From NCBI GenBank assembly GCA_016188545.1, contig JACPHO010000002.1, positions 64,013 through 128,012 of the forward strand: 64,000 nucleotides of DNA, in the 5' to 3' direction. The notes beneath the pieces were generated by a model, which worked only from the letters and a program-made list of their open reading frames with translations, did not search any database and had not been told where the DNA came from. Positions 1 through 64,000 of this stretch are shown one piece after another. The position numbers were made by a program, and so were the translations under genes. Every line of letters starts with the position of its first letter. The stretch's first letter is position 1. The stretch is from Candidatus Shapirobacteria bacterium. GTDB taxonomy: Bacteria > Patescibacteriota > Microgenomatia > UBA12405.

Positions 1-1
1 A

Positions 2-232
2 CCTAAAACATTTGGGAGTCTGGATTATTTTCCACTTATCCCCTGGTTTGGGGTGATGTTGTTGGGTGTGATAATTGGGAAAAGTTTATCTAAAAAGCTA
101 GAATTGAATGTGGGAGCGGTAAGTGGTATGTGTAAACTTTTGACTATGATAGGACAAAAATCACTGCTGGTGTATTTGGTACACCAGCCAATATTGTGGG
201 GAGTAATGACTCTGATCACTATTTTACGATAA
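2..232 (+). CDS. 3'-partial CDS: C-terminus of a membrane protein (…LVYLVHQPILWGVMTLITILR*)
   Basis: Open frame runs off the 5' edge and ends at TAA 230-232. The hydrophobic, protein-like translation is more plausible than the overlapping 64-aa minus-strand ORF. Confidence 0.3.
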   Translation, partial: PKTFGSLDYFPLIPWFGVMLLGVIIGKSLSKKLELNVGAVSGMCKLLTMIGQKSLLVYLVHQPILWGVMTLITILR

Positions 233-689
233 GGTTGGCATGAGGTATTCCCATGCCACAGGTTATATAATGAAGTCCTTTAGAGGTTGGAATGAACTCA
301 ATAACATTGGTTTTACCTTTTTCAAAAAACTCGACTTGAGAAGAAAAATCCGGAATCATCAAACTCCCCATACAACCGATACCATCCTCAGTGGCAGTGA
401 CTTCGAGGCGAAGTGGGACACCAAGCTTAACAGCGAACTGGGTGGGGACAAATCCATTAGGCGGTCCATAGGTGGCTCTAATAACTTCAACACTTGAATC
501 TGGCGGTGGTACTTGTGAAGGTGGAATATTTGCCGGAGGAGTCGAGACTTTAATAATCGTAGGTGTTGGCGTGATTGGCTGTCCAGAGGGGGCAAGAGAT
601 TCGGCATTTACATACCTAAACGAGTGGAGAATTACAAAACTAGCGAGAGTGAATAAAACAAATGACAATAAAGCATACTTTATTTTCAT
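219..689 (-). CDS. Secreted or membrane-anchored cupredoxin-like domain protein
   Basis: N-terminal hydrophobic leader. C-terminal HYITCGMGIPH motif resembles the C-x-M-G-M cupredoxin-like domains of the two downstream paralogs. Lies in the copper locus. Confidence 0.5.
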   Translation of the reverse strand: MKIKYALLSFVLFTLASFVILHSFRYVNAESLAPSGQPITPTPTIIKVSTPPANIPPSQVPPPDSSVEVIRATYGPPNGFVPTQFAVKLGVPLRLEVTATEDGIGCMGSLMIPDFSSQVEFFEKGKTNVIEFIPTSKGLHYITCGMGIPHANLIVK

Positions 690-731
690 ATAAGCTATGG
701 CACCCTGGGGTTACCTAGGTTACCGGTAGAG

Positions 732-3700
732 TTAGTTTACTGAATCTTCAGAAGTTGGCATGACCGATGATTCGGTTTTTAAGGAGTTCAAATAATTGTC
801 TTTAAACTCGCGGGGGACGAAGTGCATCATGTCTAAACTGGTCAAAGTTCTTTTGGGTAAGCCAGCAACAATGACATTGTTGCCAAAGAAGTCTTTGAGT
901 GTATCTAGTTTCTTACTAATCAACTTCTCAGACTTCATCATGGCTGCTTCGTCGTAACCAATAGTTACCGGGAGGAATTTCATATTCCCCATGGTATAGC
1001 TGCGCTTGAGAGGGTTAACCACACTGCGAAGTAAGGCTGGGATATTGTTTCTATCGTAGAGGTAGAACATCTTCAACTCCCCCATACCAGTCTCGGTTAC
1101 AAGAATATCTTCTTTGGCAAGAAGCTTGTCAAAAGTTGAACGATTAAAAACGTGATATTCATCTAGAGCGGTTCCAGTTTGTTCGAGTATGCCAACTATT
1201 TTTACACTAGGCAGTCCAAAGAAATCTTTTAGCTCGGAGCCGACTCCGCTAATTAGTCCCTCTCCCTTCATCATTGAAGCTTCTACTGAGCCAATAATGA
1301 CACTGTTTTCTGCCGAAAGATCAAGTGAACCTTCCGCCAGTTTTAGACTTTGAGGTAAGCTGTCTAGACCCAAGAAAAGCTTGGGGAGTTTACCTACCAT
1401 TCCAATTCTTGATGGATTGTTAATAAGTGCTTGGTTTATTTCAGTCTGAACTGAGGGATTATTGACTAGATAAGCAGCTAGAGCAGTTGATTTTTCCATA
1501 CCTCCCATTTGTGACGAGAAGCGGGCAAATTCAAAGAAAATGGTGATAAAGACAGCTACCATAGCATAGGGTGCCAGCTTGGAAACCCAGTTAAATTTAC
1601 CGGGTTTATACAACTTCAGTGTCAAAGAATTGGTAACGACCGAGACTGAAGAGAGAGCCATAGCAAGACCGGCCAACTCTGGTTTTAGGACAATACCAGC
1701 GAATGCTAGGGCACGAGCGGCAATGGGGATTCCTAAGACATTGTAAAATAAGGCAAAGAACATATTTTGGCGTATTTTACCGACTGTTTCTCGCGACAAG
1801 CTGATGGCGGTTAAGACACCATTTAGGTCATTACTAATAATGACTATGCCTCCTGATTCCATGGCGACGTCAGCACCGGAACCCATAGCAATACCAAGAT
1901 CAGCTTGAGTAAGTGCGGGAGCGTCATTGATACCGTCTCCAACCATGGCAACTTTGAGGCCACTGTCTTGGAGTTTTTTGACTTCTTCGGCTTTGTTCTG
2001 AGGTAGAACTTCAGCTAAAACGTTAGTGATACCAACCTGACGAGCAATAGCCTCGGCGGTGCGTCGATTGTCGCCAGTGATCATATAAACGGTTATTCCT
2101 ATTTTTTGTAATTTGGAAACTACATGAGCTGAGGTTTCTTTTAACTGATCGGCGACCGCAATGACACCGAGAATTTTTTGACTATCAGCTATGATCATGG
2201 CAGTTTTGCCGTCATTTTCAAATCGCTCCATATCGAAAGAAGCTGAAAGTGGAATTCCGTTTTGTTCCATTAATTTGCGGTTACCAACATAATAGACACG
2301 ACCATTAACTTTGGCTTTGACACCGTGACCAGGAATGGCTTGAAAATCATCAAGAGGATAATTCACAGCACCGGAACTTTGACCATATTTAACAATGGCT
2401 TCTGCCAAAGGATGCTCTGATTTTTGCTCTATTGAATACAAAATAGAGAGAATTGAAGTATCACCTGGGAGATAGTTGATAAAATCGGTAACTTCAGGTT
2501 TACCCTTAGTAAGGGTACCGGTTTTGTCAAAGACAATAGCCTTGATTTTTTCGGCCATTTCTAATGGTTCCCCTCCTTTAATAAGAACACCGTATTCAGC
2601 ACCCTTACCTGTACCAACCATAATGGAAGTTGGAGTGGCCAATCCAAGAGCACAGGGACAGGCAATAACAATGACAGCGACAAAGGCGAGGAGTGAAAAG
2701 GTCAGAGTGGCACCGAGGAAGAAGTACCAAACAACGAATGTCAGAATAGCAATGGCGATAACTATCGGGACAAAGACAGAAGAAATTTTATCGGCGACTG
2801 CCTGAATTGGGGCTTTTGACCCCTGGGCATCTTCAATTAATTTGACGATTTGACTCAAGGCAGTATCGGCACCAATCTTGGTAGTTCGAAATTCGAACGA
2901 ACCAGTTTTATTGATCGAAGCAGTGAATATTTTGGAACCCACCTGTTTTTCGACAGGTAAAGATTCTCCGGTAAGAATAGATTCATCGACTGCGGAGTAA
3001 CCGGAAGTTATTTCACCATCTACTGGGATACGGTCACCAGGCCGAACGATAACAATATCACCAACGATAACCTGCTCAACTGGGATATCAATCTGTTGAC
3101 CATTTCGACTTACACGGGCAGTCTTAGGTGCTAGACCCATGAGTTTTTCAATAGCTTGCGAAGTTTTACCCTTAGCCTTGGCTTCCATGAATTTGCCTAG
3201 AGCAACGAAGGTTATTAAAAAAGCAGCTACTTCGAAATAAAGATTAGGGACTTTAAATCCGTTTAGACCAACCAGAGACCCTGTTTGCTGAAAATATTTG
3301 ACATATTCATAAACGCTGTAGGTGAAAGCAGTACCAGTACCAATAGCGATTAGTGAATCCATGCTAAAAGTACGCATTTTTAGAGCAGACCAAAATCCGG
3401 CAAAGAAATTGCTACCGACATAAAAAAGTACCGGGGTGGACAGAATAAGCGAGGCAATACCAGCATAGGGCATGATGGTGGATTCGAGGGGAACCTTAGA
3501 GGTGAAATCGTAAACCATGAAGAGAATCATGGGGATACTCAAAACAAAACCCAGGAAAAATTTGGTGAACCAGTAGCTAATTTCTTTTTGGCGTTTTTCT
3601 TTTTGGTTTTCTTCTTTTTCACCGGGAAGTGAGGCAGAGTAACCAGCCGATTCCACCCCTTTGATTAAGTCCTCCACTTTAGCTGTTGATGGATTGTAAA

Positions 3701-4172
3701 CAATACGAGCTTTTTCGGAAGCAAAGTTGACATTTACTTCGGTGACACCGTTGACTTTTTTGAGTGATCTTTCGATAAGACCGGCACATGAAGAACAGTG
3801 CATACCAGTTAAATTAAGAAGGGTGACTTGGGAAGTAGATGAAACATCTGAAGCTGGTGATATTACTTCTGTGGGCATTGTCGAATGATCATGTTCTGTT
3901 TTGTCTACAGCTATAGTATTTGAGCCCTCCTTCGCTAAAGCTACGGCGGGTAAAGCAGCATAACCAGACTCTTTAATATTGGCTACCAAGTCGTTTATTT
4001 TGATTTTGGATGGGTCAAAGTCGACAGTGACTTTTTTGGTATCCAATGAGGTGGCGACAGAGGTAACACCCTTGAGATCCTTGAGACCGATGGTAATTAT
4101 CTTGGGACAGGAGGCACAATGCATGTCGGGAACCGATAAAACTACCTGCTTTGATTTTGTTTTTGATTTCAT
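732..4172 (-). CDS. copA: Copper-translocating P1B-type ATPase with two N-terminal HMA domains and an atypical ~300-aa C-terminal extension
   Basis: Two MxCxxC motifs ([16 protein letters not shown]). Membrane CPC motif ([11 protein letters not shown]). DKTGTLT phosphorylation site, GDGINDAP hinge and TGES-like actuator (LTGESLP). 1146 aa versus ~800 aa typical. Confidence 0.9.
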
Positions 4173-4214
4173 AGTTTTTTGTACTACTTGCGTAGTAGTT
4201 AATAATAAAAAAAA

Positions 4215-4433
4215 TTAAATTGTGGTGGCAGTGTACCCGCTTTCTTTGATAGTACTAATTAATTCTACAGGGGAAACTGTATCGGGGTCATATTCAACGA
4301 CAACAAGTTTTGTGTCGAGAGAAGCGTTAGCAACGACAACTCCCTGCCTATCTTGAAGGTCTAACTGAATAAGACGTGGGCAAGAGGGACAGTGCATGTC
4401 ATCTACTTTAAAGGTGATAGTTTGAGTAGTCAT
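4215..4433 (-). CDS. copZ: HMA-domain copper chaperone
   Basis: 72-aa protein with DDMHCPSCP (MxCxxC) ferredoxin-like HMA fold signature, immediately upstream of copA. Confidence 0.8.
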   Translation of the reverse strand: MTTQTITFKVDDMHCPSCPRLIQLDLQDRQGVVVANASLDTKLVVVEYDPDTVSPVELISTIKESGYTATTI

Positions 4434-4500
4434 TGGGAATAATTAAGAATTAATAATTAGGAATTAGGAATTTAGTTTGCTTAATAAATTATTAAAATAT

Positions 4501-4887
4501 TTAATTGACGACTTCGAAGGAACCGGTGTACATGCCCATGCTACAACTAAATTTGTAAACTCCAGGTTTTGCGGCAGTAAACTCTTGGGTAACGGTTGTA
4601 TTTGGTGAGAGAGCAATCATGCCAGAAAAAAATGAAGGGGCAACAAGCGCACTGGCGCAGCCAGCGTTGCCAACACTGGTAATCTGCCAAGAGACAGGGA
4701 TGCCGGCACGAATTTTGAGACGAGACGGTGAATAGCCCGAGCCAGAGGCGGACATCTTGACAATTTGCTTACCATTAACAATTTCAGGAAGATTGGCAGC
4801 TGAGACATTACCTGGCTGACGACTAAAGAACCAAAAGACAAAACCGGCTAACATTACAAAAATTCCAACTAAATAAAAGTTTTTCAT
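4501..4887 (-). CDS. Membrane-anchored cupredoxin-like domain protein
   Basis: N-terminal TM helix. C-terminal GVYKFSCSMGMYTGSFEVVN is almost identical to the C-terminus of the 502-aa fusion protein. Cupredoxin_1-type domains commonly flank CopA. Confidence 0.6.
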   Translation of the reverse strand: MKNFYLVGIFVMLAGFVFWFFSRQPGNVSAANLPEIVNGKQIVKMSASGSGYSPSRLKIRAGIPVSWQITSVGNAGCASALVAPSFFSGMIALSPNTTVTQEFTAAKPGVYKFSCSMGMYTGSFEVVN

Positions 4888-4901
4888 ATTTTTTTAAATT
4901 A

Positions 4902-6410
4902 TTAACGGACACCTCCACAGGTAGCTCCCCCACCGCCACCACAACCCTGCCGGTCGGCAGGCAGGCTTTGGCTCAGATCGGAGTTGTTAATTGCCCCAGT
5001 TGATCCACTTGTGTCGACTACTTCGACGGTACCAGTGACCATGCCCATCCAACAACTGAATTTGTAAACCCCAGGCTTGGGTGAAGTAAATTCTTTGACG
5101 GAAGTAGTGCCATCGACAAGATCAATTTGACCTTCGAATAGACCACGGGACATAATGGCGTTGGTGCAGCCGCTGATGTTGTTGGAAGTGATTTCCCAAC
5201 GAGTTAGGGTATTGGCTCTCATTACTATACGGTTGGGGGTGTATCCAGAGGCAGAGGCGTTTATTTTTATAATCTGTTTACCGTTTACTAAAGCTGGTAA
5301 TTCACCAGCATTTAACGTTGACTGGCTAGTGGGTTGACTACCAACAAGATCATTGATGTTGGTAATGCCCAGGACAGATAATTGGGCATTAATATTGAAA
5401 GCTGCAAAAAATAAGACCAATAGACCAGCTATCATGGAAAAGTTTGAAGCCAGACGTGGATTGCTATAGAACTTAACACTACTAAGACCTATGGCCAGAA
5501 GTCCTGGTACTGTTCCAAGAGCAAACAGACCCATGATCAGAGATCCAGTCAATGGACTTCCTGAAGCTAGGGCAAGTGCCTGGGCAGTGATGGTAAACCC
5601 GCAAGGGAGAAAAAAGGTAAGGGCACCCATTAGAAGTGGCGCCAACTTACCAGTAAAATTTGACTCATCTGAAAGCCTTCCGGTAAGTGATTTTGGTAAT
5701 CTAATCTGGAATCGCTGGAGTGACTTGATGCCAAGCATTTGGAGACCAAGTAAAATCATCAAAAGAGAGACTCCAATTACCATGGAGGCTGAAACTAAAG
5801 GTGAAAGTCGAAAATAGTTTCCAATTAACCCAAGCATACCGCCAAAAAATGCATAACCTAACACGCGACCTGCGTTAAAGAGGAGGTGTGGTTGGGCTTT
5901 TTTGGCAAACGAGTCACCTGGACTGTAGAGCGATAGCCATTGTTTACTAACTGAGAGGACAATACCTCCGACTAGAGCAGCACAACTACTGACTCCGGCC
6001 AATAAACCAAAAAAGAAGAAAACTATCAGAGAAGACTGGGCGTTAACAGATATAGCTGAAGAAAATCCGGTTTGAGAAAGAAAAATATATCCGAGTATAA
6101 ATAGAAGTGCGTAGAATATTGATGAAATTATGGTTGAGGGCTGGTTTGATGGTGTGGGACAGGTGTCATCTTGAATGATGGTGGTGTGCTTAAATGGATT
6201 TAAAGAAAAAGAATAACCATCTACTTCAAACATTTCATTTAGTTTTTTGTGGGTAAGCTTGAATCCTGGGATTGTTTCTAAAGTGAGTGTATTTTTAGTA
6301 AGAGAGACGTCGGCGAAGTTGACACCGGCGGTTTTCTTAAGACGTTTTTCAATTAGAAGTTCGCAGGAGGGACAATGGAGACCTTTGATGAAATAGACTG
6401 TACGTTTCAT
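4902..6410 (-). CDS. Fusion protein: N-terminal HMA domain, polytopic DsbD/CcdA-like transmembrane core, C-terminal cupredoxin-like domain, Gly/Cys-rich tail
   Basis: GLHCPSCELLIE (MxCxxC). About 8 TM helices with membrane-embedded Cys (SSCAALVGG, FLPCGFT) as in CcdA/DsbD_2. C-terminal GVYKFSCWMGMVTGTVEVVD. Tail CGGGGGATCGG. Confidence 0.5.
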   Translation of the reverse strand: MKRTVYFIKGLHCPSCELLIEKRLKKTAGVNFADVSLTKNTLTLETIPGFKLTHKKLNEMFEVDGYSFSLNPFKHTTIIQDDTCPTPSNQPSTIISSIFYALLFILGYIFLSQTGFSSAISVNAQSSLIVFFFFGLLAGVSSCAALVGGIVLSVSKQWLSLYSPGDSFAKKAQPHLLFNAGRVLGYAFFGGMLGLIGNYFRLSPLVSASMVIGVSLLMILLGLQMLGIKSLQRFQIRLPKSLTGRLSDESNFTGKLAPLLMGALTFFLPCGFTITAQALALASGSPLTGSLIMGLFALGTVPGLLAIGLSSVKFYSNPRLASNFSMIAGLLVLFFAAFNINAQLSVLGITNINDLVGSQPTSQSTLNAGELPALVNGKQIIKINASASGYTPNRIVMRANTLTRWEITSNNISGCTNAIMSRGLFEGQIDLVDGTTSVKEFTSPKPGVYKFSCWMGMVTGTVEVVDTSGSTGAINNSDLSQSLPADRQGCGGGGGATCGGVR

Positions 6411-6443
6411 ATACTACACAGTGTAGTACATGCTAAATATTTG

Positions 6444-7391
6444 TCAAGAAGATAAACTGGGGAAGTCACAGTTTTGGTTGTTAATAATTGGTGGGGGCAT
6501 AAGATGGTCTGGAGTGACTAAGTTTTGGAAACATTTGACAAGATGTTGACATTGATAAAAGAAGTCAGTCTGATTTAAATAAGCCACAGAAACTATCAAG
6601 AGACTGATCATTAACAGATTAGGATAGAGTATGGAGCCGAAGAATAATTTCTTCTTACCAACTAATATTTTGATACGTTCAGATTGGGCGGAAAAGTGAC
6701 TTAGATAATAATATTTAGGACGAAAAGACTCTTGGATCTTAATTAGGGCGGTTATAAGGGAGTCAGGATGAGTGGTTGAATTTTGGGAGTGAATATCACA
6801 ACCTATTTCGATAAGAGTGTAATACTGTCCAAAAAACCAACTTTTACAGGGGAAGTAAGGGGTAATATAGGAAATAAAATCTACAAAGAGATTTTTAAGT
6901 GGATCAAAATTATGACGATGAGATTGTTCGTGGTTTAGGATGGAGCTTAGTTCGTCCGGAGTGGAGACTTGGATGACCTTATCTGAAACAAAGACTTGCG
7001 GTTTTAGCAAACCGGCAGTAAAAACAGTGGCATAGTTGGAGCTGAATACTTTATAGAGAGCATTTGTTTTAATAATGTTTAACGAGCTTAAATATTTTGA
7101 AGTGTTAATTACTTGGCTAAGCAGCCGATAGAATCCAGATACGACTAAAGTGAGAAGGTATGTCCAAAGTATTCCGGCGGAAAACTGAGTTAAAAAATCC
7201 TGACGGGTAAAAAGAGTCGATATAGAATTGGGATGAACAATAAGTGAATCAAAAAGATAAATAAACTGCATAAGAAACCCAGAATATATTTTTTGACTAA
7301 AGAACGTCAGTGAGGTGAAATAGGTTAGACCAACTAAGATAATAAGAATAAATGAAAGCTGGCGATAGAAATTGACAGCTGTTGATTTCAT
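6444..7391 (-). CDS. M56-family (BlaR1-like) membrane metallopeptidase lacking an extracellular sensor domain
   Basis: Polytopic N-terminus. HExxH in ILNHEQSHRHNFDPLKN, typical of the BlaR1/MecR1 M56 loop. Start overlaps the upstream BlaI-family repressor stop by 4 nt. 315 aa, so no penicillin-binding sensor. Confidence 0.7.
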   Translation of the reverse strand: MKSTAVNFYRQLSFILIILVGLTYFTSLTFFSQKIYSGFLMQFIYLFDSLIVHPNSISTLFTRQDFLTQFSAGILWTYLLTLVVSGFYRLLSQVINTSKYLSSLNIIKTNALYKVFSSNYATVFTAGLLKPQVFVSDKVIQVSTPDELSSILNHEQSHRHNFDPLKNLFVDFISYITPYFPCKSWFFGQYYTLIEIGCDIHSQNSTTHPDSLITALIKIQESFRPKYYYLSHFSAQSERIKILVGKKKLFFGSILYPNLLMISLLIVSVAYLNQTDFFYQCQHLVKCFQNLVTPDHLMPPPIINNQNCDFPSLSS

Positions 7392-7786
7392 TTTTTATTT
7401 AGATAGTTTTTAAGAAGCTCCAGATCTTCATTGTTTGACTTGAGAGAATCGACAAACTGGGATATGGCTAATTTGCCGTAGGAATGTACCAGACCATTAT
7501 AGATTCCAGAGAGATTGGTTTTGACAAAATCTTCACGGCAGTGACAAGGAGCATAGAGAAAAGCTTTTCCAGCTAGCTTACGACAGGCAAAGTTTTTGTC
7601 AGTAAGTCTTTTGAGGATGGTCATGACGGTAGTGTAGGCGTAATCCCCTTTTAGAAGATTTTTGACATCCTGTGGTTTTAGGGGATTCTCTGAGTTCCAA
7701 AGGATTTCCATTACTTGCTGTTCGAGTGGACCCAACATATCAGTTTTCATACTACTGAGTGTAGTAGATAACCACAAGGAAGTCAA
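7388..7786 (-). CDS. BlaI/MecI/CopY-family winged-helix transcriptional repressor
   Basis: LGPLEQQVMEILW…YAYTTVMTILKRLTDKNF…FLYAP is the penicillinase-repressor-family signature. Translationally coupled to the M56 gene. A CHC motif follows the wing. Confidence 0.75.
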   Translation of the reverse strand: MTSLWLSTTLSSMKTDMLGPLEQQVMEILWNSENPLKPQDVKNLLKGDYAYTTVMTILKRLTDKNFACRKLAGKAFLYAPCHCREDFVKTNLSGIYNGLVHSYGKLAISQFVDSLKSNNEDLELLKNYLNKK

Positions 7787-7808
7787 TTATTGTCAATGAT
7801 AAAATAAT

Positions 7809-8603
7809 TTGGTGAGCAAACTAAATTTGGCGGTCATATTTTGGTTTTATAAAGAACCGGAAATTTGTATCAATAGGCTTATGTTAATAAAAAAACATAA
7901 CCCTGATTTAAAAATATTTGGAGTTTTTGGAGGTAAGCGGGAAGAAGAGTATTTGTATAAAGAAAAACTTGGTAAATATCTGGATGATTTTTATTGCCAC
8001 ACATCAACGGATAATGATTGGAAATGGATACATGGAGATTTGATGTTACTAGATTGGTATCGAGAAAGAGGAAACAAACTAGATTGGGATAGTGTAGTAA
8101 TAGTGCAATGGGATATGCTAGTTTTTGATAGTTTTAATAATCAATTTCCAAATATAAAGAAAAATGAAATGTTTTTGTCTGGATTACAAACTTTAGATAA
8201 ATACACAGAAGTTAATTGGGAGTGGACTAGCCCACTTCGAGAATATCGAAAAGATTTTGATAATTTTTTAAAATTTGCTAAAGAAAAATATGGATATAAG
8301 AAAGATGAATTGCCATGTTGTTTGTTTATTATTGAAATAATACCGAGAATATTTTTTGAAAAATACTTGACTGTGGAAAATAAGGATGTGGGAATGTTGG
8401 AATACAAAATACCTATTTATAGAGAAATATTTGATATTCCTATATACAAGAAAAACGTCGGGGCTCATTGGTGGGGAAATGTAGAACAATTCCCGTTAAA
8501 CGCAGAACCAACTGAAATAAAAACTAGATATATTGAAGCAGAACTAGAAAAGGAATATGGATGGAGAATTTTCCATCCATATTTTAAAATTTGGGATAAA
8601 TAA
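7809..8603 (+). CDS. Hypothetical protein (264 aa, Trp/Tyr-rich, no recognisable motif)
   Basis: Long clean ORF with plausible coding composition. No confident family assignment. Confidence 0.45.
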   Translation: MVSKLNLAVIFWFYKEPEICINRLMLIKKHNPDLKIFGVFGGKREEEYLYKEKLGKYLDDFYCHTSTDNDWKWIHGDLMLLDWYRERGNKLDWDSVVIVQWDMLVFDSFNNQFPNIKKNEMFLSGLQTLDKYTEVNWEWTSPLREYRKDFDNFLKFAKEKYGYKKDELPCCLFIIEIIPRIFFEKYLTVENKDVGMLEYKIPIYREIFDIPIYKKNVGAHWWGNVEQFPLNAEPTEIKTRYIEAELEKEYGWRIFHPYFKIWDK

Positions 8604-8627
8604 CGAGGGTTATAAATACCTTGAATA

Positions 8628-8984
8628 CTAAGGTTCAATCTTTTGGAGCTTGGCCATGCGATTGAAAGAAGCGATAACTTCGTCACCGTAACTATCAAAA
8701 AGCCTCTCAAAAAGATCATCGAGACAGCCACAGGCATAGGTAGATTTATCCTGGACCGGTGTGTAATAAAAAACATTCCCCTTCTGCTTTCGGGTTACTA
8801 AATCTTTGTCAAACATCCTTTTAAGGACGGTGGTGATAGTGGTGTAGGCATGGCTATTACCAAGGGTTTTGACGATTTGAGAAGGCTTCTGGGCTGTAGT
8901 ACTATGCCAGAGGGCATCCATGATTTTTTGTTCGAGTCCCCCGAGCATTTTACACTTGGCATTACAGTTACAATCACAGCTCAT
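8628..8984 (-). CDS. BlaI/CopY-family repressor with N-terminal Cys cluster (CDCNCNAKC)
   Basis: GGLEQKIMDALW…HAYTTITTVLKRMFDKDLVTRKQKGNVFYYTP is the same winged-helix signature as the 132-aa paralog. N-terminal MSCDCNCNAKCK and an internal YACGCL motif. Confidence 0.65.
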   Translation of the reverse strand: MSCDCNCNAKCKMLGGLEQKIMDALWHSTTAQKPSQIVKTLGNSHAYTTITTVLKRMFDKDLVTRKQKGNVFYYTPVQDKSTYACGCLDDLFERLFDSYGDEVIASFNRMAKLQKIEP

Positions 8985-9057
8985 AGCCCATTATACTACG
9001 ACGTGTGTCGCTACTGAAACTGAGCTGAAAACAGCTATCGGGTATACTAGTTAAGCT

Positions 9058-10218
9058 ATGATAAATCTTCTAAGACCATATTTAGTAATTCCAAAACTAA
9101 TTCAACAAAAGACATGGGGTGGTGAATACATATCATCGAAAAAAGGAATCCAGCTCGACAGTAATAATTCCTTAAAATTGGGACAGAGTTACGAACTCTT
9201 TTCTGGATCGAAGTTGACGTTGATGAACGAAGGTAAACAATATGAGGTGGGACACCCAGACCGGGATGAAATTGATAAGGAGTTGTCGATACCCATTGTC
9301 GAAGGTATAAGCCTTTTTGAACTGTCAGAGATAAATCCGGAAATGGCACTGGGGACCAACGTTACAAAAAATGGCAATGCAATGCCACTACTTTTAAAAT
9401 TGACCCAAGCTAAAGGTAACTCTTTCCAGCTACATATTAAACCAGGAACAAGCGATCCTCGGTGGCTGTCAAAATCGGAGACTTGGTATTTTTTTGAGAA
9501 AGGAAAAGTGACTTACGGTATTTCTAGAGGAATTTCGGTAAAGGACTATAAGGATGCATGTGTATTAATTGATCGAGAAATGAAAGAAATTAGCCAACTA
9601 ATTGTCGGCCAGAAACTGTCTGTAGATGAAGCAAGAATAAGGGCGAATGAACTCACTAAAAAAATAAATCCATGGCAATTTGTACAGCGCAGAACAGCAG
9701 AGGTTGGGCAAATATTTGACTTAAGTCAGGGGGGAATTCACCATTCGTGGGAAGAAGACTCTTTGAACAGTAATGGAAATATACTTTATGAAGTTCAAAA
9801 AGACCGAATGGATCCTTTTTCGACTATCAGGGCATTTGACCAAGGGAAAATTGATGATAAGGGAAATATCCGAGAGGTAAATATTGATGACTATTTTAAG
9901 TATTTGGATACTAGTGATGAGTTAAACATGGGAAGTTTTTCGGGTAAGAGTGATGGTTTAAACAATGCATTTACAACAAAGGACTATGCTATGGACATCA
10001 TTGAGTTTGAAAAAAATGTAAGTGATTCGACAGATGCTTCTTTTTGCCATTACTTCGTAAAGAATGGGAGGATAAAAGTAGAGACTGACGAAGGGTGGGT
10101 AACGGTGGAGAGAGGGTGGAGTTGTTTTGTGCCAGCTGCGGCCGCAAACGAAGTCAAAATTGAAAGTTTAGACGACAGAGCAACCATACTAAAGACTTAT
10201 GTCCCGACAAAAAACTGA
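9058..10218 (+). CDS. Cupin-fold protein resembling class I phosphomannose isomerase
   Basis: N-terminal QQKTWGGEYIS resembles the ManA (QNYAWGS) motif. FQLHIKP gives Q-x-H metal ligands, with a later GGIHHSWEED His. ~390 aa, like type I PMI. Confidence 0.4.
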   Translation: MINLLRPYLVIPKLIQQKTWGGEYISSKKGIQLDSNNSLKLGQSYELFSGSKLTLMNEGKQYEVGHPDRDEIDKELSIPIVEGISLFELSEINPEMALGTNVTKNGNAMPLLLKLTQAKGNSFQLHIKPGTSDPRWLSKSETWYFFEKGKVTYGISRGISVKDYKDACVLIDREMKEISQLIVGQKLSVDEARIRANELTKKINPWQFVQRRTAEVGQIFDLSQGGIHHSWEEDSLNSNGNILYEVQKDRMDPFSTIRAFDQGKIDDKGNIREVNIDDYFKYLDTSDELNMGSFSGKSDGLNNAFTTKDYAMDIIEFEKNVSDSTDASFCHYFVKNGRIKVETDEGWVTVERGWSCFVPAAAANEVKIESLDDRATILKTYVPTKN

Positions 10219-10738
10219 CGAAGAAATTATAGGGAGGATAAAGAATGGGAATAGCGAACTATATGGGGTGATAGTGAAAAAATATCAGAGTTTATTGATG
10301 AGATATGTCAGAAGAGTAACAAATCAAGCCGAAGAGGAGGTTGAAGATATTGTCCAGGAGGTGTTTATTAAGGGATATGAAAACGTTCAGAGCTTTGATC
10401 AAACCAAGAAGTTTAGTAGCTGGATATATAGAATTGCCCACAACCTTTGTATTGATTTTTTTCGCAAAAAAACACCAATAACCTCGGTGATTGAAGACGG
10501 TGAGGAATTGTTTGAGTCCGGAGAAAAATTAATAGAAGAACTGACTATTGAAAAAGAAAAGCGAAAAGAGATATTAAGGGCAGTTGAAAAACTAGAGCTA
10601 AAATATAGGGAGGTAGTACTCCTCTACTACTTTGAAGAAAAAAGTTATGAAGAAATAAGTGATATTTTGCATATAAATACTTCAAATGTGGGGGTGTTAT
10701 TACTACGAGCTAGAGAAAAGCTGAAAAAATTAATATGA
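10199..10738 (+). CDS. ECF-type RNA polymerase sigma-70 factor
   Basis: Region 2 (IVQEVFIKGYENVQSFDQTKKFSSWIYRIAHNLCIDFFRKK) and region 4 HTH (SYEEISDILHINTSNVGVLLLRAREKLKK). Confidence 0.8.
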   Translation: MSRQKTDEEIIGRIKNGNSELYGVIVKKYQSLLMRYVRRVTNQAEEEVEDIVQEVFIKGYENVQSFDQTKKFSSWIYRIAHNLCIDFFRKKTPITSVIEDGEELFESGEKLIEELTIEKEKRKEILRAVEKLELKYREVVLLYYFEEKSYEEISDILHINTSNVGVLLLRAREKLKKLI

Positions 10739-11136
10739 AAAAAAATATTCAAAAGGAAATACTAGACAAGATCAAGAGAGGTGAACTAAAAATGAAACCA
10801 AGGTGGCAATTTGAAGTAAAAGAGAAAGGTAAAAAAGGTGTGGCTTTGGGAACATTGATTTTGGCGGCGATAGCAATAACGACAGTAATTTTCTTTGTTA
10901 GAGAATACGAACCTTGGACTTTGTGGGAGTTGGGTGAAGTGGGAAAACAGATTGTGATTGAGGACTTTCCATACTGGTGGTTCTTGGCCGGAGCAACAAT
11001 GGTAGTTGGTTCAACTGCGGTGATAAAGAATGTGGGAGATAACTACAAAAGAAGTGCTCGTGATATCTGGACGATGACAATTATCACTACAGTAGTGATA
11101 ACAACACTAGTGTGGTTGATTTGGGGATTATTCTAG
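10735..11136 (+). CDS. Small membrane protein, putative anti-sigma factor
   Basis: Start overlaps the sigma-factor stop (ATGA). Charged N-terminus followed by TM helices. Assignment is by position only. Confidence 0.4.
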   Translation: MKKNIQKEILDKIKRGELKMKPRWQFEVKEKGKKGVALGTLILAAIAITTVIFFVREYEPWTLWELGEVGKQIVIEDFPYWWFLAGATMVVGSTAVIKNVGDNYKRSARDIWTMTIITTVVITTLVWLIWGLF

Positions 11137-11391
11137 CTCGGAGTCGAGGCGGGAAAACTCTTGGTCGATTTGAGCGTTACTTTCTGACTCCATCTGGAGC
11201 AGAAGCTGATCATCGGAAAGGGTTGAGGGATCAGTTGTGGGTGCAGTCGAAATATCTTCTGAATAAGTTTGAGTATCAGAGTCAGTCTCAGTTTCAACAT
11301 TAACTCTCAGCTTGTCCACAGAGGAACAAGCTGAGAGGAGAAGAGAGAATGACGATAAAACAATGGTGGTTAGAATTATTTTTTTGGTCAT
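11128..11391 (-). CDS. Small acidic lipoprotein
   Basis: Signal peptide with lipobox LLLSAC-SS. Asp/Glu/Thr-rich mature part. Confidence 0.45.
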   Translation of the reverse strand: MTKKIILTTIVLSSFSLLLSACSSVDKLRVNVETETDSDTQTYSEDISTAPTTDPSTLSDDQLLLQMESESNAQIDQEFSRLDSELE

Positions 11392-11413
11392 GTAATGATT
11401 TTACAACACAAAC

Positions 11414-12076
11414 TTATTTTGCCTTGACAACCAATCGTAGATCAACGACTAAGAATTGACGAATAGCTTTGAGGTCTTCGTTGATTTTCTTAGCTTGAGT
11501 ACGAAGATCATTTAGAAGTGATTTTGGATCACTGGCAGTAGCTACAGCCTTGATGGAAACTTCATATTTGGCGACATCAGCTTTAAAATTGGCCCAAAGA
11601 GTTTTTTGCTCATCAGAACCAAGGGAAGCTTGAGCTTTTAACAAATCTTGATTGCCAGGCAATTTGACTAGCTTTTGGGTAATACGGTCAGCAATAAGTT
11701 TTTGATATCTCTCAAGAGCAGAGGCTCTGACAGTGAAACTTCTGAGTAAGCCGTTTTGACTAGTAGTGAGGAGTTTGCGACGGAGATCGGTTTTATCTGG
11801 ATTTTCTGTGCCATTAAGATCTTTGCGGATTTCTTTAACATCTTCTTTGATTTCTTTACGGTTTTCTTTGACATCTTCGCGCATTTCTTTACGATTTAAT
11901 TGAAACTGGCGAAAGAGTCCAGACTTAGGGGTAACCGTGGCTGTAGTAGTAGCAGTAACTGTTGGAGAGGTAGCGGTAACCGCTACAGTAGAGGTTAGAG
12001 ATACTTCAGCATGAGCAGCGGTAGGAAAAAATAAAGCTGCAAAAAGAGCGACTGGGACTAGGTTGGTTGTTTTCAT
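11414..12076 (-). CDS. Secreted coiled-coil protein with KE-rich repeats
   Basis: Signal peptide ending AAHA-EV. Repeats REDVKENRKEIKEDVKEIRKDL. Confidence 0.5.
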   Translation of the reverse strand: MKTTNLVPVALFAALFFPTAAHAEVSLTSTVAVTATSPTVTATTTATVTPKSGLFRQFQLNRKEMREDVKENRKEIKEDVKEIRKDLNGTENPDKTDLRRKLLTTSQNGLLRSFTVRASALERYQKLIADRITQKLVKLPGNQDLLKAQASLGSDEQKTLWANFKADVAKYEVSIKAVATASDPKSLLNDLRTQAKKINEDLKAIRQFLVVDLRLVVKAK

Positions 12077-12175
12077 ATTTATATAAAAAATAACTTGGTT
12101 ACCTACTGATACGTCAGTTGGGGATAAAATATTACAAATGAATTGTTCGAAAAAATCAGGGTGATAATTAGCACC

Positions 12176-13039
12176 TTAACCAATTAGTTTTTGACAACTT
12201 GGGCAGTAAAATGTTCCACGTCCACCAAGGGTAATCTTTTTAATAGGATCTTTACAGATCAAACAAGGTTCACCAAGTCGTTGGTAGACACGAAAGAAAA
12301 ACTGGTTACTACCAAAAGTGCCGTCGGGACGGACATATTTATTGTCTTTCATAGTGGAACCTCCGACAGAAACCGACTGACGCATAATGTCGATTAAGTG
12401 TTGGTGAATTTTAGTTGATTGTTCCTTGGTTATCTTATTGGCTGGGGTTGTGGGGTGGATGCGTGATAAAAACAGAGAATCGTTGGCATAAATATTGCCA
12501 ATACCAGCAAAATAGTGCTGATCCAGCAAGACAACTTTGACGGCTTGGGAAGATCTGTGGAGTTGGTGAAAAAGATAGTCGGCAGTAAAATTTTCACTAA
12601 AGATATCGTGACCTAAACTACTCTGAAAAGTTGCAAGTGATTTTGGATCAAAAGTTTGGATCCAGCCAAATTTTCGCTGATCGTTAAAATAGAGAGTAAA
12701 ATTGTTTTTAAACTTTAAAATTATTCTGGTCGATTTACTAGGGAGAGATGATGAGAGAGAGTCTTTGGTAGGGTGCCCCATAACTGTCCGAGCAGAATTG
12801 TTTACCAAAACAAGCTGGCCGGTCATTTTTAGATGAACCAAAACAATGTAGCCATTTTTTAGGTATATAGATAGTTGCTTACCAACTCGAGAAAAGCTAG
12901 TAATAGATTGGCCCACTACCAAGCTTTGATCACCAATAAAACTTTTTGGATTGAGAATATCCAAAGAAGCTATCTGTTGATGAAGCAGCTTGTCTTCTAA
13001 ATAAATTTTAACTACTTCGACTTCGGGTAATTCAGGCAT
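12176..13039 (-). CDS. mutM: Formamidopyrimidine-DNA glycosylase (Fpg/Nei family)
   Basis: N-terminal MPELPEVEV catalytic motif. C-terminal zinc finger CLICKDPIKKITLGGRGTFYCPSCQ. Confidence 0.85.
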   Translation of the reverse strand: MPELPEVEVVKIYLEDKLLHQQIASLDILNPKSFIGDQSLVVGQSITSFSRVGKQLSIYLKNGYIVLVHLKMTGQLVLVNNSARTVMGHPTKDSLSSSLPSKSTRIILKFKNNFTLYFNDQRKFGWIQTFDPKSLATFQSSLGHDIFSENFTADYLFHQLHRSSQAVKVVLLDQHYFAGIGNIYANDSLFLSRIHPTTPANKITKEQSTKIHQHLIDIMRQSVSVGGSTMKDNKYVRPDGTFGSNQFFFRVYQRLGEPCLICKDPIKKITLGGRGTFYCPSCQKLIG

Positions 13040-13111
13040 ACCTTGTGAAAAATCCTAAATCCTAAATTCAAAAGTAAAAAATAAAAACATGATTAGGAAT
13101 TATAGAACAAA

Positions 13112-14032
13112 TCAGATTAGATCGTCGAGGTCGATGGTGGAGACATTGTGGTTGGCAGCGAGTCGCTCGAGTCCAACTAACATGTCGGTGACACTATCCT
13201 GGATACTTGAAAATGAATTTAAAAATACTTGAGTTTGAGTAACATATCCCATTATTAATACCAAATGCGAGACATGTTGCACCCCGCTTGAAGTGGCATA
13301 TATCAGATAAAAAAGAATGAGTGAATAAAATAAAACTGATAGGTTCTGTAAAAGTGACCATTCGGTAAAGCCCCAATTGGTGACACGGCTATAGTGACGA
13401 CTCCATGATTTTTGTTCGAGGTCGAAATCATCACTTTCCTGGAGCTTGGCATAATAACTTTCGGTCTTGTAATTTAAATGGTCTTTAAGCTCGGCATAAT
13501 GGTTGGTGGTATAGTAGTCGATAGCTAAATAGATAAGAATGTAAGCAGTGGTTAGGACGAAGGTGCGAAAGTCGAGTGAATACAAAATTACCGGAATAAA
13601 GAGAAAAGAAACTAGACTATCGATTCCTGGCTGCTTGACCAAATCCAGGGTTACGGCTGAAGCATCGGCAAAATTTCGAATGGCTTGGACGGCCGCGTGC
13701 CGCTCCTCTTTGGTATCGGTTTTGAGTGTGGTTAAGAAATAGTTGTGGATATCAAAAGAGATATTGGAGATCTCGTGCTCGAGTCTGGTTATGGACTTGA
13801 GACGGAGAACGTTATCGATTACCCGAACAATAAATATCCAAACAACCGAAGAAAGAATATTTTTAATAGGGGCACCAGTTTCGACTTGTTTAATTACTTC
13901 GGAAAACTGATAGATAGTTACTAGCGGTAAGATGGCAGAAATAAAGCGAACAAGTAGCCAGAAAAATAAGGGGGCCTTCTGCTTGGCAACTTTGTAAATA
14001 AATCCAATTACTTTATGAGGACGGGGCTTCAT
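13112..14032 (-). CDS. Polytopic membrane protein, possibly an ABC-exporter-like transmembrane domain without an ATPase
   Basis: About 6 predicted TM helices across 306 aa. No Walker motifs. Confidence 0.4.
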   Translation of the reverse strand: MKPRPHKVIGFIYKVAKQKAPLFFWLLVRFISAILPLVTIYQFSEVIKQVETGAPIKNILSSVVWIFIVRVIDNVLRLKSITRLEHEISNISFDIHNYFLTTLKTDTKEERHAAVQAIRNFADASAVTLDLVKQPGIDSLVSFLFIPVILYSLDFRTFVLTTAYILIYLAIDYYTTNHYAELKDHLNYKTESYYAKLQESDDFDLEQKSWSRHYSRVTNWGFTEWSLLQNLSVLFYSLILFYLIYATSSGVQHVSHLVLIMGYVTQTQVFLNSFSSIQDSVTDMLVGLERLAANHNVSTIDLDDLI

Positions 14033-14084
14033 TAATCAATTATCAATTAGGAATTAGGAATTAGCAATTTGTTAAAATGGGAGC

Positions 14085-15053
14085 ATGAGTGAAAATATAT
14101 ACGACACTATAATAATTGGTTCTGGCCCGGCTGGGTTGACGGCGGCAATTTATAACATTAGGGCGAACCTAAGGACAATTGTACTTGGAGGAGATCAGCC
14201 TGGTGGACAACTAACGCTAACAACTGTGGTGGAAAATTATCCCGGGTTTGCCACCGGAATTGGTGGACTAAAACTGATGATGGATATGCAAACTCAAGTA
14301 AAAAATTTGGGGGTGGAGATAAGAAACGCCAAAGTAATGGGCATTTCAAAATTCAAAATTCAAAATTCAAAATTCAAAATTGAATTAGAGGATGGACGGG
14401 TACTGGAGACAAAAGCGGTGATAGTAACGACAGGGGCGAAGGCAAGATGGCTTAATTTACCAAAAGAGAAGGAGCTAATTGGTAAGGGAGTATCAGCCTG
14501 TGCGACTTGTGATGGAATGTTTTTCCGAGACAAGACCGTAGTGGTGGTTGGAGGTGGTGATGTAGCTTGCGAAGATGCAATGTTTTTAAGTAAATTCGCC
14601 TCTAAGGTTTATTTGATTCATAGAAGAGATACTTTACGCGCCCAGGTTTATATCAGAGAAAAAATAAAACTAAATCCAAAAATTGAATTTGTTTGGGATA
14701 CTGAAGTAATAAATATAAATTCAAAAAATGAAAGTCAAAATTCAAAACTTGAAGATATTAAAATAAAAAATAACAAAACTGGTGAGGAAAAGGTTATGCA
14801 AATAGACGGATTGTTTGTGGCGATTGGACACGATCCGGCGACGAGTTTTGTCAAAGATTTGGTGGAATTGAAAGAAACAGGTCATGTGATCGTAGGAAAA
14901 AGTGAAAAGTATCCAACAATGACATCTGTTCCAGGAGTTTTTGCAGCCGGCGACAATGTTGACGACGTATATCGACAGGCAATTATCGCCGCGGGACATG
15001 GAGCAATGGCGGGAATGGATGCTGAGAGATGGCTGGGGGAGAATAAATCTTAA
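14085..15053 (+). CDS. trxB: Thioredoxin-disulfide reductase with an in-frame (AAAATTC)n insertion
   Basis: FAD motif IIIGSGPAGLTAAIY. Redox-active CATCDG. NADPH motif VVVVGGGDVACEDA. A heptamer tandem repeat at 14345-14377 encodes the duplicated KFKIQNSKFKI. Confidence 0.9.
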   Translation: MSENIYDTIIIGSGPAGLTAAIYNIRANLRTIVLGGDQPGGQLTLTTVVENYPGFATGIGGLKLMMDMQTQVKNLGVEIRNAKVMGISKFKIQNSKFKIELEDGRVLETKAVIVTTGAKARWLNLPKEKELIGKGVSACATCDGMFFRDKTVVVVGGGDVACEDAMFLSKFASKVYLIHRRDTLRAQVYIREKIKLNPKIEFVWDTEVININSKNESQNSKLEDIKIKNNKTGEEKVMQIDGLFVAIGHDPATSFVKDLVELKETGHVIVGKSEKYPTMTSVPGVFAAGDNVDDVYRQAIIAAGHGAMAGMDAERWLGENKS

Positions 15054-15085
15054 ATCCCAAACTCAAAAGTAAAAAGTAAAAACAT

Positions 15086-15750
15086 ATGACAATTTTAGAC
15101 AAGAACAATCAACTACCAATACAAATTGACTATTCTAGACAATATAAACAGGGTGAAACATTTAGGACTTCGGCATTTGTCTTGGAAGTACAACATCCTA
15201 ATCCAACACAAAATGATGTTGCAAAAATCGAAGGTTTGAGATAGGGAGGAATGCAGTGCTTCTCTACTTGCTTTGCTGCTTGGGCAGTTATGCAAGATCT
15301 CGTCCAAAAAAATGAAGTTAGATCTCTTATTAACAAAATAGACCGTGCTCTAGAAAATAATGGGGGGGTGTTTATGGATATAGCAGCTTGGCAATTGAAC
15401 AACTCTCAATAAACGCCGAACAAAAAGAAGAGATTCAATCAGCAACAAAAAATTCAAGCGTTTCGGCCGAGTGGAATTCTCTATCAGAAACTGAGAGGGG
15501 AAGAAATAATGCAAATCTATTGAAAAATGGTGGAGCACTAATTTTACAAAGCGGAAATCATTACAGACTGGTCTGCATTGACAATACTTCTAGGTTAGTA
15601 ATATTTGACCCATTACTTGGTAAAGTGACACCCATCAATTCTGAAACGGTATATGATTACGCTCGGCCAGAAACTATTGGAAGAACCGGCGCTGTAATAA
15701 TTGAGCTACCAACCTTCAAGGGACAAGATGAGGATTTTATAATGAACTAG
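15086..15750 (+). pseudogene. Possible frameshifted C39-like (papain-fold) peptidase gene split into three ORFs of 52, 52 and 120 aa
   Basis: Consecutive ORFs in different frames. The middle ORF has MQCFSTCFAAWAV (candidate catalytic Cys region). The last ORF has GNHYRLVCIDNTSRLVIFDPLLG, matching the His/Asp C39-like motif GGHFVLGVAV…IVTADP of the 1156-aa T4SS hydrolase. A G7 homopolymer lies at 15362-15368 near one frame break. Confidence 0.3.
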
Positions 15751-15807
15751 GTGTTAATGTACATCACATTGACAAGTTGTACAAAATAGTTTAGAATTTT
15801 TGTACAA

Positions 15808-16074
15808 ATGACTATAACAGTGCAAATATCAGACTTTCGAAATAACATGGCAATGTATTTAGCAAAATTGAAAGTGGGACAAATTATTGATATCAAAAAA
15901 GGAGGTAAGTATTTAGCAAAACTTTCAAAACATCCTAAGGCAGTTGAAACTAGAGAATATAAAGATGCTGACGAATTTATGGCTAAGTTGAAGAAAATAT
16001 GGTCAATGCAGGCAAAAAGTAAAAAGAAGACCAATTACAGTATGAGAGTGGATGAAATCTTGTATGGTAAATAA
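15808..16074 (+). CDS. Phd/YefM-like antitoxin
   Basis: 88-aa protein. N-terminal ISDFRNNMAMYLAKLKVGQIIDI resembles the antitoxin fold. 3' end overlaps the downstream PIN gene by 23 nt. Confidence 0.55.
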   Translation: MTITVQISDFRNNMAMYLAKLKVGQIIDIKKGGKYLAKLSKHPKAVETREYKDADEFMAKLKKIWSMQAKSKKKTNYSMRVDEILYGK

Positions 16075-16474
16075 AAAAATCCTGATCGATAGTTGTGTTT
16101 GGATTGCGTTTTATGACAAAAACGACAGACAGCATGAAAAAGCAGTAGAATATTTTGAAAAAAATAAAGAGAAACAGTTTTTATATGTTATACATTTTTT
16201 GGTGTTAATCGAAACTTTGTCAATTTTGAAATATAAAAAGTTCGACCCTGAGATATTAAAAGAAATTAGAAGGCATGCCTCTGGTACTGAAGAAATTGAG
16301 ATTGTTAAAAGGGGTGAAATTAACTTATCACCAAAGATGTGGGGGTTATTTGAAACGGTTAACAGACTTGGAGTAGTAGACGTAATTTTGCTTGACTATT
16401 GTCTTAAAAATAATATGGAGATAGTTACTTTTGATGTGGCATTGAATGAATTGTGGAAGAAACTAGTTTTTTGA
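16052..16474 (+). CDS. vapC: PIN-domain ribonuclease toxin (VapC-like)
   Basis: N-terminal ILIDSCVWIAFYDKND (acidic D-x-x-x-x-D start) and C-terminal VVDVILLDYCLKNNMEIVTFD, typical of the PIN fold. Paired with the upstream antitoxin. Confidence 0.65.
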   Translation: MKSCMVNKKILIDSCVWIAFYDKNDRQHEKAVEYFEKNKEKQFLYVIHFLVLIETLSILKYKKFDPEILKEIRRHASGTEEIEIVKRGEINLSPKMWGLFETVNRLGVVDVILLDYCLKNNMEIVTFDVALNELWKKLVF

Positions 16475-17543
16475 TTTTCTGAGCAAAAATGTCGTGGCTA
16501 AATTTTTGAGAGTGCATGATACAAACTGCAGAATCGAATTTTAGTTTTTCAAAGCGTTTGATAGCTGTAATAAGGGAGTCCACAGTAGGTTCATCAAAAA
16601 AAACACCTGTTTTATTCTCAACAACTGACTCAAGGTAGCCACCGCCACGAAAGGCAATGACCGGAGTTCCAAAATGCATAGCTTCGACGGGAGTCATTCC
16701 AAAGTCTTCATCGACAGACAGCGCAAAAAAGGCCTTGGCTTTGGCATAACAGAGATTGCGATCTTCATCAGAAAGTCGGCCGAGAAATTCGACTCGGTCA
16801 CCGGCTATTTTTTGGAGGTGGTGGTACTCCGTGTAATATCCAGCCGACTCTCCAATTATTTTTAGTTTAAAACCAAGCTTAATAGCGGCGTTTACAGCTA
16901 AATCTAGACCCTTGGCACCGACAATTCGCGAAGTGATTAGATAATAATTTTCTTTGGATACTTTTGGAACTGGTGGAAGTGAAACAGGTGGGTAAATAAC
17001 AATAGAATCACGGCGATAAAACTTTTTAATACGATTGGCTACATTATGAGAATTGGCGACAAACACATCTACTTTTTGAGCCTGTGAAAAATCGTAAAGT
17101 CGCATAAAGTGACCAACAATCGCGGCATAAATACGAACTGGCCAATACTTTTGAAACTCGATGGAAGTTTTGAAACCATAAAGCCAACGAGGTGGGGTGT
17201 GACAATAGCAGATTTCTTTGGTGGAAGGACCTTTGCGAAAGCCCTTGGTGATATACCAACTGGCTGAACCGATAACGACGTCGTACTGTGAGAAGTCAAA
17301 ACTACCCCAAATAAGTGGGGTTAGAAAACGAAGAGGACTATGGAGCTTGCTACTAAAAAATGGAATGTAGTGTGCCCAAGATGGAACAATAGTACGGTGC
17401 TTAAAGTGGTTGTAGGCAGTCGAGTTCTTTTTGTAAAAGGCGGTAAATATAGGGGCGTTGGGATAAATATCGGCTAACTCCGAGAGTACCCGTTCAGCTC
17501 CTCCAAACTCATTGAGATAGTCGTGAACGAGGGCGATCTTCAT
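16425..17543 (-). CDS. GT4-family glycosyltransferase
   Basis: C-terminal EDFGMTPVEAMHFGTPVIAFRGGGYLESVVENKTGVFFD matches the GT-B/GT4 E-x7-E region. Confidence 0.8.
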   Translation of the reverse strand: MKIALVHDYLNEFGGAERVLSELADIYPNAPIFTAFYKKNSTAYNHFKHRTIVPSWAHYIPFFSSKLHSPLRFLTPLIWGSFDFSQYDVVIGSASWYITKGFRKGPSTKEICYCHTPPRWLYGFKTSIEFQKYWPVRIYAAIVGHFMRLYDFSQAQKVDVFVANSHNVANRIKKFYRRDSIVIYPPVSLPPVPKVSKENYYLITSRIVGAKGLDLAVNAAIKLGFKLKIIGESAGYYTEYHHLQKIAGDRVEFLGRLSDEDRNLCYAKAKAFFALSVDEDFGMTPVEAMHFGTPVIAFRGGGYLESVVENKTGVFFDEPTVDSLITAIKRFEKLKFDSAVCIMHSQKFSHDIFAQKIKKLVSSTIHSMPHQK

Positions 17544-17579
17544 GATTTATGATATATGATTTATGAGATATGAATAAAA

Positions 17580-18596
17580 CTAGAAAAGGGTAGTTTGAGT
17601 GGATGTTGACACAGGCTGGGGAGGTTTTTGAGGATGGCGACGACGGATTCGTGATAAGAGAGATTTGAAGTTGTATTCTGCAAACAACTTTTCTAAGGAG
17701 AGGTAGGTGCCGGGGAGTAACTTGGCAGAACGGAGGGTAAATTTGAGTGGAATATTGGTAACCAAAGAGGCTAACTTTTGACTAAGATAGGCATTTTCCT
17801 TGTCTTTGAGGAGCTTTGATTTGACGGTGTCTTTGATCTCTGATGATTTTTCAAGAGCGGAATAGATATTATCCAAAGTTCGATACTTGGTTAATAGATC
17901 AGTAGCGGTCTTGGGACCAATGCCTTCAATCCCAGGATAATTATCCGATTGATCCCCCATCAAGGCCTTGAGGTCAACCACCTGATTGGGATTGACACCC
18001 AGTCGCTCTTTAACTGCCTCCGAGTCATAGACCTTGGTAACTGACAACCCTTGAACTGGCACGAAAAGATTAACTTTGTCGTCAACCAGTTGCATTAGAT
18101 CTTTATCGCCAGTAATAATGGTGACTTGGGTAATGATTTTTTTACCCTTTTTATGGCGCCTCAATGATTTTTTGGTGATTGTAGCGATAAGGTCGTCGGC
18201 TTCAAAGCCACCCATGGAATAATGAGAGATTCCAGCAGATTCTAATGTTTTAGGTAGGAGCGGAAGCTGAGTTTTAAGGTCAACATCGGCGGGTTTTCGT
18301 TGGGCGCGGTAACCGACAAACTCTTCATTTCGAAAATTGGGGCCTGGTGAGTCAAGACAGACAATAAGATACTTTGGTTTGAGGGTGTCGAGAGCCGAAA
18401 GAATCATCGAATAAAAACCATAAATAGCGTTGACAGGCTGACCATTGGAAGTAAGTGGGGGGATGGAGTGATAAGCACGGTGGGCTATGGCGTGACCGTC
18501 GACTATGACTAGATGAGACATAGGATAGTTTAGCAAGTTCATAAAGTTGGAGAGATAAGGTAGAATTTTAGGAGATGGAACAGCACGCAATTCCAC
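17580..18596 (-). CDS. Stand-alone 5'-3' exonuclease / flap endonuclease (Pol I N-terminal-domain-like)
   Basis: HLVIVDGHAIAHRAYHSIPPLTSNGQPVNAIYGFYSMI…YLIVCLDSPGPNFRNEEFVGYRAQR (PIN-like 5'-3' exo N domain). H3TH motif GDQSDNYPGIEGIGPKTATDLL. Confidence 0.8.
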   Translation of the reverse strand: MELRAVPSPKILPYLSNFMNLLNYPMSHLVIVDGHAIAHRAYHSIPPLTSNGQPVNAIYGFYSMILSALDTLKPKYLIVCLDSPGPNFRNEEFVGYRAQRKPADVDLKTQLPLLPKTLESAGISHYSMGGFEADDLIATITKKSLRRHKKGKKIITQVTIITGDKDLMQLVDDKVNLFVPVQGLSVTKVYDSEAVKERLGVNPNQVVDLKALMGDQSDNYPGIEGIGPKTATDLLTKYRTLDNIYSALEKSSEIKDTVKSKLLKDKENAYLSQKLASLVTNIPLKFTLRSAKLLPGTYLSLEKLFAEYNFKSLLSRIRRRHPQKPPQPVSTSTQTTLF

Positions 18597-19504
18597 AGCA
18601 GATTTCGTCGTACGAATTCAAACTGGTGGGAGACATGACACTTAAGCAATTTTTGAAGGCCGCAGTGGGAATAGTATTGGCGGTAGCTATTAATGCAACT
18701 AATTTGATTTTTTTCCTTAAATATCCGCTAATGTTGATATTTGGTGGAGGTGGACTGATGATGGCATTTGTACCCTTTCAAGATAGACCACTAGAAACTT
18801 GGGTAATTGCATTCTTAAGATCAATTTATTCTCCGACAATTTATACATACAAAAAAATGCCGGATAAAGACTGGATAAGTTTGATGAATAGCAAATCTGT
18901 AGGAAGAGATAAGACCCTTGATGAAGCAGAAGAAGTGTCAGTGCCAGTGAAAGACAGTAATAAGGTCAGGGAGTTTATAGAATCTTTGCCAACAGTAAAA
19001 ATGAGCGAAGCGGTGATAGATGAACCAATAGAGGAAGACGAGAGGACATTGATTGGAAAAATCGGAATGGGGGGAAATACTAACAAACTTCCTGAAAGAG
19101 AATCTGATGTACCAGTAAAAACAGAGGAACCACCAAAAGAAAATTGGCGTGACAAAAAAGCAGAACTGGGGTTGAAAGCTGATAAAGTCGAGGCAACGGC
19201 TAAAGTTGTTTTTGGCGAAATTCCAATGCCAGATAAACCAGATATTCCAAATATGATGGTAGGAATGGTAACTAACAGTGAGGAGAAAATTGTAGATGGG
19301 GCAATTGTAGAGGTACAGGATAGTAAAGGAAACCCGAGTAGAGTGCTAAAGACAAACTCCCTGGGACAATTTAGAACAACCACTCCACTTTCGAATGGTA
19401 AATATTTGATCATTACTGAAAAAGAAAAGCTAGAATTTGACAGAGTCGAAGTCGAACTGGTCGGCAAAATAGTAGAACCAGTAAAAATAAAGGCGATAGT
19501 ATGA
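18575..19504 (+). CDS. PrgI/VirB3-like T4SS membrane protein
   Basis: N-terminal ISSYEFKLVGDMTLKQFLKAAVGIVLAV followed by a second TM helix, then a soluble tail. Resembles PrgI-family proteins that sit directly upstream of VirB4 in Gram-positive-type T4SS. Confidence 0.45.
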   Translation: MEQHAIPQQISSYEFKLVGDMTLKQFLKAAVGIVLAVAINATNLIFFLKYPLMLIFGGGGLMMAFVPFQDRPLETWVIAFLRSIYSPTIYTYKKMPDKDWISLMNSKSVGRDKTLDEAEEVSVPVKDSNKVREFIESLPTVKMSEAVIDEPIEEDERTLIGKIGMGGNTNKLPERESDVPVKTEEPPKENWRDKKAELGLKADKVEATAKVVFGEIPMPDKPDIPNMMVGMVTNSEEKIVDGAIVEVQDSKGNPSRVLKTNSLGQFRTTTPLSNGKYLIITEKEKLEFDRVEVELVGKIVEPVKIKAIV

Positions 19505-19579
19505 GGAAAAGTTAAAACATAAAAGTTAAAAGTAAAAAATAAAGAAATTTTTGACTCGAATATATGGTTAAATTAAACA

Positions 19580-20299
19580 ATGGGTGTTGATCCACTAAAG
19601 ATTGCAATTAGAGGTAGTACTCAGGAGCATTTGCCGATTGAGGATATTATCGATGGAATGGTGTTACTTAAAGATGGTTCTTGCGTGAGCATTTTACAGA
19701 TTTCTTCGGTAAACTTTGACCTACTATCAGAGCGTGAACAAGGTGCTTTGATTTTTTCTTATGGGGGAATATTAAACTCTCTCAACTTCCCAGTTGAAAT
19801 TGTGATTTACTCAAACACGAAGGATGTAACTTTTTATCTTAATAACTTGAAGAAAGCAGAGGAAAAACAGACGAACATGCTTTTACGGGAACGGATTGTT
19901 CAGTACAGAAAATTTATTGAAGAAACTGTCAAGAAAAATGATGTTTTGTCAAAAGCTTTTTATGTGGTGGTGCCTTTTTCGATTTTGGAACTAGGAATCA
20001 AGAGTATGTCTTCGCAGATGATGGGGGGGATGCCAGTGTTTACAAAGAAAGAGGCAAAAGAACTACCTTTTGCGAAAAGTTATATCTTAGAAAAAGCTAA
20101 GGCAAGTTTGGAACCAAAGAAGAACCATTTGAGTCGCCTTTTTTCAAGACTTGGGCTGGAAATTAGAACACTATCAACTCGGGAATTGATTGAATTATTT
20201 TATAAAATCTATAATGAAGATACTGCAGCCGTACAGCGGGTTTCATCTTTGAACTACGACTCACCGATGATTACTACTAAAGAAAACCCAAAATCCTAA
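19580..20299 (+). CDS. Protein resembling the VirB4/TraC N-terminal domain
   Basis: PIEDIIDGMVLLKDGSCVSILQISSVNFDLLSEREQGALIFSYGGILNSLNFPVEIVIYS resembles the N-terminal domain of VirB4-family proteins. Sits immediately 5' of the VirB4 gene. Confidence 0.4.
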   Translation: MGVDPLKIAIRGSTQEHLPIEDIIDGMVLLKDGSCVSILQISSVNFDLLSEREQGALIFSYGGILNSLNFPVEIVIYSNTKDVTFYLNNLKKAEEKQTNMLLRERIVQYRKFIEETVKKNDVLSKAFYVVVPFSILELGIKSMSSQMMGGMPVFTKKEAKELPFAKSYILEKAKASLEPKKNHLSRLFSRLGLEIRTLSTRELIELFYKIYNEDTAAVQRVSSLNYDSPMITTKENPKS

Positions 20300-20354
20300 A
20301 TCCAAAAGCCATGCCTACCGGCAGGCAGGTAAAAAATAAAAAGCAAAAACAATA

Positions 20355-22973
20355 ATGGATATTTTTAACTTAATTAAAAAAAACAAAAAAACTCCGGCAG
20401 AAATGGCAGCAGCGGTGGTGGATGTTAAAACTGGATTGATTGATCAGGGTAAGACTAAAGAGAGACAATTTGTAGAAGGGTTGGTCTCAACTAAAGATAT
20501 TATTGCTCCTGGTGCTTTGGAGGTTGAAACTGATTTTATCAAGATCGGAACTAAATTCTATCGAACTCTTTTTACAGTAATAAACAGACGTTTTGTGGAA
20601 ATTAACTGGCTATCAACTTTAATCAATTTCGATGCATCCTTGACGGTAGCCATGTACATCTACCCATCAGATGGTAAGGAAATTTTGGATGATCTTCGAC
20701 GTAAAATCACAGAAATGGAGGCAGAACTAACAACTGATATCCAAAGAGGGAGGATTGTAAACCCAGCAACACAAGCCAAACTTGAGGATGCCCTGAATCT
20801 ACAAGCTGACTTGGTTAAAGGTGAGGAAAGATTTTTCCAAATGGGTTTGTATATTACGGTAAGTGCTGAAAGTAAAGAACAGATGGATAAGGTGACCAAG
20901 AACTTAGAGGCAGCTATGGGTGCTCTAATGGTATTGACCAAGAGAACAACATTTGATGCTGAGAATGCCTTTATTACTACCCTACCACTTGGTTCTGATC
21001 GACTTAACCTTACTCGGAACATGGATACAACCTCACTGGCGACAACATTTCCATTTGTTTCATCTGATCTTTCTGACGATAAAGGGATTATGTTTGGAAT
21101 TAATGAACATAATGGATCACTAGTTATTTTCGACCGATTCTCAATGCAAAACTACAACTCTGTAGTATTTGCAACAGCTGGAGCTGGAAAGTCTTACATG
21201 ATTAAATTGGAGGCTTTACGGTCGCTAATGATGGGAACAGATATTATTGTAATCGACCCGGAAAATGAGTACAAAGATTTGTGTGAGGCGGCTGGTGGAC
21301 AATACATTGCTTTTGGGTATGGTGAAGCATCGAAGATTAATCCTTTTGACTTGTCTCTAATTGTTGATGAAGGTGATAATGCACTGAATGCCAAGATTTT
21401 GGGGGTACATAAACTACTAAAAGTAATGCTTGGTGAACTGGATCCAATCGAAGAATCCATTCTTGACCGAGCGGTAGTTGACGCTTACAAAATGAAAGGA
21501 ATTACTCCAGATCCAGAGACACAGTCAAAAGAGCCGCCATTGGTCGAAGATTTGTATAAATCACTAATTGGAATGGAGGATAAACAGGCGCAGATGATAG
21601 CGGCTCGGCTGGAAAAATATATTAAAGGATCGTTTGCGGGGATTTTTAACCAAAAAACAACAGTTAATTTGAAAAGCGAGTTTGTGGTTTTTGGAATAAA
21701 AAACCTGGAAGATACTCTGCGACCGGTGGCCATGCATATTATTCTTGACTACATCTGGACAGTAGTTAAGAAAGAAATGAGAAGAAGAATCTTAGTTGTC
21801 GACGAGGCGTGGTACCTAATGCAATACCCCGATTCGGCAGCATTCTTACGAGGAATTGTTAAACGAGGAAGGAAATACTATCTTGGGGTAACTACAATCA
21901 CTCAGGATGTAGATGACTTTTTGGAAACAGCCTATGGACGCGAAATCGTAACTAACAGCGCCATTCAAATTCTTCTAAAACAACACAGTGCGGCAATTGA
22001 CCAAATTGGGGAGGTTTTTTACTTATCTGAGGGAGAAAAACAACTACTTTTGTCAGCGGACAAAGGAGAAGGTATTTTCTTTGCCGGCCAAAATCATGTG
22101 GCAATTAGAGTGGTGGCGTCGGAAGATGAACATAAACTAATTACATCTAACCCAGAAGAGGTAATGAAGATGAAACAACAACTGAAGTTGCAGAGAGCAA
22201 AAGAGGCTGAAGATAGGCGGGTGGAAAGAGAAGCAATGGGACCACTTGGGACTAGCGACATCATTAAACAAATGGGTAAAACAGAGGAACCCTTAGTAAA
22301 AACAACAGAACCAGAATTGGTACTAACTAAACCTCCTGAAACGCTGGAAAAAACGGTAGTTCAATCACCTATAATGGTAACTGAGGTGGTGGGAGATACT
22401 AAACCAGAAGAAGAGCTGCAAAAAAGAATTGCTGAAATGGAGGCAGTTGAAAAAGAAAAGGTGGAAGAACATAAGAAAAAAGTTGCGGCAGAGGCTGAAG
22501 TATTAGCAAAAGAAGAAGTCGAAAAAAAGAAGCTTCAAGGAACTTTGGGTGGTTTTGGAACTCTACCAAAATATCAGGATTTATTTGTTAATAAAAATAA
22601 ACTACCTCCATTACCACCATTGCCTCCCCTTCCAAAATTCCAACCATCTACTGCACCATCAGCAAGTTCGGGGCTAAATAGTGCACCAGCACCAGTAGCA
22701 CCAACAACGCTTCCAAAATCACCACAATTTGCGACCGAGGTAGTATCTAATACTGGCAAACCGACTTTTGTGAATTTACCGAAAGAAGAAGTAAAAGTAC
22801 CACAACCACCTCAATTGTCGAAGAAACCCCAACCAGTATTTGAAAATCAAACAATGCCACAGCCAGTAAGTACTCAACCGTCTACAGCAGCGACCATGCC
22901 AACTGATAAACCAAAAGATAACCAAAATAACGCTCCTGGAATGGACTATGACAAACTGTTTGGGAACGTGTAG
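20355..22973 (+). CDS. VirB4/TrbE/CagE-family T4SS ATPase with a ~250-aa Pro/Ala/Ser-rich C-terminal tail
   Basis: CagE_TrbE_VirB-type region (FYRTLFTVINRRFVEINWLSTLINFDASLTVAMYIYP). Walker A VVFATAGAGKSYMIK. Walker B ILVVDEAWYLM. Tail …KLPPLPPLPPLPKFQPSTAPSASS…. Confidence 0.85.
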   Translation: MDIFNLIKKNKKTPAEMAAAVVDVKTGLIDQGKTKERQFVEGLVSTKDIIAPGALEVETDFIKIGTKFYRTLFTVINRRFVEINWLSTLINFDASLTVAMYIYPSDGKEILDDLRRKITEMEAELTTDIQRGRIVNPATQAKLEDALNLQADLVKGEERFFQMGLYITVSAESKEQMDKVTKNLEAAMGALMVLTKRTTFDAENAFITTLPLGSDRLNLTRNMDTTSLATTFPFVSSDLSDDKGIMFGINEHNGSLVIFDRFSMQNYNSVVFATAGAGKSYMIKLEALRSLMMGTDIIVIDPENEYKDLCEAAGGQYIAFGYGEASKINPFDLSLIVDEGDNALNAKILGVHKLLKVMLGELDPIEESILDRAVVDAYKMKGITPDPETQSKEPPLVEDLYKSLIGMEDKQAQMIAARLEKYIKGSFAGIFNQKTTVNLKSEFVVFGIKNLEDTLRPVAMHIILDYIWTVVKKEMRRRILVVDEAWYLMQYPDSAAFLRGIVKRGRKYYLGVTTITQDVDDFLETAYGREIVTNSAIQILLKQHSAAIDQIGEVFYLSEGEKQLLLSADKGEGIFFAGQNHVAIRVVASEDEHKLITSNPEEVMKMKQQLKLQRAKEAEDRRVEREAMGPLGTSDIIKQMGKTEEPLVKTTEPELVLTKPPETLEKTVVQSPIMVTEVVGDTKPEEELQKRIAEMEAVEKEKVEEHKKKVAAEAEVLAKEEVEKKKLQGTLGGFGTLPKYQDLFVNKNKLPPLPPLPPLPKFQPSTAPSASSGLNSAPAPVAPTTLPKSPQFATEVVSNTGKPTFVNLPKEEVKVPQPPQLSKKPQPVFENQTMPQPVSTQPSTAATMPTDKPKDNQNNAPGMDYDKLFGNV

Positions 22974-22994
22974 GTGAACTGTATAATAAATTGA

Positions 22995-25900
22995 ATGAAG
23001 AAGTTTGAATTGTATGAAGAACTAGGGCGGCTATCCGGCAGAGGTGAAATACTGGAAATATCTAATGCGGCTTACAATACCTGCAGTAGGTTATTTTCTG
23101 ACTTGGGAATGGGTGGAAAGTTTGATCCGACAAACCCAGGAAGGATGTTGGATGCTTTATATGGATTTGAAACAACGACAGGTAATAACAATAAAGTCAC
23201 TCAAGCATTGGAAGTAATTGAAGCAGACTTGAATCCTGCTGTGGAAACAAGAAATGACAAGGTGGGTCCAATGTCACTTAGGTCAGATCAATTAAAAGTG
23301 CTGCTTGATAAAGTTGATGAGAAAAAACATAGGGATGACGTAGAAGCGATGGCAACTGAAGCAACAAGAGAAAGATTGCTAAGGAATGCAGACCGTAACA
23401 TAGTGGTGGCAACACTAATAAAAAAGTTTGAAATACAGGAAAAACTCCATTCGATGGGAAAAACGAAGGCAGAGGCAGATAGACTTTCCGACCTAATCCT
23501 GGAGACTGGGCAAGTAGTAACGACCATTGTTGAAGATGATGAGTTTTTAGGAAAGGAATCACTTAGGCTAGCCGAAGAAATTGTGGAGCTGTCAGAGAAA
23601 GCCAAAACAACGGTCGAGGCAGTAGAGCTAGCAAAATCACTACAAGCTGAAAACTCAATTATAGATGCCAATGAAATGTTGCAGTACTTAGTAGAGACGA
23701 ACAGAGCCAGCCGAGAACTAGAAATAAAAATTGATGAAATAGCTAGAGATGTGGTAGCTGATGTTGAAAGAGAAGGAGGTTCGCTTGGGGGTAGGAAAGA
23801 TGAAGTACTAAAACTAATTGAAGAGAGATATGAGAAGGTACTAGTACATCCTGAGTATAATATTAATGAAGCAAAATACGAAACGAGAATAGGTGAAAAC
23901 GGAAGGTATGAGCGGGTAGTTGTCGAAAGAGGACTGACTGAAGAAATAGTTGAAATACTGAAAGGCGGAGCCAGAGGAAATATTCCAGGTAGACAGGAAA
24001 AAATAATTGAAGCAGTGGTGGAAAATAAGCTGGGAGCATCAGCAACTCCACTAACTGACGTGACCAATGCATCAACCGGAAATGAAGCAAAAATGATGAT
24101 GGAGAAACTCACATCACATGGTTTTGGGGCGGCAGATTTGAAAGCATTAATGAGATTGAGGTCGGGAGCGACAGAGTCGGGAATTGAGGGGATTGAAAAT
24201 GGATTGACACAAGAACATGAAATAAAAATAAAGATGGTAGGAAAGGGAGTGCCAGCAACGAAAATTGCTGAGGTGGAAATGGGAACTGTGGTAACGTCGA
24301 TGTTAAATGGCGATGAACCAATACCAGAGTTAGTTCAGAGAATTGAAAATGACTACAAAGCGAAGTTAGTCGGCACAGAGCATGGTGAAAGGAGACGACT
24401 AAAAGATGGTGATGTGCGTGTTGTTTCAAGGGGGTCAATTCCGGAAATGGAAGCTGTAGTAAAGGTAGCTGATAGGCTAAAAGACAGACCGGATTTGCAG
24501 GGCAGAATGGAGCTAATTCGAAAAATTGAAAAGGCAAAGAATTTTATTGATAGATATTCAGGTGGAGCAATAAGCAAAGCAATGGGAAACTCATCAATCC
24601 AAATTGGGAGAATAATGAAGATTGAGGGACTACAGCAGTTTGGAATGCAACTGGCTAGTCGTTATGGCGGGGTTATGGGGGAGGCAATGGCCTCTCAAAT
24701 AGTGAATTTTGGTTTTGAAAAGGGCTTACAAAACATCTTAGTCCAATTGCTTAGAACTGGAACTGTAAAGGCAGTGGAAGTGGGAGCAACAGGTGCAACA
24801 GCGGCCGCGGGAACAGCCGCAACCGGAACAGCACTTGCGGCTGGAGGACCGCCGACATGGATAGTAGCAGCGGTTTTGGCGGCAATAGCAGTGGTAAAAA
24901 AGGCCTGGAGTGGAATGGAAAAGGGTTTGATAAAAATGTTGGAGTTTTTGGGATTTGACTCGTACAAAACCCGAGAGTTTTTGAAAAACGGGGTGGGAAA
25001 AATAGTAACCGTTGGGGGAATGGCCATTGGTGGGGCAACAACAGTGATAATTGGTATTGGAGGGATGTTGATGTCTATACCGACAGGGATAATAGGGACA
25101 GTTTTTGCGATTGTATTGGCAGTATTGATTGGATACAACCTGCTTCAAGTGGCAACAACCCAAGTATCAAGTTTGGTGGTGCCAAAATCAGATCCGATTG
25201 TGGGGGCATGTATCAAAAAAGAGGATTTAACAGATCCCCCAACCGGACCGTTGGCCAATTGTAATGTAAACGCACCAGCATCGAATTATGGAGGAATAAG
25301 TAAAGATGCGTTTGTAACCCTAGCAGAAAGTTGGTCGGCAGGTGGCGGAGTCAATGCGGCAAGATGTTTTAATGATGTGGTTTGTAAGGCTTTAAGTGCT
25401 GGCATTAATCCGACATATGCACTGTGGGCATGGCTACATGAATCAGGAGCTAGTAACTATTCACTCGGGAGTGATATTGAAGATTTTGGGATACATTACA
25501 TCCCAGAAAATAATAATTTTAATGCGCAATGGGAGGCATTTGCCAAACTTGATCCAGCCTCAGGCTGCTCAGGGATTTCAGATTATTGGTTGGCTTTTGC
25601 CACTAATTATCTGAATGGCTCAGACCATTGCGACCCTGATTATCAGAATCCAACTTCAGGACAAACAGGAAGACAATATTTAGCCGAACTGCAAAGTACT
25701 TGGGAATGGTTAAATGCTGGGCCAATGCCAACATCGATACATGTGCCAAAACAAGCTTGTGGTGGAGGATCTCCTGAGGGTGGGGTAGAAGAAACGGATC
25801 CGAATACAGGCGAGAACTTTGTCTGCTTTGGGGGAGCAAAACTAGGCCCAAGTACCCCTTTAAACGGAGCTAAGAGTGGTGGATCGGTGTACAATCCAAA

Positions 25901-26465
25901 CGCGACAGGGCTAGAGGGAGAGAAAATACCAGGTGAATGTACTGTGTCTGATAAAGTGGTGTTGACAAAGCAGTGTGGACAGGCCTGGTCAAATAAAGGG
26001 TTACCTGGAGGATCGGGGACAATCTGCACAGCCGGCTGTGGACCAACCTCAGTCTCAATGATGCTGAGACACTTTAATGGGAGCCTAACACCAGATTCGG
26101 TTATATTTTCACCAGGGTCGGCATACAACTCAATGAACAACGATGGATCTAGTTTGGGACAAGCAACGGCGGAAATAAATAAATATTTTCCAGGAGCGGC
26201 TAGTAGTTCACAACCATGTGATGCTAAAGCAATTGGTGGTTGGATCTGTGCTGGAAAGGTGGTAATGGTGCTAGCTGATTTTTATAACAGCAACAGCTTG
26301 ACAGTGGGAGGACATTTTGTGTTGGGAGTGGCGGTTCAGAATGGAAGCATTGTAACTGCTGATCCTTACTATGCTACCAAAACTCCGTTTGATGGAACTA
26401 AAAAATATGGGTATGCTAGAAATATTCGGAGTTGTATTACTATTGATGCGAGTAAAATTAAATAA
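22995..26465 (+). CDS. Large T4SS-associated membrane protein with C-terminal C39-like papain-fold domain (VirB1/PrgK-type hydrolase analog)
   Basis: N-terminal ~550-aa coiled-coil region. Gly/Ala-rich TM helices at about residues 590-710. C-terminal CTAGCGPTSVSMMLRHF (nucleophile Cys) and GGHFVLGVAVQNGSIVTADPYY (His/Asp) as in Peptidase_C39-like domains. Positioned right after VirB4. Confidence 0.55.
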   Translation: MKKFELYEELGRLSGRGEILEISNAAYNTCSRLFSDLGMGGKFDPTNPGRMLDALYGFETTTGNNNKVTQALEVIEADLNPAVETRNDKVGPMSLRSDQLKVLLDKVDEKKHRDDVEAMATEATRERLLRNADRNIVVATLIKKFEIQEKLHSMGKTKAEADRLSDLILETGQVVTTIVEDDEFLGKESLRLAEEIVELSEKAKTTVEAVELAKSLQAENSIIDANEMLQYLVETNRASRELEIKIDEIARDVVADVEREGGSLGGRKDEVLKLIEERYEKVLVHPEYNINEAKYETRIGENGRYERVVVERGLTEEIVEILKGGARGNIPGRQEKIIEAVVENKLGASATPLTDVTNASTGNEAKMMMEKLTSHGFGAADLKALMRLRSGATESGIEGIENGLTQEHEIKIKMVGKGVPATKIAEVEMGTVVTSMLNGDEPIPELVQRIENDYKAKLVGTEHGERRRLKDGDVRVVSRGSIPEMEAVVKVADRLKDRPDLQGRMELIRKIEKAKNFIDRYSGGAISKAMGNSSIQIGRIMKIEGLQQFGMQLASRYGGVMGEAMASQIVNFGFEKGLQNILVQLLRTGTVKAVEVGATGATAAAGTAATGTALAAGGPPTWIVAAVLAAIAVVKKAWSGMEKGLIKMLEFLGFDSYKTREFLKNGVGKIVTVGGMAIGGATTVIIGIGGMLMSIPTGIIGTVFAIVLAVLIGYNLLQVATTQVSSLVVPKSDPIVGACIKKEDLTDPPTGPLANCNVNAPASNYGGISKDAFVTLAESWSAGGGVNAARCFNDVVCKALSAGINPTYALWAWLHESGASNYSLGSDIEDFGIHYIPENNNFNAQWEAFAKLDPASGCSGISDYWLAFATNYLNGSDHCDPDYQNPTSGQTGRQYLAELQSTWEWLNAGPMPTSIHVPKQACGGGSPEGGVEETDPNTGENFVCFGGAKLGPSTPLNGAKSGGSVYNPNATGLEGEKIPGECTVSDKVVLTKQCGQAWSNKGLPGGSGTICTAGCGPTSVSMMLRHFNGSLTPDSVIFSPGSAYNSMNNDGSSLGQATAEINKYFPGAASSSQPCDAKAIGGWICAGKVVMVLADFYNSNSLTVGGHFVLGVAVQNGSIVTADPYYATKTPFDGTKKYGYARNIRSCITIDASKIK

Positions 26466-26468
26466 CCT

Positions 26469-26882
26469 ATGTGGAAAAATAAATTACTTTTGATAGCACT
26501 AGTACTGTTGGCAGTAGTAGCAGGACTAATTGCGTTGTTTGATAAACCCAGCGATGAGGAAGTAAAAAGTGTTCCGGCGGAAAAGGTGGTAATTCCAACC
26601 AGAATTAATGAGCCGTTTTTTAGTGATACCGGTGCTAAGGATGAACCGATGAGTGATGATGAGTACCGGGTGGGACAATTGATAAATAAATTTAGAAATG
26701 TCTGTCCAGTGAATAACGAATTTTTTGTAGTCGATTTTGATTATAAGATTGATAAATTTGTGGTGTATATAAAAGATTATTCGGAAAAAAACAGACTGGT
26801 ATTTCAAAAATATCTTGAAGATGCTGGGTATATTGAGATTCCTAGTTCATGGTTTGTTTATACTAATAATGTCTACAGGTAA
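26469..26882 (+). CDS. Small membrane-anchored protein
   Basis: N-terminal TM helix (LLLIALVLLAVVAGLIALF) and small soluble domain. In the T4SS module. Confidence 0.4.
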   Translation: MWKNKLLLIALVLLAVVAGLIALFDKPSDEEVKSVPAEKVVIPTRINEPFFSDTGAKDEPMSDDEYRVGQLINKFRNVCPVNNEFFVVDFDYKIDKFVVYIKDYSEKNRLVFQKYLEDAGYIEIPSSWFVYTNNVYR

Positions 26883-27258
26883 AGAAATATTGGCTAAAAA
26901 TCAAGTAGTGGTTTTCTTGGTAATTACGATTGTGTTGTTGGCAGGATTGAAGATAAAATATGGATACAGGGGAGAAGGTGAAAGTCAAAAGTCAAAAGTC
27001 AAAAGTCAAAACGAAGAAGTAAACATAACACCGACAATGACGATGGTGCCAACGACGGATCCGAAAAAGGATTTTCCGTTGAGAAACGAACTACCGTATT
27101 ACGGAAAAGGGTTTGTGGTGGAGAAATACACTTCACCATTGACTTTAAAAATGATTCTTAATGGCGCGACTGAGACATACGCTACCAAAGCGGTTACCGA
27201 CTGGATTAACTCATTTGGTGATGCGATAGGGCAACATAAAATAGAGATACAAAATTAA
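26815..27258 (+). CDS. Small membrane protein with an in-frame (AAAAGTC)n repeat
   Basis: Two TM helices. (AAAGTC/AAAAGT) repeats at 26975-27005 encode QKSKVKSQ. True start may be the internal Met at 26869, which would reduce overlap with the preceding gene. Confidence 0.4.
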   Translation: MKMLGILRFLVHGLFILIMSTGKEILAKNQVVVFLVITIVLLAGLKIKYGYRGEGESQKSKVKSQNEEVNITPTMTMVPTTDPKKDFPLRNELPYYGKGFVVEKYTSPLTLKMILNGATETYATKAVTDWINSFGDAIGQHKIEIQN

Positions 27259-27284
27259 AAATTCAAAAGTAAAAAGTAAAAAAT

Positions 27285-27584
27285 ATGAAAAAAATAATTT
27301 TAGGAATTGTTTTATCAACTTTAATTTTAAGTGGGTGTACAACAAAACAGAATACAGTTAAGACGGCTGAGGAGAAGTTGCAGGAAAGTGTGGTGACAAA
27401 AACAGGGACAATATCAACTAAAGTGGGAGATGAATATTTACTATCAACCAGAGATGGGATCGTAAATATTACCAGTAATAAAGTAAATCTTGATACTTAT
27501 ATGAAAAAACCAGTCAGAGTTACAGGGATGTTTTCTGGATCAACTCTTTACGTCGATAAAATCGAGAGTGCAATAACAAACTAG
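27285..27584 (+). CDS. Small lipoprotein
   Basis: Signal peptide with lipobox ILSGC-TT. Preceded by an (AAAAGT)n motif. Confidence 0.5.
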   Translation: MKKIILGIVLSTLILSGCTTKQNTVKTAEEKLQESVVTKTGTISTKVGDEYLLSTRDGIVNITSNKVNLDTYMKKPVRVTGMFSGSTLYVDKIESAITN

Positions 27585-27802
27585 AAACAGGAATATATCT
27601 AAACTACAGATATTCTTTTCTGAGCTCCATCCAGGTTTTGCCGAGGCGATTTTCGCCCAACTGATCCGCACCCCAACCCCAAACATTATCACGCCAGGAA
27701 TCTTCGATAATTTCCCACGATTTTTAGTTAGCTAAATTTTCTTCAAAAAAAATAGTGATCGGTTTGATTTAGTTCAACCCATTCAAACAGTTTAGTGTCA
27801 GA

Positions 27803-28159
27803 TTAAAGGATTTTTTTATATTCTTCTTGAACGTCAACATAAAATGCGGCTGTTTGAAGCATACTAATGCGCAAGTCAGCGTAACTAGCAGACTTTTTAG
27901 CATCAGGAGCTCCTGGATTTAACTTGCCTTTTTGCTGTTGTGCAGCAAATATTGCTGCATCAAGAGCGATACGACCGGCCTTACTTTCATTTCCAATCAC
28001 AATAAGCCCACCAAGATCTGGTTGTGGATTTTGGTGATTTGCTTCTATACTAACGATTTGATCGCTGATTTGTGCGTATTTCGGAGCGATAGCTTCACGA
28101 CTGGGACTGTTTTCGGGAATTTGAAAACCGGTTGGAAGATCAGGTACACTTGTTGGCAT
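27803..28159 (-). CDS. Hypothetical protein downstream of the transglutaminase-like gene (candidate partner or immunity protein)
   Basis: 118-aa ORF co-directional with and 77 nt after the transglutaminase-like gene. Region is GC-richer than its surroundings. Confidence 0.35.
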   Translation of the reverse strand: MPTSVPDLPTGFQIPENSPSREAIAPKYAQISDQIVSIEANHQNPQPDLGGLIVIGNESKAGRIALDAAIFAAQQQKGKLNPGAPDAKKSASYADLRISMLQTAAFYVDVQEEYKKIL

Positions 28160-28236
28160 TTTTGTTTTTTAATTATTAATTTATAAAATTAGTTTCGTTT
28201 TGGTTAGTAATTAATTATACAGTAATACTAGTTTTT

Positions 28237-28920
28237 TTAATGATCTTCTGGTCGATTATAATTCCGATTGAAGGTTTGGTTGGCTTCGGCTAATGTTCCG
28301 GCAAAACCATCGTTGGCAACATCAATAACATATATTGCACTCTTGGGGTTTGTATACCTTACCCACGCATGACCACCAAGTTCTTCGTCTAAATTTCTAT
28401 CGAGTGAAGCTTTTCCTCTCAAGAGTTGATCAGCGGTTAACCTTTGGGTAAGATATCCTGCTAATAGTGATTCATGGCGACAAACTCCGACATGGTTGTT
28501 AATGTAATAATCTAAACCAACCGGCTCTCCAGACGAAAAACCTTGATTGTAGACAGTTAGTTTTTTTTCGGAATAAGGTATATATTGCTCAACAATTTTA
28601 GCGATAGGTTTTAAGACCCTGTCTTTGAATGAAAATTTATTTTTATCAACCGGAGTATCTATTCTAGCTAAAAGATAACGATAAATATCGTGCAATATTG
28701 GCATTTTTCGATCATCAACATAGCACGCCTCTTCGTAGATATTTTTCCCGTCTGACATTACAAAAATACCACCGTTTATTGGGCCATCGCGATGAATGAG
28801 AGGCATGCCCTGATAGGTAGCTACTTCTGGTTGAGACTTATCAAAGAACAATTTTTTCTTGGGAGAAACAAATACTTTTGCATTTTCGGTATAGTTCCAA
28901 TTCTTAAGATCACCATTCAT
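28237..28920 (-). CDS. Transglutaminase-like / papain-fold cysteine enzyme
   Basis: Cys-His-Asp order: GVCRHESLLAGYL (Cys), GGHAWVRYTNP (His), IDVANDGF (Asp), as in transglutaminase-like cores. No signal peptide. Confidence 0.5.
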   Translation of the reverse strand: MNGDLKNWNYTENAKVFVSPKKKLFFDKSQPEVATYQGMPLIHRDGPINGGIFVMSDGKNIYEEACYVDDRKMPILHDIYRYLLARIDTPVDKNKFSFKDRVLKPIAKIVEQYIPYSEKKLTVYNQGFSSGEPVGLDYYINNHVGVCRHESLLAGYLTQRLTADQLLRGKASLDRNLDEELGGHAWVRYTNPKSAIYVIDVANDGFAGTLAEANQTFNRNYNRPEDH

Positions 28921-28928
28921 TTTAGAAT

Positions 28929-30053
28929 TTAATCCTGTATTCGAACAGGCATGATAATGTGGGTTAGTGTTGGATTGGAAGTATCTTGAAATAATCCAGG
29001 AGTCAGAGGTTCGTTGAGACTGATGATAATATTTTCACCTTGACAGATAGATAAAAAATCGGAAATAAATTTGTAGTTAAAGGCAATCTCAAGTGGTTCA
29101 CCTTCCACTTTGGAATCGACTGTGACTTTGTTTTGACCAACCTGGACAGCATTAGCTGAGACTTCAACTTGGTTGTTTTTGACAGACAGCTTAACAACAT
29201 TGGCTGATTCACGGGCAAAAACTGAAGCAATTTTTATGGACTGAGCGAACTCATCTTTGGAAAGGTTGATGGTAGTAGAAAAAGCACTAGGGATAATTCG
29301 GTTGTAATCAGGAAAGTCACCTTCAATAAGACGCGAAGATAGTTCAATATCAGGAGTAACAAAAACTAATTGATGAGAATCTTCACTGAGACCAAATTTT
29401 AATTTATCGACCGATTTTGTCATCTTGGAGACTTCAGACAAACTCTTTGAAGGAATCAGAAAAGTCAGTTGATCAACACTAGAGGGAAGAGTAATCGGTT
29501 CTACATGAACAATTTCTTTGACTGAGAGACGAAAACCGTCAGTAGCAACTAACTTGAAACTAGTAGAAGTAAAGATACAAAGAACAGCAGTGAGCACAGG
29601 TCGGGAATCGTCGGTAGATGAGGCAAAAACAACTTCAGATATGGCTGAGGAAAACTCCTTTAAAGAAATGTCGATGGCGGTTTTAGTGTTAATTGAAGGA
29701 ATGGCTGGATAATCAGAAGTTGGCGAAGTGGTAAAGGAAGAGTTGGCTTTTGATGAGGAAATTTCGAGTAAAGACTGTGGGTTGAGAGTAAGATCGAGTT
29801 TACCTGAAGGTAGATAGGAAATGAATTCAGTGATTTCTTTGGCGGGAATTGCCAAACTACCCTCGACATCAATCTTGCCACCAATCCAATAATTTATACC
29901 CATTTCAAGATTGGTAGCGGAGAGCTTGAGTCGGCCGTTGTTGGTGGTAAAAAGAATATGGCTGAGAATGGGTAACTGTGCTCTTAGGGCAACAAATCTA
30001 GAGACAGTGGAAAGAGCTGGGCTTAACGTTTCCTGGAGAAGTGACACCTTCAT
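28929..30053 (-). CDS. dnaN: DNA polymerase III beta sliding clamp
   Basis: 374 aa. Three-domain clamp-like composition. Immediately downstream of dnaA in the canonical dnaA-dnaN arrangement. Confidence 0.8.
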   Translation of the reverse strand: MKVSLLQETLSPALSTVSRFVALRAQLPILSHILFTTNNGRLKLSATNLEMGINYWIGGKIDVEGSLAIPAKEITEFISYLPSGKLDLTLNPQSLLEISSSKANSSFTTSPTSDYPAIPSINTKTAIDISLKEFSSAISEVVFASSTDDSRPVLTAVLCIFTSTSFKLVATDGFRLSVKEIVHVEPITLPSSVDQLTFLIPSKSLSEVSKMTKSVDKLKFGLSEDSHQLVFVTPDIELSSRLIEGDFPDYNRIIPSAFSTTINLSKDEFAQSIKIASVFARESANVVKLSVKNNQVEVSANAVQVGQNKVTVDSKVEGEPLEIAFNYKFISDFLSICQGENIIISLNEPLTPGLFQDTSNPTLTHIIMPVRIQD

Positions 30054-30403
30054 ATCTACAGTTTATAAAGTTTATAAGGTTTGTAAAGTTCATAAAGATT
30101 TGATGATGGTTGACGGTGAGGTGAATATGCGTTATTAGGTAAAAATGCTTTGTAGAACAGTAGTGTTAGTAGTAGAGTAGGTGAACAAGTTAATAATTAA
30201 CAATTAATAGTTAATAGTTGGGGATATTTTGAATATAAAATAATGTTAGTAAGCCGATAACCTTGGAGGTTAGTAGTAGATTTGCACGTTTTGGCTTATA
30301 AAACGAGCTTAGATTGGGGTAACCTTCGGGGGATAATGTGAGGATAAAATGTGGACAACTAAGTGGATAAGTATGTCAAGAAAGTGGATAACTTTAGTGA
30401 AGT
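30054..30403. promoter_or_regulatory. dnaA-dnaN intergenic origin element: DnaA-box cluster plus AT-rich 9-mer repeats
   Basis: TGAGGATAA 30338-30346, TGTGGACAA 30349-30357, AGTGGATAA 30361-30369 and 30382-30390 (consensus TGTGGATAA). Four tandem TTYRTAARG 9-mers at 30062-30097. Confidence 0.6.
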
Positions 30404-31756
30404 TTAAAAGGTCGACTTGATTTGGTTGATAAGTGTCCGCAATTGTGGATTAGTTGATAAGTCGGCGGCAACCTTGTCTCGGGCGTGCATGATACTGGTG
30501 TGATCCCGACCACCTAAAAGATGACCAACTTCTTTTAGAGGTAGGTTGATTTCATTGAGAAGGAGGTAGGCGGTAAGATGGCGGGCGGTGACTAAGTCTT
30601 TACGTCGACTGTTACCGCACAGTTCACTAGTTTTTAGATTAAAGTGTTTAGCACAAACGGAAATTATATGGCGAGGAGTGACTTTTTGAGAAAAGGTTGA
30701 GGCTGATGGAGAATCCGGGCTGAGAAAACTTTCAACAGTCTCAATGGTAATTGTGTGGATATTCTGGGATAGAGCAATGGCAGCAAGCTGCTGGACTTTA
30801 CCTTCGATATCTCGAGTGTTTGATTGGAGGTTATCAGCTAGAAACTGAGTGGCATCTGAGGCAATGACTATCCCCTTTTCGTTCGCTTTTTGGGTGATAA
30901 TAGCTGACCTCATTTCATAATCTGGGGGTTGGATGTCAACTGTTAATCCACCCATAAAACGTGAAACTAGCCGATCTTCTAGATCTTTAATATCGGATGG
31001 TTTACGATCCGAAGTGAGAATAACTTGCTTGCCGGCCATGTGAAGGGCATTGAAAGTGTGGAAAAATTCTTCTTGGGTGTAATCTTTACCGGCTATAAAC
31101 TGGATATCATCGACCAGGATACAGTCGAGATGGCGATATCTTTCTTTGAATTGATTGATGGATTTTGATTTTAGAGCTGCAATAAGCTCATTTCCAAAAG
31201 TTTCGGCGGGAAAGTATTTTATTTTGAGCGAAGAATTATTCTTGAGTAATTCATGTCCGATAGCTTGCATTAAGTGGGTTTTTCCAACCCCTACCCCACC
31301 CCAAATAAAGAAGGGATTGTAGGAAAGTCCGGGATTTTTGACGATTCCTTGGGCGGCGGCATAAGCGAAGTTATTACTGTTACCAACAATTAGATTTTCA
31401 AATGTGTATTTGGGGTGTAAGTTGGAACGGATAGAGTTGCTGTTTTGGATGGATGGTGGATTGTAAGTAAATAATGGGCCAGCTGGAGTGGCGACTGACT
31501 CGGCTTTAATAGGTTCTTGAACGATGAATTCAAGACTGTTGCTATTCTTGGTTTGGTTATCGAGAGCACTTTTAAAGAAAGAGTAGTACCTTTTTTGATT
31601 TATATCTGCGAGGTAGGCATTGGAACAGGCAATAGTAGCGACATTATTAGAGATGGCAATTAACTGAGTTTTTATTATAAAGGTCTGGTAAATTGAAGGC
31701 GCCAAAATTACATGAAGTTCCTCCTGAGTATTTTTCCAAAGTTGATCTAAGTCCAT
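30404..31756 (-). CDS. dnaA: Chromosomal replication initiator DnaA
   Basis: Walker A GGVGVGKTHLM. Box VII DDIQFIAGK. C-terminal DNA-binding HTSIMHARDKV. The ORF extends to 31843 but the extra 29 aa (…YVFTFYFLLFTLEV) come from an (AAAAGT)n repeat. The likely start is Met at 31756 (MDLDQLWKNTQEEL). Confidence 0.9.
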   Translation of the reverse strand: MDLDQLWKNTQEELHVILAPSIYQTFIIKTQLIAISNNVATIACSNAYLADINQKRYYSFFKSALDNQTKNSNSLEFIVQEPIKAESVATPAGPLFTYNPPSIQNSNSIRSNLHPKYTFENLIVGNSNNFAYAAAQGIVKNPGLSYNPFFIWGGVGVGKTHLMQAIGHELLKNNSSLKIKYFPAETFGNELIAALKSKSINQFKERYRHLDCILVDDIQFIAGKDYTQEEFFHTFNALHMAGKQVILTSDRKPSDIKDLEDRLVSRFMGGLTVDIQPPDYEMRSAIITQKANEKGIVIASDATQFLADNLQSNTRDIEGKVQQLAAIALSQNIHTITIETVESFLSPDSPSASTFSQKVTPRHIISVCAKHFNLKTSELCGNSRRKDLVTARHLTAYLLLNEINLPLKEVGHLLGGRDHTSIMHARDKVAADLSTNPQLRTLINQIKSTF

Positions 31757-31852
31757 GGGAGAAACTTCTAAAGTAAAAAGTAAGAAATAAAAAGTAAAAA
31801 CATAGTATAGATACGTTAAATTTAAACAACGATACTGGGGCAAAGTTTCGAG

Positions 31853-31884
31853 TTATCCACATCATAATAAATTAGTTTTCCACA
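31853..31884. promoter_or_regulatory. DnaA boxes upstream of dnaA (TTATCCACA 31853-31861, TTTTCCACA 31876-31884)
   Basis: One perfect consensus DnaA box and one 8/9 match in the dnaA 5' region. Coding-strand bias switches here. Confidence 0.55.
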
Positions 31885-31981
31885 TTTAACAAGATGTCAA
31901 ATCCCCTCTGTCTGCTGAATGGCGGACATCTCCCCTTGATACCCTAACGGGCACAGGTAAAGGGAGAAACACAAACTTGTT

Positions 31982-32437
31982 TTATAGACCGGCGGAGTAT
32001 TTAGCAGCCAGGCGAATTCTTGCTTGACCACCAATATCTTTTGGGTTAAATTTGAGAATCTTAGCATCGCCTATACCATCATTGTTTAATTTTTCAGCTG
32101 GTGATTCAGCAATTCTTGGTCTTTCAAAATCTGCCGTTGAGGCTATTTTAATAAAAGCTTCTGGGTGGGTGTAAAGTCGATCATCAAATCCAGTGACGGT
32201 AAAAGTTACGTCTGGAGTGGCGATTAAAACTTGTGAGTCTCCACCAGGATCAAATATGTTTTTACTAATCATAATGGGTTTTCCGTCCGGGAGAGTTGCA
32301 AGCATTAATCCATTTTTTTCTAAGTTGCCAATACTTAAAATTTCTTTGGCAAATTCCGGTAATCCTTCTAGTGTATCTTCAACGTCAGTAATGGGGATGG
32401 TATTTTCGTTTAAGTAGTATCTAGTACCGTCTGGCAT
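31982..32437 (-). CDS. Hypothetical protein (151 aa) between dnaA and rpmH
   Basis: Clean ORF with balanced protein-like composition. No motif recognised. Confidence 0.45.
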   Translation of the reverse strand: MPDGTRYYLNENTIPITDVEDTLEGLPEFAKEILSIGNLEKNGLMLATLPDGKPIMISKNIFDPGGDSQVLIATPDVTFTVTGFDDRLYTHPEAFIKIASTADFERPRIAESPAEKLNNDGIGDAKILKFNPKDIGGQARIRLAAKYSAGL

Positions 32438-32535
32438 AAGAATTTATAAAATAATAAATGTTATAAAATTATATCATTGGAAACAGCAGAGATTTGTCTA
32501 TTGGGAATTGGAGATAAGTAAGGTAGAATACTAGT

Positions 32536-32688
32536 TATGAAAGAGAAGGGAACATACCAACCAAAATCAAAAAAACGTCTACGAGTTCATGGGTTTCTAA
32601 AAAGAATGGCAACTCAGGATGGTAGGAATGTCATTAAAAGACGACGAGCGAAAGGTAGAACTAGACTGACTGTGTCTTCGGAAAAATA
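32536..32688 (+). CDS. rpmH: 50S ribosomal protein L34
   Basis: 50-aa product [46 protein letters not shown] matches the L34 consensus (…RKRTHGFRARMAT…GRKVLARRRAKGRKRLTV). Absent from the ORF track because it is under 60 aa. Confidence 0.85.
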
Positions 32689-32712
32689 AATTGTCAACTT
32701 ACACTCACAACA

Positions 32713-32761
32713 TTTTTTTCTCGCTAGTCAATGCTGGCGCGTTGAAGGCTTCGAAAAAAAA
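32713..32761. repeat. Conserved hairpin-forming intergenic element, copy 1 (T-run/stem-loop/A-run)
   Basis: TTTTTTTCTCGCTAGTCAATGCTGGCGCGTTGAAGGCTTCGAAAAAAAA. One of three copies sharing CTCGCTAGTCAATG…GTTGAAGGCTTCGAAAAAAA. Confidence 0.6.
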
Positions 32762-32807
32762 CATTATCTCGCTTTGTTGATCATTACTTTTTCAAGTAGA
32801 ATAGGAT

Positions 32808-33146
32808 GTGTTGAAGAAAATTAATCGTGGTTTAACTAAAAAAGACTTTGCCAGTATTTTGGGTGGGGGTAAGACCATCCAGACCCCCCTATTTGGAGTT
32901 AGATATATAAAATCGGAAGAAACAAAATATGGTTGGATTGTGTCGAAAAAAATTTCAAAAAAGGCTGTTGATCGAAATAAAATAAAAAGAAGGTTGGCAG
33001 AGGTTATTGCTAAAAAGATACTGCAAAATGTTCACCTGGTGGTATTGGTGAAGAAAAGTATATTAGCTGCGAAGATAATTGAAATTAAACAGTGTTGGAA
33101 TGGAATTTATGAAAAAGTTAGTTCTAAAAATAATTTTTTGGTATAA
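32808..33146 (+). CDS. rnpA: Ribonuclease P protein component
   Basis: 112 aa, basic, with AVDRNKIKRRLAE (RNR-like motif). Sits between rpmH and yidD. Confidence 0.75.
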   Translation: MLKKINRGLTKKDFASILGGGKTIQTPLFGVRYIKSEETKYGWIVSKKISKKAVDRNKIKRRLAEVIAKKILQNVHLVVLVKKSILAAKIIEIKQCWNGIYEKVSSKNNFLV

Positions 33147-33312
33147 AAAGTACCTTTCTGGGGGCTATTACTGCCGTTTTGCCCCGACTTGTAGTGAATA
33201 TACTTATGAGGCGGTGGAAAAGTATGGAGTTATAAAAGGGTTATGGCTCGGTACTAAACGAGTGGCAAAATGTCATCCTTTTGGGAAAAGTGGAATTGAT
33301 TTGGTACCATAG
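33079..33312 (+). CDS. yidD: Membrane protein insertion efficiency factor YidD
   Basis: YYCRFAPTCSEYTYEAVEKYGVIKGLWLGTKRVAKCHPFGKSGIDLVP is the YidD signature. Overlaps the rnpA 3' end as usual. Confidence 0.8.
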   Translation: MKLNSVGMEFMKKLVLKIIFWYKKYLSGGYYCRFAPTCSEYTYEAVEKYGVIKGLWLGTKRVAKCHPFGKSGIDLVP

Positions 33313-33315
33313 TCC

Positions 33316-34479
33316 ATGGGTTTTGGTAATGAAATAATACAAAAAATGGACGGGGTGCCTCCATATTTAAAAGAAGTTTCAATGGTGTTTGACCGAAAAG
33401 TGACTGCTTTAAGAAGTGAGTTTTTCGTGAATTGCAAAGACGGAGATCCTGAAGAAGTAGTTGGATTGTTTAAAAAAGTGTATTGTGATCGTGTGAAAAG
33501 TGAAGATGGGATGCGAGAGTCGATCTTTATTAGAAAGCCGTTAAAATTGGTTGATTGGTCTGATTTAAAGAATGAATTGTCTGAGTCTGAAAGAAGTGAA
33601 TACATAGTTAATGATTTAATTGAATCAACGGGTGAAGAAATAGCAAAAGTGGCAAAACATGATAGGAGTAAGGGAGCGGTTGAAGCGGCGTTTTTACTTT
33701 TAAACGGGATGCCTATTAACGTCGTAACTGCTGAATTAAGGCGTCAAGAGGTTCCATTTAATACTGAAAAAGCCGATGATCCATTATTTGCGGTGCTTAA
33801 TGAGGCAGTAATGGTGAGAAAAAGTATGGGTGAATATGTAAACACTCAGGAAATTTTCAATTATAAAGGTTTAAAAATAAATATAAATAATGAAGTAGAT
33901 AGCATCGGGATTCCGTTGACGGTATTTAAGTATTCAAGTGACGAATCTGATAGGCTCAGATTATTTCTTAAGGCAAATTTAGGAATAAATAATAAAACTA
34001 TAAGTGCGGATGATGCGACAAAGACGTGTAAGTGGTTACTGGAAAATTATGAGAAGGTTTATCGAGCTCAGGTGATAGATGGGGAAACAATTGCCCAGAG
34101 AATGGGAGAATGGCAATTCGCGAGAGAATATTTAGCTGATGTAAAAGTAAAAGATGTTAAAGACCTAAAAAATCAACATCAACTACAGTCCCACAGAAGA
34201 TCAATCGGTAACATGGTGGCCTTAAGAGGTGTGGAGCTATATTCTGAGGGTGACTATTATGAGGCATATACACAAATTGCTTTTGCTTTGTTTATTGGAA
34301 TACCGACAGATAAAATTATTGAGTTGTTAGATACTTATAAAAATGTTAGTTATGATTTGAGTGGAAAATCGAAAGAGTTTTTGTCGAAAATGTTGGTGAA
34401 TGCTAAAAAAGTTGAAGATAAAGTCAGACAGGAATTTGCAGAATTAATGCCGGAGCAAGTAGTCGAATTAATAGTTTGA
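33316..34479 (+). CDS. Hypothetical soluble protein (387 aa) inserted between yidD and yidC
   Basis: Long ORF with protein-like composition. No motif recognised. Confidence 0.5.
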   Translation: MGFGNEIIQKMDGVPPYLKEVSMVFDRKVTALRSEFFVNCKDGDPEEVVGLFKKVYCDRVKSEDGMRESIFIRKPLKLVDWSDLKNELSESERSEYIVNDLIESTGEEIAKVAKHDRSKGAVEAAFLLLNGMPINVVTAELRRQEVPFNTEKADDPLFAVLNEAVMVRKSMGEYVNTQEIFNYKGLKININNEVDSIGIPLTVFKYSSDESDRLRLFLKANLGINNKTISADDATKTCKWLLENYEKVYRAQVIDGETIAQRMGEWQFAREYLADVKVKDVKDLKNQHQLQSHRRSIGNMVALRGVELYSEGDYYEAYTQIAFALFIGIPTDKIIELLDTYKNVSYDLSGKSKEFLSKMLVNAKKVEDKVRQEFAELMPEQVVELIV

Positions 34480-34517
34480 TTTAGATATTGGACAGTTTCT
34501 TGCTAGAATAGAGGATT

Positions 34518-35348
34518 ATGAACATACTCGTCTCCCCTTTTGTTAATGCATTGTTTGGGTTTTATTATTTGCTGGGTAATTTGGGTTGGTCGGTAATAGT
34601 AGTGACTGTATTGATTAGGGTTTTGTTGATTCCATTAGTACTTCCAAGCTTAAAGTCGGCTAAGAAAATGGCAGTATTGCAACCGAGACTAAAGAAGTTA
34701 CAAGAAAAATATGCGGGGAATAAAGAAGGTTTGGCTAAAGCACAGATGGATTTGTACAAAGAAGAGGGAATAAACCCACTATCCGGGTGTTTGCCGCAAA
34801 TTTTGCAAATTGCTGTATTGATAATGTTCTTCTCGGCTTTCAACTTGGTGACTAACTACACAATCGGAAAAAGTGACGTAAACAGTATGAATAAGGAATT
34901 GGTTTCTAGCTTTAAAATCAGTGAAGGTTTCAAATTTGAAACTATGTTTTTGGGAAGTAATTTATCCCAAACTCCTGCGGATATTTATAAAACAGGTTTG
35001 GGGATGGAGTTCATCTTACCTTTAATCCTGCTATTAGGGTCGGGAGTGTTGCAGTACTTTAGTTCTAAGTTGATGATGCCGTCCTCCGCTGCTTCGCAGC
35101 TTCGGACTGGCAAGCCTGTTGGCAAAATTGACCAGTCGGCATATGTTAAAGCTACTCCAGAAAAGAGTGATGACATGATGGAGATGATGAGAATGCAATC
35201 GACTTATATGATGCCCCTAATGACTATTTTTATTGGTTGGAACTTTTCACTAGGAATGCTTCTCTACTGGTTTGTGAATAGTGGGGTGATGTTGGTGCAA
35301 CAGTTGGTGGTGGGGAAGATGGATAAAGATAAAAAGACTAAACTCTAA
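34518..35348 (+). CDS. yidC: Membrane protein insertase YidC/Oxa1 (short form)
   Basis: LQPRLKKLQEKYAGNKEGLAKAQMDLYKEEGINPLSGCLPQILQIAVLIMFF matches the YidC core. About 5 TM helices. Confidence 0.8.
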   Translation: MNILVSPFVNALFGFYYLLGNLGWSVIVVTVLIRVLLIPLVLPSLKSAKKMAVLQPRLKKLQEKYAGNKEGLAKAQMDLYKEEGINPLSGCLPQILQIAVLIMFFSAFNLVTNYTIGKSDVNSMNKELVSSFKISEGFKFETMFLGSNLSQTPADIYKTGLGMEFILPLILLLGSGVLQYFSSKLMMPSSAASQLRTGKPVGKIDQSAYVKATPEKSDDMMEMMRMQSTYMMPLMTIFIGWNFSLGMLLYWFVNSGVMLVQQLVVGKMDKDKKTKL

Positions 35349-35445
35349 ATACTAAAGTGAAAATTCAAAAGTAAAAAGTAAAAGCAAGGCGGTGGGCATG
35401 GCCCAGCCTACGATAAAGCTACGGTGGGCATGGTAGAATAGGCGC

Positions 35446-35916
35446 ATGGAAAATAAAGAACGTAATCAAACAATCCTTCAAATCACATGTGAAATGTTGG
35501 AAAAAATGAACTTCGAAGTTGACGATGCTTTCGTCGAAGACGTGGCTGAAGAAGAAAATCAAGTTTTGGTAAGCGTAACTGTGGCTAACCCAGCTGGGTT
35601 GATTGGATTTCGAGGTCGCAATTTGGCGGCTATCCAACTGGTTCTTTCCTTGGTTGTTAAAAACAAACTCGGTGAATGGGTAAGAGTACTCCTTGATATC
35701 AACAACTATCGTCAAGAACAGAAAGAAAGACTAACAAATATGGCGTTGAATTTGGCTGAAAAAGTCAAAGCAACTGGAAATGAAGTGGTAATGGCCAACA
35801 TGAGTTCTTACGAGAGAAGGTTGTGCCATATGGCTCTCGTTGAAATCGAAGGAATTACTTCGGATTCTGAGGGAGAAGGTGAAGATCGACATATTGTCAT
35901 TAAGCCAATAGCTTAA
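35446..35916 (+). CDS. jag: Jag/KhpB-like RNA-binding protein (KH + R3H)
   Basis: KH-like VANPAGLIGFRGRNLAAIQLVL. R3H-like SYERRLCHMAL. Canonical position after yidC. Confidence 0.7.
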   Translation: MENKERNQTILQITCEMLEKMNFEVDDAFVEDVAEEENQVLVSVTVANPAGLIGFRGRNLAAIQLVLSLVVKNKLGEWVRVLLDINNYRQEQKERLTNMALNLAEKVKATGNEVVMANMSSYERRLCHMALVEIEGITSDSEGEGEDRHIVIKPIA

Positions 35917-35964
35917 TGACAAATTCTAAAGTCAAAACCCAAAAATTAAAACACAAAAAAGAGT

Positions 35965-37221
35965 GTGGTATATTGGGGCGTGAAGGCTTTTTGGGAAAAA
36001 ATAGATGAAATGCTGTTGATTTTGCTACTTCTTCTGGTACCAACACAGCTTGGAAAACATTTCTGGCCGGAATGGAGTATGGTAATGGGGGTGAGAGTTG
36101 ACTATTTGTCCCCTACTTTATACCTAATTGATTTGGTGTGGCTGGCTTGGGTGATGGTGAAGGGAATGTTTTTGATCTCTAAAAAAAGAAAAATAGAGTT
36201 TAAAACAGTGGTAAATTTTCAAAACATTATTGCCACCCTACTGGTGGTATTGAATATTGCAATTGCTGGAAACAGATGGGTGGCGGTTTATAGGTGGTTA
36301 AGGGTGTTCCAGTGGGTAGTAACTTTTGGGTTGATTAGAGGAGATAAGTTGCTGGTGGTGAAACAGTTATTGTGGATTGTGCCGGTGTGGGTATTGGCAG
36401 AGACTATTTTGGGGGTAAGTCAGGTGGTTAAGGGTGGAAGTATTGAGGGGTGGTGGTACTGGTTTGGTGAGCGAAGATTTGGTTATAGTGGAATTGGAGT
36501 AGCTCAAATATCGTGGTTGGGTCAGGGAGTAGTAAGAGCATATGGAACTTTTTCTCACCCAAATAGTATGGCAGGGTTCTTTCTTTTGGTTTTGGCTTGG
36601 TGGAATGGGCAGAAAAAAGTGGAAAAAATAACTTGGTGGTGGGTGTTTTGGATGTTGATTGTGGGGATCATTGTTTGTGGTAGTCGGGTGGTATGGCTTA
36701 TGGCTGGAGCGATGGTAGTGTGGAGGTTTTGGATAGCCAGTGGGATGAAATTTGGTAAAAAAATACTCGGATATGGGGCGATATTGTTGGGACTAGTGTT
36801 AATTGTGATGGGGGTGGTGGGGATGAACTATCGACTGAGTGACTTTGTAGGTGGCTGGGATAGTGATAGCTCAATGAAGCGGATGACACTGAATTGGTCG
36901 GCTATGAAGATGTGGAAGGATAATTTTATTTTGGGGGTGGGGCTGGGGAACTTCACCAGTCGACTACCTTACTTTGTCCAAGGATTATCATTTTACTGGT
37001 GGCAACCAGTACATAATATTTTCTTACTATTGGCTTCAGAAACTGGAATATTGGGGGTAATGGGGATGGTGTGGGTGGTGGCTTCTTGGTGGCGAAATAG
37101 ATTGTGGAAAGAGTGGAAAATACTTTTGATATGTCTTATCTTTACTGGGATGTTGGATCACTATTGGGTTACTCTACCCCAGAATAATTGGTTGCTGGCG
37201 GTGATACTGGCGGTGTTGTAG
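35965..37221 (+). CDS. Trp-rich polytopic membrane protein, possibly an O-antigen-ligase/polymerase-like (Wzy_C-type) protein
   Basis: About 10-12 TM helices. Adjacent to Wzx-like flippase and DUF4012 genes. Assignment by topology and context only. Confidence 0.3.
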   Translation: MVYWGVKAFWEKIDEMLLILLLLLVPTQLGKHFWPEWSMVMGVRVDYLSPTLYLIDLVWLAWVMVKGMFLISKKRKIEFKTVVNFQNIIATLLVVLNIAIAGNRWVAVYRWLRVFQWVVTFGLIRGDKLLVVKQLLWIVPVWVLAETILGVSQVVKGGSIEGWWYWFGERRFGYSGIGVAQISWLGQGVVRAYGTFSHPNSMAGFFLLVLAWWNGQKKVEKITWWWVFWMLIVGIIVCGSRVVWLMAGAMVVWRFWIASGMKFGKKILGYGAILLGLVLIVMGVVGMNYRLSDFVGGWDSDSSMKRMTLNWSAMKMWKDNFILGVGLGNFTSRLPYFVQGLSFYWWQPVHNIFLLLASETGILGVMGMVWVVASWWRNRLWKEWKILLICLIFTGMLDHYWVTLPQNNWLLAVILAVL

Positions 37222-37440
37222 TTGAATTAGACCGATAATCGGCTAGCTTATTTAATCTCAAGCGCACGTACCGCCGTTATCTGAATTCTCGAAGATCTCC
37301 AAAGGGTAAAACAGATCTTCTGCGAAATCTCTACTCCGGAAACATGTTTGACTTTGAATTGACTTGATCGCTAAAGGTTATTTTGTTTAAGGTTTTGTTT
37401 GTAAACGATGAAAATTAATTAGTAGAAGGTAGAATACACT

Positions 37441-38652
37441 ATGTTGAGGAAATCACTGGAAAATACGGCGGTGCAAATTATAGGGAAGGCGGTGATGGTA
37501 ATAATCAGCCTGGTGACAACTGGAATACTGACTAGAAAGCTGGGTGCAACTGGTTACGGAGGTTTTGTATTAATTTCATCGTTGTTTGTATTTTTGGACT
37601 CATTGGCCGATTTTGGAACAAAGACGATAGGAGTTAGAGAAGTGTCTAGGAGTCCGGAAAAAGACTTGATGGGACACATTTTTAACCTGAGGATGACAAT
37701 GACTACGATTTCCTTCATTTTGGGGTTGTTGGTGGTGTGGGGTTGGGATGGACTTGCCCATTTTAGGTGGGAAGCGACAGTGGCACTAATGATGATTTTT
37801 CTAACATCCGTAGGTGGATTTATGGAAATAATCTTTCAAAGTAGATTGAGAATGGAACTGAAGGTGCTGATGGATATCACCTTTCCCCTCACCTTTCTAA
37901 TTGGATTATGGAAATGGAGTGGTGAAATTACTCTGCTGTGGGTGATGACGGCTTATGTAGTCGCTCGTGCGGTAAGCTTAATGGTCGGGTGGTGGTTGGT
38001 ATCAGGAATAGAAAAAGTTGAGTTTAGGAAGTTGAATTGGACCAAGGTTAAAACAATTTGGGATTCATCATGGCCAATGGGACTTTTTTTGATTATTTTT
38101 GCGACCTATGACAAGGCAGTTGATTCACTACTTATCCAACATTTTTTGGGACCACTGGAGGTGGCTTATTATGGACTGGCTTACAAAATTCATGGAGTAA
38201 TGTTGCAACCGGCTTATTACTTTGTGAACAGTATTTTTCCGATACTATCGAATCGGGAAAGTAAAACACCTGGACTAATGAGAACATCATTGGTAATACT
38301 CCTCGTCATGGTAGCTGGGGCAATGATGGTGGTGTGGATGTTGGCGCCGTGGATGATATATGTGTTGGGTGGAGCTGAATTTGCTCCATCTGTGGGGATA
38401 TTGAGAACACTGATGTGGGCAATGTTGTTTTCGTACGTGGGACATCTAGTTGGATTTGCGCTGATCGCTGACGGTGGGCAGAAGGAAATGTTGAAACTGG
38501 GAATAGTGGCCTTGGTGGTGAACCTGAGTTTGAATATGCTACTAATCCCCCGCTTTGGGGTTTTGGCGGCAGCATGGGTAACTGTTTTTACAGAGATGGT
38601 TGATATGGGGATGATGATTTGGTTTTGGAAGAATAGAAATAGAGCGCAGTAA
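37441..38652 (+). CDS. MOP-superfamily polysaccharide flippase (Wzx / Polysacc_synt-like)
   Basis: N-terminus SLENTAVQIIGKAVMVIISLVTTGILTRKLGATGYGGFVLISSLFVFLDSLADFGTKTIGVREVS is typical of Wzx-family proteins. 12-TM topology. Confidence 0.6.
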   Translation: MLRKSLENTAVQIIGKAVMVIISLVTTGILTRKLGATGYGGFVLISSLFVFLDSLADFGTKTIGVREVSRSPEKDLMGHIFNLRMTMTTISFILGLLVVWGWDGLAHFRWEATVALMMIFLTSVGGFMEIIFQSRLRMELKVLMDITFPLTFLIGLWKWSGEITLLWVMTAYVVARAVSLMVGWWLVSGIEKVEFRKLNWTKVKTIWDSSWPMGLFLIIFATYDKAVDSLLIQHFLGPLEVAYYGLAYKIHGVMLQPAYYFVNSIFPILSNRESKTPGLMRTSLVILLVMVAGAMMVVWMLAPWMIYVLGGAEFAPSVGILRTLMWAMLFSYVGHLVGFALIADGGQKEMLKLGIVALVVNLSLNMLLIPRFGVLAAAWVTVFTEMVDMGMMIWFWKNRNRAQ

Positions 38653-38988
38653 CAAGTAACTAGAAATTAGTAACCAGTAACAAGAATAAAACAGTGAATT
38701 TGGATTAGGATGCTTCGGAAAGAGTTTTTTTGTGAGGTTTTTTGATATATAAATCGCTTGGGAGTTGGGACATTTTTTTCTTATTAAAAACGTGGAAAAA
38801 TGGCTGTTCGGACAATTTTTGCAGGCATAAACAAAGCCGTATATCCCCTTATTGGGTACTGACAATTTATAAAGTTAACAGTGCACGTCATTACGTTTTT
38901 TCACGTTTCAAACCCCAATTCTAACATCTTGATACAGTCTATTGACCAATAACCGCATAATAACCGATTATTAACCGCCATCCTTCGC

Positions 38989-41900
38989 TTGCTCAGCTAC
39001 GGACTGGTAAATACTATTAAGTTTGAGTTAGTTAAATTAGAATTAGGAATGCGCGATGGATTACCGGTGGCTTTAGTAAACGGATTGGGGCTTTTGGGGA
39101 CTTCTGGTTTGGTGGAAAAACTGAGCGAAAACGAGATGAAAGTAGTTGCTGTTGGTGAGTTTGAGTCGAGGTTGACAACAATGCCTTCGGTGGTTGTAAA
39201 AGGAGAAATACCAACTGACCTGAAGGGAGTAGATTATGTTTTTGACTTTATCGGAGAGCCAAGATTGTGGACAAAGTTAGTTGGGAGTGAGACTAGATTG
39301 ATGGTAATCGGTGTTAATGGGGAGGATGTGGCGGATTTGAGGGAGCTAGGGGGGAGTGTTAACTGGAGAGTGTTAAGGGCGCACGGGGTGTCAGGAAGGG
39401 GAAGAAATCTAAGTGCGTTAAACCAAGAGGTGGGTTTTTTGGTTCGAGCAATGGAACTGGCGGTAAAAAACCAAAACTTAGTACTGCCGGCAAGAAAATC
39501 CAACATAAGACTTTTAGGTGAACCGTCGTTTGTGGATGTAATGATGAGAGGGATGTTTTTGTCTAACACTCAGAATAATATTTTTGATGTTTGGGGTGAA
39601 GTTGTTGAGGTAGAAGATTTGGCCAAATGGCTGATTGATGAAGCTAAAATGACTCGGAGTAAGGTGTTGGAAAGCGAGGAACAACAACCATTACCTGAAG
39701 GTGAGATGGTAGAGGCTGAGTGGGGGAGGTTGAGGTGGAAACCAGGATCGGACGTGGGCATAACGGTGGCCCAAGCGCTGCAATACTTTTTTGCTAAGGC
39801 TGATGAAGAAAGCCGGAGGCCAAAAAGTGCACCTGAGATAAAGCCGGCCAAGTTTGAGGAAAAAGTAAATGTACCAAGAAGATTTGAGGTAGTAGTTGAG
39901 TCAGCTGTGGTAAGTGGAGATATTGAAGCGGTGGTGGAACATGAGGGGAACGGAGAACTGTTAACAGAGTCAGAAGTAATTGGAGCTGAGCCTGAAACAA
40001 TAGTAGAACCTGAAGCAGAGGTGGCAAAAGTAGTGCCGACTCCTAGGGTAGAAATCCAGGAAGATAGACACGATTCGATCGCGAAAATTATGAGGGAGGA
40101 GTATGGGGAGTCGCTGAAAAAAGAAGCGGTAAAACCGATAGAAATAACCCCATTTTTGGTAAAAAATTCTAACAGCCGTTTTGTGAAGCCACAGGAGGAT
40201 GAACTTACGGAAGTGATTGAAAAAGAAGAGCCAAGACTGGCGGCAAAACCCGTGCATGAAGAAAAAAAACTGGAAATATTAGAAAAAGTTACTAATAAAA
40301 CCTTGCCTTGGAAATGGCTGGCAGCAATGGGGATATCAATAATCACCGTAACTGTTTTGTTGTTGGTTTTTTGGGGAGTTGATAATTACCGCATGGTTAG
40401 GAGTATCTATGCAATTGCTCAAATGGCAAATGAAAAGAAATATGATGAGGCTTCGACCGTGGCTGGTGCGACTATAAAGCGGGTGTTGGCTAATCAAACA
40501 ATGGTAGATAAGTGGAAGTGGAATAGATGGGTGTGGGGAAGACGATATCAGGATCTGTTGAGAGTGGCTGAACAGGGATTGAAGCTGGAAACAGAAGTGG
40601 TGACTGTGGCCAAGAGGTCGGAGACAATAAATGCAGGAATGTTTAAGGAAAAGGACATCGACTGGAAGAAGGAGCTGGAAGGACTAAAGAAAGAGATGGA
40701 AGATGTGAGAGGGACGATGTCGATGTTATCAGCCAGAATGGCTGGGGACTGGTCGTGGATCCCGAATAGATGGAGGGGGGACTTTAATAATGCAAGAACA
40801 AAAGTAACGGAAATCAACGGAGTAATAGGAAAAGTGACCAGGGCAGTTGACTTTTTACCGGAAATGTTGGGAACTGACGGGAAGAGAAGAGAGTTTATGG
40901 TTCTATTACAGAACGAAAGTGAAATTCGTCCGGGAGGTGGATTTATTGGTTCGTACGGAATATTGAGTTTTGAAAATGGAAAATTGCTCAACTTTGAGAT
41001 AAGCGATATTTATGAGGCGGATGGGCAACTGAAGGGACATGTGGAACCACCGGCAGCGATTAAAAAATATTTGGGAGAAGCAAAGTGGTACATGAGAGAT
41101 GCAAATTGGCAGGCTGATTTTGGAATGTCGGCGAAAGACATCCAGTGGTTTATGGAAAAAGAGACGGGTAGAAAAGTGGATGGTGTAATTGGAGTGGACC
41201 TGGCGGTGGCAAAAGCAATTCTGGGTGTAACTGGGGAGATCTATGTGCCGGACTTTAAAGAAAAAATTAATAAAAATAACTTATATGAACAGGCAGAATT
41301 TTATTCAGAGACAAAATTTTTCCCTGGATCAAAGCAAAAAGCCAGTTTTTTAGGTGGTTTGGGGCGACAACTGTTTGAGGAAATAAAGAATCTTAAGGGT
41401 GAGCAGAGATTAAAGATGGTACTAGCACTGGTAGACATGATGGAGAGAAATGAAATCCAAATTGCCTTGACCAATGAACCAGCGGCAAAGGTGGTGGCAG
41501 AATTGGGGTGGAATGGAGCATTGTACGAAGGAAAATGTGCGGTTGATCGCTGTTTTGCAGATTATTTGTACGTGGTGGAGGCTAACTTGGGGGTTAATAA
41601 AGCCAATTATTTTTTGTATCGAAGTATTGATCAGACGATTGATATAGGAACTCAGACTATTGGGCGGGTGGTAAAAATTAGCTACGAAAATACGGCAAAA
41701 AACAACAGCTGGCCGGGAGGTGATTATAAGAATTATGTGAGGATGTATATTCCTTCAAGCGCAAACTTAGCTGAGGTGAGCGTGACTGATATGGAGGCAA
41801 ACGGAGTAAAAACAATATTTTCTGGAGAAAGCTTGGATGTCTCAACTAGCAGAGGTAAAAAAGAAATAGGTTTTTTAGTAGTAGTACCGGCGGGGAAGAA

Positions 41901-42144
41901 GCGAATGGTGGAGGTAAGGTATGTAGATCAAGTTGATCTGACAAAAAAGGAAAAATTTTCCTATCTACACTACATTCAAAGGCAACCAGGGTATGGTGAT
42001 ACTGGCCTAGTCTCTTTGGTTACTCTACCAACTGGATGGCAAGTAAATCAGGTGGAGCCGGCGGCGAGTATGGTTGGGGAGAAATTATTGTTTAATCAAA
42101 AATTGGATAGAGATATAAAGCTAGGAGTTGAAATTTCAAAATAA
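38989..42144 (+). CDS. Large single-pass membrane protein with C-terminal DUF4012 domain
   Basis: TM helix around residue 450. Extracytoplasmic FMVLLQNESEIRPGGGFIGSYGIL…ISDIYEADGQL matches the DUF4012 core (LLqNnaElRptGGfiGsy). Cell-envelope gene context. Confidence 0.6.
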   Translation: MLSYGLVNTIKFELVKLELGMRDGLPVALVNGLGLLGTSGLVEKLSENEMKVVAVGEFESRLTTMPSVVVKGEIPTDLKGVDYVFDFIGEPRLWTKLVGSETRLMVIGVNGEDVADLRELGGSVNWRVLRAHGVSGRGRNLSALNQEVGFLVRAMELAVKNQNLVLPARKSNIRLLGEPSFVDVMMRGMFLSNTQNNIFDVWGEVVEVEDLAKWLIDEAKMTRSKVLESEEQQPLPEGEMVEAEWGRLRWKPGSDVGITVAQALQYFFAKADEESRRPKSAPEIKPAKFEEKVNVPRRFEVVVESAVVSGDIEAVVEHEGNGELLTESEVIGAEPETIVEPEAEVAKVVPTPRVEIQEDRHDSIAKIMREEYGESLKKEAVKPIEITPFLVKNSNSRFVKPQEDELTEVIEKEEPRLAAKPVHEEKKLEILEKVTNKTLPWKWLAAMGISIITVTVLLLVFWGVDNYRMVRSIYAIAQMANEKKYDEASTVAGATIKRVLANQTMVDKWKWNRWVWGRRYQDLLRVAEQGLKLETEVVTVAKRSETINAGMFKEKDIDWKKELEGLKKEMEDVRGTMSMLSARMAGDWSWIPNRWRGDFNNARTKVTEINGVIGKVTRAVDFLPEMLGTDGKRREFMVLLQNESEIRPGGGFIGSYGILSFENGKLLNFEISDIYEADGQLKGHVEPPAAIKKYLGEAKWYMRDANWQADFGMSAKDIQWFMEKETGRKVDGVIGVDLAVAKAILGVTGEIYVPDFKEKINKNNLYEQAEFYSETKFFPGSKQKASFLGGLGRQLFEEIKNLKGEQRLKMVLALVDMMERNEIQIALTNEPAAKVVAELGWNGALYEGKCAVDRCFADYLYVVEANLGVNKANYFLYRSIDQTIDIGTQTIGRVVKISYENTAKNNSWPGGDYKNYVRMYIPSSANLAEVSVTDMEANGVKTIFSGESLDVSTSRGKKEIGFLVVVPAGKKRMVEVRYVDQVDLTKKEKFSYLHYIQRQPGYGDTGLVSLVTLPTGWQVNQVEPAASMVGEKLLFNQKLDRDIKLGVEISK

Positions 42145-42164
42145 TGATCAATCTCTCGATAACA

Positions 42165-42214
42165 TTTTTTCTCGCTAGTCAATGTGCAACGCACGTTGAA
42201 GGCTTCGAAAAAAA
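42165..42214. repeat. Conserved hairpin-forming intergenic element, copy 2
   Basis: TTTTTTCTCGCTAGTCAATGTGCAACGCACGTTGAAGGCTTCGAAAAAAA. Inner stem CAATGTGC/GCACGTTG with G-U wobble. 20 nt after the DUF4012 gene stop. Confidence 0.6.
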
Positions 42215-42341
42215 CATTATCATCGAGATCGATATTATTTAAATGAAAATTTCTAACTCCTAACTTCTAAAATAAAAATTCAAAAGTAAAAAGTAAAAAC
42301 ATAGACTTGAAAATTAACTTCCAATTTCCAAACAAACAACA

Positions 42342-42662
42342 ATGACCAATGACCAAAACCTCAAAAAAAACTTCATTAGGAAGAAGGAAGATTTTGTGTG
42401 CGAGCATTGTGGAGAATTGGTGGTGGGAGATGGATATACTGATCATTGTCCAAAATGTTTGTGGGCAAAACATGTGGATCGATTAATTCCTGGGGATCGG
42501 GAAAGTGACTGCAAGGGGATGATGGAACCAATTGGGACAAAATTCAAAATTCAAAATTCAAAATTCAAAATAAATTACAGATGTAATAGATGTGGGCATG
42601 AGTTTGGAGTGAGAGAGGGGAAGGGGGATGATAGAGAGAAGTTGATGGGGCTAATGTTATAA
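42342..42662 (+). CDS. Zinc-ribbon protein (RNHCP-like Cys clusters) with in-frame (AAAATTC)n insertion
   Basis: CEHCGE…HCPKC…CNRCGH Cys/His pairs. Heptamer repeat at 42536-42568 encodes KFKIQNSKFKI, the same peptide as the trxB insertion. Confidence 0.45.
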   Translation: MTNDQNLKKNFIRKKEDFVCEHCGELVVGDGYTDHCPKCLWAKHVDRLIPGDRESDCKGMMEPIGTKFKIQNSKFKINYRCNRCGHEFGVREGKGDDREKLMGLML

Positions 42663-42672
42663 TCGGAAAAAT

Positions 42673-42918
42673 ATGACAAGATCAAGAAAGAGCACGATGA
42701 GTGAGTTGGTGGATCGTAGTCCAGGTCTGGTTTTTACAGCGACAACCAAATATTTAGTAGATGATGAGTTATCTTCTGAATTGAGGCCAAAGGCAGTGGA
42801 AATTCGTAAAAGGGCAGCTTCGAAGTTGGGAGTAGGCTGGCTTACTAATCCAGAAACATCGGCACTAGAAAGAAAAGAGAAGGGTGTAAGGTTGATTCTT
42901 GAAGACTGCGGAGTATAA
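42673..42918 (+). CDS. Small hypothetical protein (81 aa)
   Basis: More protein-like than the overlapping 112-aa minus-strand ORF. Local GC is elevated. Confidence 0.2.
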   Translation: MTRSRKSTMSELVDRSPGLVFTATTKYLVDDELSSELRPKAVEIRKRAASKLGVGWLTNPETSALERKEKGVRLILEDCGV

Positions 42919-42969
42919 ACGGTTAAATTGCGGTTATTGGATAGGGTGATTTTTTTAGAAATTTGACAG

Positions 42970-44958
42970 GTGTTCAATGGTATAATCCTACGCATGCAAA
43001 ATAAAGAGAGTATTTGGAAAAAAATTGTAAAGATACTGGGAATAGGTTCAAAGAAAGCCGAAAAAGAGAAAGATAGTGGTATACCGGATGAGGTAATGAA
43101 GAATCTGCCTCCAGGGGTGAAAATAAAGAGAATTGAAATAGGGCCGTCGCAAATAATGAAGGGGATACTTTACGTAGTAATAATTTATTGGACTCTAACA
43201 GTACTAAAACAAGTCTTCTTGCCGGAAGAAATTGTAAAAGCACCACTGTCACAAGTGGTTGAGGTAATTAAGAAAAATGAAGCGGAAGAAATAACGGTGA
43301 TGGATAATGAGATTGTTGTAAAGCTGAAAAATGAGGGGAAATTATTGGTATCGTCAAAGGAACCCTCAACTTCAATGGCGGAGTTGTTGCAAAGAGAAGG
43401 AGTCGACGTGGCTAGCGTCAAGTTTAGTGTTGAGAATAGAACTGGCTGGAAGATGTTTTTGGAAATATTTGGAACACTAATATCAATTGGGTTGCCAATA
43501 CTATTTATCATCTGGTTTTTTGGGCGACAGCAAGGAGGGGCAGGAGGAATCTTTGGCTTTGGGAAATCGACCGCCAAACTATTTATTAAAGGTAAACAAA
43601 ACTTAACATTTAAGGATGTGGCTGGGGTTACGGAAGCTAAAAAAGACCTGGAAGAAATTGTTGATTTTTTGAAACATCCGGAAAAATACAGAAAAATGGG
43701 AGCAAGGGCACCTAAGGGGGTACTGTTGGTTGGACCGGCGGGGGTGGGAAAAACACTTCTGGCCAAGGCGGTAGCGGGAGAGGCGAATGTGCCTTTTTAT
43801 GCAATGGCTGGTTCGGAATTTATGGAAATGTTGGTGGGAGTTGGAGCTTCTAGAGTTCGAGATCTGTTTGGGACTGCTAAAAAAGCAGGTAAGGCAATTA
43901 TTTTTATTGATGAAATCGACGCTATTGGGAGAATGAGAGGTGGACTTGAAGGGGGACATGGAGAAAGGGAGCAAACATTAAATCAAATTTTGGTAGAAAT
44001 GGATGGTTTTGAGGCAAATACTGCGGTAGTAGTATTGGCGGCAACTAATCGAGGAGATCTGTTGGATTCGGCATTACTTCGTCCGGGTAGATTTGATCGA
44101 AGGGTGATGTTGGAAATGCCAGACTTGGCAGCGCGTGAAGATATCATAAAGATTCATGCTAAGGGCAAACCTTTTGGTAAATCGGTCCGTTGGCCGGCAG
44201 TGGCAAGAAGAACAGTAGGGTTTTCAGGAGCTGATCTGGAAAATATGCTAAACGAGTCGGCAATTAAAGCAGCGAGGGAGAATAAAACAAAAATCGAAAT
44301 GGTAGATATTGAAGAGGCAGCCTTGAAGGCAAAACTTGGCTCGGAAAAGAAAAGGGAACAGTCTGATGAGGATAAATTAATGACGGCTTATCATGAGGCG
44401 GGACATGCAATCGTAAACTATGTGGAGGGATTGGACCCGGTTCACCGGATTTCGATCGTTTCACGAGGAATGGCACTGGGATTTACATTGATTCCACCAC
44501 AGAAAGATAGGGTTCACGAAACAAGGTCAAGATTGGTAAAACAGATGGCAATGGCAATGGGTGGAAGAGCGGCTGAAGAAATTATATTTAAAGATATTAC
44601 AACGGGAGCTAGTAGTGACATTAGTCATGTAACCAATATTGCCAGAAATATGGTGGTGGATTGGGGAATGTCAGAACTGGGACCAGTAAATTATGGACCA
44701 CAGATGGATATAAGTGAAATGGGTAGAGCGTGGATGGAGCCGGCCAAAATATCTGATGGAATGCAACAGAAAGTTGACGATGAAATTAAAAAATTCGTTA
44801 ATATCGCATTGGATAGGGCTAGAGAAATCCTTAAGAAGGAACGTAAAAAGATGGATGAGCTGGCTAAAGTGTTAATGATCAAGGAAAGCTTGGATGATGT
44901 GGAGTTTGAAGAGTTGATGTCTAAAGAAGTAAAGCCAAAAGTAAAAAGTAAAAAGTAA
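42970..44958 (+). CDS. ftsH: ATP-dependent zinc metalloprotease FtsH
   Basis: Two N-terminal TM helices. Walker A LLVGPAGVGKTLLAKA. Walker B IIFIDEIDAIG. SRH ATNRGDLLDSALLRPGRFDRRV. Zn site HEAGHAIV. C-terminal KPKVKSKK encoded by the (AAAAGT)n repeat. Confidence 0.9.
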   Translation: MFNGIILRMQNKESIWKKIVKILGIGSKKAEKEKDSGIPDEVMKNLPPGVKIKRIEIGPSQIMKGILYVVIIYWTLTVLKQVFLPEEIVKAPLSQVVEVIKKNEAEEITVMDNEIVVKLKNEGKLLVSSKEPSTSMAELLQREGVDVASVKFSVENRTGWKMFLEIFGTLISIGLPILFIIWFFGRQQGGAGGIFGFGKSTAKLFIKGKQNLTFKDVAGVTEAKKDLEEIVDFLKHPEKYRKMGARAPKGVLLVGPAGVGKTLLAKAVAGEANVPFYAMAGSEFMEMLVGVGASRVRDLFGTAKKAGKAIIFIDEIDAIGRMRGGLEGGHGEREQTLNQILVEMDGFEANTAVVVLAATNRGDLLDSALLRPGRFDRRVMLEMPDLAAREDIIKIHAKGKPFGKSVRWPAVARRTVGFSGADLENMLNESAIKAARENKTKIEMVDIEEAALKAKLGSEKKREQSDEDKLMTAYHEAGHAIVNYVEGLDPVHRISIVSRGMALGFTLIPPQKDRVHETRSRLVKQMAMAMGGRAAEEIIFKDITTGASSDISHVTNIARNMVVDWGMSELGPVNYGPQMDISEMGRAWMEPAKISDGMQQKVDDEIKKFVNIALDRAREILKKERKKMDELAKVLMIKESLDDVEFEELMSKEVKPKVKSKK

Positions 44959-45034
44959 AAAACTATTTTGCTTGTTCTTCGAGATTGATTATCCGTTGCC
45001 ATCCTGCGCTAAAGCTACGGACTGGTAAAGAGGA

Positions 45035-46726
45035 CTATGTTTGTTCCTCTAAATTAATTATGCGTTGGAGTATCGATAGTGTTCCTAAATATACAGGTTC
45101 GGCACCATTGAGCTGAAGGCTTCCGGTTCCTAAATTCTTGGCCTTGGAATAGGGAGTGTCGCTTGTGTAATTGATGATACCGACATCAAATGGTGCCTGG
45201 TGTAAATCAACAATGGAATTTCTGGGAAATTGTTGATCGTAGGTGGCTTCGGAAATAGCGGAAAGATAGGGACCTGATTCCATTTCAATAATAGTTAGAT
45301 TATTGTCGAAATATTTTTTGAGGAGGGCTTCATTTTCGAGAAATGTGCCGAGGACTGAAACAGCTTTTTGATTGGTCAAAATAGATCCTTGGTTGTTGGA
45401 AAATGGAAAAAAGGTGTTGAAACAGTTGTTAAACATGTAGGTATTTTGAGTGTGTTCGTCAAAAACCACTTTGGGCACTTCAACATCACCTAATTCTGAG
45501 TTTAGAACAGCTGCTTTTCCGAGGACGTAGACACCATTGAGCTGGTAAACGTTTTCGAGGACTTCATTGAGGATGTGATAGGCAGCAAAACCCAAGGGGT
45601 AGTCAATGTTGAAGATCAGAGCTTTGGAACGAGCAATGCGGCGACGATCTTTGATAGAAATTTGAGGAGAAAGATATTTTGATTTGACTAAGTTTTTTAG
45701 TGGAAATATCTGAACGTTAATATCAAGGATGTGAGATGAGGGAATGGTTATGACATCAAGTTGCTTTTGGAGGTCGGAATGCATTTTTTTGAGAATGGGG
45801 TCGTTGGCATAAAATTTGGAAACATAGAAGAGAAAATCAGGTTCGGGAAGGGAATTGTTGCCGGCTTGAATTTGTTGCCAGAGTTCATATAACTGGGGTC
45901 GATCTTTTTTTATTTTTGAGATGAGAATGTTTTTGGCTTTGATGGGAAATCCGGTGAAAAGATTGAGTAAACTATGGGTGTTGCTACTAACAAAGTAGAT
46001 GGAACTTTTGGACATGTGGATGGGGGATTTGGTAGTGGAGTGAGAAACAGTGGAAGCAACGTTTTTCCACCATCTTTGAACTGTTTTGGTGTAGTCAATC
46101 CATGAGCCAGCTAAGAGGCGGATGCGGAGGTCGTGAAATTTTTCATAGATAGTAAAAAAGCGTTTTTGAAAGTCTTGGCCAAGGGCGGAAGTGAAATTGG
46201 ACCAGTCTTCGGGGGTGGCGTTAAGATCCTGGGCAATTTTGCCGGATTTAACGGCGGTACGGAATTCTTTGATGGTTTTGTATTTTTCTACGAAAATAAG
46301 GTGGAGTTTGTTCCACTCAACTTGGTAGGCAATAAGGTTGTTGATGATATCGTCCACGTCAGATATTGACCCGATTAGGCTAGCGATGATTCCGGAGCTA
46401 ATATTAACAAAGTTGGTGCGGCGGCGGGCGGGGGAGGGGCATTGGGGCCAGGTGTCGATGTGAGGAAACCCATGTTGGGAAAAAACATCGGGGTTTTGGC
46501 CCATAACAACTAAATTGAGGTGATCAATTTCACTGGGGAGTCGTAATAGAGAATATACGAGGGCGGAAAAGTCGATGACTGCGGGGTTTTCACCGTAGGG
46601 ATGGAGAATTGATTCTAGTCGATTGTGAGGATTGGTAAGAGAATTGATGGTAATCTCGAGATTACTTTTGAGGGCACTGCGATAAGATCTAACGTGAAAT
46701 TCGATGTCGTTGATGGTGGCGGGCAT
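45035..46726 (-). CDS. Hypothetical 563-aa protein with C-terminal nucleoside-phosphorylase-like (PNP_UDP_1-type) region
   Basis: C-terminal GKAAVLNSELGDVEVPKVVFDEHT…LTIIEMESGPYLSAI resembles the PNP/MTA-nucleosidase Gly-rich and ME(S/A) motifs. N-terminal ~350 aa unassigned. Confidence 0.35.
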   Translation of the reverse strand: MPATINDIEFHVRSYRSALKSNLEITINSLTNPHNRLESILHPYGENPAVIDFSALVYSLLRLPSEIDHLNLVVMGQNPDVFSQHGFPHIDTWPQCPSPARRRTNFVNISSGIIASLIGSISDVDDIINNLIAYQVEWNKLHLIFVEKYKTIKEFRTAVKSGKIAQDLNATPEDWSNFTSALGQDFQKRFFTIYEKFHDLRIRLLAGSWIDYTKTVQRWWKNVASTVSHSTTKSPIHMSKSSIYFVSSNTHSLLNLFTGFPIKAKNILISKIKKDRPQLYELWQQIQAGNNSLPEPDFLFYVSKFYANDPILKKMHSDLQKQLDVITIPSSHILDINVQIFPLKNLVKSKYLSPQISIKDRRRIARSKALIFNIDYPLGFAAYHILNEVLENVYQLNGVYVLGKAAVLNSELGDVEVPKVVFDEHTQNTYMFNNCFNTFFPFSNNQGSILTNQKAVSVLGTFLENEALLKKYFDNNLTIIEMESGPYLSAISEATYDQQFPRNSIVDLHQAPFDVGIINYTSDTPYSKAKNLGTGSLQLNGAEPVYLGTLSILQRIINLEEQT

Positions 46727-46832
46727 ACCTTAGAAAAAAATTTTCAATTTTTAATTTTTAATCAATTTCCAATTTTTATATTTTAAAATTTAAAAAACAG
46801 AATGCGATTTGGTAGGTAAGATTATACAGGAT

Positions 46833-46925
46833 CGTAAAACGTAATATGTAACACGTAAAACGTAATACGTAACATGTAACACGTAATACGCAATCAGTAA
46901 AATGTAACAAGTAACAAGTAACAAG
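46833..46925. repeat. Degenerate tandem 8-mer array (GTAAYAYG / GTAACAAG) in a divergent intergenic region
   Basis: cgtaaaacgtaatatgtaacacgtaaaacgtaatacgtaacatgtaacacgtaatacg…gtaacaagtaacaagtaacaag lies between the divergently transcribed 563-aa and AAA-ATPase genes. Confidence 0.6.
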
Positions 46926-47066
46926 AAACTGGAAATTGGTTGTTTAAAAGACAAACGTGGTTAGAGAGAAAATATATAGGATCCACCTACGCAATGCTAT
47001 GGCGGACAAGTAAAATTGAAGCAGGAATAAGTTCAGACGTTTATTTTTTTTGGTGATTTTAGTACT

Positions 47067-48329
47067 TTGATCGTTGACATAACAATGATTCTAGTACTAA
47101 AATATGATATGAAAATAACAAATAGAGATGATTTTGAGAGAATTTTGCCAACAAAGGTAATTAATAGAAAAATTCACAGTGAATTTATTGAAAGTATGGA
47201 TCGGGAAGAAGTGAGCATTTTGTATGGGGCTAGACAGGTGGGAAAAAGTGTGGAGGTGTGGCAAACAATAAAGGAACTGTTTGACAGGGGTCCGTCCGAA
47301 GTATTTTATTATAACTTTGATGAAATACCGAGTGATGCAAATAATCCAGATGTATTTTTGAATTCTATTTTATCCCAAATGACGACTAAAAAATGTTTTG
47401 TCTTTATTGACGAGGCACAAAGAAAAACAGATGTGGGGAAATGGATAAAATATATGTACGATCAAAAAAAGGGGATTAAATGGGTATTGACTGGGTCGGC
47501 CTCATTGGAACTGAAAAATAAAACAAAAGAATCGCTTGTGGGGAGAAAAATTGAGTTTTACTTGAGTTCACTTGATTTGATGGAAATATTGGGTGATATG
47601 AACATTGATGTTAAGAATATTACGGGAAGATTCGAAAAACTGGACCAGATAGTTGAAGAATACCTGCGGTTTGGTGGGTATCCTGGAGTTTACCAACAAG
47701 TTAGCGCAATAAATAAAATCGAAAAATTAACAGAAGTCGCGGAGACTTATTTGATTTCTGATTTGGCAAACATGTATGGAATTCAAAATAAAGATAGTTT
47801 GAGGCTGGTGGCGAGTTTTGTGGGAGAAAACGTGGGAAGTGTGCTGAGTAAAGATAATATCGCTAAAGTAACAGCTTTGAAAAAAAATGAGGTAGAAAAA
47901 GTACTTGAGGCGTTGGAAGGAGGGTTTGTAGTGAGAAAAATAAAGACTTTTTCAACTGATAGTACAAAAGAGTTGATACATCGTCCAAAAGTATTTTTTG
48001 AAGATTTGGGGATTAGAAATGCATTATTACGGAAACTTGAAGAGGGAAGATTGATGACTGAAAAAGGGAAATTGTGGGAAAATCTGGTGGTAAATTTGGC
48101 GGCAAATAAATGGGGGTGGAGAAATATTCGATATTGGCGGACTATAAATCAGACGGAGGTTGATGTGGTGGTAGTAAAAGATAATGGAAGACTGGAGGTA
48201 ATCGAGGCAAAGTATTCGACGATAGAATATATACCTAAAAATGTAGCCAGTTTTAGTGAGAAATACAGAGATTTGGTAGATAATGTAACAATTGTGAGCC
48301 GAGATAACTGGTGGGGGATGTTGAGTTAA
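47067..48329 (+). CDS. AAA-domain ATPase with C-terminal DUF4143-like domain
   Basis: Walker A ILYGARQVGKSVEV. Walker B CFVFIDEAQR. C-terminal RYWRTINQTEVDVVVVKDNGRLEVIEAKYS is typical of this family. Start may be the internal Met (MKITNRDDF). Confidence 0.7.
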   Translation: MIVDITMILVLKYDMKITNRDDFERILPTKVINRKIHSEFIESMDREEVSILYGARQVGKSVEVWQTIKELFDRGPSEVFYYNFDEIPSDANNPDVFLNSILSQMTTKKCFVFIDEAQRKTDVGKWIKYMYDQKKGIKWVLTGSASLELKNKTKESLVGRKIEFYLSSLDLMEILGDMNIDVKNITGRFEKLDQIVEEYLRFGGYPGVYQQVSAINKIEKLTEVAETYLISDLANMYGIQNKDSLRLVASFVGENVGSVLSKDNIAKVTALKKNEVEKVLEALEGGFVVRKIKTFSTDSTKELIHRPKVFFEDLGIRNALLRKLEEGRLMTEKGKLWENLVVNLAANKWGWRNIRYWRTINQTEVDVVVVKDNGRLEVIEAKYSTIEYIPKNVASFSEKYRDLVDNVTIVSRDNWWGMLS

Positions 48330-48394
48330 AAAATTAATATAGGATAAAATTGAAGCTGGAATAGATAGGGTTGGAGTGATATAATTTCGGATAT

Positions 48395-50542
48395 ATGGCG
48401 ATTGACAAAATTGGCTTGAGGTACATTCCCAGTGAGGCTGTGTTTGTTGGGGAAAAAGTGGTTGATGAAGCATGGAAAAAAGTAGTAGTTGAGAATGCGG
48501 AAATAGCCCGAAGAGAAGTTTTGGGGGTAACTGATACACCCAGAGCTAGAGATGGAATAAATTTGATTTTTAAAAATCTCAATGTGATGACTGGTGGTTC
48601 ATATGGAAATGCGAATGAGTTAGTGGATGCTGTAGAAAATGACCCGGGTAATGAAAACTTGGCTTTAGGACAATTGATGTTGGCCCAAAGTGTGTATTTG
48701 GCAATGAGGGATGGGGGAAATGTAAAAATGGAGGGGGCTTTGGCATCGGGTACGGCTACAACTATTGAAAATGAACTGCCGGCAAGACTAAAAGGGATCG
48801 CAAGAGAAGTGAGAAACTTGGAAATAACAAGTCCTAAATATAGAAATATCTTGGATGAGATGGATGCAAATGCAGCACTTGATAAATGGCAAAAACTTCC
48901 ACCCTCTGTAGATGAACAAAGGAAACTGCTGGAGATGGCTATGACTTCTTTGAAGACTGGTGGTAATGGACCTGTAAATGATGAAGAAAAAAGGGAATAC
49001 AGCCTGGTAGTTAGAAGTTTGAGAGCAAGATTGAATATTTTGGATGCGGGTGGAGATAACGCATTGTTAGTACATTTTGTAAATGAAAAAAAAGAGAGAG
49101 AAAGTAGTGTCGTTGATCAACTTAGGCAGAGAGCCGAAGAAGGATCAAGGCAAAAGGCTGATTATTTTAAGGCTATGGCCGGTGGAGCAACGCCTGATTC
49201 GTTTGTCTCGCCAAGTTCGCCAATGGCCCCTGAGTGGTTGAAAGGGATGGAGCCGAGACATGCTTTGTTACTGACGGAATTAAACAACGCTTCATTTATG
49301 TTGGGTAGGGTTTCGGGAATTGGTGAAGTCGTTCAAGGAAGTGGATTATTTAGAACAGATGATGATGGGATGGATTTTTTATTGAACCAAACACCAGGCG
49401 CCAGAGAGGCATTTGCTTTTATTTTACAAACATATTTTGACCCCGTAGACGAAGAAGGAAATATTTTCGACCCAAGTGTTGATAGAAGATCTATCGTAAA
49501 TGTAAGGCTCAAAGTGGATGACAAAGTACTAATGAGTGACTTTGTCGGAAATAGAGTATTTGACAATGTAAAAGGTTACCTTGTAGGAATGAGGCCACCA
49601 ATAGATTTTGGTGATGGTATTTTGGGGAAAGAAGCTGGGTCGTCAATGGCGGTTGGGGTAGTTTTGGCGTTATCTAGGGTTGGTTTTATGTTTAATGATG
49701 CTGACCCGAAAAGAAAAATGGGAAAATCTAACTTGCAAAATCAGGTATGGAATGCAAATTATCCGGCAGCTAAAGGGGCGCAGAAATTTAAAAAAGCTGA
49801 GCCTTGGGCAGGGTCCCAGGGAGATTGGTTGTTCGCTAGGCAACAAGGGGCAGTAACCGTTTCAAAAAATCAAGCTAAAGAGATAGAATTTGTAGAACGT
49901 TGGGAGAGTGGTGAGATTAATCCTTTGCCGGAAAGATTGATGATAAATTTTTTTGCAAATACAGAAGTGACGACTGCTACTAGTGGTAAAGTATCAATGA
50001 TTGAAGCGTTGTATTTTGGTTATGAAATAATATATGAACAAGGTAGCAATGACGATTGGGTATCTTATCAAGATGTGGTTAGAGCTGCGGCCGGTGCATT
50101 TGAATATATGAAAGGCGGTGATAAGCAAAAGTTAATGTTGGGAAAAAATGAAGGTGAGTGGGCTAATGGAATTAGGTCTATAGTATCTGACTTGAGTAAA
50201 AATGAAGAATTGGCACCTCAGTTTAGTAATGAACCGTTAATGAGTGGTGGAAAATGGGTTGGACCAAGTCCGCTGGCAGAACGGATGTTGTGGTTTATTG
50301 GAGCGTGTGGTGGGCTGGCAAACATTCCAGACTTAATTGTGACTCAGGGGGCAGATAAGTTTCAGGATAATGCGATGCGAAATGTGGTGGATACTACTGC
50401 AATGAAAATAATGTTGCCCAATGAGGCCGATAGAGAATGGATCCTTAAACAATTAAGTTGTGACGGTAAAGGTCAGATACAGATTGAGAAAAATAAATGG
50501 AAAAGAAGATCATTATTGGGATTGCCTAACAGTATTCTCTGA
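48395..50542 (+). CDS. Large hypothetical cytoplasmic protein (715 aa)
   Basis: Clean long ORF with no TM segment and no motif recognised. Convergent with the VirB6-like gene. Confidence 0.5.
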   Translation: MAIDKIGLRYIPSEAVFVGEKVVDEAWKKVVVENAEIARREVLGVTDTPRARDGINLIFKNLNVMTGGSYGNANELVDAVENDPGNENLALGQLMLAQSVYLAMRDGGNVKMEGALASGTATTIENELPARLKGIAREVRNLEITSPKYRNILDEMDANAALDKWQKLPPSVDEQRKLLEMAMTSLKTGGNGPVNDEEKREYSLVVRSLRARLNILDAGGDNALLVHFVNEKKERESSVVDQLRQRAEEGSRQKADYFKAMAGGATPDSFVSPSSPMAPEWLKGMEPRHALLLTELNNASFMLGRVSGIGEVVQGSGLFRTDDDGMDFLLNQTPGAREAFAFILQTYFDPVDEEGNIFDPSVDRRSIVNVRLKVDDKVLMSDFVGNRVFDNVKGYLVGMRPPIDFGDGILGKEAGSSMAVGVVLALSRVGFMFNDADPKRKMGKSNLQNQVWNANYPAAKGAQKFKKAEPWAGSQGDWLFARQQGAVTVSKNQAKEIEFVERWESGEINPLPERLMINFFANTEVTTATSGKVSMIEALYFGYEIIYEQGSNDDWVSYQDVVRAAAGAFEYMKGGDKQKLMLGKNEGEWANGIRSIVSDLSKNEELAPQFSNEPLMSGGKWVGPSPLAERMLWFIGACGGLANIPDLIVTQGADKFQDNAMRNVVDTTAMKIMLPNEADREWILKQLSCDGKGQIQIEKNKWKRRSLLGLPNSIL

Positions 50543-50544
50543 AA

Positions 50545-52071
50545 TTATTTGCGTTTTACCCAGCCAAACAGTCCGGCGGTGTCACCAGCGGCATTTCTTA
50601 ATTTATCGCCAGTAGTAAGATTACCTGCATTATTGGGATCGTTATAGTATTCTTGTTGTTTTTGAGAGGCCAGTTGGGCACCAAGACGACCAGCTCCAGT
50701 AACAGGTGCAAAGGCACCTTTTGTACCTTCACCAATCGCCTTACCCCAGGGAGATGGTTTGATGGCGAAGACAAACTCAGGGATCATTTCAGGCAGTTTT
50801 GAGACTAGGGCAATTACTGAAAGACCAATACCGACAGAAATAATACTAGGTAGATTGGCCGTACCAAGCCCCCATGAGGTAAGGGCAGTGGGAATTGACA
50901 TGTTGGAAATGACGCTAGGAGCCCACATACCTTTTTTGGAAAAATCGACCAGCATGTTGCCAACTACCATGAAAATAAGTGACACAGGGAAAATGGCAAG
51001 ATTGGCGATAAGATCCCAAATCCAGGTACTAAATCCCATCTTGGAATTGGGGAAGGCACCCATAGCTAGCTCAAGAGGGGCGATAACTATTTTGAAAATT
51101 ACCGTAACATAGGCCTTAAGACAGCCAAAATAAAACTTGAACATCCAGATAACAACAAGGATTAGCATAACCAGTAGAACAATAACTGGAACAATTCCGA
51201 GAGCAGTAATCGACCACCCGCCAGTAGGAACGAGAAACATAGCAGCAATAATTGCACCAAGTATAAATCCCCAGTACATAAACATGGTTGTTGGTATAGC
51301 TCGGAAAGTTAAATCGGCGTAGGTACCAATACCGGCATTGGTCAGAGTGTCAAAAGAATAGTTTTTGGTGCCATCAAGAAGGTTGGCAGACAGACCTTTG
51401 CCAGTAACTTCAAAAAGCAGAGCGATAACTACACCCTGGACAAAAGTCATTAGGTCGATAAGTAAACCGGCGATAGCGTAGGAAAAAGTGACTAAAACGA
51501 GAGTGGTGATCAGTTGAGGGACAGCATTTTGGACGGTAACCACAGCTTGGGGGGAGATCTTGACCCGGAGCATAATCATGACACCGATAATGATAAAAAC
51601 AAGTGAGGAAAGCAAATAAACTATGTTACGAAAACCCCGCCAGATAGGTAAAATTGGCTGGAGACCAGCAAACCCAAAACCTTGCTGGGCATAGGCCGGT
51701 TTGCCAAGAAAACTATCCTTGAGGCCAGCCAAATATTGGAATCCAGAAGCGGGAGGAGTCCAGAGACTGGCAATCATTTGGTTGGTAAATCCCAACATGC
51801 CGGCGGGAATATAACTAGTGGCGGTGCCATTGAGAACACTGTCGGGAATCTTACCAGTGAGTATTTCTAGTGCGATAACAGCATTACTGTCAAGAGATTC
51901 TTTGAGCCAACGTTCTTGATTGTTGCCTTTGAGAATGGCGTCACTTTTCTTTTTGTAGACACTGTTTTGAGTCGGGGGAGTCTGAGCAAACAAAGGGGTG
52001 ATAAAAGAGAAAAATAAAAAACAAAAAGTAAAAATAAGAAACAGGCGACGCATGGTGAATAATTTTAACAT
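50545..52071 (-). CDS. VirB6/TrbL-like polytopic T4SS membrane protein
   Basis: Signal peptide MLKLFTMRRLFLIFTFCFLFFSFITPLFA-QTP (likely start 52071 or 52053, since the ORF extends to 52245). At least 6 TM helices. Precedes the pilin array. Confidence 0.4.
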   Translation of the reverse strand: MLKLFTMRRLFLIFTFCFLFFSFITPLFAQTPPTQNSVYKKKSDAILKGNNQERWLKESLDSNAVIALEILTGKIPDSVLNGTATSYIPAGMLGFTNQMIASLWTPPASGFQYLAGLKDSFLGKPAYAQQGFGFAGLQPILPIWRGFRNIVYLLSSLVFIIIGVMIMLRVKISPQAVVTVQNAVPQLITTLVLVTFSYAIAGLLIDLMTFVQGVVIALLFEVTGKGLSANLLDGTKNYSFDTLTNAGIGTYADLTFRAIPTTMFMYWGFILGAIIAAMFLVPTGGWSITALGIVPVIVLLVMLILVVIWMFKFYFGCLKAYVTVIFKIVIAPLELAMGAFPNSKMGFSTWIWDLIANLAIFPVSLIFMVVGNMLVDFSKKGMWAPSVISNMSIPTALTSWGLGTANLPSIISVGIGLSVIALVSKLPEMIPEFVFAIKPSPWGKAIGEGTKGAFAPVTGAGRLGAQLASQKQQEYYNDPNNAGNLTTGDKLRNAAGDTAGLFGWVKRK

Positions 52072-52072
52072 A

Positions 52073-53488
52073 TTAGAACTGCATTGATTCGGGTTGTAAT
52101 TGGCGGGCATAGGTGTTGAGAGTGTAGGGATTGCCTGGATCAAAGCTGTGACTGTCGGTGGAAGAAAAAGGACGATGGGGATCGTTGAGAGTGACGTCGG
52201 CTTCCTGGACATATTCAGGGATGAGGTTTTTGCGAGCGACTTCATCGATTTTCATATTGGCTTCCTGAGCGGGTTCGATGTGGTACTCGTAGGTGAGAGA
52301 GTGGGAGAAGGTCATAGCGGTCTCAAAGACAGTACCAAACTCTTCAAGGGACTGTTTGATGGCATAGAGCAGATCATTTGGTTTGTCGCGAATCTCATTT
52401 TTTTCATAGGTACCACAAAAATTGATGGGTGGAATGTCTTGACCGTCATAGTTGATAATGGCCAGTGAGTTAGCCGAAGCAAGAGATTCACCGCGGGGCA
52501 TGTTAGTTTTTTTGATTTCAGGGTTAACATCACGTTCATGGTCGTCGTTGTAGACAAAGACGCGACGCATACTGGGGCCACTGCCCTCAGGCCCTAAGGT
52601 TTTGTAGAGTTTGCAGGCTTCACTGGGGTCAAGAGCCTGAAAAGAGTCACTGGATGGGTCGGTAAAGTCACTGAGTCGGCCTGGAGTGGGAACGGGGAGG
52701 GAAGGATTAGTAGGATCATTGTTGTAGCAATTGTCATCGGGGTTGTAAAAGATTAGATTTTCTTCGGTGCCAGGAAGACAACGTCCAGTAGCAGGGTCGG
52801 TATTGACCAAAGATAGAGTGGGGTTTTGTTCCATGGTGATAGCAATGTCTTCGAGTTGAACTTTTTGACCGTCATCTTGATCGGAGTCGGTGACTGGTTT
52901 GGCGGAACCACCGTCGTACCAAGCAACTTGTTCATTACTGACAACTCCACCACCGGAGCCATTGGCTAATTTGACCGCTTTGACCAGTCTTTGGCCAACG
53001 AGACATTTGAGGACATCTTCGGGCATATTTTTGTTACCGGTGCCAATTGACCCTTCAGCATTGTCCGGAGTATAGGACATAAAGGAGCGGTTGATACTAT
53101 CAGTGTTGAGAAAATTCTTGGGATGGCTGTTGGTGGCTCGGTCGCGACCAAGGGCGGCAGGATTGGTCCAAAAACCTTTGTTGAATATGGGGGGACGGCC
53201 TTGGATTCGATTGACGTCGTAGGGGACAAAGGTAGTAGTTTGTTCACCAGTATTGGGATCAGTGGTGGTTTTTTCTTCAGGTTGGAAAGTTTGGGAAATG
53301 GTGAATTTACCGGTGCAAACTAGACCGACACTATTGGGATAATAGATGGAGTCATCAGAGAGAGCGGTGTCTGCAGGAGGTGAACCAGGGTCGGATCGTT
53401 TGATGATAATTGGGTTGAGAGCCAGAGCAGGAAAAGTAAAAAGTAAAAAGTTAAAAGTTAAAACAATAAATATGAAAACAGGTTTCAT
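52073..53488 (-). CDS. Secreted 471-aa protein of the T4SS/pilin locus
   Basis: Signal peptide MKPVFIFIVLTFNFLLFTFPALA-LNP encoded by an (AAAAGT)n repeat. Asp/Pro/Thr-rich mature protein. Function unknown. Confidence 0.5.
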   Translation of the reverse strand: MKPVFIFIVLTFNFLLFTFPALALNPIIIKRSDPGSPPADTALSDDSIYYPNSVGLVCTGKFTISQTFQPEEKTTTDPNTGEQTTTFVPYDVNRIQGRPPIFNKGFWTNPAALGRDRATNSHPKNFLNTDSINRSFMSYTPDNAEGSIGTGNKNMPEDVLKCLVGQRLVKAVKLANGSGGGVVSNEQVAWYDGGSAKPVTDSDQDDGQKVQLEDIAITMEQNPTLSLVNTDPATGRCLPGTEENLIFYNPDDNCYNNDPTNPSLPVPTPGRLSDFTDPSSDSFQALDPSEACKLYKTLGPEGSGPSMRRVFVYNDDHERDVNPEIKKTNMPRGESLASANSLAIINYDGQDIPPINFCGTYEKNEIRDKPNDLLYAIKQSLEEFGTVFETAMTFSHSLTYEYHIEPAQEANMKIDEVARKNLIPEYVQEADVTLNDPHRPFSSTDSHSFDPGNPYTLNTYARQLQPESMQF

Positions 53489-53896
53489 TTAGTGGCTGGG
53501 GATAATAAAGTTGGTAACGTCGGCACCGGTAATTTTTTTGATGAGTTGAAGAATTAGGTAGGAAGAGACAACACCAACTAACCCAAGAATAGACATGGTA
53601 AGAGTGGATGAGGCAGTGGCAACTCGTTTTTGATCACCACTACTAAAAAGATATTGAAAACCACCATTGATAAACATGACAAAAAAAATGATACCGGCGA
53701 GACCAACTATGACTTGGAGGATGTTACCAAAAAGACACTCGAGACCTTGGAGAGTAGCGACATCGCCTTGAGCGAGGCATTTTCCAGACCAGGTGGATTG
53801 GGCTTGGGCTGGAATAGCGAAAGAAAAAAGAAAAAAGTAAAAAGTAAAAATAAATTGGAAAAAACGATTTCTCATGGGTAGATTATACAAAATCAA
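53489..53896 (-). CDS. VirB2/TrbC-like pilin paralog 1
   Basis: Sec signal peptide (…AIPAQA-QS), then two hydrophobic helices separated by the loop FSSGDQKRVATAS. About 105-aa mature protein. Confidence 0.45.
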   Translation of the reverse strand: MILYNLPMRNRFFQFIFTFYFFLFSFAIPAQAQSTWSGKCLAQGDVATLQGLECLFGNILQVIVGLAGIIFFVMFINGGFQYLFSSGDQKRVATASSTLTMSILGLVGVVSSYLILQLIKKITGADVTNFIIPSH

Positions 53897-53941
53897 CGTT
53901 GATTTACGAAATATGATTCATGATTTAAGAATAGAACAAAA

Positions 53942-53965
53942 ATATCCCCGAGAAATCGGGGATAT
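53942..53965 (-). terminator. Perfect 10-bp stem hairpin followed (minus sense) by a T-rich tract, between pilin paralogs
   Basis: ATATCCCCGAGAAATCGGGGATAT. Read on the minus strand it is followed by TTTTGTTCTATTC, 25 nt after the stop of the 53990..54385 pilin gene. Confidence 0.55.
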
Positions 53966-53989
53966 TTTGATTTGTGATTGATTCCTTGG

Positions 53990-54385
53990 TTATTGGAAGG
54001 AAGGAACTTTGAATCCAGAGAGAAGCTGAATACCGAAAACGGTTTCGATGAGCTTCATAATGGCAAAAGCAGCAAAGACAATAGCCAAACCAATGAGGGC
54101 ATTGGTGATTTGGGCTCGGGCGGCTTCGACGGCTTTTTGATCACCTTCGGACATGACCCATTTGAGACCACCCCAGATGAGGATGAAGAAGAAAACCAGG
54201 GCGACAACCAACATAACTAAACTAATGGCACCGGAAATGATACCACCAAAGGTTAATTTGGTAAGGTTGTTCCAATTGCTGTCGTTGGGAATCAGTTTGA
54301 TATCTTGGGCGTAAACCGGAGCAGCGATAGCTGCGTATTGGACGAGATCTTTGAACTTTTGGACCATAATAGGTGTGTTTTTCAA
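53990..54385 (-). CDS. VirB2/TrbC-like pilin paralog 2
   Basis: Hydrophobic helix 1 (GGIISGAISLVMLVVALVFFFILIWGG), loop MSEGDQKAVEAARAQ, helix 2 (ALIGLAIVFAAFAIMKLI). Confidence 0.45.
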   Translation of the reverse strand: MKNTPIMVQKFKDLVQYAAIAAPVYAQDIKLIPNDSNWNNLTKLTFGGIISGAISLVMLVVALVFFFILIWGGLKWVMSEGDQKAVEAARAQITNALIGLAIVFAAFAIMKLIETVFGIQLLSGFKVPSFQ

Positions 54386-54430
54386 TAAATTATTAATAAT
54401 TAGCTAATTGTAACAGTAAAGTAAATAAAA

Positions 54431-54820
54431 TTAAAGTGTAGGCCAAGTGATGGTAAGAGTGCTTAGTCCAGGGATACCAAGGACTATACCGACAAACTTG
54501 AGGATGGCAAAAATAGAAAAAACGACAAACAGACCGATGGTGGCATAAGTCATTTCATTCTTGCCTGACTCCCACCTTTTGGGATCACCCTCAGAGGCGA
54601 TCAGGTGATAGCCAGCAAAAACTATGTGCCAAACATAGTAAATTATGCCGACAATGAAAAAGATGGAAAAAACGGTTGAAAGGACGCTGTTAAAATAGGT
54701 TTTGGGAGCTGTAGAAGAGGTACAGTTTTTGAGAATGGGATTGCAAATGACCGCATGGACTGGGGTAGAAAAGTAAAAAGTAAAAAGTAAAAAGTAAAAA
54801 GTGGAAATTAGTTTTTTCAT
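54431..54820 (-). CDS. VirB2/TrbC-like pilin paralog 3
   Basis: Signal peptide MKKLISTFYFLLFTFYFSTPVHA. Helix, loop IASEGDPKRWESGK, helix. Confidence 0.45.
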   Translation of the reverse strand: MKKLISTFYFLLFTFYFSTPVHAVICNPILKNCTSSTAPKTYFNSVLSTVFSIFFIVGIIYYVWHIVFAGYHLIASEGDPKRWESGKNEMTYATIGLFVVFSIFAILKFVGIVLGIPGLSTLTITWPTL

Positions 54821-54822
54821 AT

Positions 54823-55179
54823 TTAGAGACCCATTTGGGTGAATAAAGCATTAATGTCGAGGACATTGGTGATACCAGCCAGGGTGGCAATGAGAGAACC
54901 AAGGCCAACAGCAACGATAACAATGGTAAGACCAAGGACACCATTGGTGAGTCGGCTACGGGCAGCAGCCATATTTTTTTCGTCTCCTTGGGAGTTAATG
55001 TAAGAATAACCGGCGAGAATTATTTGAATGGCAAACCAAATAACAGCAAAGATGGTGAGAACACCAATTACTTGACCAACTATTTTTTCAAGAGCAGCGA
55101 CACCGTTGCCAGCAGGTTTGACACCTGGGCCAATGATTTCGGGAACATTAACATCAGCGAGTAGGCGATTAGGGTCCAT
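54823..55179 (-). CDS. VirB2/TrbC-like pilin paralog 4
   Basis: Same helix-loop-helix architecture with loop YINSQGDEKNMAAARS. No long signal peptide. N-terminal region may be processed differently. Confidence 0.4.
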   Translation of the reverse strand: MDPNRLLADVNVPEIIGPGVKPAGNGVAALEKIVGQVIGVLTIFAVIWFAIQIILAGYSYINSQGDEKNMAAARSRLTNGVLGLTIVIVAVGLGSLIATLAGITNVLDINALFTQMGL

Positions 55180-55555
55180 AAATGACTGGGGCTAAAATTT
55201 TAATCCCGGTAAATCTTTCGACAACCGAGGCAATTACAAAAGCGGAGGCAATAATAACCATACCGAGGATACTCTGCCAGATTTGGGTCCAAGCAGTGGC
55301 GGCAGCTTTAGGGTCGCCAGCCGAGTTGATATAAGCATATCCAGCTAGAATTAGCTGGATGATCATATAGATACCACCAATAGTACCGGCGAATTTTAGG
55401 ACATTACCTAAAAATATGAACAGGCCCTGACCGTTGGGACTGGCGTATTTGGGGAGTGGGTTGGTGATGCCACCGATGACGCCTTGAGCTTGCGCTGGCA
55501 GCGCAGAGTAAAAAGTTAAAAGTAAAAAGTTAAAAGTTAAAAAAACTTGTTTCAT
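55169..55555 (-). CDS. VirB2/TrbC-like pilin paralog 5
   Basis: Signal peptide MKQVFLTFNFLLLTFYSALPAQA-QG. Helix, loop YINSAGDPKAAATA, helix. Confidence 0.45.
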   Translation of the reverse strand: MKQVFLTFNFLLLTFYSALPAQAQGVIGGITNPLPKYASPNGQGLFIFLGNVLKFAGTIGGIYMIIQLILAGYAYINSAGDPKAAATAWTQIWQSILGMVIIASAFVIASVVERFTGIKILAPVIYGP

Positions 55556-55559
55556 TTAT

Positions 55560-55901
55560 TTATAGTCCGGAGTTTAATATTTTTAGACCAGTAGTAACTT
55601 CAACTATTTGAACTATGAAGTAAGCGGTGATCACAATGACGAAGCCAATAATAGCGTCGGTTACTAAGGCTTTGCCTTGAGCAGACTTTTTGGAATCACT
55701 ACTGCCTGCGCCAATTATAACCATTAGACCGCCAAAAATCAAAAGAATAAGTAAAATTGTGCCAGCAATGGTAAATGAGTTTTTTACGATTACCGAAATC
55801 AATGATGAAAGAGTGGGAAAAGTTTGTGAGAGAGTTTTACCTGTGCCAGTGGGTGGATCAATAGCGATGGCGAGGAGGCGATTCATGGCGTAATTATACA
55901 A
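55560..55901 (-). CDS. VirB2/TrbC-like pilin paralog 6
   Basis: 113 aa. Helix (TIAGTILLILLIFGGLMVIIGA), loop GSSDSKKSAQGKA, helix (AIIGFVIVITAYFIVQIV). Confidence 0.4.
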   Translation of the reverse strand: MYNYAMNRLLAIAIDPPTGTGKTLSQTFPTLSSLISVIVKNSFTIAGTILLILLIFGGLMVIIGAGSSDSKKSAQGKALVTDAIIGFVIVITAYFIVQIVEVTTGLKILNSGL

Positions 55902-56049
55902 TTAAATTACAAATTACAAATTTCTAATTACTAATTGATTATACAATAAAATAAAACCGCCGAATATATCGGTAAAATTTGGTATATTGACTGGTGTAAA
56001 ATGATGTTATAATACGCTCAATTAATTATAAAAAACTCCCCTACTCTTT

Positions 56050-56886
56050 ATGAGAAAAATGTGGATCTTTGTGTGGTTTTTGTGTCTAGGGTCTTTGAGT
56101 ATAAGTGCTGATGCCATTGAACGGATCAAGGTGTCACCAACAGCAACAATGACCGCAATAATGGAAACAGCTGTGGGGGAGTCAACACATCCAGTAGTAA
56201 AGATTGAGAAATGGAATGGTTTAAATACAGTAAAAGTAGCTTCAAAAGTGGCCATGAGTCGGGGGGTGTCTGAGATCACCATAGTATTGTTGCTACTTCT
56301 ACCACTTCTAGCCACCTTAATATCGGTACTCCACTATATATTTGGCTTTTCTGGATATGGAATTTTTATACCATCAATGATTGCGGTAGCATTCTTGGCT
56401 ACTGGGGTGACAGTTGGTCTGCTTTTATTTGCAATGATTTTAGTAATGTCACTTCTTAGTAATGTGATGTTGAGAAGGTTCCGACTACATTTTTGGCCAT
56501 CAAGAGCGATTAACCTGGTGTTTATATCATTGGGAACTTTGGGACTGATGTTGGTGATGTCATATGTTCCGATGGCGGAGATGAGTAAAATTTCTATTTT
56601 CCCGATACTACTAATGGTATTGTTATCAGAGGAATTTGTGAGAACTCAATTGGCTAAGAGTCGAAGTGAAGCTAAGAAGTTGACTTTGGGAACACTAATT
56701 TTGGCCGGGGTGGGAGCGGGAATGATGAGTGTAAGAGAGGTTCAAGAAGCGGTACTTTCGTATCCAGAATTGTGTTTGTTTACTGGACTCTTGATAAATC
56801 TTTTAGTCGGGAACTATAGTGGAATTAGATTGTCAGAAATAAAAAGGTTTGGAAAAGCTATTCGAAAGAAGGGAAGTATGAAGTAA
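56050..56886 (+). CDS. Polytopic (7TM-like) membrane protein with ~80-aa extracytoplasmic N-terminal domain
   Basis: Signal peptide MRKMWIFVWFLCLGSLSISADA, then about 7 TM helices. Directly upstream of the ATP-grasp cluster. 7TM proteins are known companions of RimK-like ligases. Confidence 0.45.
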   Translation: MRKMWIFVWFLCLGSLSISADAIERIKVSPTATMTAIMETAVGESTHPVVKIEKWNGLNTVKVASKVAMSRGVSEITIVLLLLLPLLATLISVLHYIFGFSGYGIFIPSMIAVAFLATGVTVGLLLFAMILVMSLLSNVMLRRFRLHFWPSRAINLVFISLGTLGLMLVMSYVPMAEMSKISIFPILLMVLLSEEFVRTQLAKSRSEAKKLTLGTLILAGVGAGMMSVREVQEAVLSYPELCLFTGLLINLLVGNYSGIRLSEIKRFGKAIRKKGSMK

Positions 56887-56912
56887 GATTTATGATTTAT
56901 GAATAGAACAAA

Positions 56913-58310
56913 ATGTTTGGAATTAACCTTAAACAATATAGACAATTTTTGACTAAAAATGAGCGGAATAAGGTATATCTAAGAAAAAACAGCTCATTAG
57001 GTAGAGCAATCGCAGATAGTAAGCATAGAACAAAGATACTTTTAGGAAAGGCTGGTGTGGGTGTACCAGCGTTAATAAAGAGATTCAGAGACAGCTTCGA
57101 GGTGGAGAAATTTAAATGGGAAAAATTAGATGGTAATTTTGTAGTTAAACCGGTATCAGGATATGGGGGGGAGGGAATACTGATAATTAGAAAAATCCTA
57201 AATCCTAAATCCCAAGTCCAAAATAAAGAGACGAGGTGGCAAATGATGGATGGGAAAATAATCTCGGAATCAGGAATAAAAAACCACTGTCAAGACATAT
57301 TAGCTGGAAAATACAGTCTACATGGCATGCCAGATACAGTACTAGTAGAAGAACGAATAAAAATTCATCCAATGTTTTTGGCGATTACAAAGTCGGGGAC
57401 TCCAGATATTAGAGTTATTGTTTATAACAAGGTACCAGTGATGGCGATGTTTAGAATTCCAACTGAAAAAAGTAAGGGTAAAGCAAACCTGCAACAAGGA
57501 GCGATGGGTCTTGGGGTAGACCTGGCAACTGGAATTACCACTTTTGGAATTGAGGGAAAAAGTGAAGAGATAAAAAAATTATATGACAGTGGTAAGAAGA
57601 AGTGGATTAAAGTCAATGGAATTAAAGTACCTTTGTGGAGAGAAATACTTGAAACAGCGGTAAATTGTCAGAAGGCAATACCAGGGCTGGGGTTTTTGGG
57701 AGTGGATGTGGTGTTGGATAAAGAAAGGGGCCCCATGGTGTTGGAGGTAAATTCGCGTCCGGGGTTGTCAATTCAAATATGTAACAAAGCTGGATTAAAA
57801 CAGAGAATGGAGAAGGTGGATGATATCGACGTGAGAAGTACAAACCATGCAGTGACTTTGGCAAAGTATTTGTTTGGTGAAAGTTTTTTTGAAAAGGTAG
57901 AGCAGAAGGAAAAAATAAAAACAGTGGAGCCTTTGGAAACAATTAAAGTAAAAATTCCTAAGGGATTTCGACCGGAACTGAGTAAAAGTCCGATTTTACG
58001 CATGGGTAAACATCGAGTGGTAGAAGTGAGGGCGAAAATTGATACAGGAGCGTTTAGAAGTTCGATTGATGTAGTCTTGGCTGAAAAGTTGGGTTTACTC
58101 CAAGATAATCGGGTACTATATTATCGACATTACCGATCATCCCTGGGGAAAAATAAAGATCGACCAGTAGTGGGAGCAACTTTTTGGCTAAATGGTAAAA
58201 AGGTAACTACGGCGGTAAACGTAGCCGATAGAGCAAAATTGAGGACAAAATTTCTCTTAGGTCGAAAAGACTTGGAGGGTTTTCTTATTAGTGCAAAAAG
58301 AGAAAAATGA
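56913..58310 (+). CDS. Alpha-L-glutamate-ligase-related ATP-grasp enzyme fused to a C-terminal retropepsin-like (DTGA) aspartic protease domain
   Basis: ATP-grasp motifs VKPVSGYGGEGILIIRK and VLEVNSRPGLSIQ. C-terminal VRAKIDTGAFRSSIDVVLAEKLGL carries the D-T-G-A aspartyl-protease signature. Contains an in-frame (AAATCCT) repeat encoding KILNPKSQ. Confidence 0.65.
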   Translation: MFGINLKQYRQFLTKNERNKVYLRKNSSLGRAIADSKHRTKILLGKAGVGVPALIKRFRDSFEVEKFKWEKLDGNFVVKPVSGYGGEGILIIRKILNPKSQVQNKETRWQMMDGKIISESGIKNHCQDILAGKYSLHGMPDTVLVEERIKIHPMFLAITKSGTPDIRVIVYNKVPVMAMFRIPTEKSKGKANLQQGAMGLGVDLATGITTFGIEGKSEEIKKLYDSGKKKWIKVNGIKVPLWREILETAVNCQKAIPGLGFLGVDVVLDKERGPMVLEVNSRPGLSIQICNKAGLKQRMEKVDDIDVRSTNHAVTLAKYLFGESFFEKVEQKEKIKTVEPLETIKVKIPKGFRPELSKSPILRMGKHRVVEVRAKIDTGAFRSSIDVVLAEKLGLLQDNRVLYYRHYRSSLGKNKDRPVVGATFWLNGKKVTTAVNVADRAKLRTKFLLGRKDLEGFLISAKREK

Positions 58311-58334
58311 TTTATGATTTAAGATTTATGATAT

Positions 58335-59345
58335 ATGAATAAAACAAAAAAACAGACAAAGGTAGCATTATTTTTTGGAGGAATGATAAGTCAACACTTG
58401 GTAATGATCCGTAAGGCAGCTAAAAAATTAGGAGTGGATCTTGACTTGGTTTCCTACAACAGAGTCTGTTTTGACAGTCAGGAAAAAAGAGTAAAAATTC
58501 GGGGAAACTTGGGAAGATGGGGGAGTGCTGAGGAATGGATCAACTTGGGAGATTATGACGTTCTTTTTTTTCGGACAACCGGAAAACACTGGGAAGAAGT
58601 AGATTTGGTGGTTAAAGAGGTGAAACAGATGAATGGTAAAAAACCAGTGATTGTTGATCCAATCATTTTAAATGGAAAACCCTCAATGGCTTGCAAAGCA
58701 TACCAAATGTTGGCACTGGGTGAAGCAGGGATTGATGTACCAAGAAGCATTTATGGAAGTTTGTGGTATTTATACGATACAATGAAAGAAATATCCAATA
58801 ACCAAATTTCAAGAAACAAACAATTACCAATATCCAAATTTCAATTTCCAATAATAATTAAAGGGTCAGGAGGAGATCGGGGGACAAGAGTATTTAAAGC
58901 AGACAACTTAGGAAAAATGGAAATTTTGGTAAGAGATTTACGAAAAACTGAAACAGAAGAAGGCAAGAGATATATGTTGCAGGAATTTATTCCAAATGAT
59001 GGGGATTTTAGAGTATTTGTATTGGGTGGAAAAGTGTTAGGAGTGATGAAGCGTTCTGCAAAGCAGAATTCAACAGAATTTAGAAATAATTATAGCGCGG
59101 GTGGAAGTGTTGAAGTGGCGGAATTACCGGTGGAAATAAAACAATTGGCGGTAAAAGCGGCTAAGGCATGCGGTCTGGCTGTGGCTGGTGTTGACGTGGC
59201 TTTTAGAAATAACGATCGAAGCCGACCGGTAATCTGGGAAGTAAACAAAGGGCCACAGTTTAAGGGGTTTATGGAAGCGACTGGGATTGATGTACCGAGA
59301 GAGATAGTTAAATATTTAGTTAGCTTACGTGATAATTCTCAATAA
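58335..59345 (+). CDS. RimK-family ATP-grasp ligase
   Basis: FRVFVLGGKVLGVMKRSAKQNSTEFRNNYSAGGSVEVAELP…CGLAVAGVDVAF…PVIWEVNKGPQFKGFMEATGIDVPREI matches the RimK core (fRv.V.ggk…R.NlhrGG…GvD…lEvN.sPg). Confidence 0.75.
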   Translation: MNKTKKQTKVALFFGGMISQHLVMIRKAAKKLGVDLDLVSYNRVCFDSQEKRVKIRGNLGRWGSAEEWINLGDYDVLFFRTTGKHWEEVDLVVKEVKQMNGKKPVIVDPIILNGKPSMACKAYQMLALGEAGIDVPRSIYGSLWYLYDTMKEISNNQISRNKQLPISKFQFPIIIKGSGGDRGTRVFKADNLGKMEILVRDLRKTETEEGKRYMLQEFIPNDGDFRVFVLGGKVLGVMKRSAKQNSTEFRNNYSAGGSVEVAELPVEIKQLAVKAAKACGLAVAGVDVAFRNNDRSRPVIWEVNKGPQFKGFMEATGIDVPREIVKYLVSLRDNSQ

Positions 59346-59347
59346 TC

Positions 59348-59397
59348 TTTTTTCTCGCTAGTCAATGTGCGGCGCATGTTGAAGGCTTCGAAAAAAA
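59348..59397. repeat. Conserved hairpin-forming intergenic element, copy 3
   Basis: TTTTTTCTCGCTAGTCAATGTGCGGCGCATGTTGAAGGCTTCGAAAAAAA. A single C-to-U change in the inner stem (G-C becomes G-U) relative to copy 2. Starts 3 nt after the RimK-like stop codon. Confidence 0.6.
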
Positions 59398-59436
59398 TAT
59401 TTTCGAATTATTACTTTTTATTAATATATATAGTAT

Positions 59437-60348
59437 ATGAACAAAAAAATCGTTACATTTACAATGTCTTTGAAGCAAAGCCAGTTTGAGGTGAATCGAC
59501 TTGAGGAAGAGGCTAATAAGCTGGGAGTGGAAGTAAACCGAGCGTTATACCGAGACTTAAGATTTGATCTAAAGAACGAAAAGCCACGAGTATTGGTTAA
59601 GGGAGAGGAAGTTACAATGGAGAATACTATAGGAATGTGGTTTAGGGTGGCAGGGACAGTTAGTGGAAAATACACCGAGGGTAGAAATTTGGCGATAAGA
59701 ATGTTAAAGAATAGAATATTTTGTGCCAATCATGCGGGATACTTGGAATGGACAAGAATGGGAAAGATTAGTCAGCATGGGGTGTTTTTGGGGAGTGGGA
59801 TACCAATCGTACCAACTAAAGTTATCTATTCAAGAGCACAAATTATAGAACTTAGAGATGAAATGGAGAGAGATTGGGGGTTTCCAATAATTGCTAAACA
59901 CGAGAGGGGTTATCAGGGGAAGAGTGTAAAAAAGTTCGACAATGCAAAACAAATGGAAAAGTGGGCAAATAAAATTCAAGAGAAAAACCTAGGTATGTTT
60001 TTATGGCAAAAATTTTTGCCAACCAGATGGGATATTCGGGTAATAGTTCTGGATGGTAAAGCTATGGGAGGAATGAAAAGATCGGCTGTTGGAAACGAGT
60101 TCAGAAGTAACTACAGCTTGGGTGGAGAAGTTCAAAAATGGGAATTATCAACTGCCGACTCTGAATTGGCGGAAAAAGTGGCTAAAATTTGTGGTCTAGA
60201 TTATTGTGGGGTAGATATTATGAAAGATGAGAGCGATAAAAGTTACATTCTGGAAGTTAACCGACAATGTCAATTCAAAGGTTTTGAAGAGTCTACTGGC
60301 ATTAATGTGGCCAAACTAGTAGTTGAAATGTTCATGAAAAGAGCATAG
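59437..60348 (+). CDS. RimK-family ATP-grasp ligase (second paralog)
   Basis: IRVIVLDGKAMGGMKRSAVGNEFRSNYSLGGEVQKWEL…CGLDYCGVDIM…SYILEVNRQCQFKGFEESTGINVAKLVV. Confidence 0.75.
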   Translation: MNKKIVTFTMSLKQSQFEVNRLEEEANKLGVEVNRALYRDLRFDLKNEKPRVLVKGEEVTMENTIGMWFRVAGTVSGKYTEGRNLAIRMLKNRIFCANHAGYLEWTRMGKISQHGVFLGSGIPIVPTKVIYSRAQIIELRDEMERDWGFPIIAKHERGYQGKSVKKFDNAKQMEKWANKIQEKNLGMFLWQKFLPTRWDIRVIVLDGKAMGGMKRSAVGNEFRSNYSLGGEVQKWELSTADSELAEKVAKICGLDYCGVDIMKDESDKSYILEVNRQCQFKGFEESTGINVAKLVVEMFMKRA

Positions 60349-60357
60349 ATTAATTGT

Positions 60358-61218
60358 ATGAGGAAAAGTTTGTTGATTACTTACTTGGTTTTGACGGTGG
60401 TTTTTGGTTTTAATTCGAGGGTGATGGCGGTAGGTGAACCAGCTAAAGAAGGTCAATTGTGTGGTGGAATTGCAGGGATAATCTGTGCTAGTGGATTGAC
60501 ATGTAAATATTCGAACAATACTGGAGTGGACAGAAGTGGGGTGTGTGTTAGAGTCTTAACTCCGACACCAAGAAGACCAGCCCAAGAAGGTCAATTGTGT
60601 GGTGGAATTGCAGGGACAATCTGTGCTAGCGGATTGAAGTGTGAAATGAATCGGTGTGGAGATGGTGGTCAGAAGTGTCCTGATGGATCCGGGGTATGTG
60701 TGAAAATGGCAACGCCGACACCAGTTAGGTTGGCGCAGGAAGGACAGGTGTGTGGTGGCATATCTGGGATAATGTGTGCCAGTGGACTAACTTGTAAATA
60801 TTCGAGTAATACAGGAACAGATAGAAGTGGGGTATGTGTGAAAAGTGTGGCGAAGGTAACTCCAACTTGTGTACCCAGACCAGCATGTTTGGACTTACCA
60901 AATCCATGTCGAATGCCGGAATTACCAGAATATTGTCGAAAACCGAGAGTAACTCCAACCTGTGTTCCAAGACCGGCGTGTTTGGATTTACCAAATCCAT
61001 GTCGAATGCCGGAATTACCAGAATATTGTCCAAAGAGAGGGGTGAAAGGTGACGCTAATGGTGATAGTAAAGTTGATCTGGCGGATTTTTCTATTTGGAA
61101 GAAAGAGTATATAGGTGAGATAAAGACAAAGAGAGCTGATTTTAACGGTGATAGTAAAGTTGATCTGGCGGATTTTTCTATTTGGAAAACTGGTTATTTA
61201 GTTAATATTAAAAAATGA
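60358..61218 (+). CDS. Secreted Cys-rich repeat protein with C-terminal dockerin-type double repeat
   Basis: Signal peptide. Four copies of a ~34-aa module (EGQLCGGIAGIICASGLTCKYSNNTGVDRSGVCV). Two near-identical VTPTCVPRPACLDLPNPCRMPELPEYC modules. C-terminal DANGDSKVDLADFSIWK twice (Ca-binding dockerin pattern). Confidence 0.6.
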   Translation: MRKSLLITYLVLTVVFGFNSRVMAVGEPAKEGQLCGGIAGIICASGLTCKYSNNTGVDRSGVCVRVLTPTPRRPAQEGQLCGGIAGTICASGLKCEMNRCGDGGQKCPDGSGVCVKMATPTPVRLAQEGQVCGGISGIMCASGLTCKYSSNTGTDRSGVCVKSVAKVTPTCVPRPACLDLPNPCRMPELPEYCRKPRVTPTCVPRPACLDLPNPCRMPELPEYCPKRGVKGDANGDSKVDLADFSIWKKEYIGEIKTKRADFNGDSKVDLADFSIWKTGYLVNIKK

Positions 61219-63209
61219 AAGGAATACTGAAAATATTGTCGATGGTGATCTTATTGGCTGCTCTGGTTGGGGCGGGTATTTTGGTAAAAAATAACCAAGA
61301 AACAAGGAGGGGAGCTGCGGCGAGTGAGACTAGTACTCAGATATTGCCGGATAAAGTAACGGCTGGAGTGGGGAAGTCGATTGGGGTTCAGTTGTGGGTT
61401 AATACGGGTAAAGTGACTGATAAATTAACTGGGACAGAATTAAAAGTCTCATATGACTCAAAAATGTTGAAGTTTACAGGGTTTACAGCGGCATCTAGTG
61501 ATTACACACTAATTAACGACCCTGGGACGATGGCGGCTAATACTGGAGTGGTTGATGTGCGGATGGTGGCAATGGGCGTTGAGAAAGGGGGGGCGATCAA
61601 TTTAGGAAAGTTGAGTTTTTCAGTTTTGACCAGTGATAGTGGAAAAGTGGTAGTAATGCCAGGAAGTAAGTTAATGATTTCAGGTCAATCAGCAACATGG
61701 GATGTAGCAAAAAATAATCCAAGTGATATATCAACTGGTGGAGTTACTGCAACAAAAATACCCACCAAGATTCCGACTGTGGGACCAAGTGTTATACCAA
61801 CTGTGTCGGCTGGTCTTTGTGGTTGGTGTGGAATAAATTGCCAGAGACTAGATCCTTTGGCTGACTGTCCTGCTATAGCTTCACCGGTGGGTAAGGTATG
61901 TAAAGAAGTGAGAGGAAGCTGTGTAGTCCAAAATAAATTAGCACAAGAGGGAGAGTTGTGTGGTGGGATAGCAGGAATAATGTGTGCCAGTGGACTAACT
62001 TGTAAATATTCGAGTAATACCGGAGCGGACAGAAGTGGGGTGTGTGTGAAGACAACATCTCCAACTCCGACAGGACAAGTAGCAAGGTGTGGTTGGTGTG
62101 GAATAAATTGTCAGAGACTAGATCCTTTGACTGACTGTGTCGCAATGGCGCCTCCGGCGGGAAAGGTGTGTCGTGAAGTAAGTGGAAGCTGTAAGATATT
62201 ACCTAATATAACGCCAACTCCGGTGGCGACATGTGGACAAAGATGCACAACAAATGCCCAGTGTAAGGGAGGACTGACATGCTCACCAATTTGGTGGCCA
62301 TGCGGTACAATGCCTTCAGTTGAGGTGATGGCCAAACTACAGGCAAGTGAAGGTTTAAGTAAAATACTGGTTGCCCAGATGATTAGAGAGTGTCCGGCTG
62401 TCAAGTCGGTTTTGCCAACTGGATATGCTGGAATGACACTAGTCAAGATGCCAACTTTTTACGGTGTTTGTCGAAATCCTAAGTGTACGTCGAGTCTAAC
62501 TTGTGGTTGTGGTTTAGGAGTAACGCCAACACCAACGATTAGACCAGGTGAGAATATTGGTACATATAGTATGCAATTTTCTAGGACACAAATGACAAAA
62601 GGAGAAGAGGTAATGTTGAATTTGGCGGCAGATGTGGGCGGTAATAGAAAAATATCAGCTGTTAACGTCAAGATAAATTATGGCGGAGCAAATTTTGATG
62701 TAGTTGATATTCAACCTGAAGGGAGAGGGGTTGAAGTTAAAAAAATAATTGATCCTGTGGCAGGAACGATAACACTGTATTACACCTGGAGCTTGCCGGC
62801 TGATAGATTGTTTAATCGGTATACAGTGGCGAATATTAAATTGAAAGCCAAATCTGCAGGTGTAGTAAGTGCGACTTTTGATTCAAGTTATAAGCATGAG
62901 ATATCAGGGCTTGATGAAAATGGTCGGAGCGTTGGTTTTAAAGTAGCTACTTATAGCAGTGGACCAGTGTCGATAACTGATGGCACGCTTGTTTGTAAGC
63001 AATGTGCCGATTCAGCAAGCAAATCGAAAGGTGATGCTAACTGTGATGGTCAAATAAACTCGGTTGACTTTGAGATATGGCGGAGTGAAATGTTTGATCA
63101 AGGTGGCTTAGCTGGTGATACAAAATCGACATGGATGGCTGACTTTAACTGCGACCTTAAGGTCAGTGGTATTGATTTTGAGATCTGGCGGAAGACAGTG
63201 TTTCAATAA
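61215..63209 (+). CDS. Large secreted Cys-rich repeat protein with C-terminal dockerin-like repeats
   Basis: Signal peptide. Shares the LCGGIAGIMCASGLTCKYSSNTGADRSGVCV module at near-identical DNA sequence with the upstream gene. Repeated CGWCGINCQRLDPL(A/T)DC modules. C-terminal DANCDGQINSVDFEIWR and DFNCDLKVSGIDFEIWR. Confidence 0.6.
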   Translation: MKGILKILSMVILLAALVGAGILVKNNQETRRGAAASETSTQILPDKVTAGVGKSIGVQLWVNTGKVTDKLTGTELKVSYDSKMLKFTGFTAASSDYTLINDPGTMAANTGVVDVRMVAMGVEKGGAINLGKLSFSVLTSDSGKVVVMPGSKLMISGQSATWDVAKNNPSDISTGGVTATKIPTKIPTVGPSVIPTVSAGLCGWCGINCQRLDPLADCPAIASPVGKVCKEVRGSCVVQNKLAQEGELCGGIAGIMCASGLTCKYSSNTGADRSGVCVKTTSPTPTGQVARCGWCGINCQRLDPLTDCVAMAPPAGKVCREVSGSCKILPNITPTPVATCGQRCTTNAQCKGGLTCSPIWWPCGTMPSVEVMAKLQASEGLSKILVAQMIRECPAVKSVLPTGYAGMTLVKMPTFYGVCRNPKCTSSLTCGCGLGVTPTPTIRPGENIGTYSMQFSRTQMTKGEEVMLNLAADVGGNRKISAVNVKINYGGANFDVVDIQPEGRGVEVKKIIDPVAGTITLYYTWSLPADRLFNRYTVANIKLKAKSAGVVSATFDSSYKHEISGLDENGRSVGFKVATYSSGPVSITDGTLVCKQCADSASKSKGDANCDGQINSVDFEIWRSEMFDQGGLAGDTKSTWMADFNCDLKVSGIDFEIWRKTVFQ

Positions 63210-63224
63210 TAGTTAAACAAGAAC

Positions 63225-63710
63225 ATGACTAAATTAATAGTAATAGTGTTGGTAGTAATAGTGTTGGGGGGGGGTGTAATTGCTAGGTATATGATTCGAC
63301 CTGAGGAAGTGGAGATGAATCAGGTTAATGAGCTGGTTGAAAGCGGGGCGATGGCGGTGGTTGAGGGAAGCGAATTAAGAATAAATGTAGCAAAAAAAAT
63401 ATCAATGGTTGATATAACAGTAAAGTTGTCTGAAGGTGTGATTGGTGGATTTGAGACGAATAAGGAGGTGTTTAATTCCGAGTTGTTGAATAGTGTAGGG
63501 GAGGATGGCAGTTTACATCTAGTTCTGGGGATCATGAAAGCAACAAATGAGTTGCCTGACGGTGATATTTTGGTGGGGAAGTTGGTTAATAGCGATGAAC
63601 CTAATGGACAGATTGAGGTGAGTGGAAAAGTAACTGTATCGTCGGATGGCGATAGTCCACCGAGTGAGGTGGAAGTTGGTACAGGAGGAGTAAATGATGC
63701 AGGTGAGTAG
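63225..63710 (+). CDS. Membrane-anchored hypothetical protein
   Basis: N-terminal TM helix (LIVIVLVVIVLGGGVIA). Acidic Gly/Val-rich soluble part. Confidence 0.4.
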   Translation: MTKLIVIVLVVIVLGGGVIARYMIRPEEVEMNQVNELVESGAMAVVEGSELRINVAKKISMVDITVKLSEGVIGGFETNKEVFNSELLNSVGEDGSLHLVLGIMKATNELPDGDILVGKLVNSDEPNGQIEVSGKVTVSSDGDSPPSEVEVGTGGVNDAGE

Positions 63711-64000
63711 AGTCTGGTTGATGATAAACTTGGTCTGGGGATTAGGGTGGATACTGACTTTTCCGGGACAGATTGAGGCCTATTTGGGGAAGGTTGAGGG
63801 ATATATGAGTCCATCGACAGAGGTGTTAAACGTTGGCGAGAAATTGTCAACCAAGGTAATGTTGAATACAGGATCAAGTAAATTATCAGTAGTCTATCTT
63901 AATTTACAAATCGACACTTCAAGATTGAAGGTGACAAGTGTTATCGTAAATAGAAATGTATTTTCAGGCGTGTACATGGAGAAAGAAAGTGGCGGAGTGG
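63694..64000 (+). CDS. 5'-partial CDS (N-terminus of a hypothetical secreted or membrane protein, runs off the window end)
   Basis: ATG at 63694, then MMQVSRVWLMINLVWGLGWILTFPGQIEA… open to the end of the window. Confidence 0.3.
   Translation, partial: MMQVSRVWLMINLVWGLGWILTFPGQIEAYLGKVEGYMSPSTEVLNVGEKLSTKVMLNTGSSKLSVVYLNLQIDTSRLKVTSVIVNRNVFSGVYMEKESGGV

Follow-up and report, generated by a model that had tools for sequence, protein, structure and literature searches.

Six conserved pilin paralogs beside a VirB6-like gene in a Candidatus Shapirobacteria genome

Conservation of the six paralogs

I found that the six tandem pilin genes of a Candidatus Shapirobacteria genome (Microgenomatia, Patescibacteria) are old paralogs. 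In about 60 species, every one of them is represented by a separate ortholog in the corresponding place, and their conservation is approximately at the level of housekeeping genes. The window analysed here is a 64,000-nucleotide stretch of this genome, and the array occupies positions 53489-55901 of its minus strand. Among 61 complete loci from related species, 55 keep the paralog order 1-2-3-4-5-6. The six atypical arrays all carry extra type-5 copies, and no lineage-specific expansion of other types was found. Positional orthology was also seen in four genomes, where orthologs are 47-93% identical as against 25-38% for paralogs, and synteny of the region was seen in four long contigs. Between the window and one relative (L001), the pilins are 72-93% identical, while FtsH of the same pair is 84% identical. 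In related loci whose upstream region is present, the linkage of the array to the VirB6-fold gene and wall hydrolases is constant. It was revealed that the fast-evolving parts of the region are not the pilins but a convergent gene for a 715-aa protein and the slot that separates pilin 6 from the VirB6-like gene, which is often occupied by cell-wall hydrolases. These rapidly changing parts, the fixed composition and order of the array across about 60 species, and the FtsH-like conservation of the pilins are the new observations of this study. A fixed order in about 60 species agrees better with a separate function for each of the six than with antigenic variation; the antigenic diversification suggested in the initial annotation agrees neither with the one-to-one positional orthologs nor with the pilin conservation.

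The six divergent copies in tandem had been regarded as unusual. Rather, the array belongs to an already published kind. A survey reported 441 VirB2-like arrays of 2-11 genes in 383 Patescibacteria assemblies (Quinonero-Coronel et al. 2025, PMC12102498), and the pilin series and the T4SS of the Saccharibacterium Southlakia epibionticum ML1 are essential (Wang et al. 2023, PMC10633639; PMC12857230). The Southlakia pilins are also six (PMC12857230), and the likeness to the present array lies in the number of copies. In no Patescibacterium has the assembly of pilins into an extracellular pilus been demonstrated (PMC12857230). With the surveyed arrays, the present one shares the Pfam family (PF18895), a size within 2-11 genes, a low paralog identity (20-34% in an alignment of the six pilins; published mean, 25%), the phylum and the class-level enrichment in Microgenomatia, and a chromosomal MPF-FATA-type T4SS near dnaA with no relaxase seen. 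It differs from them in that it adjoins a VirB6-like gene and lies 24 kb from virB4, outside the ±20 CDS window of the survey.

Family and gene features of the six pilins

The six consecutive ORFs encode proteins of 113, 128, 118, 129, 131, and 135 aa, exactly where the initial annotation had placed six small genes of 113-135 aa. In their alignment, the G, G-D-x-K, and G positions are invariant. All six have two strong 19-residue hydrophobic windows (Kyte-Doolittle values of 1.7-3.1) on both sides of the polar G-D-x-K loop, in agreement with the two hydrophobic helices and the charged loop described before. The Sec signal peptide ascribed to every copy holds only for some of them; clear signal peptides with AxA-type sites are found in pilins 2, 4, and 6 only, that of pilin 5 is weak, and pilins 1 and 3 have none. 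Across species, a hydrophobic N-terminal segment is frequent in type 6 only (55%, by a crude measure).

All six pilins match the T4SS_pilin family PF18895, five of them at 27.1-37.1 bits, above the gathering score of 26.6 bits. Pilin 3 scores 19.2 bits, under the cut-off, and 115 bits on the family HMM built in this study. T4SS_pilin was matched by 25 of 25 orthologs (E ≤ 1), including positional orthologs of pilin 3, and an HMM made from 25 orthologs and run on all six-frame ORFs of the window found exactly the six pilins and no others. The set combines PF18895 membership, a predicted two-helix hairpin, and a T4SS-linked tandem arrangement. In contrast, the VirB2/TrbC-like assignment does not extend to membership in TrbC/VirB2 (PF04956, gathering score 27.9 bits), for which the best pilin score in the window is 14.4 bits (pilin 2, E 0.044). 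Six of the 25 pilin orthologs match PF04956 weakly (best E 0.0087), and hhalign of 25 pilins against seven annotated VirB2/TrbC proteins gave a probability of 1.25% (E 0.042), with a topologically collinear alignment. A comparison of the pilins with PDB sequences gave no match.

The pilins resemble VirB2/TrbC of diderm MPF-T systems (PF04956; Agrobacterium VirB2, R388 TrwL) in size, in having two hydrophobic helices and a short polar loop behind a leader (clear in pilins 2, 4, and 6 only), and in the adjoining lytic transglycosylase slot and VirB6-type gene. They differ in that there is no significant sequence or profile similarity, in that six distinct paralogs stand here against one major pilin there, and in that the organism is reported to be monoderm (PMC12857230) and no VirB5-like tip protein was recognised in Pfam and NCBIfam searches. 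The six also align over nearly the entire 80-residue model of NF045849 (E 4.9e-8 to 1.7e-3, 18-32.5 bits), the Mbov_0395 family pilin-like conjugal transfer protein of Mycoplasma ICEs, which, like them, is part of a monoderm MPF-FATA-type system. Unlike members of that family, all six score below its curated cut-off of 40, and they would be relatives of it at best.

On the minus strand, pilin 1 (55560-55901; PF18895 28.8 bits) is without a classical signal peptide. Its likely start is the ATG at 55886 (108 aa); the L001 ortholog, 81% identical, is also 108 aa long, and TGTATAAT terminates 5 nt ahead of this ATG. Pilin 2 (55169-55555; PF18895 27.1 bits, TrbC 14.4 bits, NF045849 E 4.9e-8) has the signal peptide MKQVFLTFNFLLLTFYSALPAQA; tandem heptamers at 55507-55542 code for the hydrophobic core of this peptide. 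Pilin 3 (54823-55179) overlaps pilin 2 by 11 nt, has no signal peptide, and has positional orthologs in 50+ loci. The signal peptide of pilin 4 (54431-54820; PF18895 33.4 bits) is coded by 4.9 perfect copies of ACTTTTT at 54769-54802, and a conserved C-x6-C is seen past the predicted cleavage site in the alignment. Pilin 5 (53990-54385; PF18895 30.0 bits; likely start ATG 54367, 125 aa) is the most conserved type, being 93% identical to its L001 ortholog, and its 524 homologs are named 'pilin' by NCBI. Copy number varies between species for this type only. Directly 3′ of pilin 5 lies a terminator-like hairpin (53939-53968, minus strand) with a 13-bp stem and then a T run. Pilin 6 (53489-53896; PF18895 37.1 bits) has a signal peptide and a likely start at ATG 53875 (128 aa, as also called in a Logan contig), just before which there is a promoter-like site, TTGATT..TGTATAAT. 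It leads a unit with the 471-aa gene and the VirB6-like gene. It is likely that the true starts of pilins 1, 5, and 6 give shorter proteins than the longest ORFs.

Neighbouring genes and the distant VirB4 module

The VirB6-like gene (50545-52053, minus strand) encodes a polytopic membrane protein (at least five TM helices being the measure) with a signal peptide and about eight hydrophobic segments. Its length is 502 aa, as called by NCBI, and not 566 aa; the longest ORF runs into the gene ahead of it. The pilins had been said to follow this gene and the 471-aa gene; the genes are indeed adjacent and in the same direction, but the pilins lie upstream with respect to transcription. The 502-aa protein has no match in Pfam or NCBIfam, PF04610 VirB6/TrbL included, and a 60-sequence profile of its family has none among PDB sequences. 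TrbL was matched at E 7e-4 by two of 41 distant relatives. AF2 predicts an all-helical structure (pLDDT 80), and by two methods the predicted fold is nearest VirB6/TrwI and DotA, with R388 structures at the top. This model indicates a VirB6-type fold, in line with the first assignment. The identity to VirB6/TrwI (R388) and DotA (Legionella Dot/Icm) is about 11-14%, and the protein is roughly double TrwI in size, having in addition an extracytoplasmic region at its N terminus and a tail at its C terminus.

The hypervariable slot behind pilin 6 encodes a secreted 471-aa protein (52073-53488, minus strand), whose N-terminal hydrophobic leader bears out its earlier description. Family searches gave no match, only 12 homologs were found, and AF2 gave a poor model (pLDDT 54). 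It is 52% identical to its L001 counterpart, as against 68-93% for its neighbours. In other species, this slot spans 0.7-8 kb, and the proteins encoded there are SpoIID, SLT, VanY, CHAP, or GH5 proteins. The 471-aa protein is possibly a wall-active or host-binding factor. The convergent 715-aa protein (48395-50542, plus strand) has neither a signal peptide nor a TM segment, and family searches gave no match. Its gene is conserved in position and very fast-evolving in sequence (26% identical to the L001 counterpart), and it is recognisable in about 14 of 72 loci. It is uncertain whether it is part of the T4SS.

As noted before, the VirB4 module (18575-26465) ends 24 kb from the pilin/VirB6 module, across dnaA. 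Its plus-strand genes encode a PrgI/VirB3-like protein (18575-19504; PF12666 PrgI 24.4 bits, slightly under the 27-bit cut-off), a TrsD/TraD-like conjugative transfer protein (19580-20299; NF041427 TrsD E 4.4e-11, under the family cut-off), a VirB4-type ATPase (20355-22973; PF19044 P-loop_TraG 101.6 bits, AAA_10 41.2 bits), and a membrane protein of 1156 aa that ends in a C39-like peptidase domain (22995-26465; PF13529 Peptidase_C39_2 25.6 bits) and is a candidate wall hydrolase of the T4SS. Neither a coupling protein nor a relaxase was found within the window. The two modules are separated by genes in the arrangement dnaN-dnaA / rpmH-rnpA-yidC-jag and by a cluster of DnaA boxes, and an origin-spanning inversion or separate acquisitions had been proposed for them. 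The pilin module has kept its flanking genes (ATP-grasp operon, FtsH, DUF4012) in 43-62 of 84 related loci, and none of the 84 has VirB4, PrgI, or TrsD within 10 kb of the module. Thus, the split of the T4SS is old and fixed, contrary to that proposal. It had also been stated that both modules oppose the local strand bias. The third-position GC skew of the plus strand is positive for all 46 genes, with no change of sign at dnaA; by skew, the pilin module alone runs against the G-rich strand.

Possible role of the array

It is probable that the region is the pilin/VirB6 half of the chromosomal T4SS that is typical of the ultra-small Patescibacteria, with six fixed, distinct subunits in a heteromeric structure and an epibiotic role. 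The six pilins would be a fixed set of non-interchangeable subunits and would be inserted into the membrane. In R388, VirB6 is the site of VirB2 recruitment for pilus growth; here, the VirB6-like platform may take up the pilins from the membrane. Together they might build a single heteromeric pilus-like or channel structure, with VirB4 supplying the power. Going by conservation and gene layout only, type 5 is the best candidate for the major subunit, since it is the most conserved and the sole duplicating type and has a terminator behind its gene. The variable slot 3′ of pilin 6 would provide each lineage with a secreted factor of its own, in many cases a peptidoglycan hydrolase, with which a cell wall could be crossed or attacked. 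If Southlakia epibionticum is taken as the model, the T4SS probably serves an epibiotic lifestyle rather than conjugation.

Are the six copies instead interchangeable variants of one pilin, for surface change or host-strain matching? Such an antigenic or host-range reading was proposed for the VirB2 paralogs of Bartonella and Anaplasma, which are likewise divergent tandem VirB2-like genes in the T4SS of a host-dependent bacterium, and tentatively for Patescibacteria in the published survey (PMC12102498). The paralogs here are indeed only 20-34% identical, and the tandem heptamers near the 5′ coding ends of pilins 2, 4, and 6 might in principle turn single genes on and off. In contrast to Bartonella and Anaplasma, the strict positional orthology and the strong conservation point to fixed distinct roles; orthologs are closer to each other than paralogs are, the pilins are conserved like FtsH, no type aside from type 5 has expanded in any lineage, and the diversification sits in the 471-aa slot and the 715-aa gene. 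The paralog turnover and rapid change expected of a variable array of the Bartonella/Anaplasma type are not seen (order 123456 in 55 of 61 loci; 72-93% identity versus 84% for FtsH). The reading as variants is already weakened and appears quite improbable.

It is unlikely that the six hairpin proteins are parts of a translocon in the cytoplasmic membrane with no extracellular filament, as Gram-positive MPF-FATA ancestry might suggest. Pili are generally absent from Gram-positive T4SSs (PMC12102498, PMC10633639), the closest non-Patescibacterial family is the small Mycoplasma ICE protein NF045849, a clear cleavable leader is missing in three of the six pilins, and no VirB5-like tip protein was recognised. 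However, conjugative pilins have this topology of two hairpin helices and a short charged loop, VirB6 is the pilin recruitment platform in solved systems (R388 structures), and a short stalk and a long pilus are equally compatible with the present data. A third reading takes the six for unrelated small membrane proteins, such as holins, type IV pilins, or bacteriocin-immunity proteins, that merely mimic the pilin topology. Many families include proteins of about 120 aa with two TM segments, and weak chance matches to several membrane families did occur. This last reading is close to refuted; against it stand the T4SS_pilin matches of all 25 orthologs and the linkage to the VirB6-fold protein and wall hydrolases, which is constant in related loci whose upstream region is present. 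The six sequences show no prepilin-peptidase motif, and for the holin alternative named in the initial annotation there was no holin family in a Pfam search of the pilins and their orthologs and no annotated PHROG at E ≤ 0.1 (four weak matches to function-unknown families only).

In the genes for pilins 2, 4, and 6, for the 471-aa protein, and for the VirB6-like protein, the part that codes for the signal peptide contains a heptamer tandem array. The known conjugative pili are homopolymers of one VirB2-type subunit, and a hetero-oligomeric one is not known. As a tentative extension of the fixed-subunit reading, a defined pilin hetero-oligomer, of a major type 5 and five specialised subunits, might stand on the VirB6-like platform, with the heptamer arrays as slipped-strand switches. 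If this is true, the arrays could switch individual T4SS components on and off by a slipped-strand mechanism. A further heptamer array (55904-55936, minus strand; AAATTAC x4.7 in plus-strand reading) adjoins pilin 1 upstream, in the promoter region of the pilin array, and in 10 of 56 species loci the type-1 gene likewise has an array ahead of it.

The six pilin genes and their family

Six consecutive ORFs, numbered here in transcription order, lie on the minus strand at 53489-55901 and encode proteins of 113, 128, 118, 129, 131, and 135 amino acids. The initial annotation described them as small tandem genes whose products have two hydrophobic helices and a charged loop, and this was borne out. 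Invariant glycines and a G-D-x-K loop are common to all six pilins in the alignment, and each pilin has two strongly hydrophobic 19-residue windows, one on each side of the loop. The pairwise identity among the six paralogs, when aligned, is 20-34%. A Sec signal peptide had been claimed for all six; it is clear in pilins 2, 4, and 6 and weak in pilin 5, and pilins 1 and 3 have none. By a crude measure, type 6 is the only type that commonly has a hydrophobic N-terminal segment across species.

The intergenic spacing of pilins 1-4 is 4, -11, and 2 nt, and pilin 5 lies 45 nt further on. A 13-bp hairpin with a T run (53939-53968) is located between pilin 5 and pilin 6, and a promoter-like TTGATT..TGTATAAT follows the hairpin and precedes pilin 6. 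Orthologs, homologs in databases, and a separate gene call indicate the likely true starts, which are the minus-strand ATG codons at 55886 for pilin 1 (108 aa), 54367 for pilin 5 (125 aa), and 53875 for pilin 6 (128 aa). It was noticed that the extended -10-like TGTATAAT stops 5 nt short of the minus-strand ATG in both pilin 1 (55886) and pilin 6 (53875). Thus, the mRNAs of these two pilins may be leaderless.

To which family do these proteins belong? All six match PF18895 (T4SS_pilin) of Pfam, five of them above the gathering score, while paralog 3 reaches 19.2 bits against a cut-off of 26.6. The same family is matched by 25 of 25 orthologs from four genomes. When all six-frame ORFs of the window were searched with an HMM made from these orthologs, exactly the six pilins were recovered, with no further pilin genes near VirB4. 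The six also have sub-threshold matches to NF045849 of NCBIfam, a pilin-like conjugal transfer protein of Mycoplasma ICEs, and close homologs are already called 'pilin' by NCBI. The proposed TrbC/VirB2 membership (PF04956) did not hold up: the best score was a sub-threshold 14.4 bits for one window pilin, and 6 of the 25 orthologs were matched (best E 0.009). A PDB sequence search with the 25-sequence pilin profile was empty, and hhalign of the pilins against seven annotated VirB2/TrbC proteins gave a probability of 1.25%. Direct VirB2 homology was therefore set aside. Judged from their sequences, the six proteins thus belong to the T4SS_pilin family of Patescibacteria; their topology is VirB2-like, while homology to VirB2 was not demonstrated by Pfam, PDB, or hhalign. 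That they form an unrelated small-membrane-protein family is essentially excluded: neither holins, which the initial annotation had raised as a counter-case, nor phage families gave a match in PHROGs. Type IV (T4P) pilins were also rejected, as the sequences have no prepilin leader motif.

A probable VirB6-type neighbour and an ordered pilin set

Beyond pilin 6 lies the gene (52073-53488, minus strand) for a 471-aa protein that has a hydrophobic leader at its N-terminus, and then that for a polytopic protein. For the latter, the longest ORF (566 aa) runs into the upstream gene, and NCBI calls a 502-aa version starting with MRRLFLIF (50545-52053), which matches a 'hypothetical protein' of a Candidatus Shapirobacteria MAG at 100% identity. 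No Pfam domain was found among the 120 listed of its 609 homologs, and Pfam, NCBIfam, and PDB profile searches of the 502-aa protein for VirB6 were all empty. An AlphaFold model was made from 60 homologs with a pLDDT of 80. Its top five Foldseek matches in the PDB are the TrwI/VirB6 chains of the R388 type IV secretion system (T4SS), and the sixth is DotA. Moreover, PF04610 (TrbL/VirB6) is matched by 2 of 41 more distant family members (E 7e-4). The fold search and the TrbL matches give moderate, convergent support for a VirB6-type protein, as the initial annotation had suggested. VirB6 homologues are described as 'scarce' in Microgenomatia, probably through divergence, and the VirB6-type reading fits this scarcity (PMC12102498). 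A full HMMER scan with the VirB6-like family yielded 3486 cluster representatives, and this 'hypothetical' family is likely the missing VirB6 of Microgenomatia, scarce in HMM surveys.

Is the pilin array conserved in other species? When one genome of each species was scanned with the profile of the VirB6-like protein, 80 loci were obtained, nearly all from Shapirobacteria or Microgenomates. In these loci the pilin genes always stand in tandem, point in one direction, and directly precede the VirB6-like gene. Each pilin was given the type of the window paralog that it matched best, and 61 loci with complete upstream DNA were counted. The order 1-2-3-4-5-6 was found in 55 of them. The six exceptions all have extra type-5 calls (1234556 in one locus, 12345556 in two, and 123556 in three). 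The best type outscores the runner-up by a median of 65 bits, and ortholog identity is 47-93% versus 25-38% between paralogs in four genomes. Between the window and L001, a locus from a related genome, identity is 72-93% for the pilins (93% for type 5), 84% for FtsH, 68% for the VirB6-like protein, 52% for the 471-aa protein, and 26% for the convergent 715-aa protein. The fixed order, the orthology, and these identities point to an ancient ordered set of six pilins under purifying selection, with diversification in the 471-aa protein and the convergent gene.

The six copies had been thought to reflect antigenic diversification. That they are antigenic or host-range variants is improbable, being contradicted by the one-to-one orthology and the shared order in 55 of 61 loci. 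The fixed order likewise runs counter to the variation hypothesis of a survey that found VirB2-like arrays of 2-11 genes in 383 Patescibacteria assemblies, chiefly Microgenomatia and Saccharimonadia, with a mean identity of 25% (PMC12102498). Slightly less improbable, at a level that is still low, is that the pilins are purely membrane-embedded and form no filament. The preferred reading is that the six pilins would be distinct subunits of one T4SS-associated structure, built on the VirB6-like platform. The family membership, topology, gene order, and conservation are established here, as are the VirB4 module, which is present in the window, and the predicted VirB6-type fold. Type 5 is likely the major subunit, because it is the most conserved and the only duplicating type and has a terminator behind its gene. 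The variable stretch between pilin 6 and the VirB6-like gene (the slot) may supply a factor that is wall-active or host-facing.

Patescibacteria account for a large part of bacterial diversity, and those in culture are attached to other microbes. Their T4SS, a monoderm system that carries pilin genes, is the first proven to be essential for its owner. The T4SS cluster of the Saccharibacterium Southlakia epibionticum (SEML1_0006-0019) contains an essential series of predicted pilins (PMC10633639), counted as six in a review (PMC12857230). Tandem pilin arrays are thus already known in Patescibacteria, and the locus adds no new kind of system. Relative to the literature consulted, the new points are the fixed order and one-to-one orthology of six pilins in about 60 species, the putative assignment, by fold, of a large unannotated family to VirB6, and the identification of the hypervariable slot. 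Since the Shapirobacteria pilins are fixed, ordered, and strongly conserved, models must explain six distinct subunits rather than variants.

The VirB4 module and the origin-type region

The VirB4 module (18575-26465, plus strand) encodes PrgI/VirB3-like and TrsD-like proteins, the VirB4 ATPase, and a 1156-aa protein. The 1156-aa protein (22995-26465, plus), which adjoins VirB4, combines a long N-terminal part in the cytoplasm with a TM region and, at the C-terminus, a C39-like peptidase domain. Its gene is followed by three small membrane/lipoprotein genes (26469-27584, plus); these may be further T4SS parts (VirB1- or VirB8-like). Between the two T4SS modules lie dnaN and dnaA (30404-31843) on the minus strand and rpmH, rnpA, yidD, yidC, and jag on the plus strand, with DnaA-box clusters at 30339-30391 and 31853-31884. 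Thus, the T4SS halves flank an origin-type layout, in agreement with the initial annotation and as also reported for Microgenomatia (PMC12102498).

The plus-strand GC skew is positive throughout the window. At third codon positions it is positive in 46 of 46 genes (range 0.04-0.77), whatever their orientation, with values of about 0.35 to the left of dnaA and about 0.55-0.6 to the right. Placement of an origin by GC skew failed, since the sign does not change across the dnaA/rpmH region, although DnaA boxes cluster beside dnaA. It is possible that replication is very asymmetric or unidirectional, or that the skew is unrelated to replication. Both modules had been said to oppose the strand bias; by third-position skew this is true of the pilin module and not of the VirB4 module.

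An origin-spanning inversion or separate acquisitions had been proposed for the split. An inversion symmetric about the origin leaves gene orientation relative to replication unchanged, so the inversion idea explains nothing. In 84 related loci the flanks of the pilin module are kept (the ATP-grasp/7TM_transglut operon in 61, FtsH in 62, and DUF4012 in 43), and no VirB4, PrgI, or TrsD was found within 10 kb of the module in any of them. A recent inversion or separate acquisition was rejected on these grounds, and the split arrangement is an old one.

The variable slot and short tandem arrays

Across species the slot is 0.7 to 8 kb long. No more than about 20 of 72 loci have a recognisable homolog of the 471-aa protein, and slot proteins elsewhere carry SpoIID, SLT, VanY, CHAP (weak), or GH5 domains. 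The AF2 model of the 471-aa protein from its 12 homologs is poor (pLDDT 54), and set against the SLT and SpoIID proteins that occupy the slot of the related locus L002, the protein reached an E of only 0.01. The fast-evolving, probably host-facing parts lie in this slot beside the pilins. The 715-aa protein (48395-50542, plus), convergent to the VirB6-like gene, has no signal peptide, TM segment, or family match. Its position is conserved, but in L001 its sequence is only 26% identical, against 84% for FtsH; it may be a fast-evolving effector-like protein. An AAA_14/DUF4143 ATPase gene (47067-48329, plus) is flanked by DUF6909 and the 715-aa gene. The corresponding place in four related loci (L001-L004) lacks it, and relatives of this gene sit at other variable points of the locus in L030, L047, L033, L050, and L056, which suggests that it is mobile or often inserted.

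Divergent from the pilin array, an operon (56050-63209, plus) encodes a 7TM_transglut protein, an ATPgrasp_ST protein fused to a RimB-like Zn protease, two RimK-like ATP-grasp proteins, and dockerin and cohesin proteins. Its adjacency to the pilins is kept in about 61 related loci, and a functional tie, e.g., peptide modification, is conceivable. Among the related loci L007-L082, many that have the Shapirobacteria-type gene order belong to MAGs under titles such as 'uncultured Gammaproteobacteria', 'Lactobacillales', and 'Candidatus Methanoperedens'; given the gene content, such titles are probably erroneous or mere placeholders.

I found 27 period-7 tandem arrays with differing units in the window, most of them 30-37 nt long (4.3-5.3 copies; typically about 32 nt). 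Nearly all lie at gene boundaries or inside the first 13-43 nt of ORFs, as at 4441-4472, 14037-14069, 27251-27282, 46833-46923, and 58307-58338. One is just upstream of pilin 1 (55904-55936). Others lie in the signal-peptide coding regions of the minus-strand genes for pilin 2 (55507-55542), pilin 4 (54769-54802), pilin 6 (53820-53854), the 471-aa protein (53432-53463), and the VirB6-like protein (52010-52034), where the hydrophobic core (TFYFLLF...) is specified by ACTTTTT and its variants. Among the units, AAAAGTA is the most frequent, with about 16 sites between 13070 and 55543, all in a single orientation. The pattern CTTTTTACTTTTTACTTTT (up to 3 mismatches) has 40 overlapping matches, all on the minus strand and to either side of dnaA; by chance, 0.35 would be expected. 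The repeat is strongly strand-polar, with no reversal at the presumed origin.

L001 has arrays at corresponding positions with other units, and the comparison of species shows recurrent arrays upstream of types 1 and 5 and within the 5' end of type 6. In 1.38 Mb of related Shapirobacteria loci, 277 period-7, 246 period-9, and 141 period-12 short arrays were counted. Since 7 is not a multiple of 3, slippage by one unit would shift the reading frame, and the signal-peptide arrays are thus candidate phase-variation switches. The sole other assembly of the strain, a Logan contig (L091), is identical to the window and ends inside the pilin-4 array.

What the first reader, a model, noticed from the sequence alone, without database searches (positions are those of the whole stretch)
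56050..60348. Triple RimK-type ATP-grasp cluster with a 7TM-like membrane protein and an ATP-grasp-retropepsin fusion
A 7TM-like membrane protein is followed by three ATP-grasp ligases. The first is an alpha-L-glutamate-ligase-related enzyme fused to a retropepsin-like DTGA aspartyl-protease domain, which is usually a separate gene. The other two are classic RimK-like paralogs. Comparative genomics has linked such ligase, protease and 7TM combinations to peptide-tag or poly-amino-acid synthesis systems. The cluster lies immediately upstream of two Cys-rich dockerin-bearing secreted proteins, which raises the speculative possibility of post-translational modification of secreted or surface substrates.
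Basis: partly seen in the sequence, partly recalled or inferred. Interest (0 to 1): 0.65.

Follow-up and report, generated by a model that had tools for sequence, protein, structure and literature searches.

The report
Membrane-linked glutamate-ligase and protease gene module
Four adjacent genes in a tiny uncultured (Candidate Phyla Radiation) bacterium encode a membrane protein, a peptide ligase fused to a retrovirus-type protease, and two more ligases; it is a compact, previously undescribed variant of the poorly understood RloABC/RimBK systems that build and trim glutamate chains, and is conserved across a whole bacterial superphylum.

Summary
Four co-oriented ORFs sit 24-91 nt apart: a 7TM protein (PF14402), a TIGR02291-like ATP-grasp ligase fused C-terminally to a RimB/RloA-type retropepsin (D377-T-G-A), and two RimK-family ligases.

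The host is a Candidatus Shapirobacteria (CPR/Microgenomates) genome. Across the window plus 99 related loci (100 in all; Shapiro-, Woese- and Collierbacteria), the order 7TM > fusion > RimK (1-3 copies) holds. The 7TM gene lies directly upstream in 72/73 loci. A RimK gene lies downstream in 69/81.

The dockerin genes follow the module in only 5 related loci besides the window. The divergent array of six T4SS-pilin genes is confined to the Shapirobacteria-like clade. Neither belongs to the core.

The closest known systems are Pseudomonas RloABC (function unknown; osmotic and envelope phenotypes) and RimBK. This module differs in three ways: no transglutaminase domain, a cytoplasmic protease fused after the ligase, and two extra RimK paralogs.

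The three basic residues that contact poly-Glu in RloA/RimB are conserved here (K375, R417, R440). The most likely role is membrane-associated synthesis and trimming of alpha-linked acidic peptide chains. The acceptor is unknown.

Verdict: a new variant of a known kind, of moderate interest.

The parts
55902..56049 (.). Intergenic region, 148 nt and AT-rich. It separates the module from the divergently transcribed T4SS-pilin array and presumably carries the promoter(s).
   Evidence: Sequence read; it contains TTGACT...TATAAT-like hexamers upstream of ORF1. The divergent arrangement is kept in every Shapirobacteria-clade locus that has upstream sequence. Promoter function is inferred, not shown.
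56050..56886 (+). Gene 1: 7TM membrane protein. It is homologous to the membrane half of RloB and has no transglutaminase domain. It has an N-terminal signal/anchor, a variable segment of about 55 aa predicted (positive-inside inference) to face outwards, then seven hydrophobic helices and a basic C-terminal tail.
   Evidence: PF14402: 81.9 bits, residues 79-268. NCBIfam RloB: E 1.4e-15, covering only profile positions 313-505 of 508. Hydropathy and conservation over 67 homologues. Of 609 homologues, the best 120 are all 228-329 aa with PF14402 only. Found directly upstream of the fusion gene in 72/73 loci. An alternative GTG start at 56071 is used in one public gene call.
56913..58310 (+). 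Gene 2: fusion protein, an RloC-like ATP-grasp ligase followed by a RimB/RloA-type retropepsin.
   Evidence: AlphaFold2 model: mean pLDDT 84.8, two folded domains joined by a disordered linker at residues 324-334.
56946..57866 (+). ATP-grasp ligase domain of gene 2 (residues 12-318). The nucleotide- and Mg-binding residues K79, R167, D265, E278 and N280 are conserved.
   Evidence: PF14397: 197 bits. TIGR02291: 256 bits (cut-off 314). These residues are invariant in alignment A1. Top Foldseek PDB matches: cyanophycin synthetase 7wae, RimK 5zct/7qys, ArgX 3vpb. The domain is 38-43% identical to stand-alone proteins that pass TIGR02291.
57993..58292 (+). Retropepsin-like aspartic protease domain of gene 2 (residues 361-460). 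The catalytic Asp377 codon is at 58041-58043. The GRKD motif is at residues 450-453. The basic residues are K375, R417 and R440. There is no signal peptide and no cysteine.
   Evidence: PF05618: 34.9 bits. The profile of 18 C-domains matches the RloA crystal structures 9g59 (E 2.5e-9) and 9g58 (4.8e-7), then 2pma, ApRick and Ddi1. D377 is kept in 87/90 fusions, R417 in 89/90, R440 in 86/90, and K/R375 in 87/90.
58335..59345 (+). Gene 3: RimK-family ATP-grasp ligase, paralogue a. The catalytic motifs are intact.
   Evidence: PF08443: 98 bits. TIGR00768: 133.9 bits (cut-off 143.4). PDB RimK 7qys: E 1.5e-17, with conserved EFRxN..GG and GVD...EVN. The g3-like copy comes first after the fusion in 58 loci.
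59437..60348 (+). Gene 4: RimK-family ATP-grasp ligase, paralogue b. It is about 32% identical to gene 3.
   Evidence: PF08443: 96.9 bits. TIGR00768: 136.6 bits. PDB RimK 7qyr: E 1.7e-13. The g4-like copy comes second in 32 loci. g3 versus g4 identity is 32%.

Best explanation
This is a compact Microgenomates (CPR) version of the RloABC / RimBK type of alpha-L-glutamate-ligase plus retropepsin system.

Shown:
- The four genes form a conserved, co-oriented module.
- All three ligases keep their ATP-grasp catalytic residues.
- The protease domain belongs to the RimB/RloA family. It keeps the catalytic D-T-G, the GRxD motif and the three basic residues that contact poly-glutamate in RloA/RimB.
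- The protease domain has no signal peptide and follows directly after the ATP-grasp domain, which has no predicted membrane segment.
- The 7TM protein has no outward-facing transglutaminase domain.

Inferred:
- The protease domain is therefore cytoplasmic.
- The best-conserved surfaces of the 7TM protein are the basic loops and tail, predicted by the positive-inside rule to face the cytoplasm.
- The ligases act at the cytoplasmic face of the membrane. They use ATP to build alpha-linked acidic (Glu-rich) peptide chains. These may be free poly-alpha-glutamate-like oligomers or a tail on an acceptor that has not been identified.
- The two anciently diverged RimK paralogues and the RloC-like domain would supply different priming, elongation or residue specificities.
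- The fused retropepsin must dimerise to be active. It would trim or release the chains in cis and may stimulate the ligase, as RimB does for RimK.
- The 7TM protein would serve as membrane scaffold, acceptor or exporter.
- By analogy with Pseudomonas rlo mutants, the physiological output probably concerns the envelope or osmotic homeostasis.
For: Conservation of the module:
- 7TM > fusion > RimK holds across the window plus 99 loci, with fusion identity from 38% to 94%.
- The 7TM gene is directly upstream in 72/73 loci.
- A RimK gene is downstream in 69/81 loci, with two copies in 27.
- Named members come from Candidatus Shapirobacteria, Woesebacteria and Collierbacteria.

Selection:
- The fusion is the best-conserved protein of the locus: 70-94% identity, against 53-83% for the 7TM protein.

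Ligase-peptidase coupling is kept even when the parts change:
- RimK-less loci carry another ATP-grasp gene or a stand-alone MATCAP/DUF1704 metallopeptidase gene.
- About 790-aa relatives fuse the ATP-grasp, the retropepsin-like domain and MATCAP in one protein.
- The 3 fusions with D377N are L087, L094 and L098. L094 and L098 have a MATCAP gene next door; L087's contig ends too soon to tell.

Substrate charge:
- RloA residues K46, R114 and R137 contact an octa-glutamate peptide in the published model and are conserved in RimB (PMC12239564).
- They align with K375, R417 and R440 here, with the same 23-residue spacing between the two arginines.
- RimB and RloA cleave poly-Glu, and RimB stimulates poly-alpha-Glu synthesis by RimK (PMC11957791; PMC12239564).

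Genetics and precedent:
- In P. aeruginosa, loss of rloB or rloC suppresses the defects of the protease-less mutant. This fits a ligase/7TM product that the protease must remove.
- A RimB-RimK hybrid is proteolytically active, which gives a precedent for fusion.
Against: - No chemistry was observed. The amino acid(s) ligated and the acceptor are unknown.
- TIGR02291-type ligases, including RloC, have no demonstrated activity.
- The Pfam name of PF14397 ('sugar-transfer associated') points to polysaccharide contexts.
- No acidic-tailed protein or precursor ORF is encoded in the module or window.
- The 7TM model was of low confidence (pLDDT 61), so its role as scaffold, exporter or acceptor is a guess.
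- In Pseudomonas the protease is periplasmic. Here it is cytoplasmic, so the two systems may not act on the same substrate.
- The residue mapping onto RloA rests on a sequence-profile alignment and a published AlphaFold model, not on a structure of this protein.
Confidence: 0.55

Rival explanations
1. A ribosome-modification system of the RimK/RimB type. [quoted passage not shown] This would tune translation in a small CPR genome.
For: - Genes 3 and 4 are RimK-family. Their best PDB sequence matches are RimK from E. coli and Pseudomonas.
- RimB-type proteases act on glutamylated RpsF.
- In Woesebacteria-type loci the module lies next to the rplK-rplA-rplJ-rplL genes.
Against: - Both paralogues score 70 and 52 bits against the RimK S6-ligase equivalog, whose cut-off is 331.
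- The near-obligatory linkage to a 7TM membrane protein (72/73 loci) has no role in S6 modification.
- The fused ligase is RloC-like, not RimK-like.
- The ribosomal genes are convergent and present only in one clade.
- rpsF is not in the window, so its C-terminus could not be checked.
Confidence: 0.15
2. An envelope-building system. The ATP-grasp enzymes would add amino acids to a cell-wall or surface glycopolymer precursor (a peptidoglycan stem or cross-bridge, or a teichoic-acid-like or polysaccharide carboxylate). The 7TM protein would be the membrane partner or flippase.
For: - PF14397 is named 'sugar-transfer associated ATP-grasp'.
- The ATP-grasp model also resembles D-Ala-D-Ala ligases.
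- Pseudomonas rlo mutants have morphology, ampicillin and osmotic phenotypes.
- A Shewanella mutant in the homologous 7TM-transglutaminase gene over-produces membrane vesicles.
Against: - The conserved partner is a poly-Glu-type retropepsin whose basic channel residues are retained. In relatives the partner is a MATCAP-type peptidase. Both point to a peptide chain rather than a single amidation.
- No glycosyltransferase or Mur-type gene is linked to the module in the 100 loci.
Confidence: 0.15
3. Post-translational modification of locally encoded secreted or surface proteins. The candidates are the two downstream Cys-rich dockerin/cohesin proteins or the six upstream T4SS pilins.
For: - The first dockerin gene starts 9 nt after gene 4, with no terminator-like site between them.
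- The pilin array is divergently adjacent in every Shapirobacteria-clade locus that has upstream sequence (27 loci carry pilin genes).
Against: - Dockerin genes follow the module in only 5 related loci besides the window.
- The pilin array is absent from all Woese-/Collierbacteria-type loci, which still keep 7TM-fusion-RimK.
- Neither the pilins nor the dockerin proteins end in acidic residues.
- The enzymes are cytoplasmic, whereas these proteins are exported.
Confidence: 0.07
4. A small-molecule, cofactor or RiPP pathway. The ligases would make a defined short peptide metabolite, glutamylate a cofactor (as MptN and CofF do) or cyclise a ribosomal precursor (graspetide-like).
For: - There are weak NCBIfam similarities to MptN, CofF, LysX and ATP-grasp RiPP maturases.
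- The three distinct ligases could each add one residue.
Against: - All those hits are far below their cut-offs.
- No conserved small ORF lies within or beside the module in the 100 loci.
- CPR bacteria are not known to use methanopterin or F420 (my own knowledge).
- The protease and 7TM partners do not fit these pathways.
Confidence: 0.05

Closest known systems
RloABC operon of Pseudomonas aeruginosa / Gammaproteobacteria (PMC12239564, mBio 2025)
   Same: - The three building blocks match: a TIGR02291/PF14397-type ATP-grasp (RloC), a PF14402 7TM membrane protein (RloB) and a PF05618 retropepsin (RloA).
- The genes are co-oriented in one cluster.
- The protease keeps DTG and the conserved basic channel residues.
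- The biochemical function is unknown in both systems.
   Different: - Here the 7TM protein lacks the periplasmic inactive-transglutaminase domain.
- The protease has no signal peptide and no disulfide cysteines. It is fused to the C-terminus of the cytoplasmic ligase.
- Two additional RimK-family ligases are part of the conserved module.
- The host is a CPR bacterium, whereas the paper reports 96% of RloB hits in Proteobacteria.
- All three proteins fall below the NCBIfam Rlo/TIGR02291 cut-offs.
RimABK system and the RimBK hybrid (PMC11957791, JBC 2025; PMC7343187)
   Same: - A RimK-family alpha-L-glutamate ligase is paired with a cytoplasmic retropepsin-like endopeptidase.
- A natural ligase-protease fusion exists and is active.
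- The protease both trims poly-Glu and stimulates poly-alpha-Glu synthesis.
   Different: - RimBK has the protease at the N-terminus of a true RimK. Here the protease is at the C-terminus of an RloC-like ATP-grasp, so this is an independent fusion.
- There is no RimA (EAL) gene.
- A 7TM partner is nearly always present.
- The RimK paralogues here are not S6-ligase equivalogs.
ATP-grasp + MATCAP/DUF1704 (TIGR02421 'QEGLA') pairings, and the eukaryotic tubulin TTL/TTLL versus MATCAP/CCP cycle
   Same: - The logic is the same: an ATP-grasp ligase that adds C-terminal residues is paired with a peptidase that removes them.
- CPR relatives of gene 2 carry MATCAP fused to the same polypeptide or encoded next to it.
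   Different: - The window's module has no MATCAP domain.
- The resemblance to the tubulin cycle is functional analogy plus shared Pfam families in relatives. It is not evidence of common substrates.
Cyanophycin synthetase / cyanophycinase
   Same: - It is an ATP-grasp-based, non-ribosomal poly-amino-acid synthesis paired with a dedicated peptidase.
- The CphA1 G-domain is the top Foldseek match of the gene 2 model.
   Different: - There is no Mur-ligase-like second domain.
- Sequence similarity is only weak (TIGR02068: 24.6 bits against a cut-off of 850).
- The peptidase class is different.

Membership tests
RloABC operon | ATP-grasp ligase of the RloC type (PF14397; NCBIfam TIGR02291 at its trusted cut-off) | tested here: inconclusive
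   PF14397 is met (197 bits against 31.4). TIGR02291 is the best NCBIfam hit at 256.1 bits but falls below its 314.2 cut-off. The domain is 38-43% identical to stand-alone proteins that pass TIGR02291 with 413-440 bits.
RloABC operon | [quoted passage not shown] | tested here: not met
   Only the 7TM half is present. PF14402 matches, with no transglutaminase hit. NF052267 aligns only to profile positions 313-505 of 508, at 57 bits against a cut-off of 900. The pre-7TM segment is about 55 aa. The 120 best homologues all have PF14402 only.
RloABC operon | RloA: a separate, secreted retropepsin with an N-terminal signal peptide and a conserved disulfide | tested here: not met
   The protease domain is residues 361-460 of a 465-aa protein, directly after an ATP-grasp domain. 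It has no signal peptide and no cysteine. NF052263 and NF052264 score 17-19 bits against cut-offs of 210-250.
RloABC operon / RimB family | Retropepsin catalytic D-T-G and the conserved basic substrate-channel residues (RloA K46, R114, R137) | tested here: met
   D377-T-G-A, G450-R-K-D, K375, R417 and R440 are all present. PF05618 scores 34.9 bits (above 27). The C-domain profile matches 9g59 and 9g58 at E 2.5e-9 and 4.8e-7. These residues are conserved in 86-89 of 90 fusions.
RimABK / RimK sensu stricto | Ligase is the S6--L-glutamate ligase equivalog (NF007764/PRK10446) | tested here: not met
   Genes 3 and 4 score 69.9 and 51.9 bits against a cut-off of 331. Gene 2 scores 16.9 bits.
RimK family (broad) | PF08443 / TIGR00768 RimK-family ATP-grasp with the ExRxN..GG and D...E.N catalytic motifs | tested here: met
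   PF08443 scores 98 and 96.9 bits (cut-off 21). TIGR00768 scores 133.9 and 136.6 bits, just under its 143.4 cut-off. The motifs are seen in the alignments to RimK structures.
RimBK hybrid | RimB domain at the N-terminus of a RimK ligase | tested here: not met
   The domain order is reversed (ligase first, then protease), and the ligase is TIGR02291-like rather than RimK.
RimABK | Acceptor RpsF with a C-terminal Glu; RimA EAL regulator | not testable with these tools
   rpsF was not identified in the 64-kb window, though not every ORF was scanned. No acidic-tailed candidate was found. No EAL domain was found among the module genes or the neighbours that were scanned.
ATP-grasp RiPP (graspetide/microviridin) clusters | A precursor peptide gene beside the ATP-grasp maturase | tested here: not met
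   No small ORF is conserved within or beside the module in the 100 loci. TIGR04187 and TIGR04185 score 19-29 bits against cut-offs of 350-425.
Known anti-phage defence systems | A match to a PADLOC model | tested here: not met
   No PADLOC hit for any of the four proteins.

The most novel reading that the evidence does not exclude
The module is a self-contained factory for a surface or envelope polyanion in CPR bacteria. Three ATP-grasp ligases would polymerise glutamate-rich alpha-peptide chains at the membrane. The fused retropepsin would set chain length in cis. The transglutaminase-less 7TM protein would export or anchor the product. This would be a functional stand-in for teichoic acids, osmoregulated glucans or capsular poly-glutamate in organisms with minimal envelopes.

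If correct, it would also reveal the long-sought activity of the RloBC pair in pathogens. An over-accumulating polyanion would explain the hypo-osmotic lethality of protease-less Pseudomonas mutants. It would further tie bacterial ATP-grasp/MATCAP pairs to the ancestry of the eukaryotic tubulin tail-editing enzymes.
Probability: 0.2. Interest if true: 0.7.

Novelty: new variant of a known kind. Interest (0 to 1): 0.5.

Why it matters
The RloABC system affects antibiotic tolerance, biofilm formation, cell shape and osmotic survival in Pseudomonas and is induced by envelope stress in Vibrio. Its chemistry is unknown.

The CPR variant offers natural 'Rosetta-stone' evidence:
- The RloC-type ligase and the retropepsin are fused, so they must work on the same molecule in the same compartment.
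- The transglutaminase domain and protease secretion are dispensable for the core function.
- Additional RimK ligases, or in relatives a MATCAP peptidase, are integral partners.

This narrows the hypotheses to ligation and trimming of acidic peptide chains at the membrane. It also supplies small, highly conserved proteins suitable for biochemistry.

The module is kept across at least three Microgenomates lineages with streamlined genomes (my own knowledge: roughly 1 Mb). This argues that its role is important in organisms whose envelope biology is almost unexplored.

Tried and rejected
- **Dockerin proteins as substrates:** rejected. Related genes follow the module in only 5 related loci besides the window.
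- **T4SS pilins as substrates:** rejected as a core function. The array is confined to the Shapirobacteria-like clade (27 loci), while the module persists elsewhere. The pilin C-termini are not acidic.
- **Small precursor ORFs in or near the module (100 loci):** nothing conserved. The only recurrent 'peptides' look like translated tRNA genes, which I judged by eye and did not verify.
- **Acidic C-terminal tails or poly-D/E runs among the window's ORFs:** no convincing candidate.
- **Anti-phage defence:** no PADLOC hits.
- **RNA elements:** no Rfam family at gathering score and no tRNA in the window.
- **Terminators:** no terminator-like site separates gene 4 from the dockerin genes, and the promoter scan is not above the shuffled expectation.
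- **7TM structure:** the AlphaFold2 model was too poor (pLDDT 61) for a fold search.
- **Literature:** Iyer et al. 2009 (PMC3268129), the comparative-genomics paper on these amidoligases, is not held. No paper links MATCAP/DUF1704 to bacterial ATP-grasp genes.
- **Taxon names:** look-ups for the most divergent representatives returned almost none. A second look-up gave Woesebacteria and Collierbacteria.
- **Extending the window's own contig:** only short Logan contigs were found.

Full report
**Observation**

The region 56050-60348 holds four co-oriented ORFs on the + strand. Their lengths are 278, 465, 336 and 303 aa, and the gaps between them are 26, 24 and 91 nt.

Pfam and NCBIfam scans assign them as follows.
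- **ORF1** matches PF14402 '7TM_transglut' (81.9 bits). It also matches the C-terminal 7TM part of NCBIfam RloB (profile positions 313-505 of 508). No transglutaminase domain is found.
- **ORF2** matches PF14397 ATPgrasp_ST (197 bits). TIGR02291 'alpha-L-glutamate ligase-like' scores 256 bits, which is the best hit but below its 314 cut-off. The C-terminus matches PF05618 (Zn_protease, now called RimB-like; 34.9 bits against a cut-off of 27).
- **ORF2 motifs.** K375-I-D377-T-G-A and G450-R-K-D453 are read directly from the translation.
- **ORF3 and ORF4** match PF08443 RimK (98 and 96.9 bits). TIGR00768 scores 133.9 and 136.6 bits, just under its 143.4 cut-off. Both align to RimK crystal structures with the ExRxN..GG and GVD...EVN motifs intact.

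The two downstream proteins carry Cys-rich repeats plus dockerin, and cohesin plus dockerin.

**Organism and spread**

ORF2 is 100% identical to a protein named from Candidatus Shapirobacteria. It has at least 120 cluster representatives at 71-95% identity, nearly all carrying both domains in the precomputed Pfam lists.

An exhaustive search of 50%-identity representatives found 1,819 relatives at E <= 1e-3, of which 339 were at E <= 1e-30. Many are full-length 420-500-aa fusions at 36-58% identity. Named members of the more distant loci come from Candidatus Woesebacteria, Candidatus Collierbacteria and the 'Microgenomates group'.

**Conservation of the neighbourhood**

I fetched 19 species-representative genome loci and 80 metagenome loci. 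I called ORFs in all of them and clustered the ORFs.
- The order 7TM > fusion > RimK is nearly universal.
- The 7TM gene lies directly upstream, on the same strand, in 72 of 73 loci with at least 1 kb upstream.
- A RimK-family gene lies within four genes downstream in 69 of 81 loci with enough sequence.
- Among loci with at least 3.5 kb downstream, 27 have two RimK genes, 10 have one, 2 have three and 11 have none.
- The g3-like paralogue usually comes first and the g4-like second. The two are only about 32% identical, so they are old paralogues and not a recent duplication.

Within the 19 genome loci the fusion is the best-conserved protein. It is 70-94% identical, against 53-83% for the 7TM protein and 39-95% for the pilins.

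**What is not conserved**

Dockerin/cohesin genes related to the window's two follow the module only in L002, L003, L007, L015 and L020. In the other loci that slot holds different genes.

The six tandem T4SS_pilin genes (PF18895) are divergently transcribed from the module in every Shapirobacteria-clade locus that has upstream sequence. In all, 27 loci carry pilin genes. They are absent from the Woese-/Collierbacteria-type loci, where the neighbours are instead:
- a DsbA-like gene (judged from its sequence only);
- an ABC exporter (judged from its sequence only);
- a SAM-methyltransferase-like gene (judged from its sequence only);
- MnmA (judged from its sequence only);
- the convergent rplK-rplA-rplJ-rplL genes.

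The core system is therefore the four-gene module alone.

**The protease domain**

A profile of 18 diverse C-domains matches these PDB entries:
- 9g59 (E 2.5e-9) and 9g58 (4.8e-7);
- 2pma;
- the Rickettsia retropepsin ApRick;
- Ddi1.

The mBio 2025 paper identifies 9G58 and 9G59 as the crystal structures of RloA from P. fluorescens and RloA2 from P. aeruginosa. That paper reports that K46, R114 and R137 of RloA contact an octa-glutamate peptide in the model and are conserved in RimB. In the alignment these fall on K375, R417 and R440 of ORF2, with the same 23-residue spacing between the two arginines.

Among 90 full-length fusions the conservation is as follows:

| Residue | Conserved in |
|---|---|
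| D377 | 87/90 |
| K/R375 | 87/90 |
| R417 | 89/90 |
| R440 | 86/90 |

The domain has no signal peptide and no cysteine. It resembles cytoplasmic RimB rather than secreted RloA.

The AlphaFold2 model of ORF2 has mean pLDDT 84.8. It shows two folded domains joined by a disordered linker at residues 324-334. Its best Foldseek matches in the PDB are the cyanophycin-synthetase G-domain, RimK, ArgX/LysX and Ddl. All of these are peptide-bond-forming ATP-grasp enzymes.

**Variants in relatives that bear on function**

- About 40 of the 150 best representatives are 750-830 aa. The five scanned with Pfam (P0126, P0145, P0152, P0141 and P0157) gave these architectures: four (P0126, P0145, P0152 and the 916-aa P0141) add a C-terminal MATCAP/DUF1704 metallopeptidase domain (also TIGR02421 'QEGLA'), and PF05618 itself hit only P0126 and P0141 among these. 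The 926-aa P0157 instead adds a second ATP-grasp.
- In most of these proteins my K-x-D-T-G-A pattern is not found.
- RimK-less loci carry either another ATP-grasp gene (L038, L077) or a stand-alone MATCAP gene (L094, L098) directly after the fusion.
- The only three fusions with D377N are L087, L094 and L098. Two of these (L094, L098) have a neighbouring MATCAP gene; L087's contig ends too soon to tell.

The ligase is therefore always paired with a peptidase, and one peptidase can replace the other. This fits a cycle of building and trimming a peptide chain.

**The membrane protein**

Hydropathy and conservation over 67 homologues and alignment A4 indicate this layout:
- an N-terminal signal or anchor;
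- a variable segment of about 55 aa, predicted to face outwards;
- seven hydrophobic helices;
- a basic C-terminal tail.

By the positive-inside rule, the most conserved motifs (LRKxKLHFWPxR, EEFxRxQLxKS, GxYxGxRxxExxRF) face the cytoplasm. This is an inference. It suggests that the protein's conserved business end meets the cytoplasmic ligases. The AlphaFold2 model was too weak (pLDDT 61) to search for related folds.

**Comparison with known systems**

The closest described system is RloABC.
- RloA is a secreted retropepsin, RloB is an inactive transglutaminase fused to 7TM, and RloC is an ATP-grasp.
- Loss of all three RloA paralogues is lethal under hypo-osmotic stress. That defect is suppressed by deleting rloB or rloC.
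- RloA cleaves Glu-rich peptides.
- The biochemical function is unknown, and the paper reports 96% of RloB hits in Proteobacteria.

The second closest is RimABK.
- RimK makes poly-alpha-glutamate and glutamylates RpsF.
- RimB trims the chains and stimulates RimK.
- A natural RimB-RimK hybrid is active.

The window's module shares the parts list and probably the logic. It fails several membership features: no transglutaminase domain; no secreted, separate protease; the reverse domain order relative to RimBK; RimK paralogues far below the S6-ligase equivalog cut-off; and all Rlo/TIGR02291 scores below their cut-offs. It also adds two ligases. I therefore file it as a new variant of a known kind and not as a member of RloABC or RimBK.

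**Mechanism proposed**

Membrane-associated, ATP-dependent synthesis of alpha-linked acidic peptide chains by three ligases. The fused retropepsin would trim, release or activate in cis once dimerised. The 7TM protein would act as scaffold, acceptor or exporter.

- Shown: the domain identities, the intact catalytic motifs, the conserved basic channel residues and the conserved linkage.
- Inferred: the amino acid used, the acceptor, the role of the 7TM protein and the physiological output.

The output is presumably envelope or osmotic homeostasis, by analogy with Pseudomonas. In Photobacterium, genes annotated RimK and QEGLA-motif protein are among the most strongly induced at low salinity.

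No precursor ORF, acidic-tailed substrate, defence-system match or RNA element was found.

**Rivals**

The rival explanations are S6 modification, cell-wall or glycopolymer amidation, modification of the neighbouring pilins or dockerin proteins, and a RiPP or cofactor pathway. Each is weighed in its own entry. None explains the conserved 7TM-ligase-peptidase triad as well as the proposed mechanism.

**Verdict**

A real and strongly conserved module. It is a CPR-specific architectural variant of a recently named but biochemically unsolved system. Interest is moderate (0.5).

Noticed in passing
window 53489-55901 (- strand); also 52073-53488 and 50545-52245 (- strand): Six tandem paralogous T4SS_pilin (PF18895) genes of 113-135 aa are followed by a 471-aa protein and a 566-aa polytopic membrane protein, neither with a Pfam hit. 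The whole array is syntenic and divergent from the ligase module in Shapirobacteria-clade loci. Some relatives carry 7-8 pilin copies (L012, L019). The 566-aa ORF overlaps the 471-aa ORF by 173 nt, and homologues align only from about residue 26-97, so its listed start is probably too far upstream.
   Followed up: partly
window 20355-22973 (+) and 22995-26465 (+): A VirB4/TraG-like P-loop ATPase (PF19044) is followed by a 1156-aa protein with a C-terminal Peptidase_C39-like domain. These are probably further parts of the same type IV secretion-like apparatus as the pilin array 30 kb away.
   Followed up: no
related proteins P0126, P0141, P0145, P0152; loci L094:2760-3722 and L098:11287-12246: Relatives of the fusion protein carry a MATCAP/DUF1704 (TIGR02421 'QEGLA') metallopeptidase, either fused after the retropepsin-like domain (about 790-aa proteins) or encoded by the next gene. 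Where MATCAP is a separate gene (L094, L098), the retropepsin has D377N. MATCAP is the family of the eukaryotic tubulin detyrosinating carboxypeptidase, and ATP-grasp ligases write the tubulin tail. This suggests a possible prokaryotic counterpart of that writer/eraser pairing.
   Followed up: partly
loci L048, L050, L056, L063, L064, L069, L074, L076; example L050:3908-4516: In Woesebacteria-type loci, a roughly 200-aa protein that looks like a class I SAM methyltransferase (judged from its sequence only) sits directly after or between the RimK genes. It may be an extra module component in that clade. The module there is also convergent with rplL-rplJ-rplA-rplK.
   Followed up: no
window 60358-61218 and 61215-63209 (+): The two dockerin proteins share a repeated Cys-rich unit of about 35 aa (consensus roughly AQEGQxCGGIxGxxCASGLxCKYSxNTGxDRSGVCV). 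There are three copies in the first protein and at least one in the second. Part of the unit is weakly matched by Pfam Toxin_7. The first protein also has a duplicated PTCVPRPACLDLPNPCRMPELPEYC unit. The genes overlap by 4 nt, and the first starts 9 nt after the last ligase gene.
   Followed up: partly
window 47067-48329 (+) and 48395-50542 (+): An AAA_14/DUF4143 ATPase gene and a 715-aa ORF with no Pfam hit lie between the DUF6909 gene and the secretion-related genes. In my ORF clustering they occur in only 2 loci and 1 locus respectively, counting the window. They may be a strain-specific insertion.
   Followed up: no
window 30404-31843 (-); whole window: A dnaA gene is present, but GC skew stays positive and the cumulative skew rises monotonically across all 64 kb. 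There is no skew inversion near dnaA.
   Followed up: no
loci L006, L010, L011, L012, L014, L016, L017: Several public MAG records titled 'uncultured Gammaproteobacteria bacterium' carry this CPR-type locus, including the T4SS-pilin array. Their fusion proteins are 70-77% identical to the Shapirobacteria protein. The taxonomic labels of those assemblies look wrong.
   Followed up: no

Follow-up and report, generated by a model that had tools for sequence, protein, structure and literature searches.

A putative cohesin-dockerin surface assembly with variable disulfide-rich modules in a Candidatus Shapirobacteria genome

The gene set and its neighbourhood

The window, that is, the whole 64-kb stretch of DNA that was analysed, comes from a Candidatus Shapirobacteria organism, an uncultured, ultra-small member of the Microgenomates (CPR/Patescibacteria), and ends in a run of four genes referred to here as p1 to p4 (Table 1). 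The products of p1 and p2 are identical to the NCBI entries HYV64_03980 (Candidatus Shapirobacteria) and HYV64_03985, respectively, and the two genes are translationally coupled, with start and stop codons overlapping in the sequence ATGA; the junctions p1-p2, p2-p3 and p3-p4 measure -4, +15 and -17 nt. A first-pass annotation had described two adjacent Cys-rich, modular, secreted proteins with C-terminal dockerins, and this description holds, both ORFs being intact and both dockerins scoring above the Pfam cut-off. NCBIfam models match none of p1, p2, p3 or p4, and p3 has no family match in either Pfam or NCBIfam searches; it has no recognisable fold and shows no similarity to cohesin (hhalign E 0.07, probability under 1%).

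Table 1. Features of the p1-p4 locus, with positions counted from the first nucleotide of the window.
Feature	Position	Strand	Remarks
Upstream block	56050..60348	+	7TM_transglut, ATPgrasp_ST with retropepsin-like C-terminus, two RimK-like ATP-grasp ligases
p1	60358-61218	+	286 aa, 22 Cys, secreted; intact ORF
IB-like (CGGIAG) module 1	60448..60549	+	p1 aa 31-64, 4 Cys; family profiles A2, A3
IB-like module 2	60586..60702	+	p1 aa 77-115, 39-aa variant, longer loop, 6 Cys
IB-like module 3	60739..60840	+	p1 aa 128-161
PRP modules, tandem pair (CVPRPACLD...C)	60856..61029	+	p1 aa 167-193 and 198-224, 4 Cys each
p1 dockerin	61045..61209	+	pair of F-hand segments, DANGDSKVDLADFSIWK and DFNGDSKVDLADFSIWK, nearly identical
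p2	61215-63209	+	664 aa, 30 Cys, scaffoldin-like; intact ORF
Predicted cohesin-fold domain 1	61332..61733	+	p2 aa 40-173
CGWCG 6-Cys module 1	61818..61922	+	p2 aa 202-236, repeat family D3
IB-like (CGGIAG) module 4	61947..62048	+	p2 aa 245-278
CGWCG 6-Cys module 2	62088..62192	+	p2 aa 292-326, repeat family D3
PIWW domain (CGQRC...PIWWPC...FYGVCRNPKC)	62232..62510	+	p2 aa 340-432, Cys-rich
Predicted cohesin-fold domain 2	62553..62990	+	p2 aa 447-592
p2 dockerin	62994..63185	+	four conserved Cys
p3	63225..63710	+	161 aa, N-terminal hydrophobic helix, conserved operon member
p4	63694..64000	+	N-terminal 102 aa only; window end cuts gene

Only 102 aa of p4 lie within the window, and its full-length picture is taken from the orthologue (363 aa) in the Microgenomates locus L006. 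The p4 fragment consists of a signal peptide and the beginning of a cohesin-like domain, is 65% identical to L006 13095-13334 and aligns in register with the first cohesin of p2 (hhalign E 9e-4), so that the truncated ORF is predicted to open another cohesin-like protein. The L006 orthologue combines a cohesin-like N-terminus with a dockerin-like C-terminal segment, which at 20.8 bits falls short of the Dockerin_1 cut-off.

The gene order p1-like (dockerin), p2-like (cohesin), about 150 aa and about 360 aa is found again in L006 and, judged by gene size, in the contig that encodes protein P0070, and partial versions are present in L001, L002 and L004. Upstream, the last ATP-grasp gene stops 9 nt before p1, and each of the eight loci compared, window included, has a cohesin/dockerin gene next after its third and last ATP-grasp gene. 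Synteny of the 7TM/ATP-grasp block extends over L001 to L006 and the P0070 contig, the ATP-grasp genes of L003 being interrupted by an unrelated gene, and the wider neighbourhood in relatives includes T4SS pilins upstream and GH18 and DedA genes downstream. A promoter/terminator scan returned counts close to the shuffle expectation, and the stretch from the ATP-grasp genes to p1 gave no convincing signal. The upstream 7TM/ATP-grasp genes are conserved neighbours of p1-p4, which does not imply a functional tie.

Modules, dockerins and cohesin-fold domains

p1 starts with a signal peptide (aa 1-24, ...SRVMA|VGEP); three IB-like CGGIAG modules follow, then two PRP modules and the C-terminal dockerin. 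The CGGIAG module had been counted four times in this protein; three copies were found (starting at aa 31, 77 and 128), and the additional copy noted in the 664-aa protein is present once, at aa 245. The PRP pair (VTPTCVPRPACLDLPNPCRMPELPEYC), previously described as a perfect tandem duplication, is identical over its 27-aa protein core, whereas its DNA is identical at 82 of 91 positions, all differences inside the core being synonymous; PRP-type modules also occur in P0003, P0004, P0006, P0008 and P0013.

p2 is built from an N-terminal hydrophobic helix, a cohesin, a stalk of Cys modules, the PIWW domain, a further cohesin and a dockerin. The helix is probably a membrane anchor and could instead be a cleaved signal peptide. 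Pro/Thr linkers separate the compact disulfide modules of the stalk, and the second module family reported for this protein is indeed repeated, the CGWCG module occurring twice (aa 202 and 292) with 83% nucleotide identity over 105 nt. The PIWW domain, which matches no Pfam family, is the most invariant part of p2 across all orthologues (invariant columns of alignment A1, nine sequences) and is kept even in a minimal orthologue of 316 aa.

Both dockerins pass the Dockerin_1 gathering score (PF00404; p1 31.4 and p2 26.3 bits vs 22.9) with the Ca-ligand residues in place, and the dockerin-like segments thus withstand HMM scoring. Read from the sequence, each dockerin has two tandem 12-residue Ca-binding loops with a helix after each loop, as in type I-like dockerins. 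Positions 1/3/5/9/12 of the loops read D/N/D/D/D in both p1 segments (DANGDSKVDLAD, DFNGDSKVDLAD), D/N/D/N/D in the first p2 segment (DANCDGQINSVD) and D/N/D/S/D in the second (DFNCDLKVSGID, with S at position 9). The p1 dockerin finds solved type I dockerins in phmmer searches (E 0.02-0.2), and its halves have a 41-nt exact tract in common (P 2.5e-5). The p2 dockerin carries a CxxC at aa 594/597 and Cys at position 4 of both loops (DANCDG, DFNCDL); these Cys are retained in all eight full-length sequences of A1. A dockerin-loop regular expression applied to the six-frame translation of the 64 kb returned exactly four segments, those of p1 and p2, and no such segment on an enzyme.

The view that the window holds no cohesin partner was overturned by p2, which reaches 27.1 bits against Pfam Cohesin (PF00963, cut-off 24.1) over two stretches; each domain alone stays below the cut-off (17.5 bits for domain 1, 21 bits for domain 2), and the L006 orthologue scores 39.1 bits. 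The orthologue profile A1 matches solved cohesins (5nrk_A, E 0.037, for domain 1; 2vn5_A, E 0.004, for domain 2). The AF2 model of whole p2 is of moderate confidence, with a mean pLDDT of 59 that drops to about 30 over the poorly modelled dockerin; it predicts a beta-sandwich for each domain, with pLDDT 70-83 for domain 1 and 75-87 for domain 2. In Foldseek searches of the PDB the top 49 matches of this model are all solved cohesins, including the cohesin dyad 3l8q (E 1e-8) and 2vo8 (TMt 0.79), and the model conforms to the cohesin fold, a nine-stranded jelly-roll beta-sandwich superposing on solved cohesins. On profile scores and predicted structure, p2 is a putative two-cohesin scaffoldin.

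Exchange and divergence of the modules

Seven families of direct DNA repeats (D1-D7) were found in the p1/p2 region, among them the PRP tandem (D4, period 93 nt), and IB-like module 2 has its first 31 nt (5') in common with module 1. The cassettes of the two genes had been called almost identical; IB-like modules 3 and 4 agree at 90 of 102 nt (88%), including an exact tract of 44 nt (60769-60812 = 61977-62020). The copy in p2 is mosaic: the central part equals the third p1 copy over these 44 nt (P about 3e-4 if differences were placed uniformly), and the 3' end matches the first p1 copy for 21 nt. Canonical CGGIAG copies within this genome are 83-89% identical to one another and at most 59% identical to those in orthologues. 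The orthologues carry from 0 to 6 Cys modules in differing orders, and recurrent module types are common to the p1 and p2 families. p1 and p2 are 32-48% identical to their orthologues, vs 63-83% for the flanking 7TM and ATP-grasp proteins; p3 is 41% identical to its L006 orthologue.

Shuffling of the cassettes by recombination or gene conversion, as had been proposed, and their homogenisation within the genome are borne out by the mosaic tracts, the similarity of copies within the genome and the variable module orders; the best reading of these alignments is that the modules were probably shaped by duplication and gene conversion. Because exchange signs and variation in module number (0-6) are accompanied by divergence faster than that of the neighbouring genes, the earlier description of a variable extracellular scaffold is a fair reading. 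An assembly artefact was rejected as a source of the repeats, since the copies differ at 10-25% of bases with frames intact; it is also contradicted by the same module types in independent metagenomes.

The CGGIAG module, which has no Pfam family of its own, belongs to a family of at least 2429 cluster representatives in a profile search, widespread in bacteria and present in at least one fungus (chytrid protein P0007). No description of it was found in a literature search, and a search on the bacterial IGFBP/Kazal combination gave nothing relevant. Its predicted fold appears to resemble the C-terminal subdomain of the IGFBP N-terminal (IB) domain, a three-stranded sheet with two disulfides, as compared with mini-IGFBP-5 (1boe, 1h59), IGFBP7 (8ivd) and spider SIBD-1 (3zxc): the module model matches IGFBP-type structures with TMq 0.57-0.71 and 26-39% identity over about 40 residues, at weak Foldseek E values (0.07-0.5), and the Cys spacing C-G-x5-C-x2-G-L-x-C...G-x-C is common to both. 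A full IGFBP N-terminal domain is recognised by a profile match and 10-12 Cys including the GCGCC motif, whereas the CGGIAG module has only four Cys and lacks the N-terminal GCGCC subdomain; PF00219 (IGFBP) gives no match at E<=1 to p1 and p2 and only E 0.13 to P0007. No IGF-like ligand is known from bacteria. In Myxococcota the module is paired with Kazal domains, as is the IB-type domain in animal IGFBP7 and HTRA1, and outside the present locus this combination is frequent.

Precomputed Pfam annotation labels p1 as Toxin_7 (PF05980), a family of spider agelenin/agatoxin-type knottins with which the CGGIAG module has the local pattern C-x-SGL-x-C-K in common. The score exceeds the cut-off (35.8 bits summed, vs 27) only because three copies add up; these partial matches are confined to profile positions 4-27 of 34. 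The cystine knot of Toxin_7 has 6-8 Cys with a CC doublet; homology to spider toxins was rejected, the module having four Cys and no CC doublet, and ICK toxins rank low in its Foldseek list. The label is best treated as a false assignment driven by the repeats.

A proposed surface assembly and its alternatives

Our preferred reading, to which we assign a probability of roughly 0.55, is that p1-p4 encode an enzyme-free, non-cellulosomal cohesin-dockerin assembly displaying variable disulfide-rich modules on the cell surface. p2 would act as the scaffoldin, held at the membrane by its N-terminal hydrophobic helix and presenting outside it two divergent cohesins split by the disulfide-module stalk and the PIWW domain, with its own C-terminal dockerin of a type different from that of p1. 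The latter would be a small secreted cargo, with three IGFBP-like CGGIAG modules, two PRP modules and a symmetric dockerin, which may dock by Ca2+-dependent binding on either one of the p2 cohesins or that of p4; the other cohesins would be occupied by the p2 and p4 dockerins. With three cohesin-like domains and as many types of dockerin, the components of the set could link up into a chain or lattice across the cell surface. The small modules put on display would be the working part of the assembly, binding partner cells or surface ligands; none of the p1/p2 modules bears an established ligand-binding signature, and the role of the assembly is probably adhesion. An envelope protein that carries a dockerin domain is essential to one cultivated Saccharibacterium, and a role in host interaction has been proposed for it (PMC10633639).

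Known systems offer partial parallels. Like the non-cellulosomal toxin/glycosidase pairs of Clostridium perfringens (2vo8, 2jh2, 2w1n) and the Archaeoglobus fulgidus cohesin (2xdh), which are among the Foldseek matches, the proposed assembly would combine a cohesin beta-sandwich with a duplicated Ca-binding dockerin for purposes other than cellulose degradation. In contrast to them, it has no catalytic subunit and only small disulfide-rich modules as cargo, the p2 dockerin has conserved Cys in both Ca loops, and the genes form a fast-evolving four-gene operon in a CPR genome. Among cellulosomal anchoring and adaptor scaffoldins (Acetivibrio cellulolyticus ScaA/ScaB, Clostridium thermocellum CipA/SdbA), the adaptors resemble p2 in having several cohesins, Pro/Thr linkers and a C-terminal dockerin of a different type, and the ScaA cohesin dyad 3l8q is its best Foldseek match; p2 differs from cellulosomal scaffoldins in lacking CBM3, X and SLH modules and in its presumed anchoring by the N-terminal hydrophobic helix.

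Other readings of the same parts were weighed. The cohesin-dockerin pairs might polymerise p2 and p4 into an S-layer-like structural lattice with the Cys modules as rigid, ligand-free spacers, as could be argued from the operon having as many dockerin types as cohesin-like domains, from p2 carrying both cohesins and a dockerin, from the Pro/Thr linkers between its compact modules, and from a module number that is dispensable (0 to 6 in orthologues). However, a spacer role leaves p1, which has only modules and a dockerin, unexplained, as it does the purifying selection on module sequence (only synonymous changes in the PRP cores), and we regard this lattice as unlikely. Quite unlikely, too, is a coat of dockerin-tethered inhibitor or decoy domains shielding the cell from host or environmental proteases. 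It is in keeping with the alternation of CGGIAG and Kazal domains in P0042, P0063, P0132 (seven Kazal), P0204 and P0220, with the accompanying antistasin domain in P0104 and with the IGFBP-type domains as best structural matches of the module; but Pfam finds neither Kazal nor antistasin domains in p1 and p2, co-occurrence in other bacteria does not transfer function, and an IB-type domain is not known to inhibit proteases by itself.

A minimal cellulosome or chitinosome, in which the scaffoldin would recruit dockerin-bearing glycoside hydrolases encoded elsewhere and CGGIAG would act like a CBM1, is very improbable. The CGGIAG profile matches fungal CBM1 weakly (E 0.4-1.7), Foldseek lists the cellobiose dehydrogenase chains 4qi4_A and 4qi7_A for the module (presumably through their CBM1), and relatives have a GH18 gene downstream of the operon. 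CBM1 is characterised by a flat aromatic triad, which is absent from the CGGIAG module; with one aromatic residue per module in the window and 11.1 bits vs a cut-off of 20.6 for PF00734, a CBM1 identity was rejected. Moreover, Pfam finds no CBM in p1/p2, the 64-kb window holds no dockerin-bearing enzyme, and the relatives' GH18 proteins have a Glyco_hydro_18 match only, with no Dockerin_1 match on record. The close and conserved adjacency of p1 to an ATP-grasp gene might also suggest that the ATP-grasp/7TM system upstream has p1 and p2 as its substrates or partners, e.g., glutamylated or otherwise ligated peptides, a reading we likewise hold to be very improbable: as the whole neighbourhood is syntenic in relatives, adjacency may only reflect conserved gene order, which in L003 is itself interrupted, and ATP-grasp ligases are cytoplasmic whereas p1 and p2 are Sec-exported disulfide proteins. 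The 7TM_transglut/ATPgrasp_ST association is also widespread without cohesin or dockerin genes.

A bolder version of the display assembly, doubtful but conceivable, is a CPR-specific "adhesome", a self-contained, enzyme-free organelle of three cohesins and three dockerins whose exchangeable cargo, related to the IGFBP N-domain, would be a previously undescribed prokaryotic family, its copies kept diverse by gene conversion within the genome so as to follow the surface ligands of hosts or partners in the manner of variable surface antigens. If the assembly were only a structural coat, it would add in an ordinary way to the known distribution of cohesin-dockerin pairs. The CGGIAG module represents an unannotated 4-Cys family, at present mislabelled Toxin_7, with a predicted fold closest to an IGFBP-type domain. 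A life in attachment to other cells is assumed for CPR bacteria (Patescibacteria), and few of the molecules that make this contact are known; the p1-p4 locus would offer Microgenomates a specific candidate, open to experiment, for a modular device of attachment or surface display.

Cohesins and dockerins of p1 and p2

Genes p1 and p2 are intact reading frames on the same strand, the stop of p1 overlapping the start of p2 in ATGA, and their products are identical to the NCBI hypothetical proteins HYV64_03980 and HYV64_03985, respectively (Candidatus Shapirobacteria MAG, 129-kb contig), which identifies the window as CPR/Microgenomates DNA. The positions of these and other features are listed in the table below. 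The N-terminus of p1 is a classical signal peptide (...NSRVMA/VGEP). That of p2 is a hydrophobic helix, after which comes the motif NQETRRGA, invariant across orthologues (9/9); residues N27, T30, R31, R32, G33, and A34, within aa 1–38, are invariant in the nine orthologues. This conservation is unusually strong for the flank of a signal anchor, and the motif may represent a processing or sorting site.

Features of the window (positions in nt; empty cells where no value applies)
Feature	Position	Strand	Description
Copper-type P-type ATPase and adjoining fusion	732-6410	-	two HMA domains in the ATPase
Type IV secretion-like genes	18575-26465	+	
dnaN	28929-30053	-	
dnaA	30404-31843	-	
DUF6909 protein	45035-46726	-	563 aa
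Two large proteins	50545-53488		no family match
T4SS_pilin array	53489-55901	-	six tandem paralogues
Conserved four-gene block	56050-60348	+	ends 9 nt before p1
p1	60358-61218	+	286 aa, 22 Cys
p2	61215-63209	+	664 aa, 30 Cys
p2 aa 1-38	61215-61330		N-terminal region
PIWW domain	62232-62510		p2 aa 340-432, 10 Cys
p2 dockerin	62994-63185		p2 aa 594-657
p3	63225-63710		downstream of p2
p4	63694-window end		downstream of p3, first 102 aa

Both proteins end in dockerins, as the first-pass annotation had proposed: the C-termini of p1 and p2 score 31.4 and 26.3 bits, respectively, with Pfam Dockerin_1 (cut-off 22.9), and the Ca-binding loop D-x-N-x-D-x3-D/N-x2-D is present twice in each. The p1 dockerin aligns with solved type I dockerins (phmmer) and differs from that of p2, in which four Cys are conserved in the eight full-length orthologues: a CxxC or CxC pair immediately precedes the domain, and each Ca-binding loop has a Cys at its position 4 (DANCDG, DFNCD). 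These residues might staple the dockerin covalently, the AF2 model being too poor there to judge.

The earlier claim that the window holds no cohesin partner is overturned by p2 itself, which as a whole scores 27.1 bits with Pfam Cohesin (cut-off 24.1) over two stretches, although each domain alone stays below the cut-off. The AlphaFold model of p2 (nine orthologues) contains beta-sandwiches at aa 40–173 and 447–592 (pLDDT about 70–87; the remainder is poor), its best 49 matches in a Foldseek search of the PDB are cohesins, with a cohesin dyad first, and a profile of the orthologues matches solved cohesins for both domains. Direct comparison of the two p2 cohesins detects no similarity between them; since they are mutually dissimilar and the p1 and p2 dockerins are different, both the cohesins and the dockerins are likely, on sequence grounds, to differ in specificity. 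The most conserved part of the p2 family is the PIWW domain ("CGQRC...PIWWPC...FYGVCRNPKC"), which is partly helical in the model, is kept even in the minimal orthologue of the related locus L004 and has no match among Pfam or NCBIfam models.

Small Cys-rich modules and their probable exchange

A repeat search returned seven direct-repeat families which, once translated, correspond to four elements: the CGGIAG, PRP, and CGWCG modules and the halves of the p1 dockerin. p1 has three copies of the CGGIAG module (EGxxCGGIAGxxCASGLxC...SGVCV; 34 aa, 4 Cys), at aa 31, 77, and 128, the middle one a 39-aa variant with 6 Cys, and p2 has one (aa 245); the four copies previously assigned to p1 were a miscount. 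The PRP module ("CVPRPACLD...C"; 27 aa, 4 Cys) forms a tandem pair in p1 with cores identical in protein and at 82 of 91 nt. As every difference within the core is synonymous, purifying selection on the peptide is indicated, and not a very recent duplication. The 6-Cys CGWCG module is present in two copies in p2 (83% nt identity).

The third CGGIAG copy of p1 and the p2 copy are identical at 90/102 nt, with clustered differences: a difference-free tract of 44 nt (60769-60812 = 61977-62020) has many differences on both flanks (an indicative P of about 3e-4 for so long a run under random placement of differences). Inside this tract p1 copy 1 departs from both at 7 sites, and the 3' end of the p2 copy has a 21-nt match to p1 copy 1 instead of copy 3. 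To judge by these tracts, the p2 copy is a mosaic of the kind made by conversion. Exact tracts are also common to the p1 dockerin halves (41 nt, P 2.5e-5) and to the tandem PRP pair (43 nt, P 0.02), all tract P values being indicative only, as the permutation test ignores site-specific constraint. At the protein level, canonical CGGIAG copies share 83–89% identity within the genome and at most 59% with any orthologue's copy. Other lineages have two distinct subtypes, each conserved between genomes.

No Pfam family is dedicated to the CGGIAG module. Public precomputed annotation labels p1 as Toxin_7, a spider toxin family, its 35.8 bits exceeding the threshold because three partial matches to C-x-SGL-x-C add up. 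A knottin/Toxin_7 identity was rejected, as the Cys framework does not fit, and the label, also carried by the proteins P0022, P0086, and P0087, is likely a systematic mis-annotation of the CGGIAG family. A profile of 43 instances, searched against 1.84 billion proteins, matched 2429 cluster representatives at E ≤ 1e-3 and 594 at E ≤ 1e-10, including tandem arrays, one antistasin-containing protein and a chytrid fungal protein with six copies (P0007). In some bacterial proteins (P0042, P0063, P0132, and P0220; Myxococcota and metagenomes) the module strictly alternates with Kazal domains, a layout that resembles the pairing of IB and Kazal domains in IGFBP7 and HTRA1 of animals. Its AlphaFold model is three-stranded and confident (pLDDT 83.7), and the best PDB matches are of IGFBP type (SIBD-1, TMq 0.71; IGFBP7, IGFBP-5, IGFBP-3, and IGFBP-4), followed by cellobiose dehydrogenase chains (presumably through their CBM1), colipase and knottin toxins. 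As the E-values are at least 0.07, weak for so small a domain, the module is tentatively called IGFBP-like in fold and not a member of the IGFBP family.

Genomic setting and pace of change

The cohesin/dockerin genes directly follow the last of three ATP-grasp genes in 8/8 loci (the window, L001–L006 and the P0070 contig). In the window, the upstream block encodes a 7TM_transglut protein (81.9 bits), two ATP-grasp ligases of the RimK family and, before these, an ATPgrasp_ST protein whose C-terminus is retropepsin-like (RimB/Zn_protease-like). The block is tied to p1–p4 by adjacency, any functional link being putative. GH18 and DedA genes lie downstream wherever the sequence is long enough, and T4SS-pilin paralogues farther upstream. 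The gene content between the ATP-grasp and GH18/DedA anchors varies. L006 keeps the order of the window (p1-like dockerin protein, p2-like cohesin protein, 148-aa protein, 363-aa protein), and the P0070 contig agrees with it in gene sizes and Pfam matches. In L004 a dockerin protein of 318 aa is accompanied by a minimal 316-aa protein with cohesin and PIWW domains, and L003 encodes two cohesin...dockerin proteins whose middle modules are unrelated. p3 comprises a helix and a fold without assignment. The p4 fragment is 65% identical to the 363-aa protein of L006, which is cohesin-like at its N-terminus and dockerin-like at its C-terminus.

Identity to the window proteins is 63–83% for the flanking 7TM/ATP-grasp proteins and 32–48% for p1 and p2, which are only partly alignable, and among 19 family members the stalk holds 0–6 modules in variable order. 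The p1–p4 region is a fast-evolving island with a fixed genomic position. The observation behind the first-pass annotation was real, with module count and cohesin content corrected, and its interpretation was partly right: the variable scaffold is upheld, the lack of a cohesin is not.

Elsewhere in the window, the T4SS_pilin (PF18895) paralogues, of 113–135 aa each, adjoin the two large proteins, and the array is kept in L006 and the P0070 contig. Products of the type IV secretion-like genes are a PrgI-family protein, a TraG/VirB4-like P-loop ATPase of 872 aa and a protein of 1156 aa whose C-terminal domain is a C39-like peptidase. The DUF6909 match spans its protein in full (517.9 bits). Across window positions 1-64000, all 2-kb bins have a positive GC skew (0.05 to 0.42), irrespective of gene orientation; no origin-type switch occurs in the window, the sign being unchanged around dnaA/dnaN. 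The copper-type ATPase adjoins a 502-aa fusion of HMA, DsbD_2 (CcdA-like thiol-disulfide transporter) and cupredoxin-like domains. Export of reductant might bear on the folding of p1 and p2, with their many extracellular disulfides, though these genes lie 55 kb away.

Predicted assembly

By domain grammar, p2 would be an adaptor scaffoldin, p1 a small dockerin-bearing cargo and p4 a second cohesin-dockerin protein; by analogy with established cohesin-dockerin biology, such an assembly is strongly predicted. No catalytic module was found on any dockerin-loop segment in the 64-kb window. A dockerin-domain envelope protein is essential in a cultivated Saccharibacterium, and a role in host interaction was suggested for it (Wang et al., 2023; PMC10633639); an adhesive role here would fit that protein, which does not prove it. 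p1–p4 probably form an enzyme-free cohesin-dockerin system in a CPR lineage, with disulfide modules that were previously unannotated.
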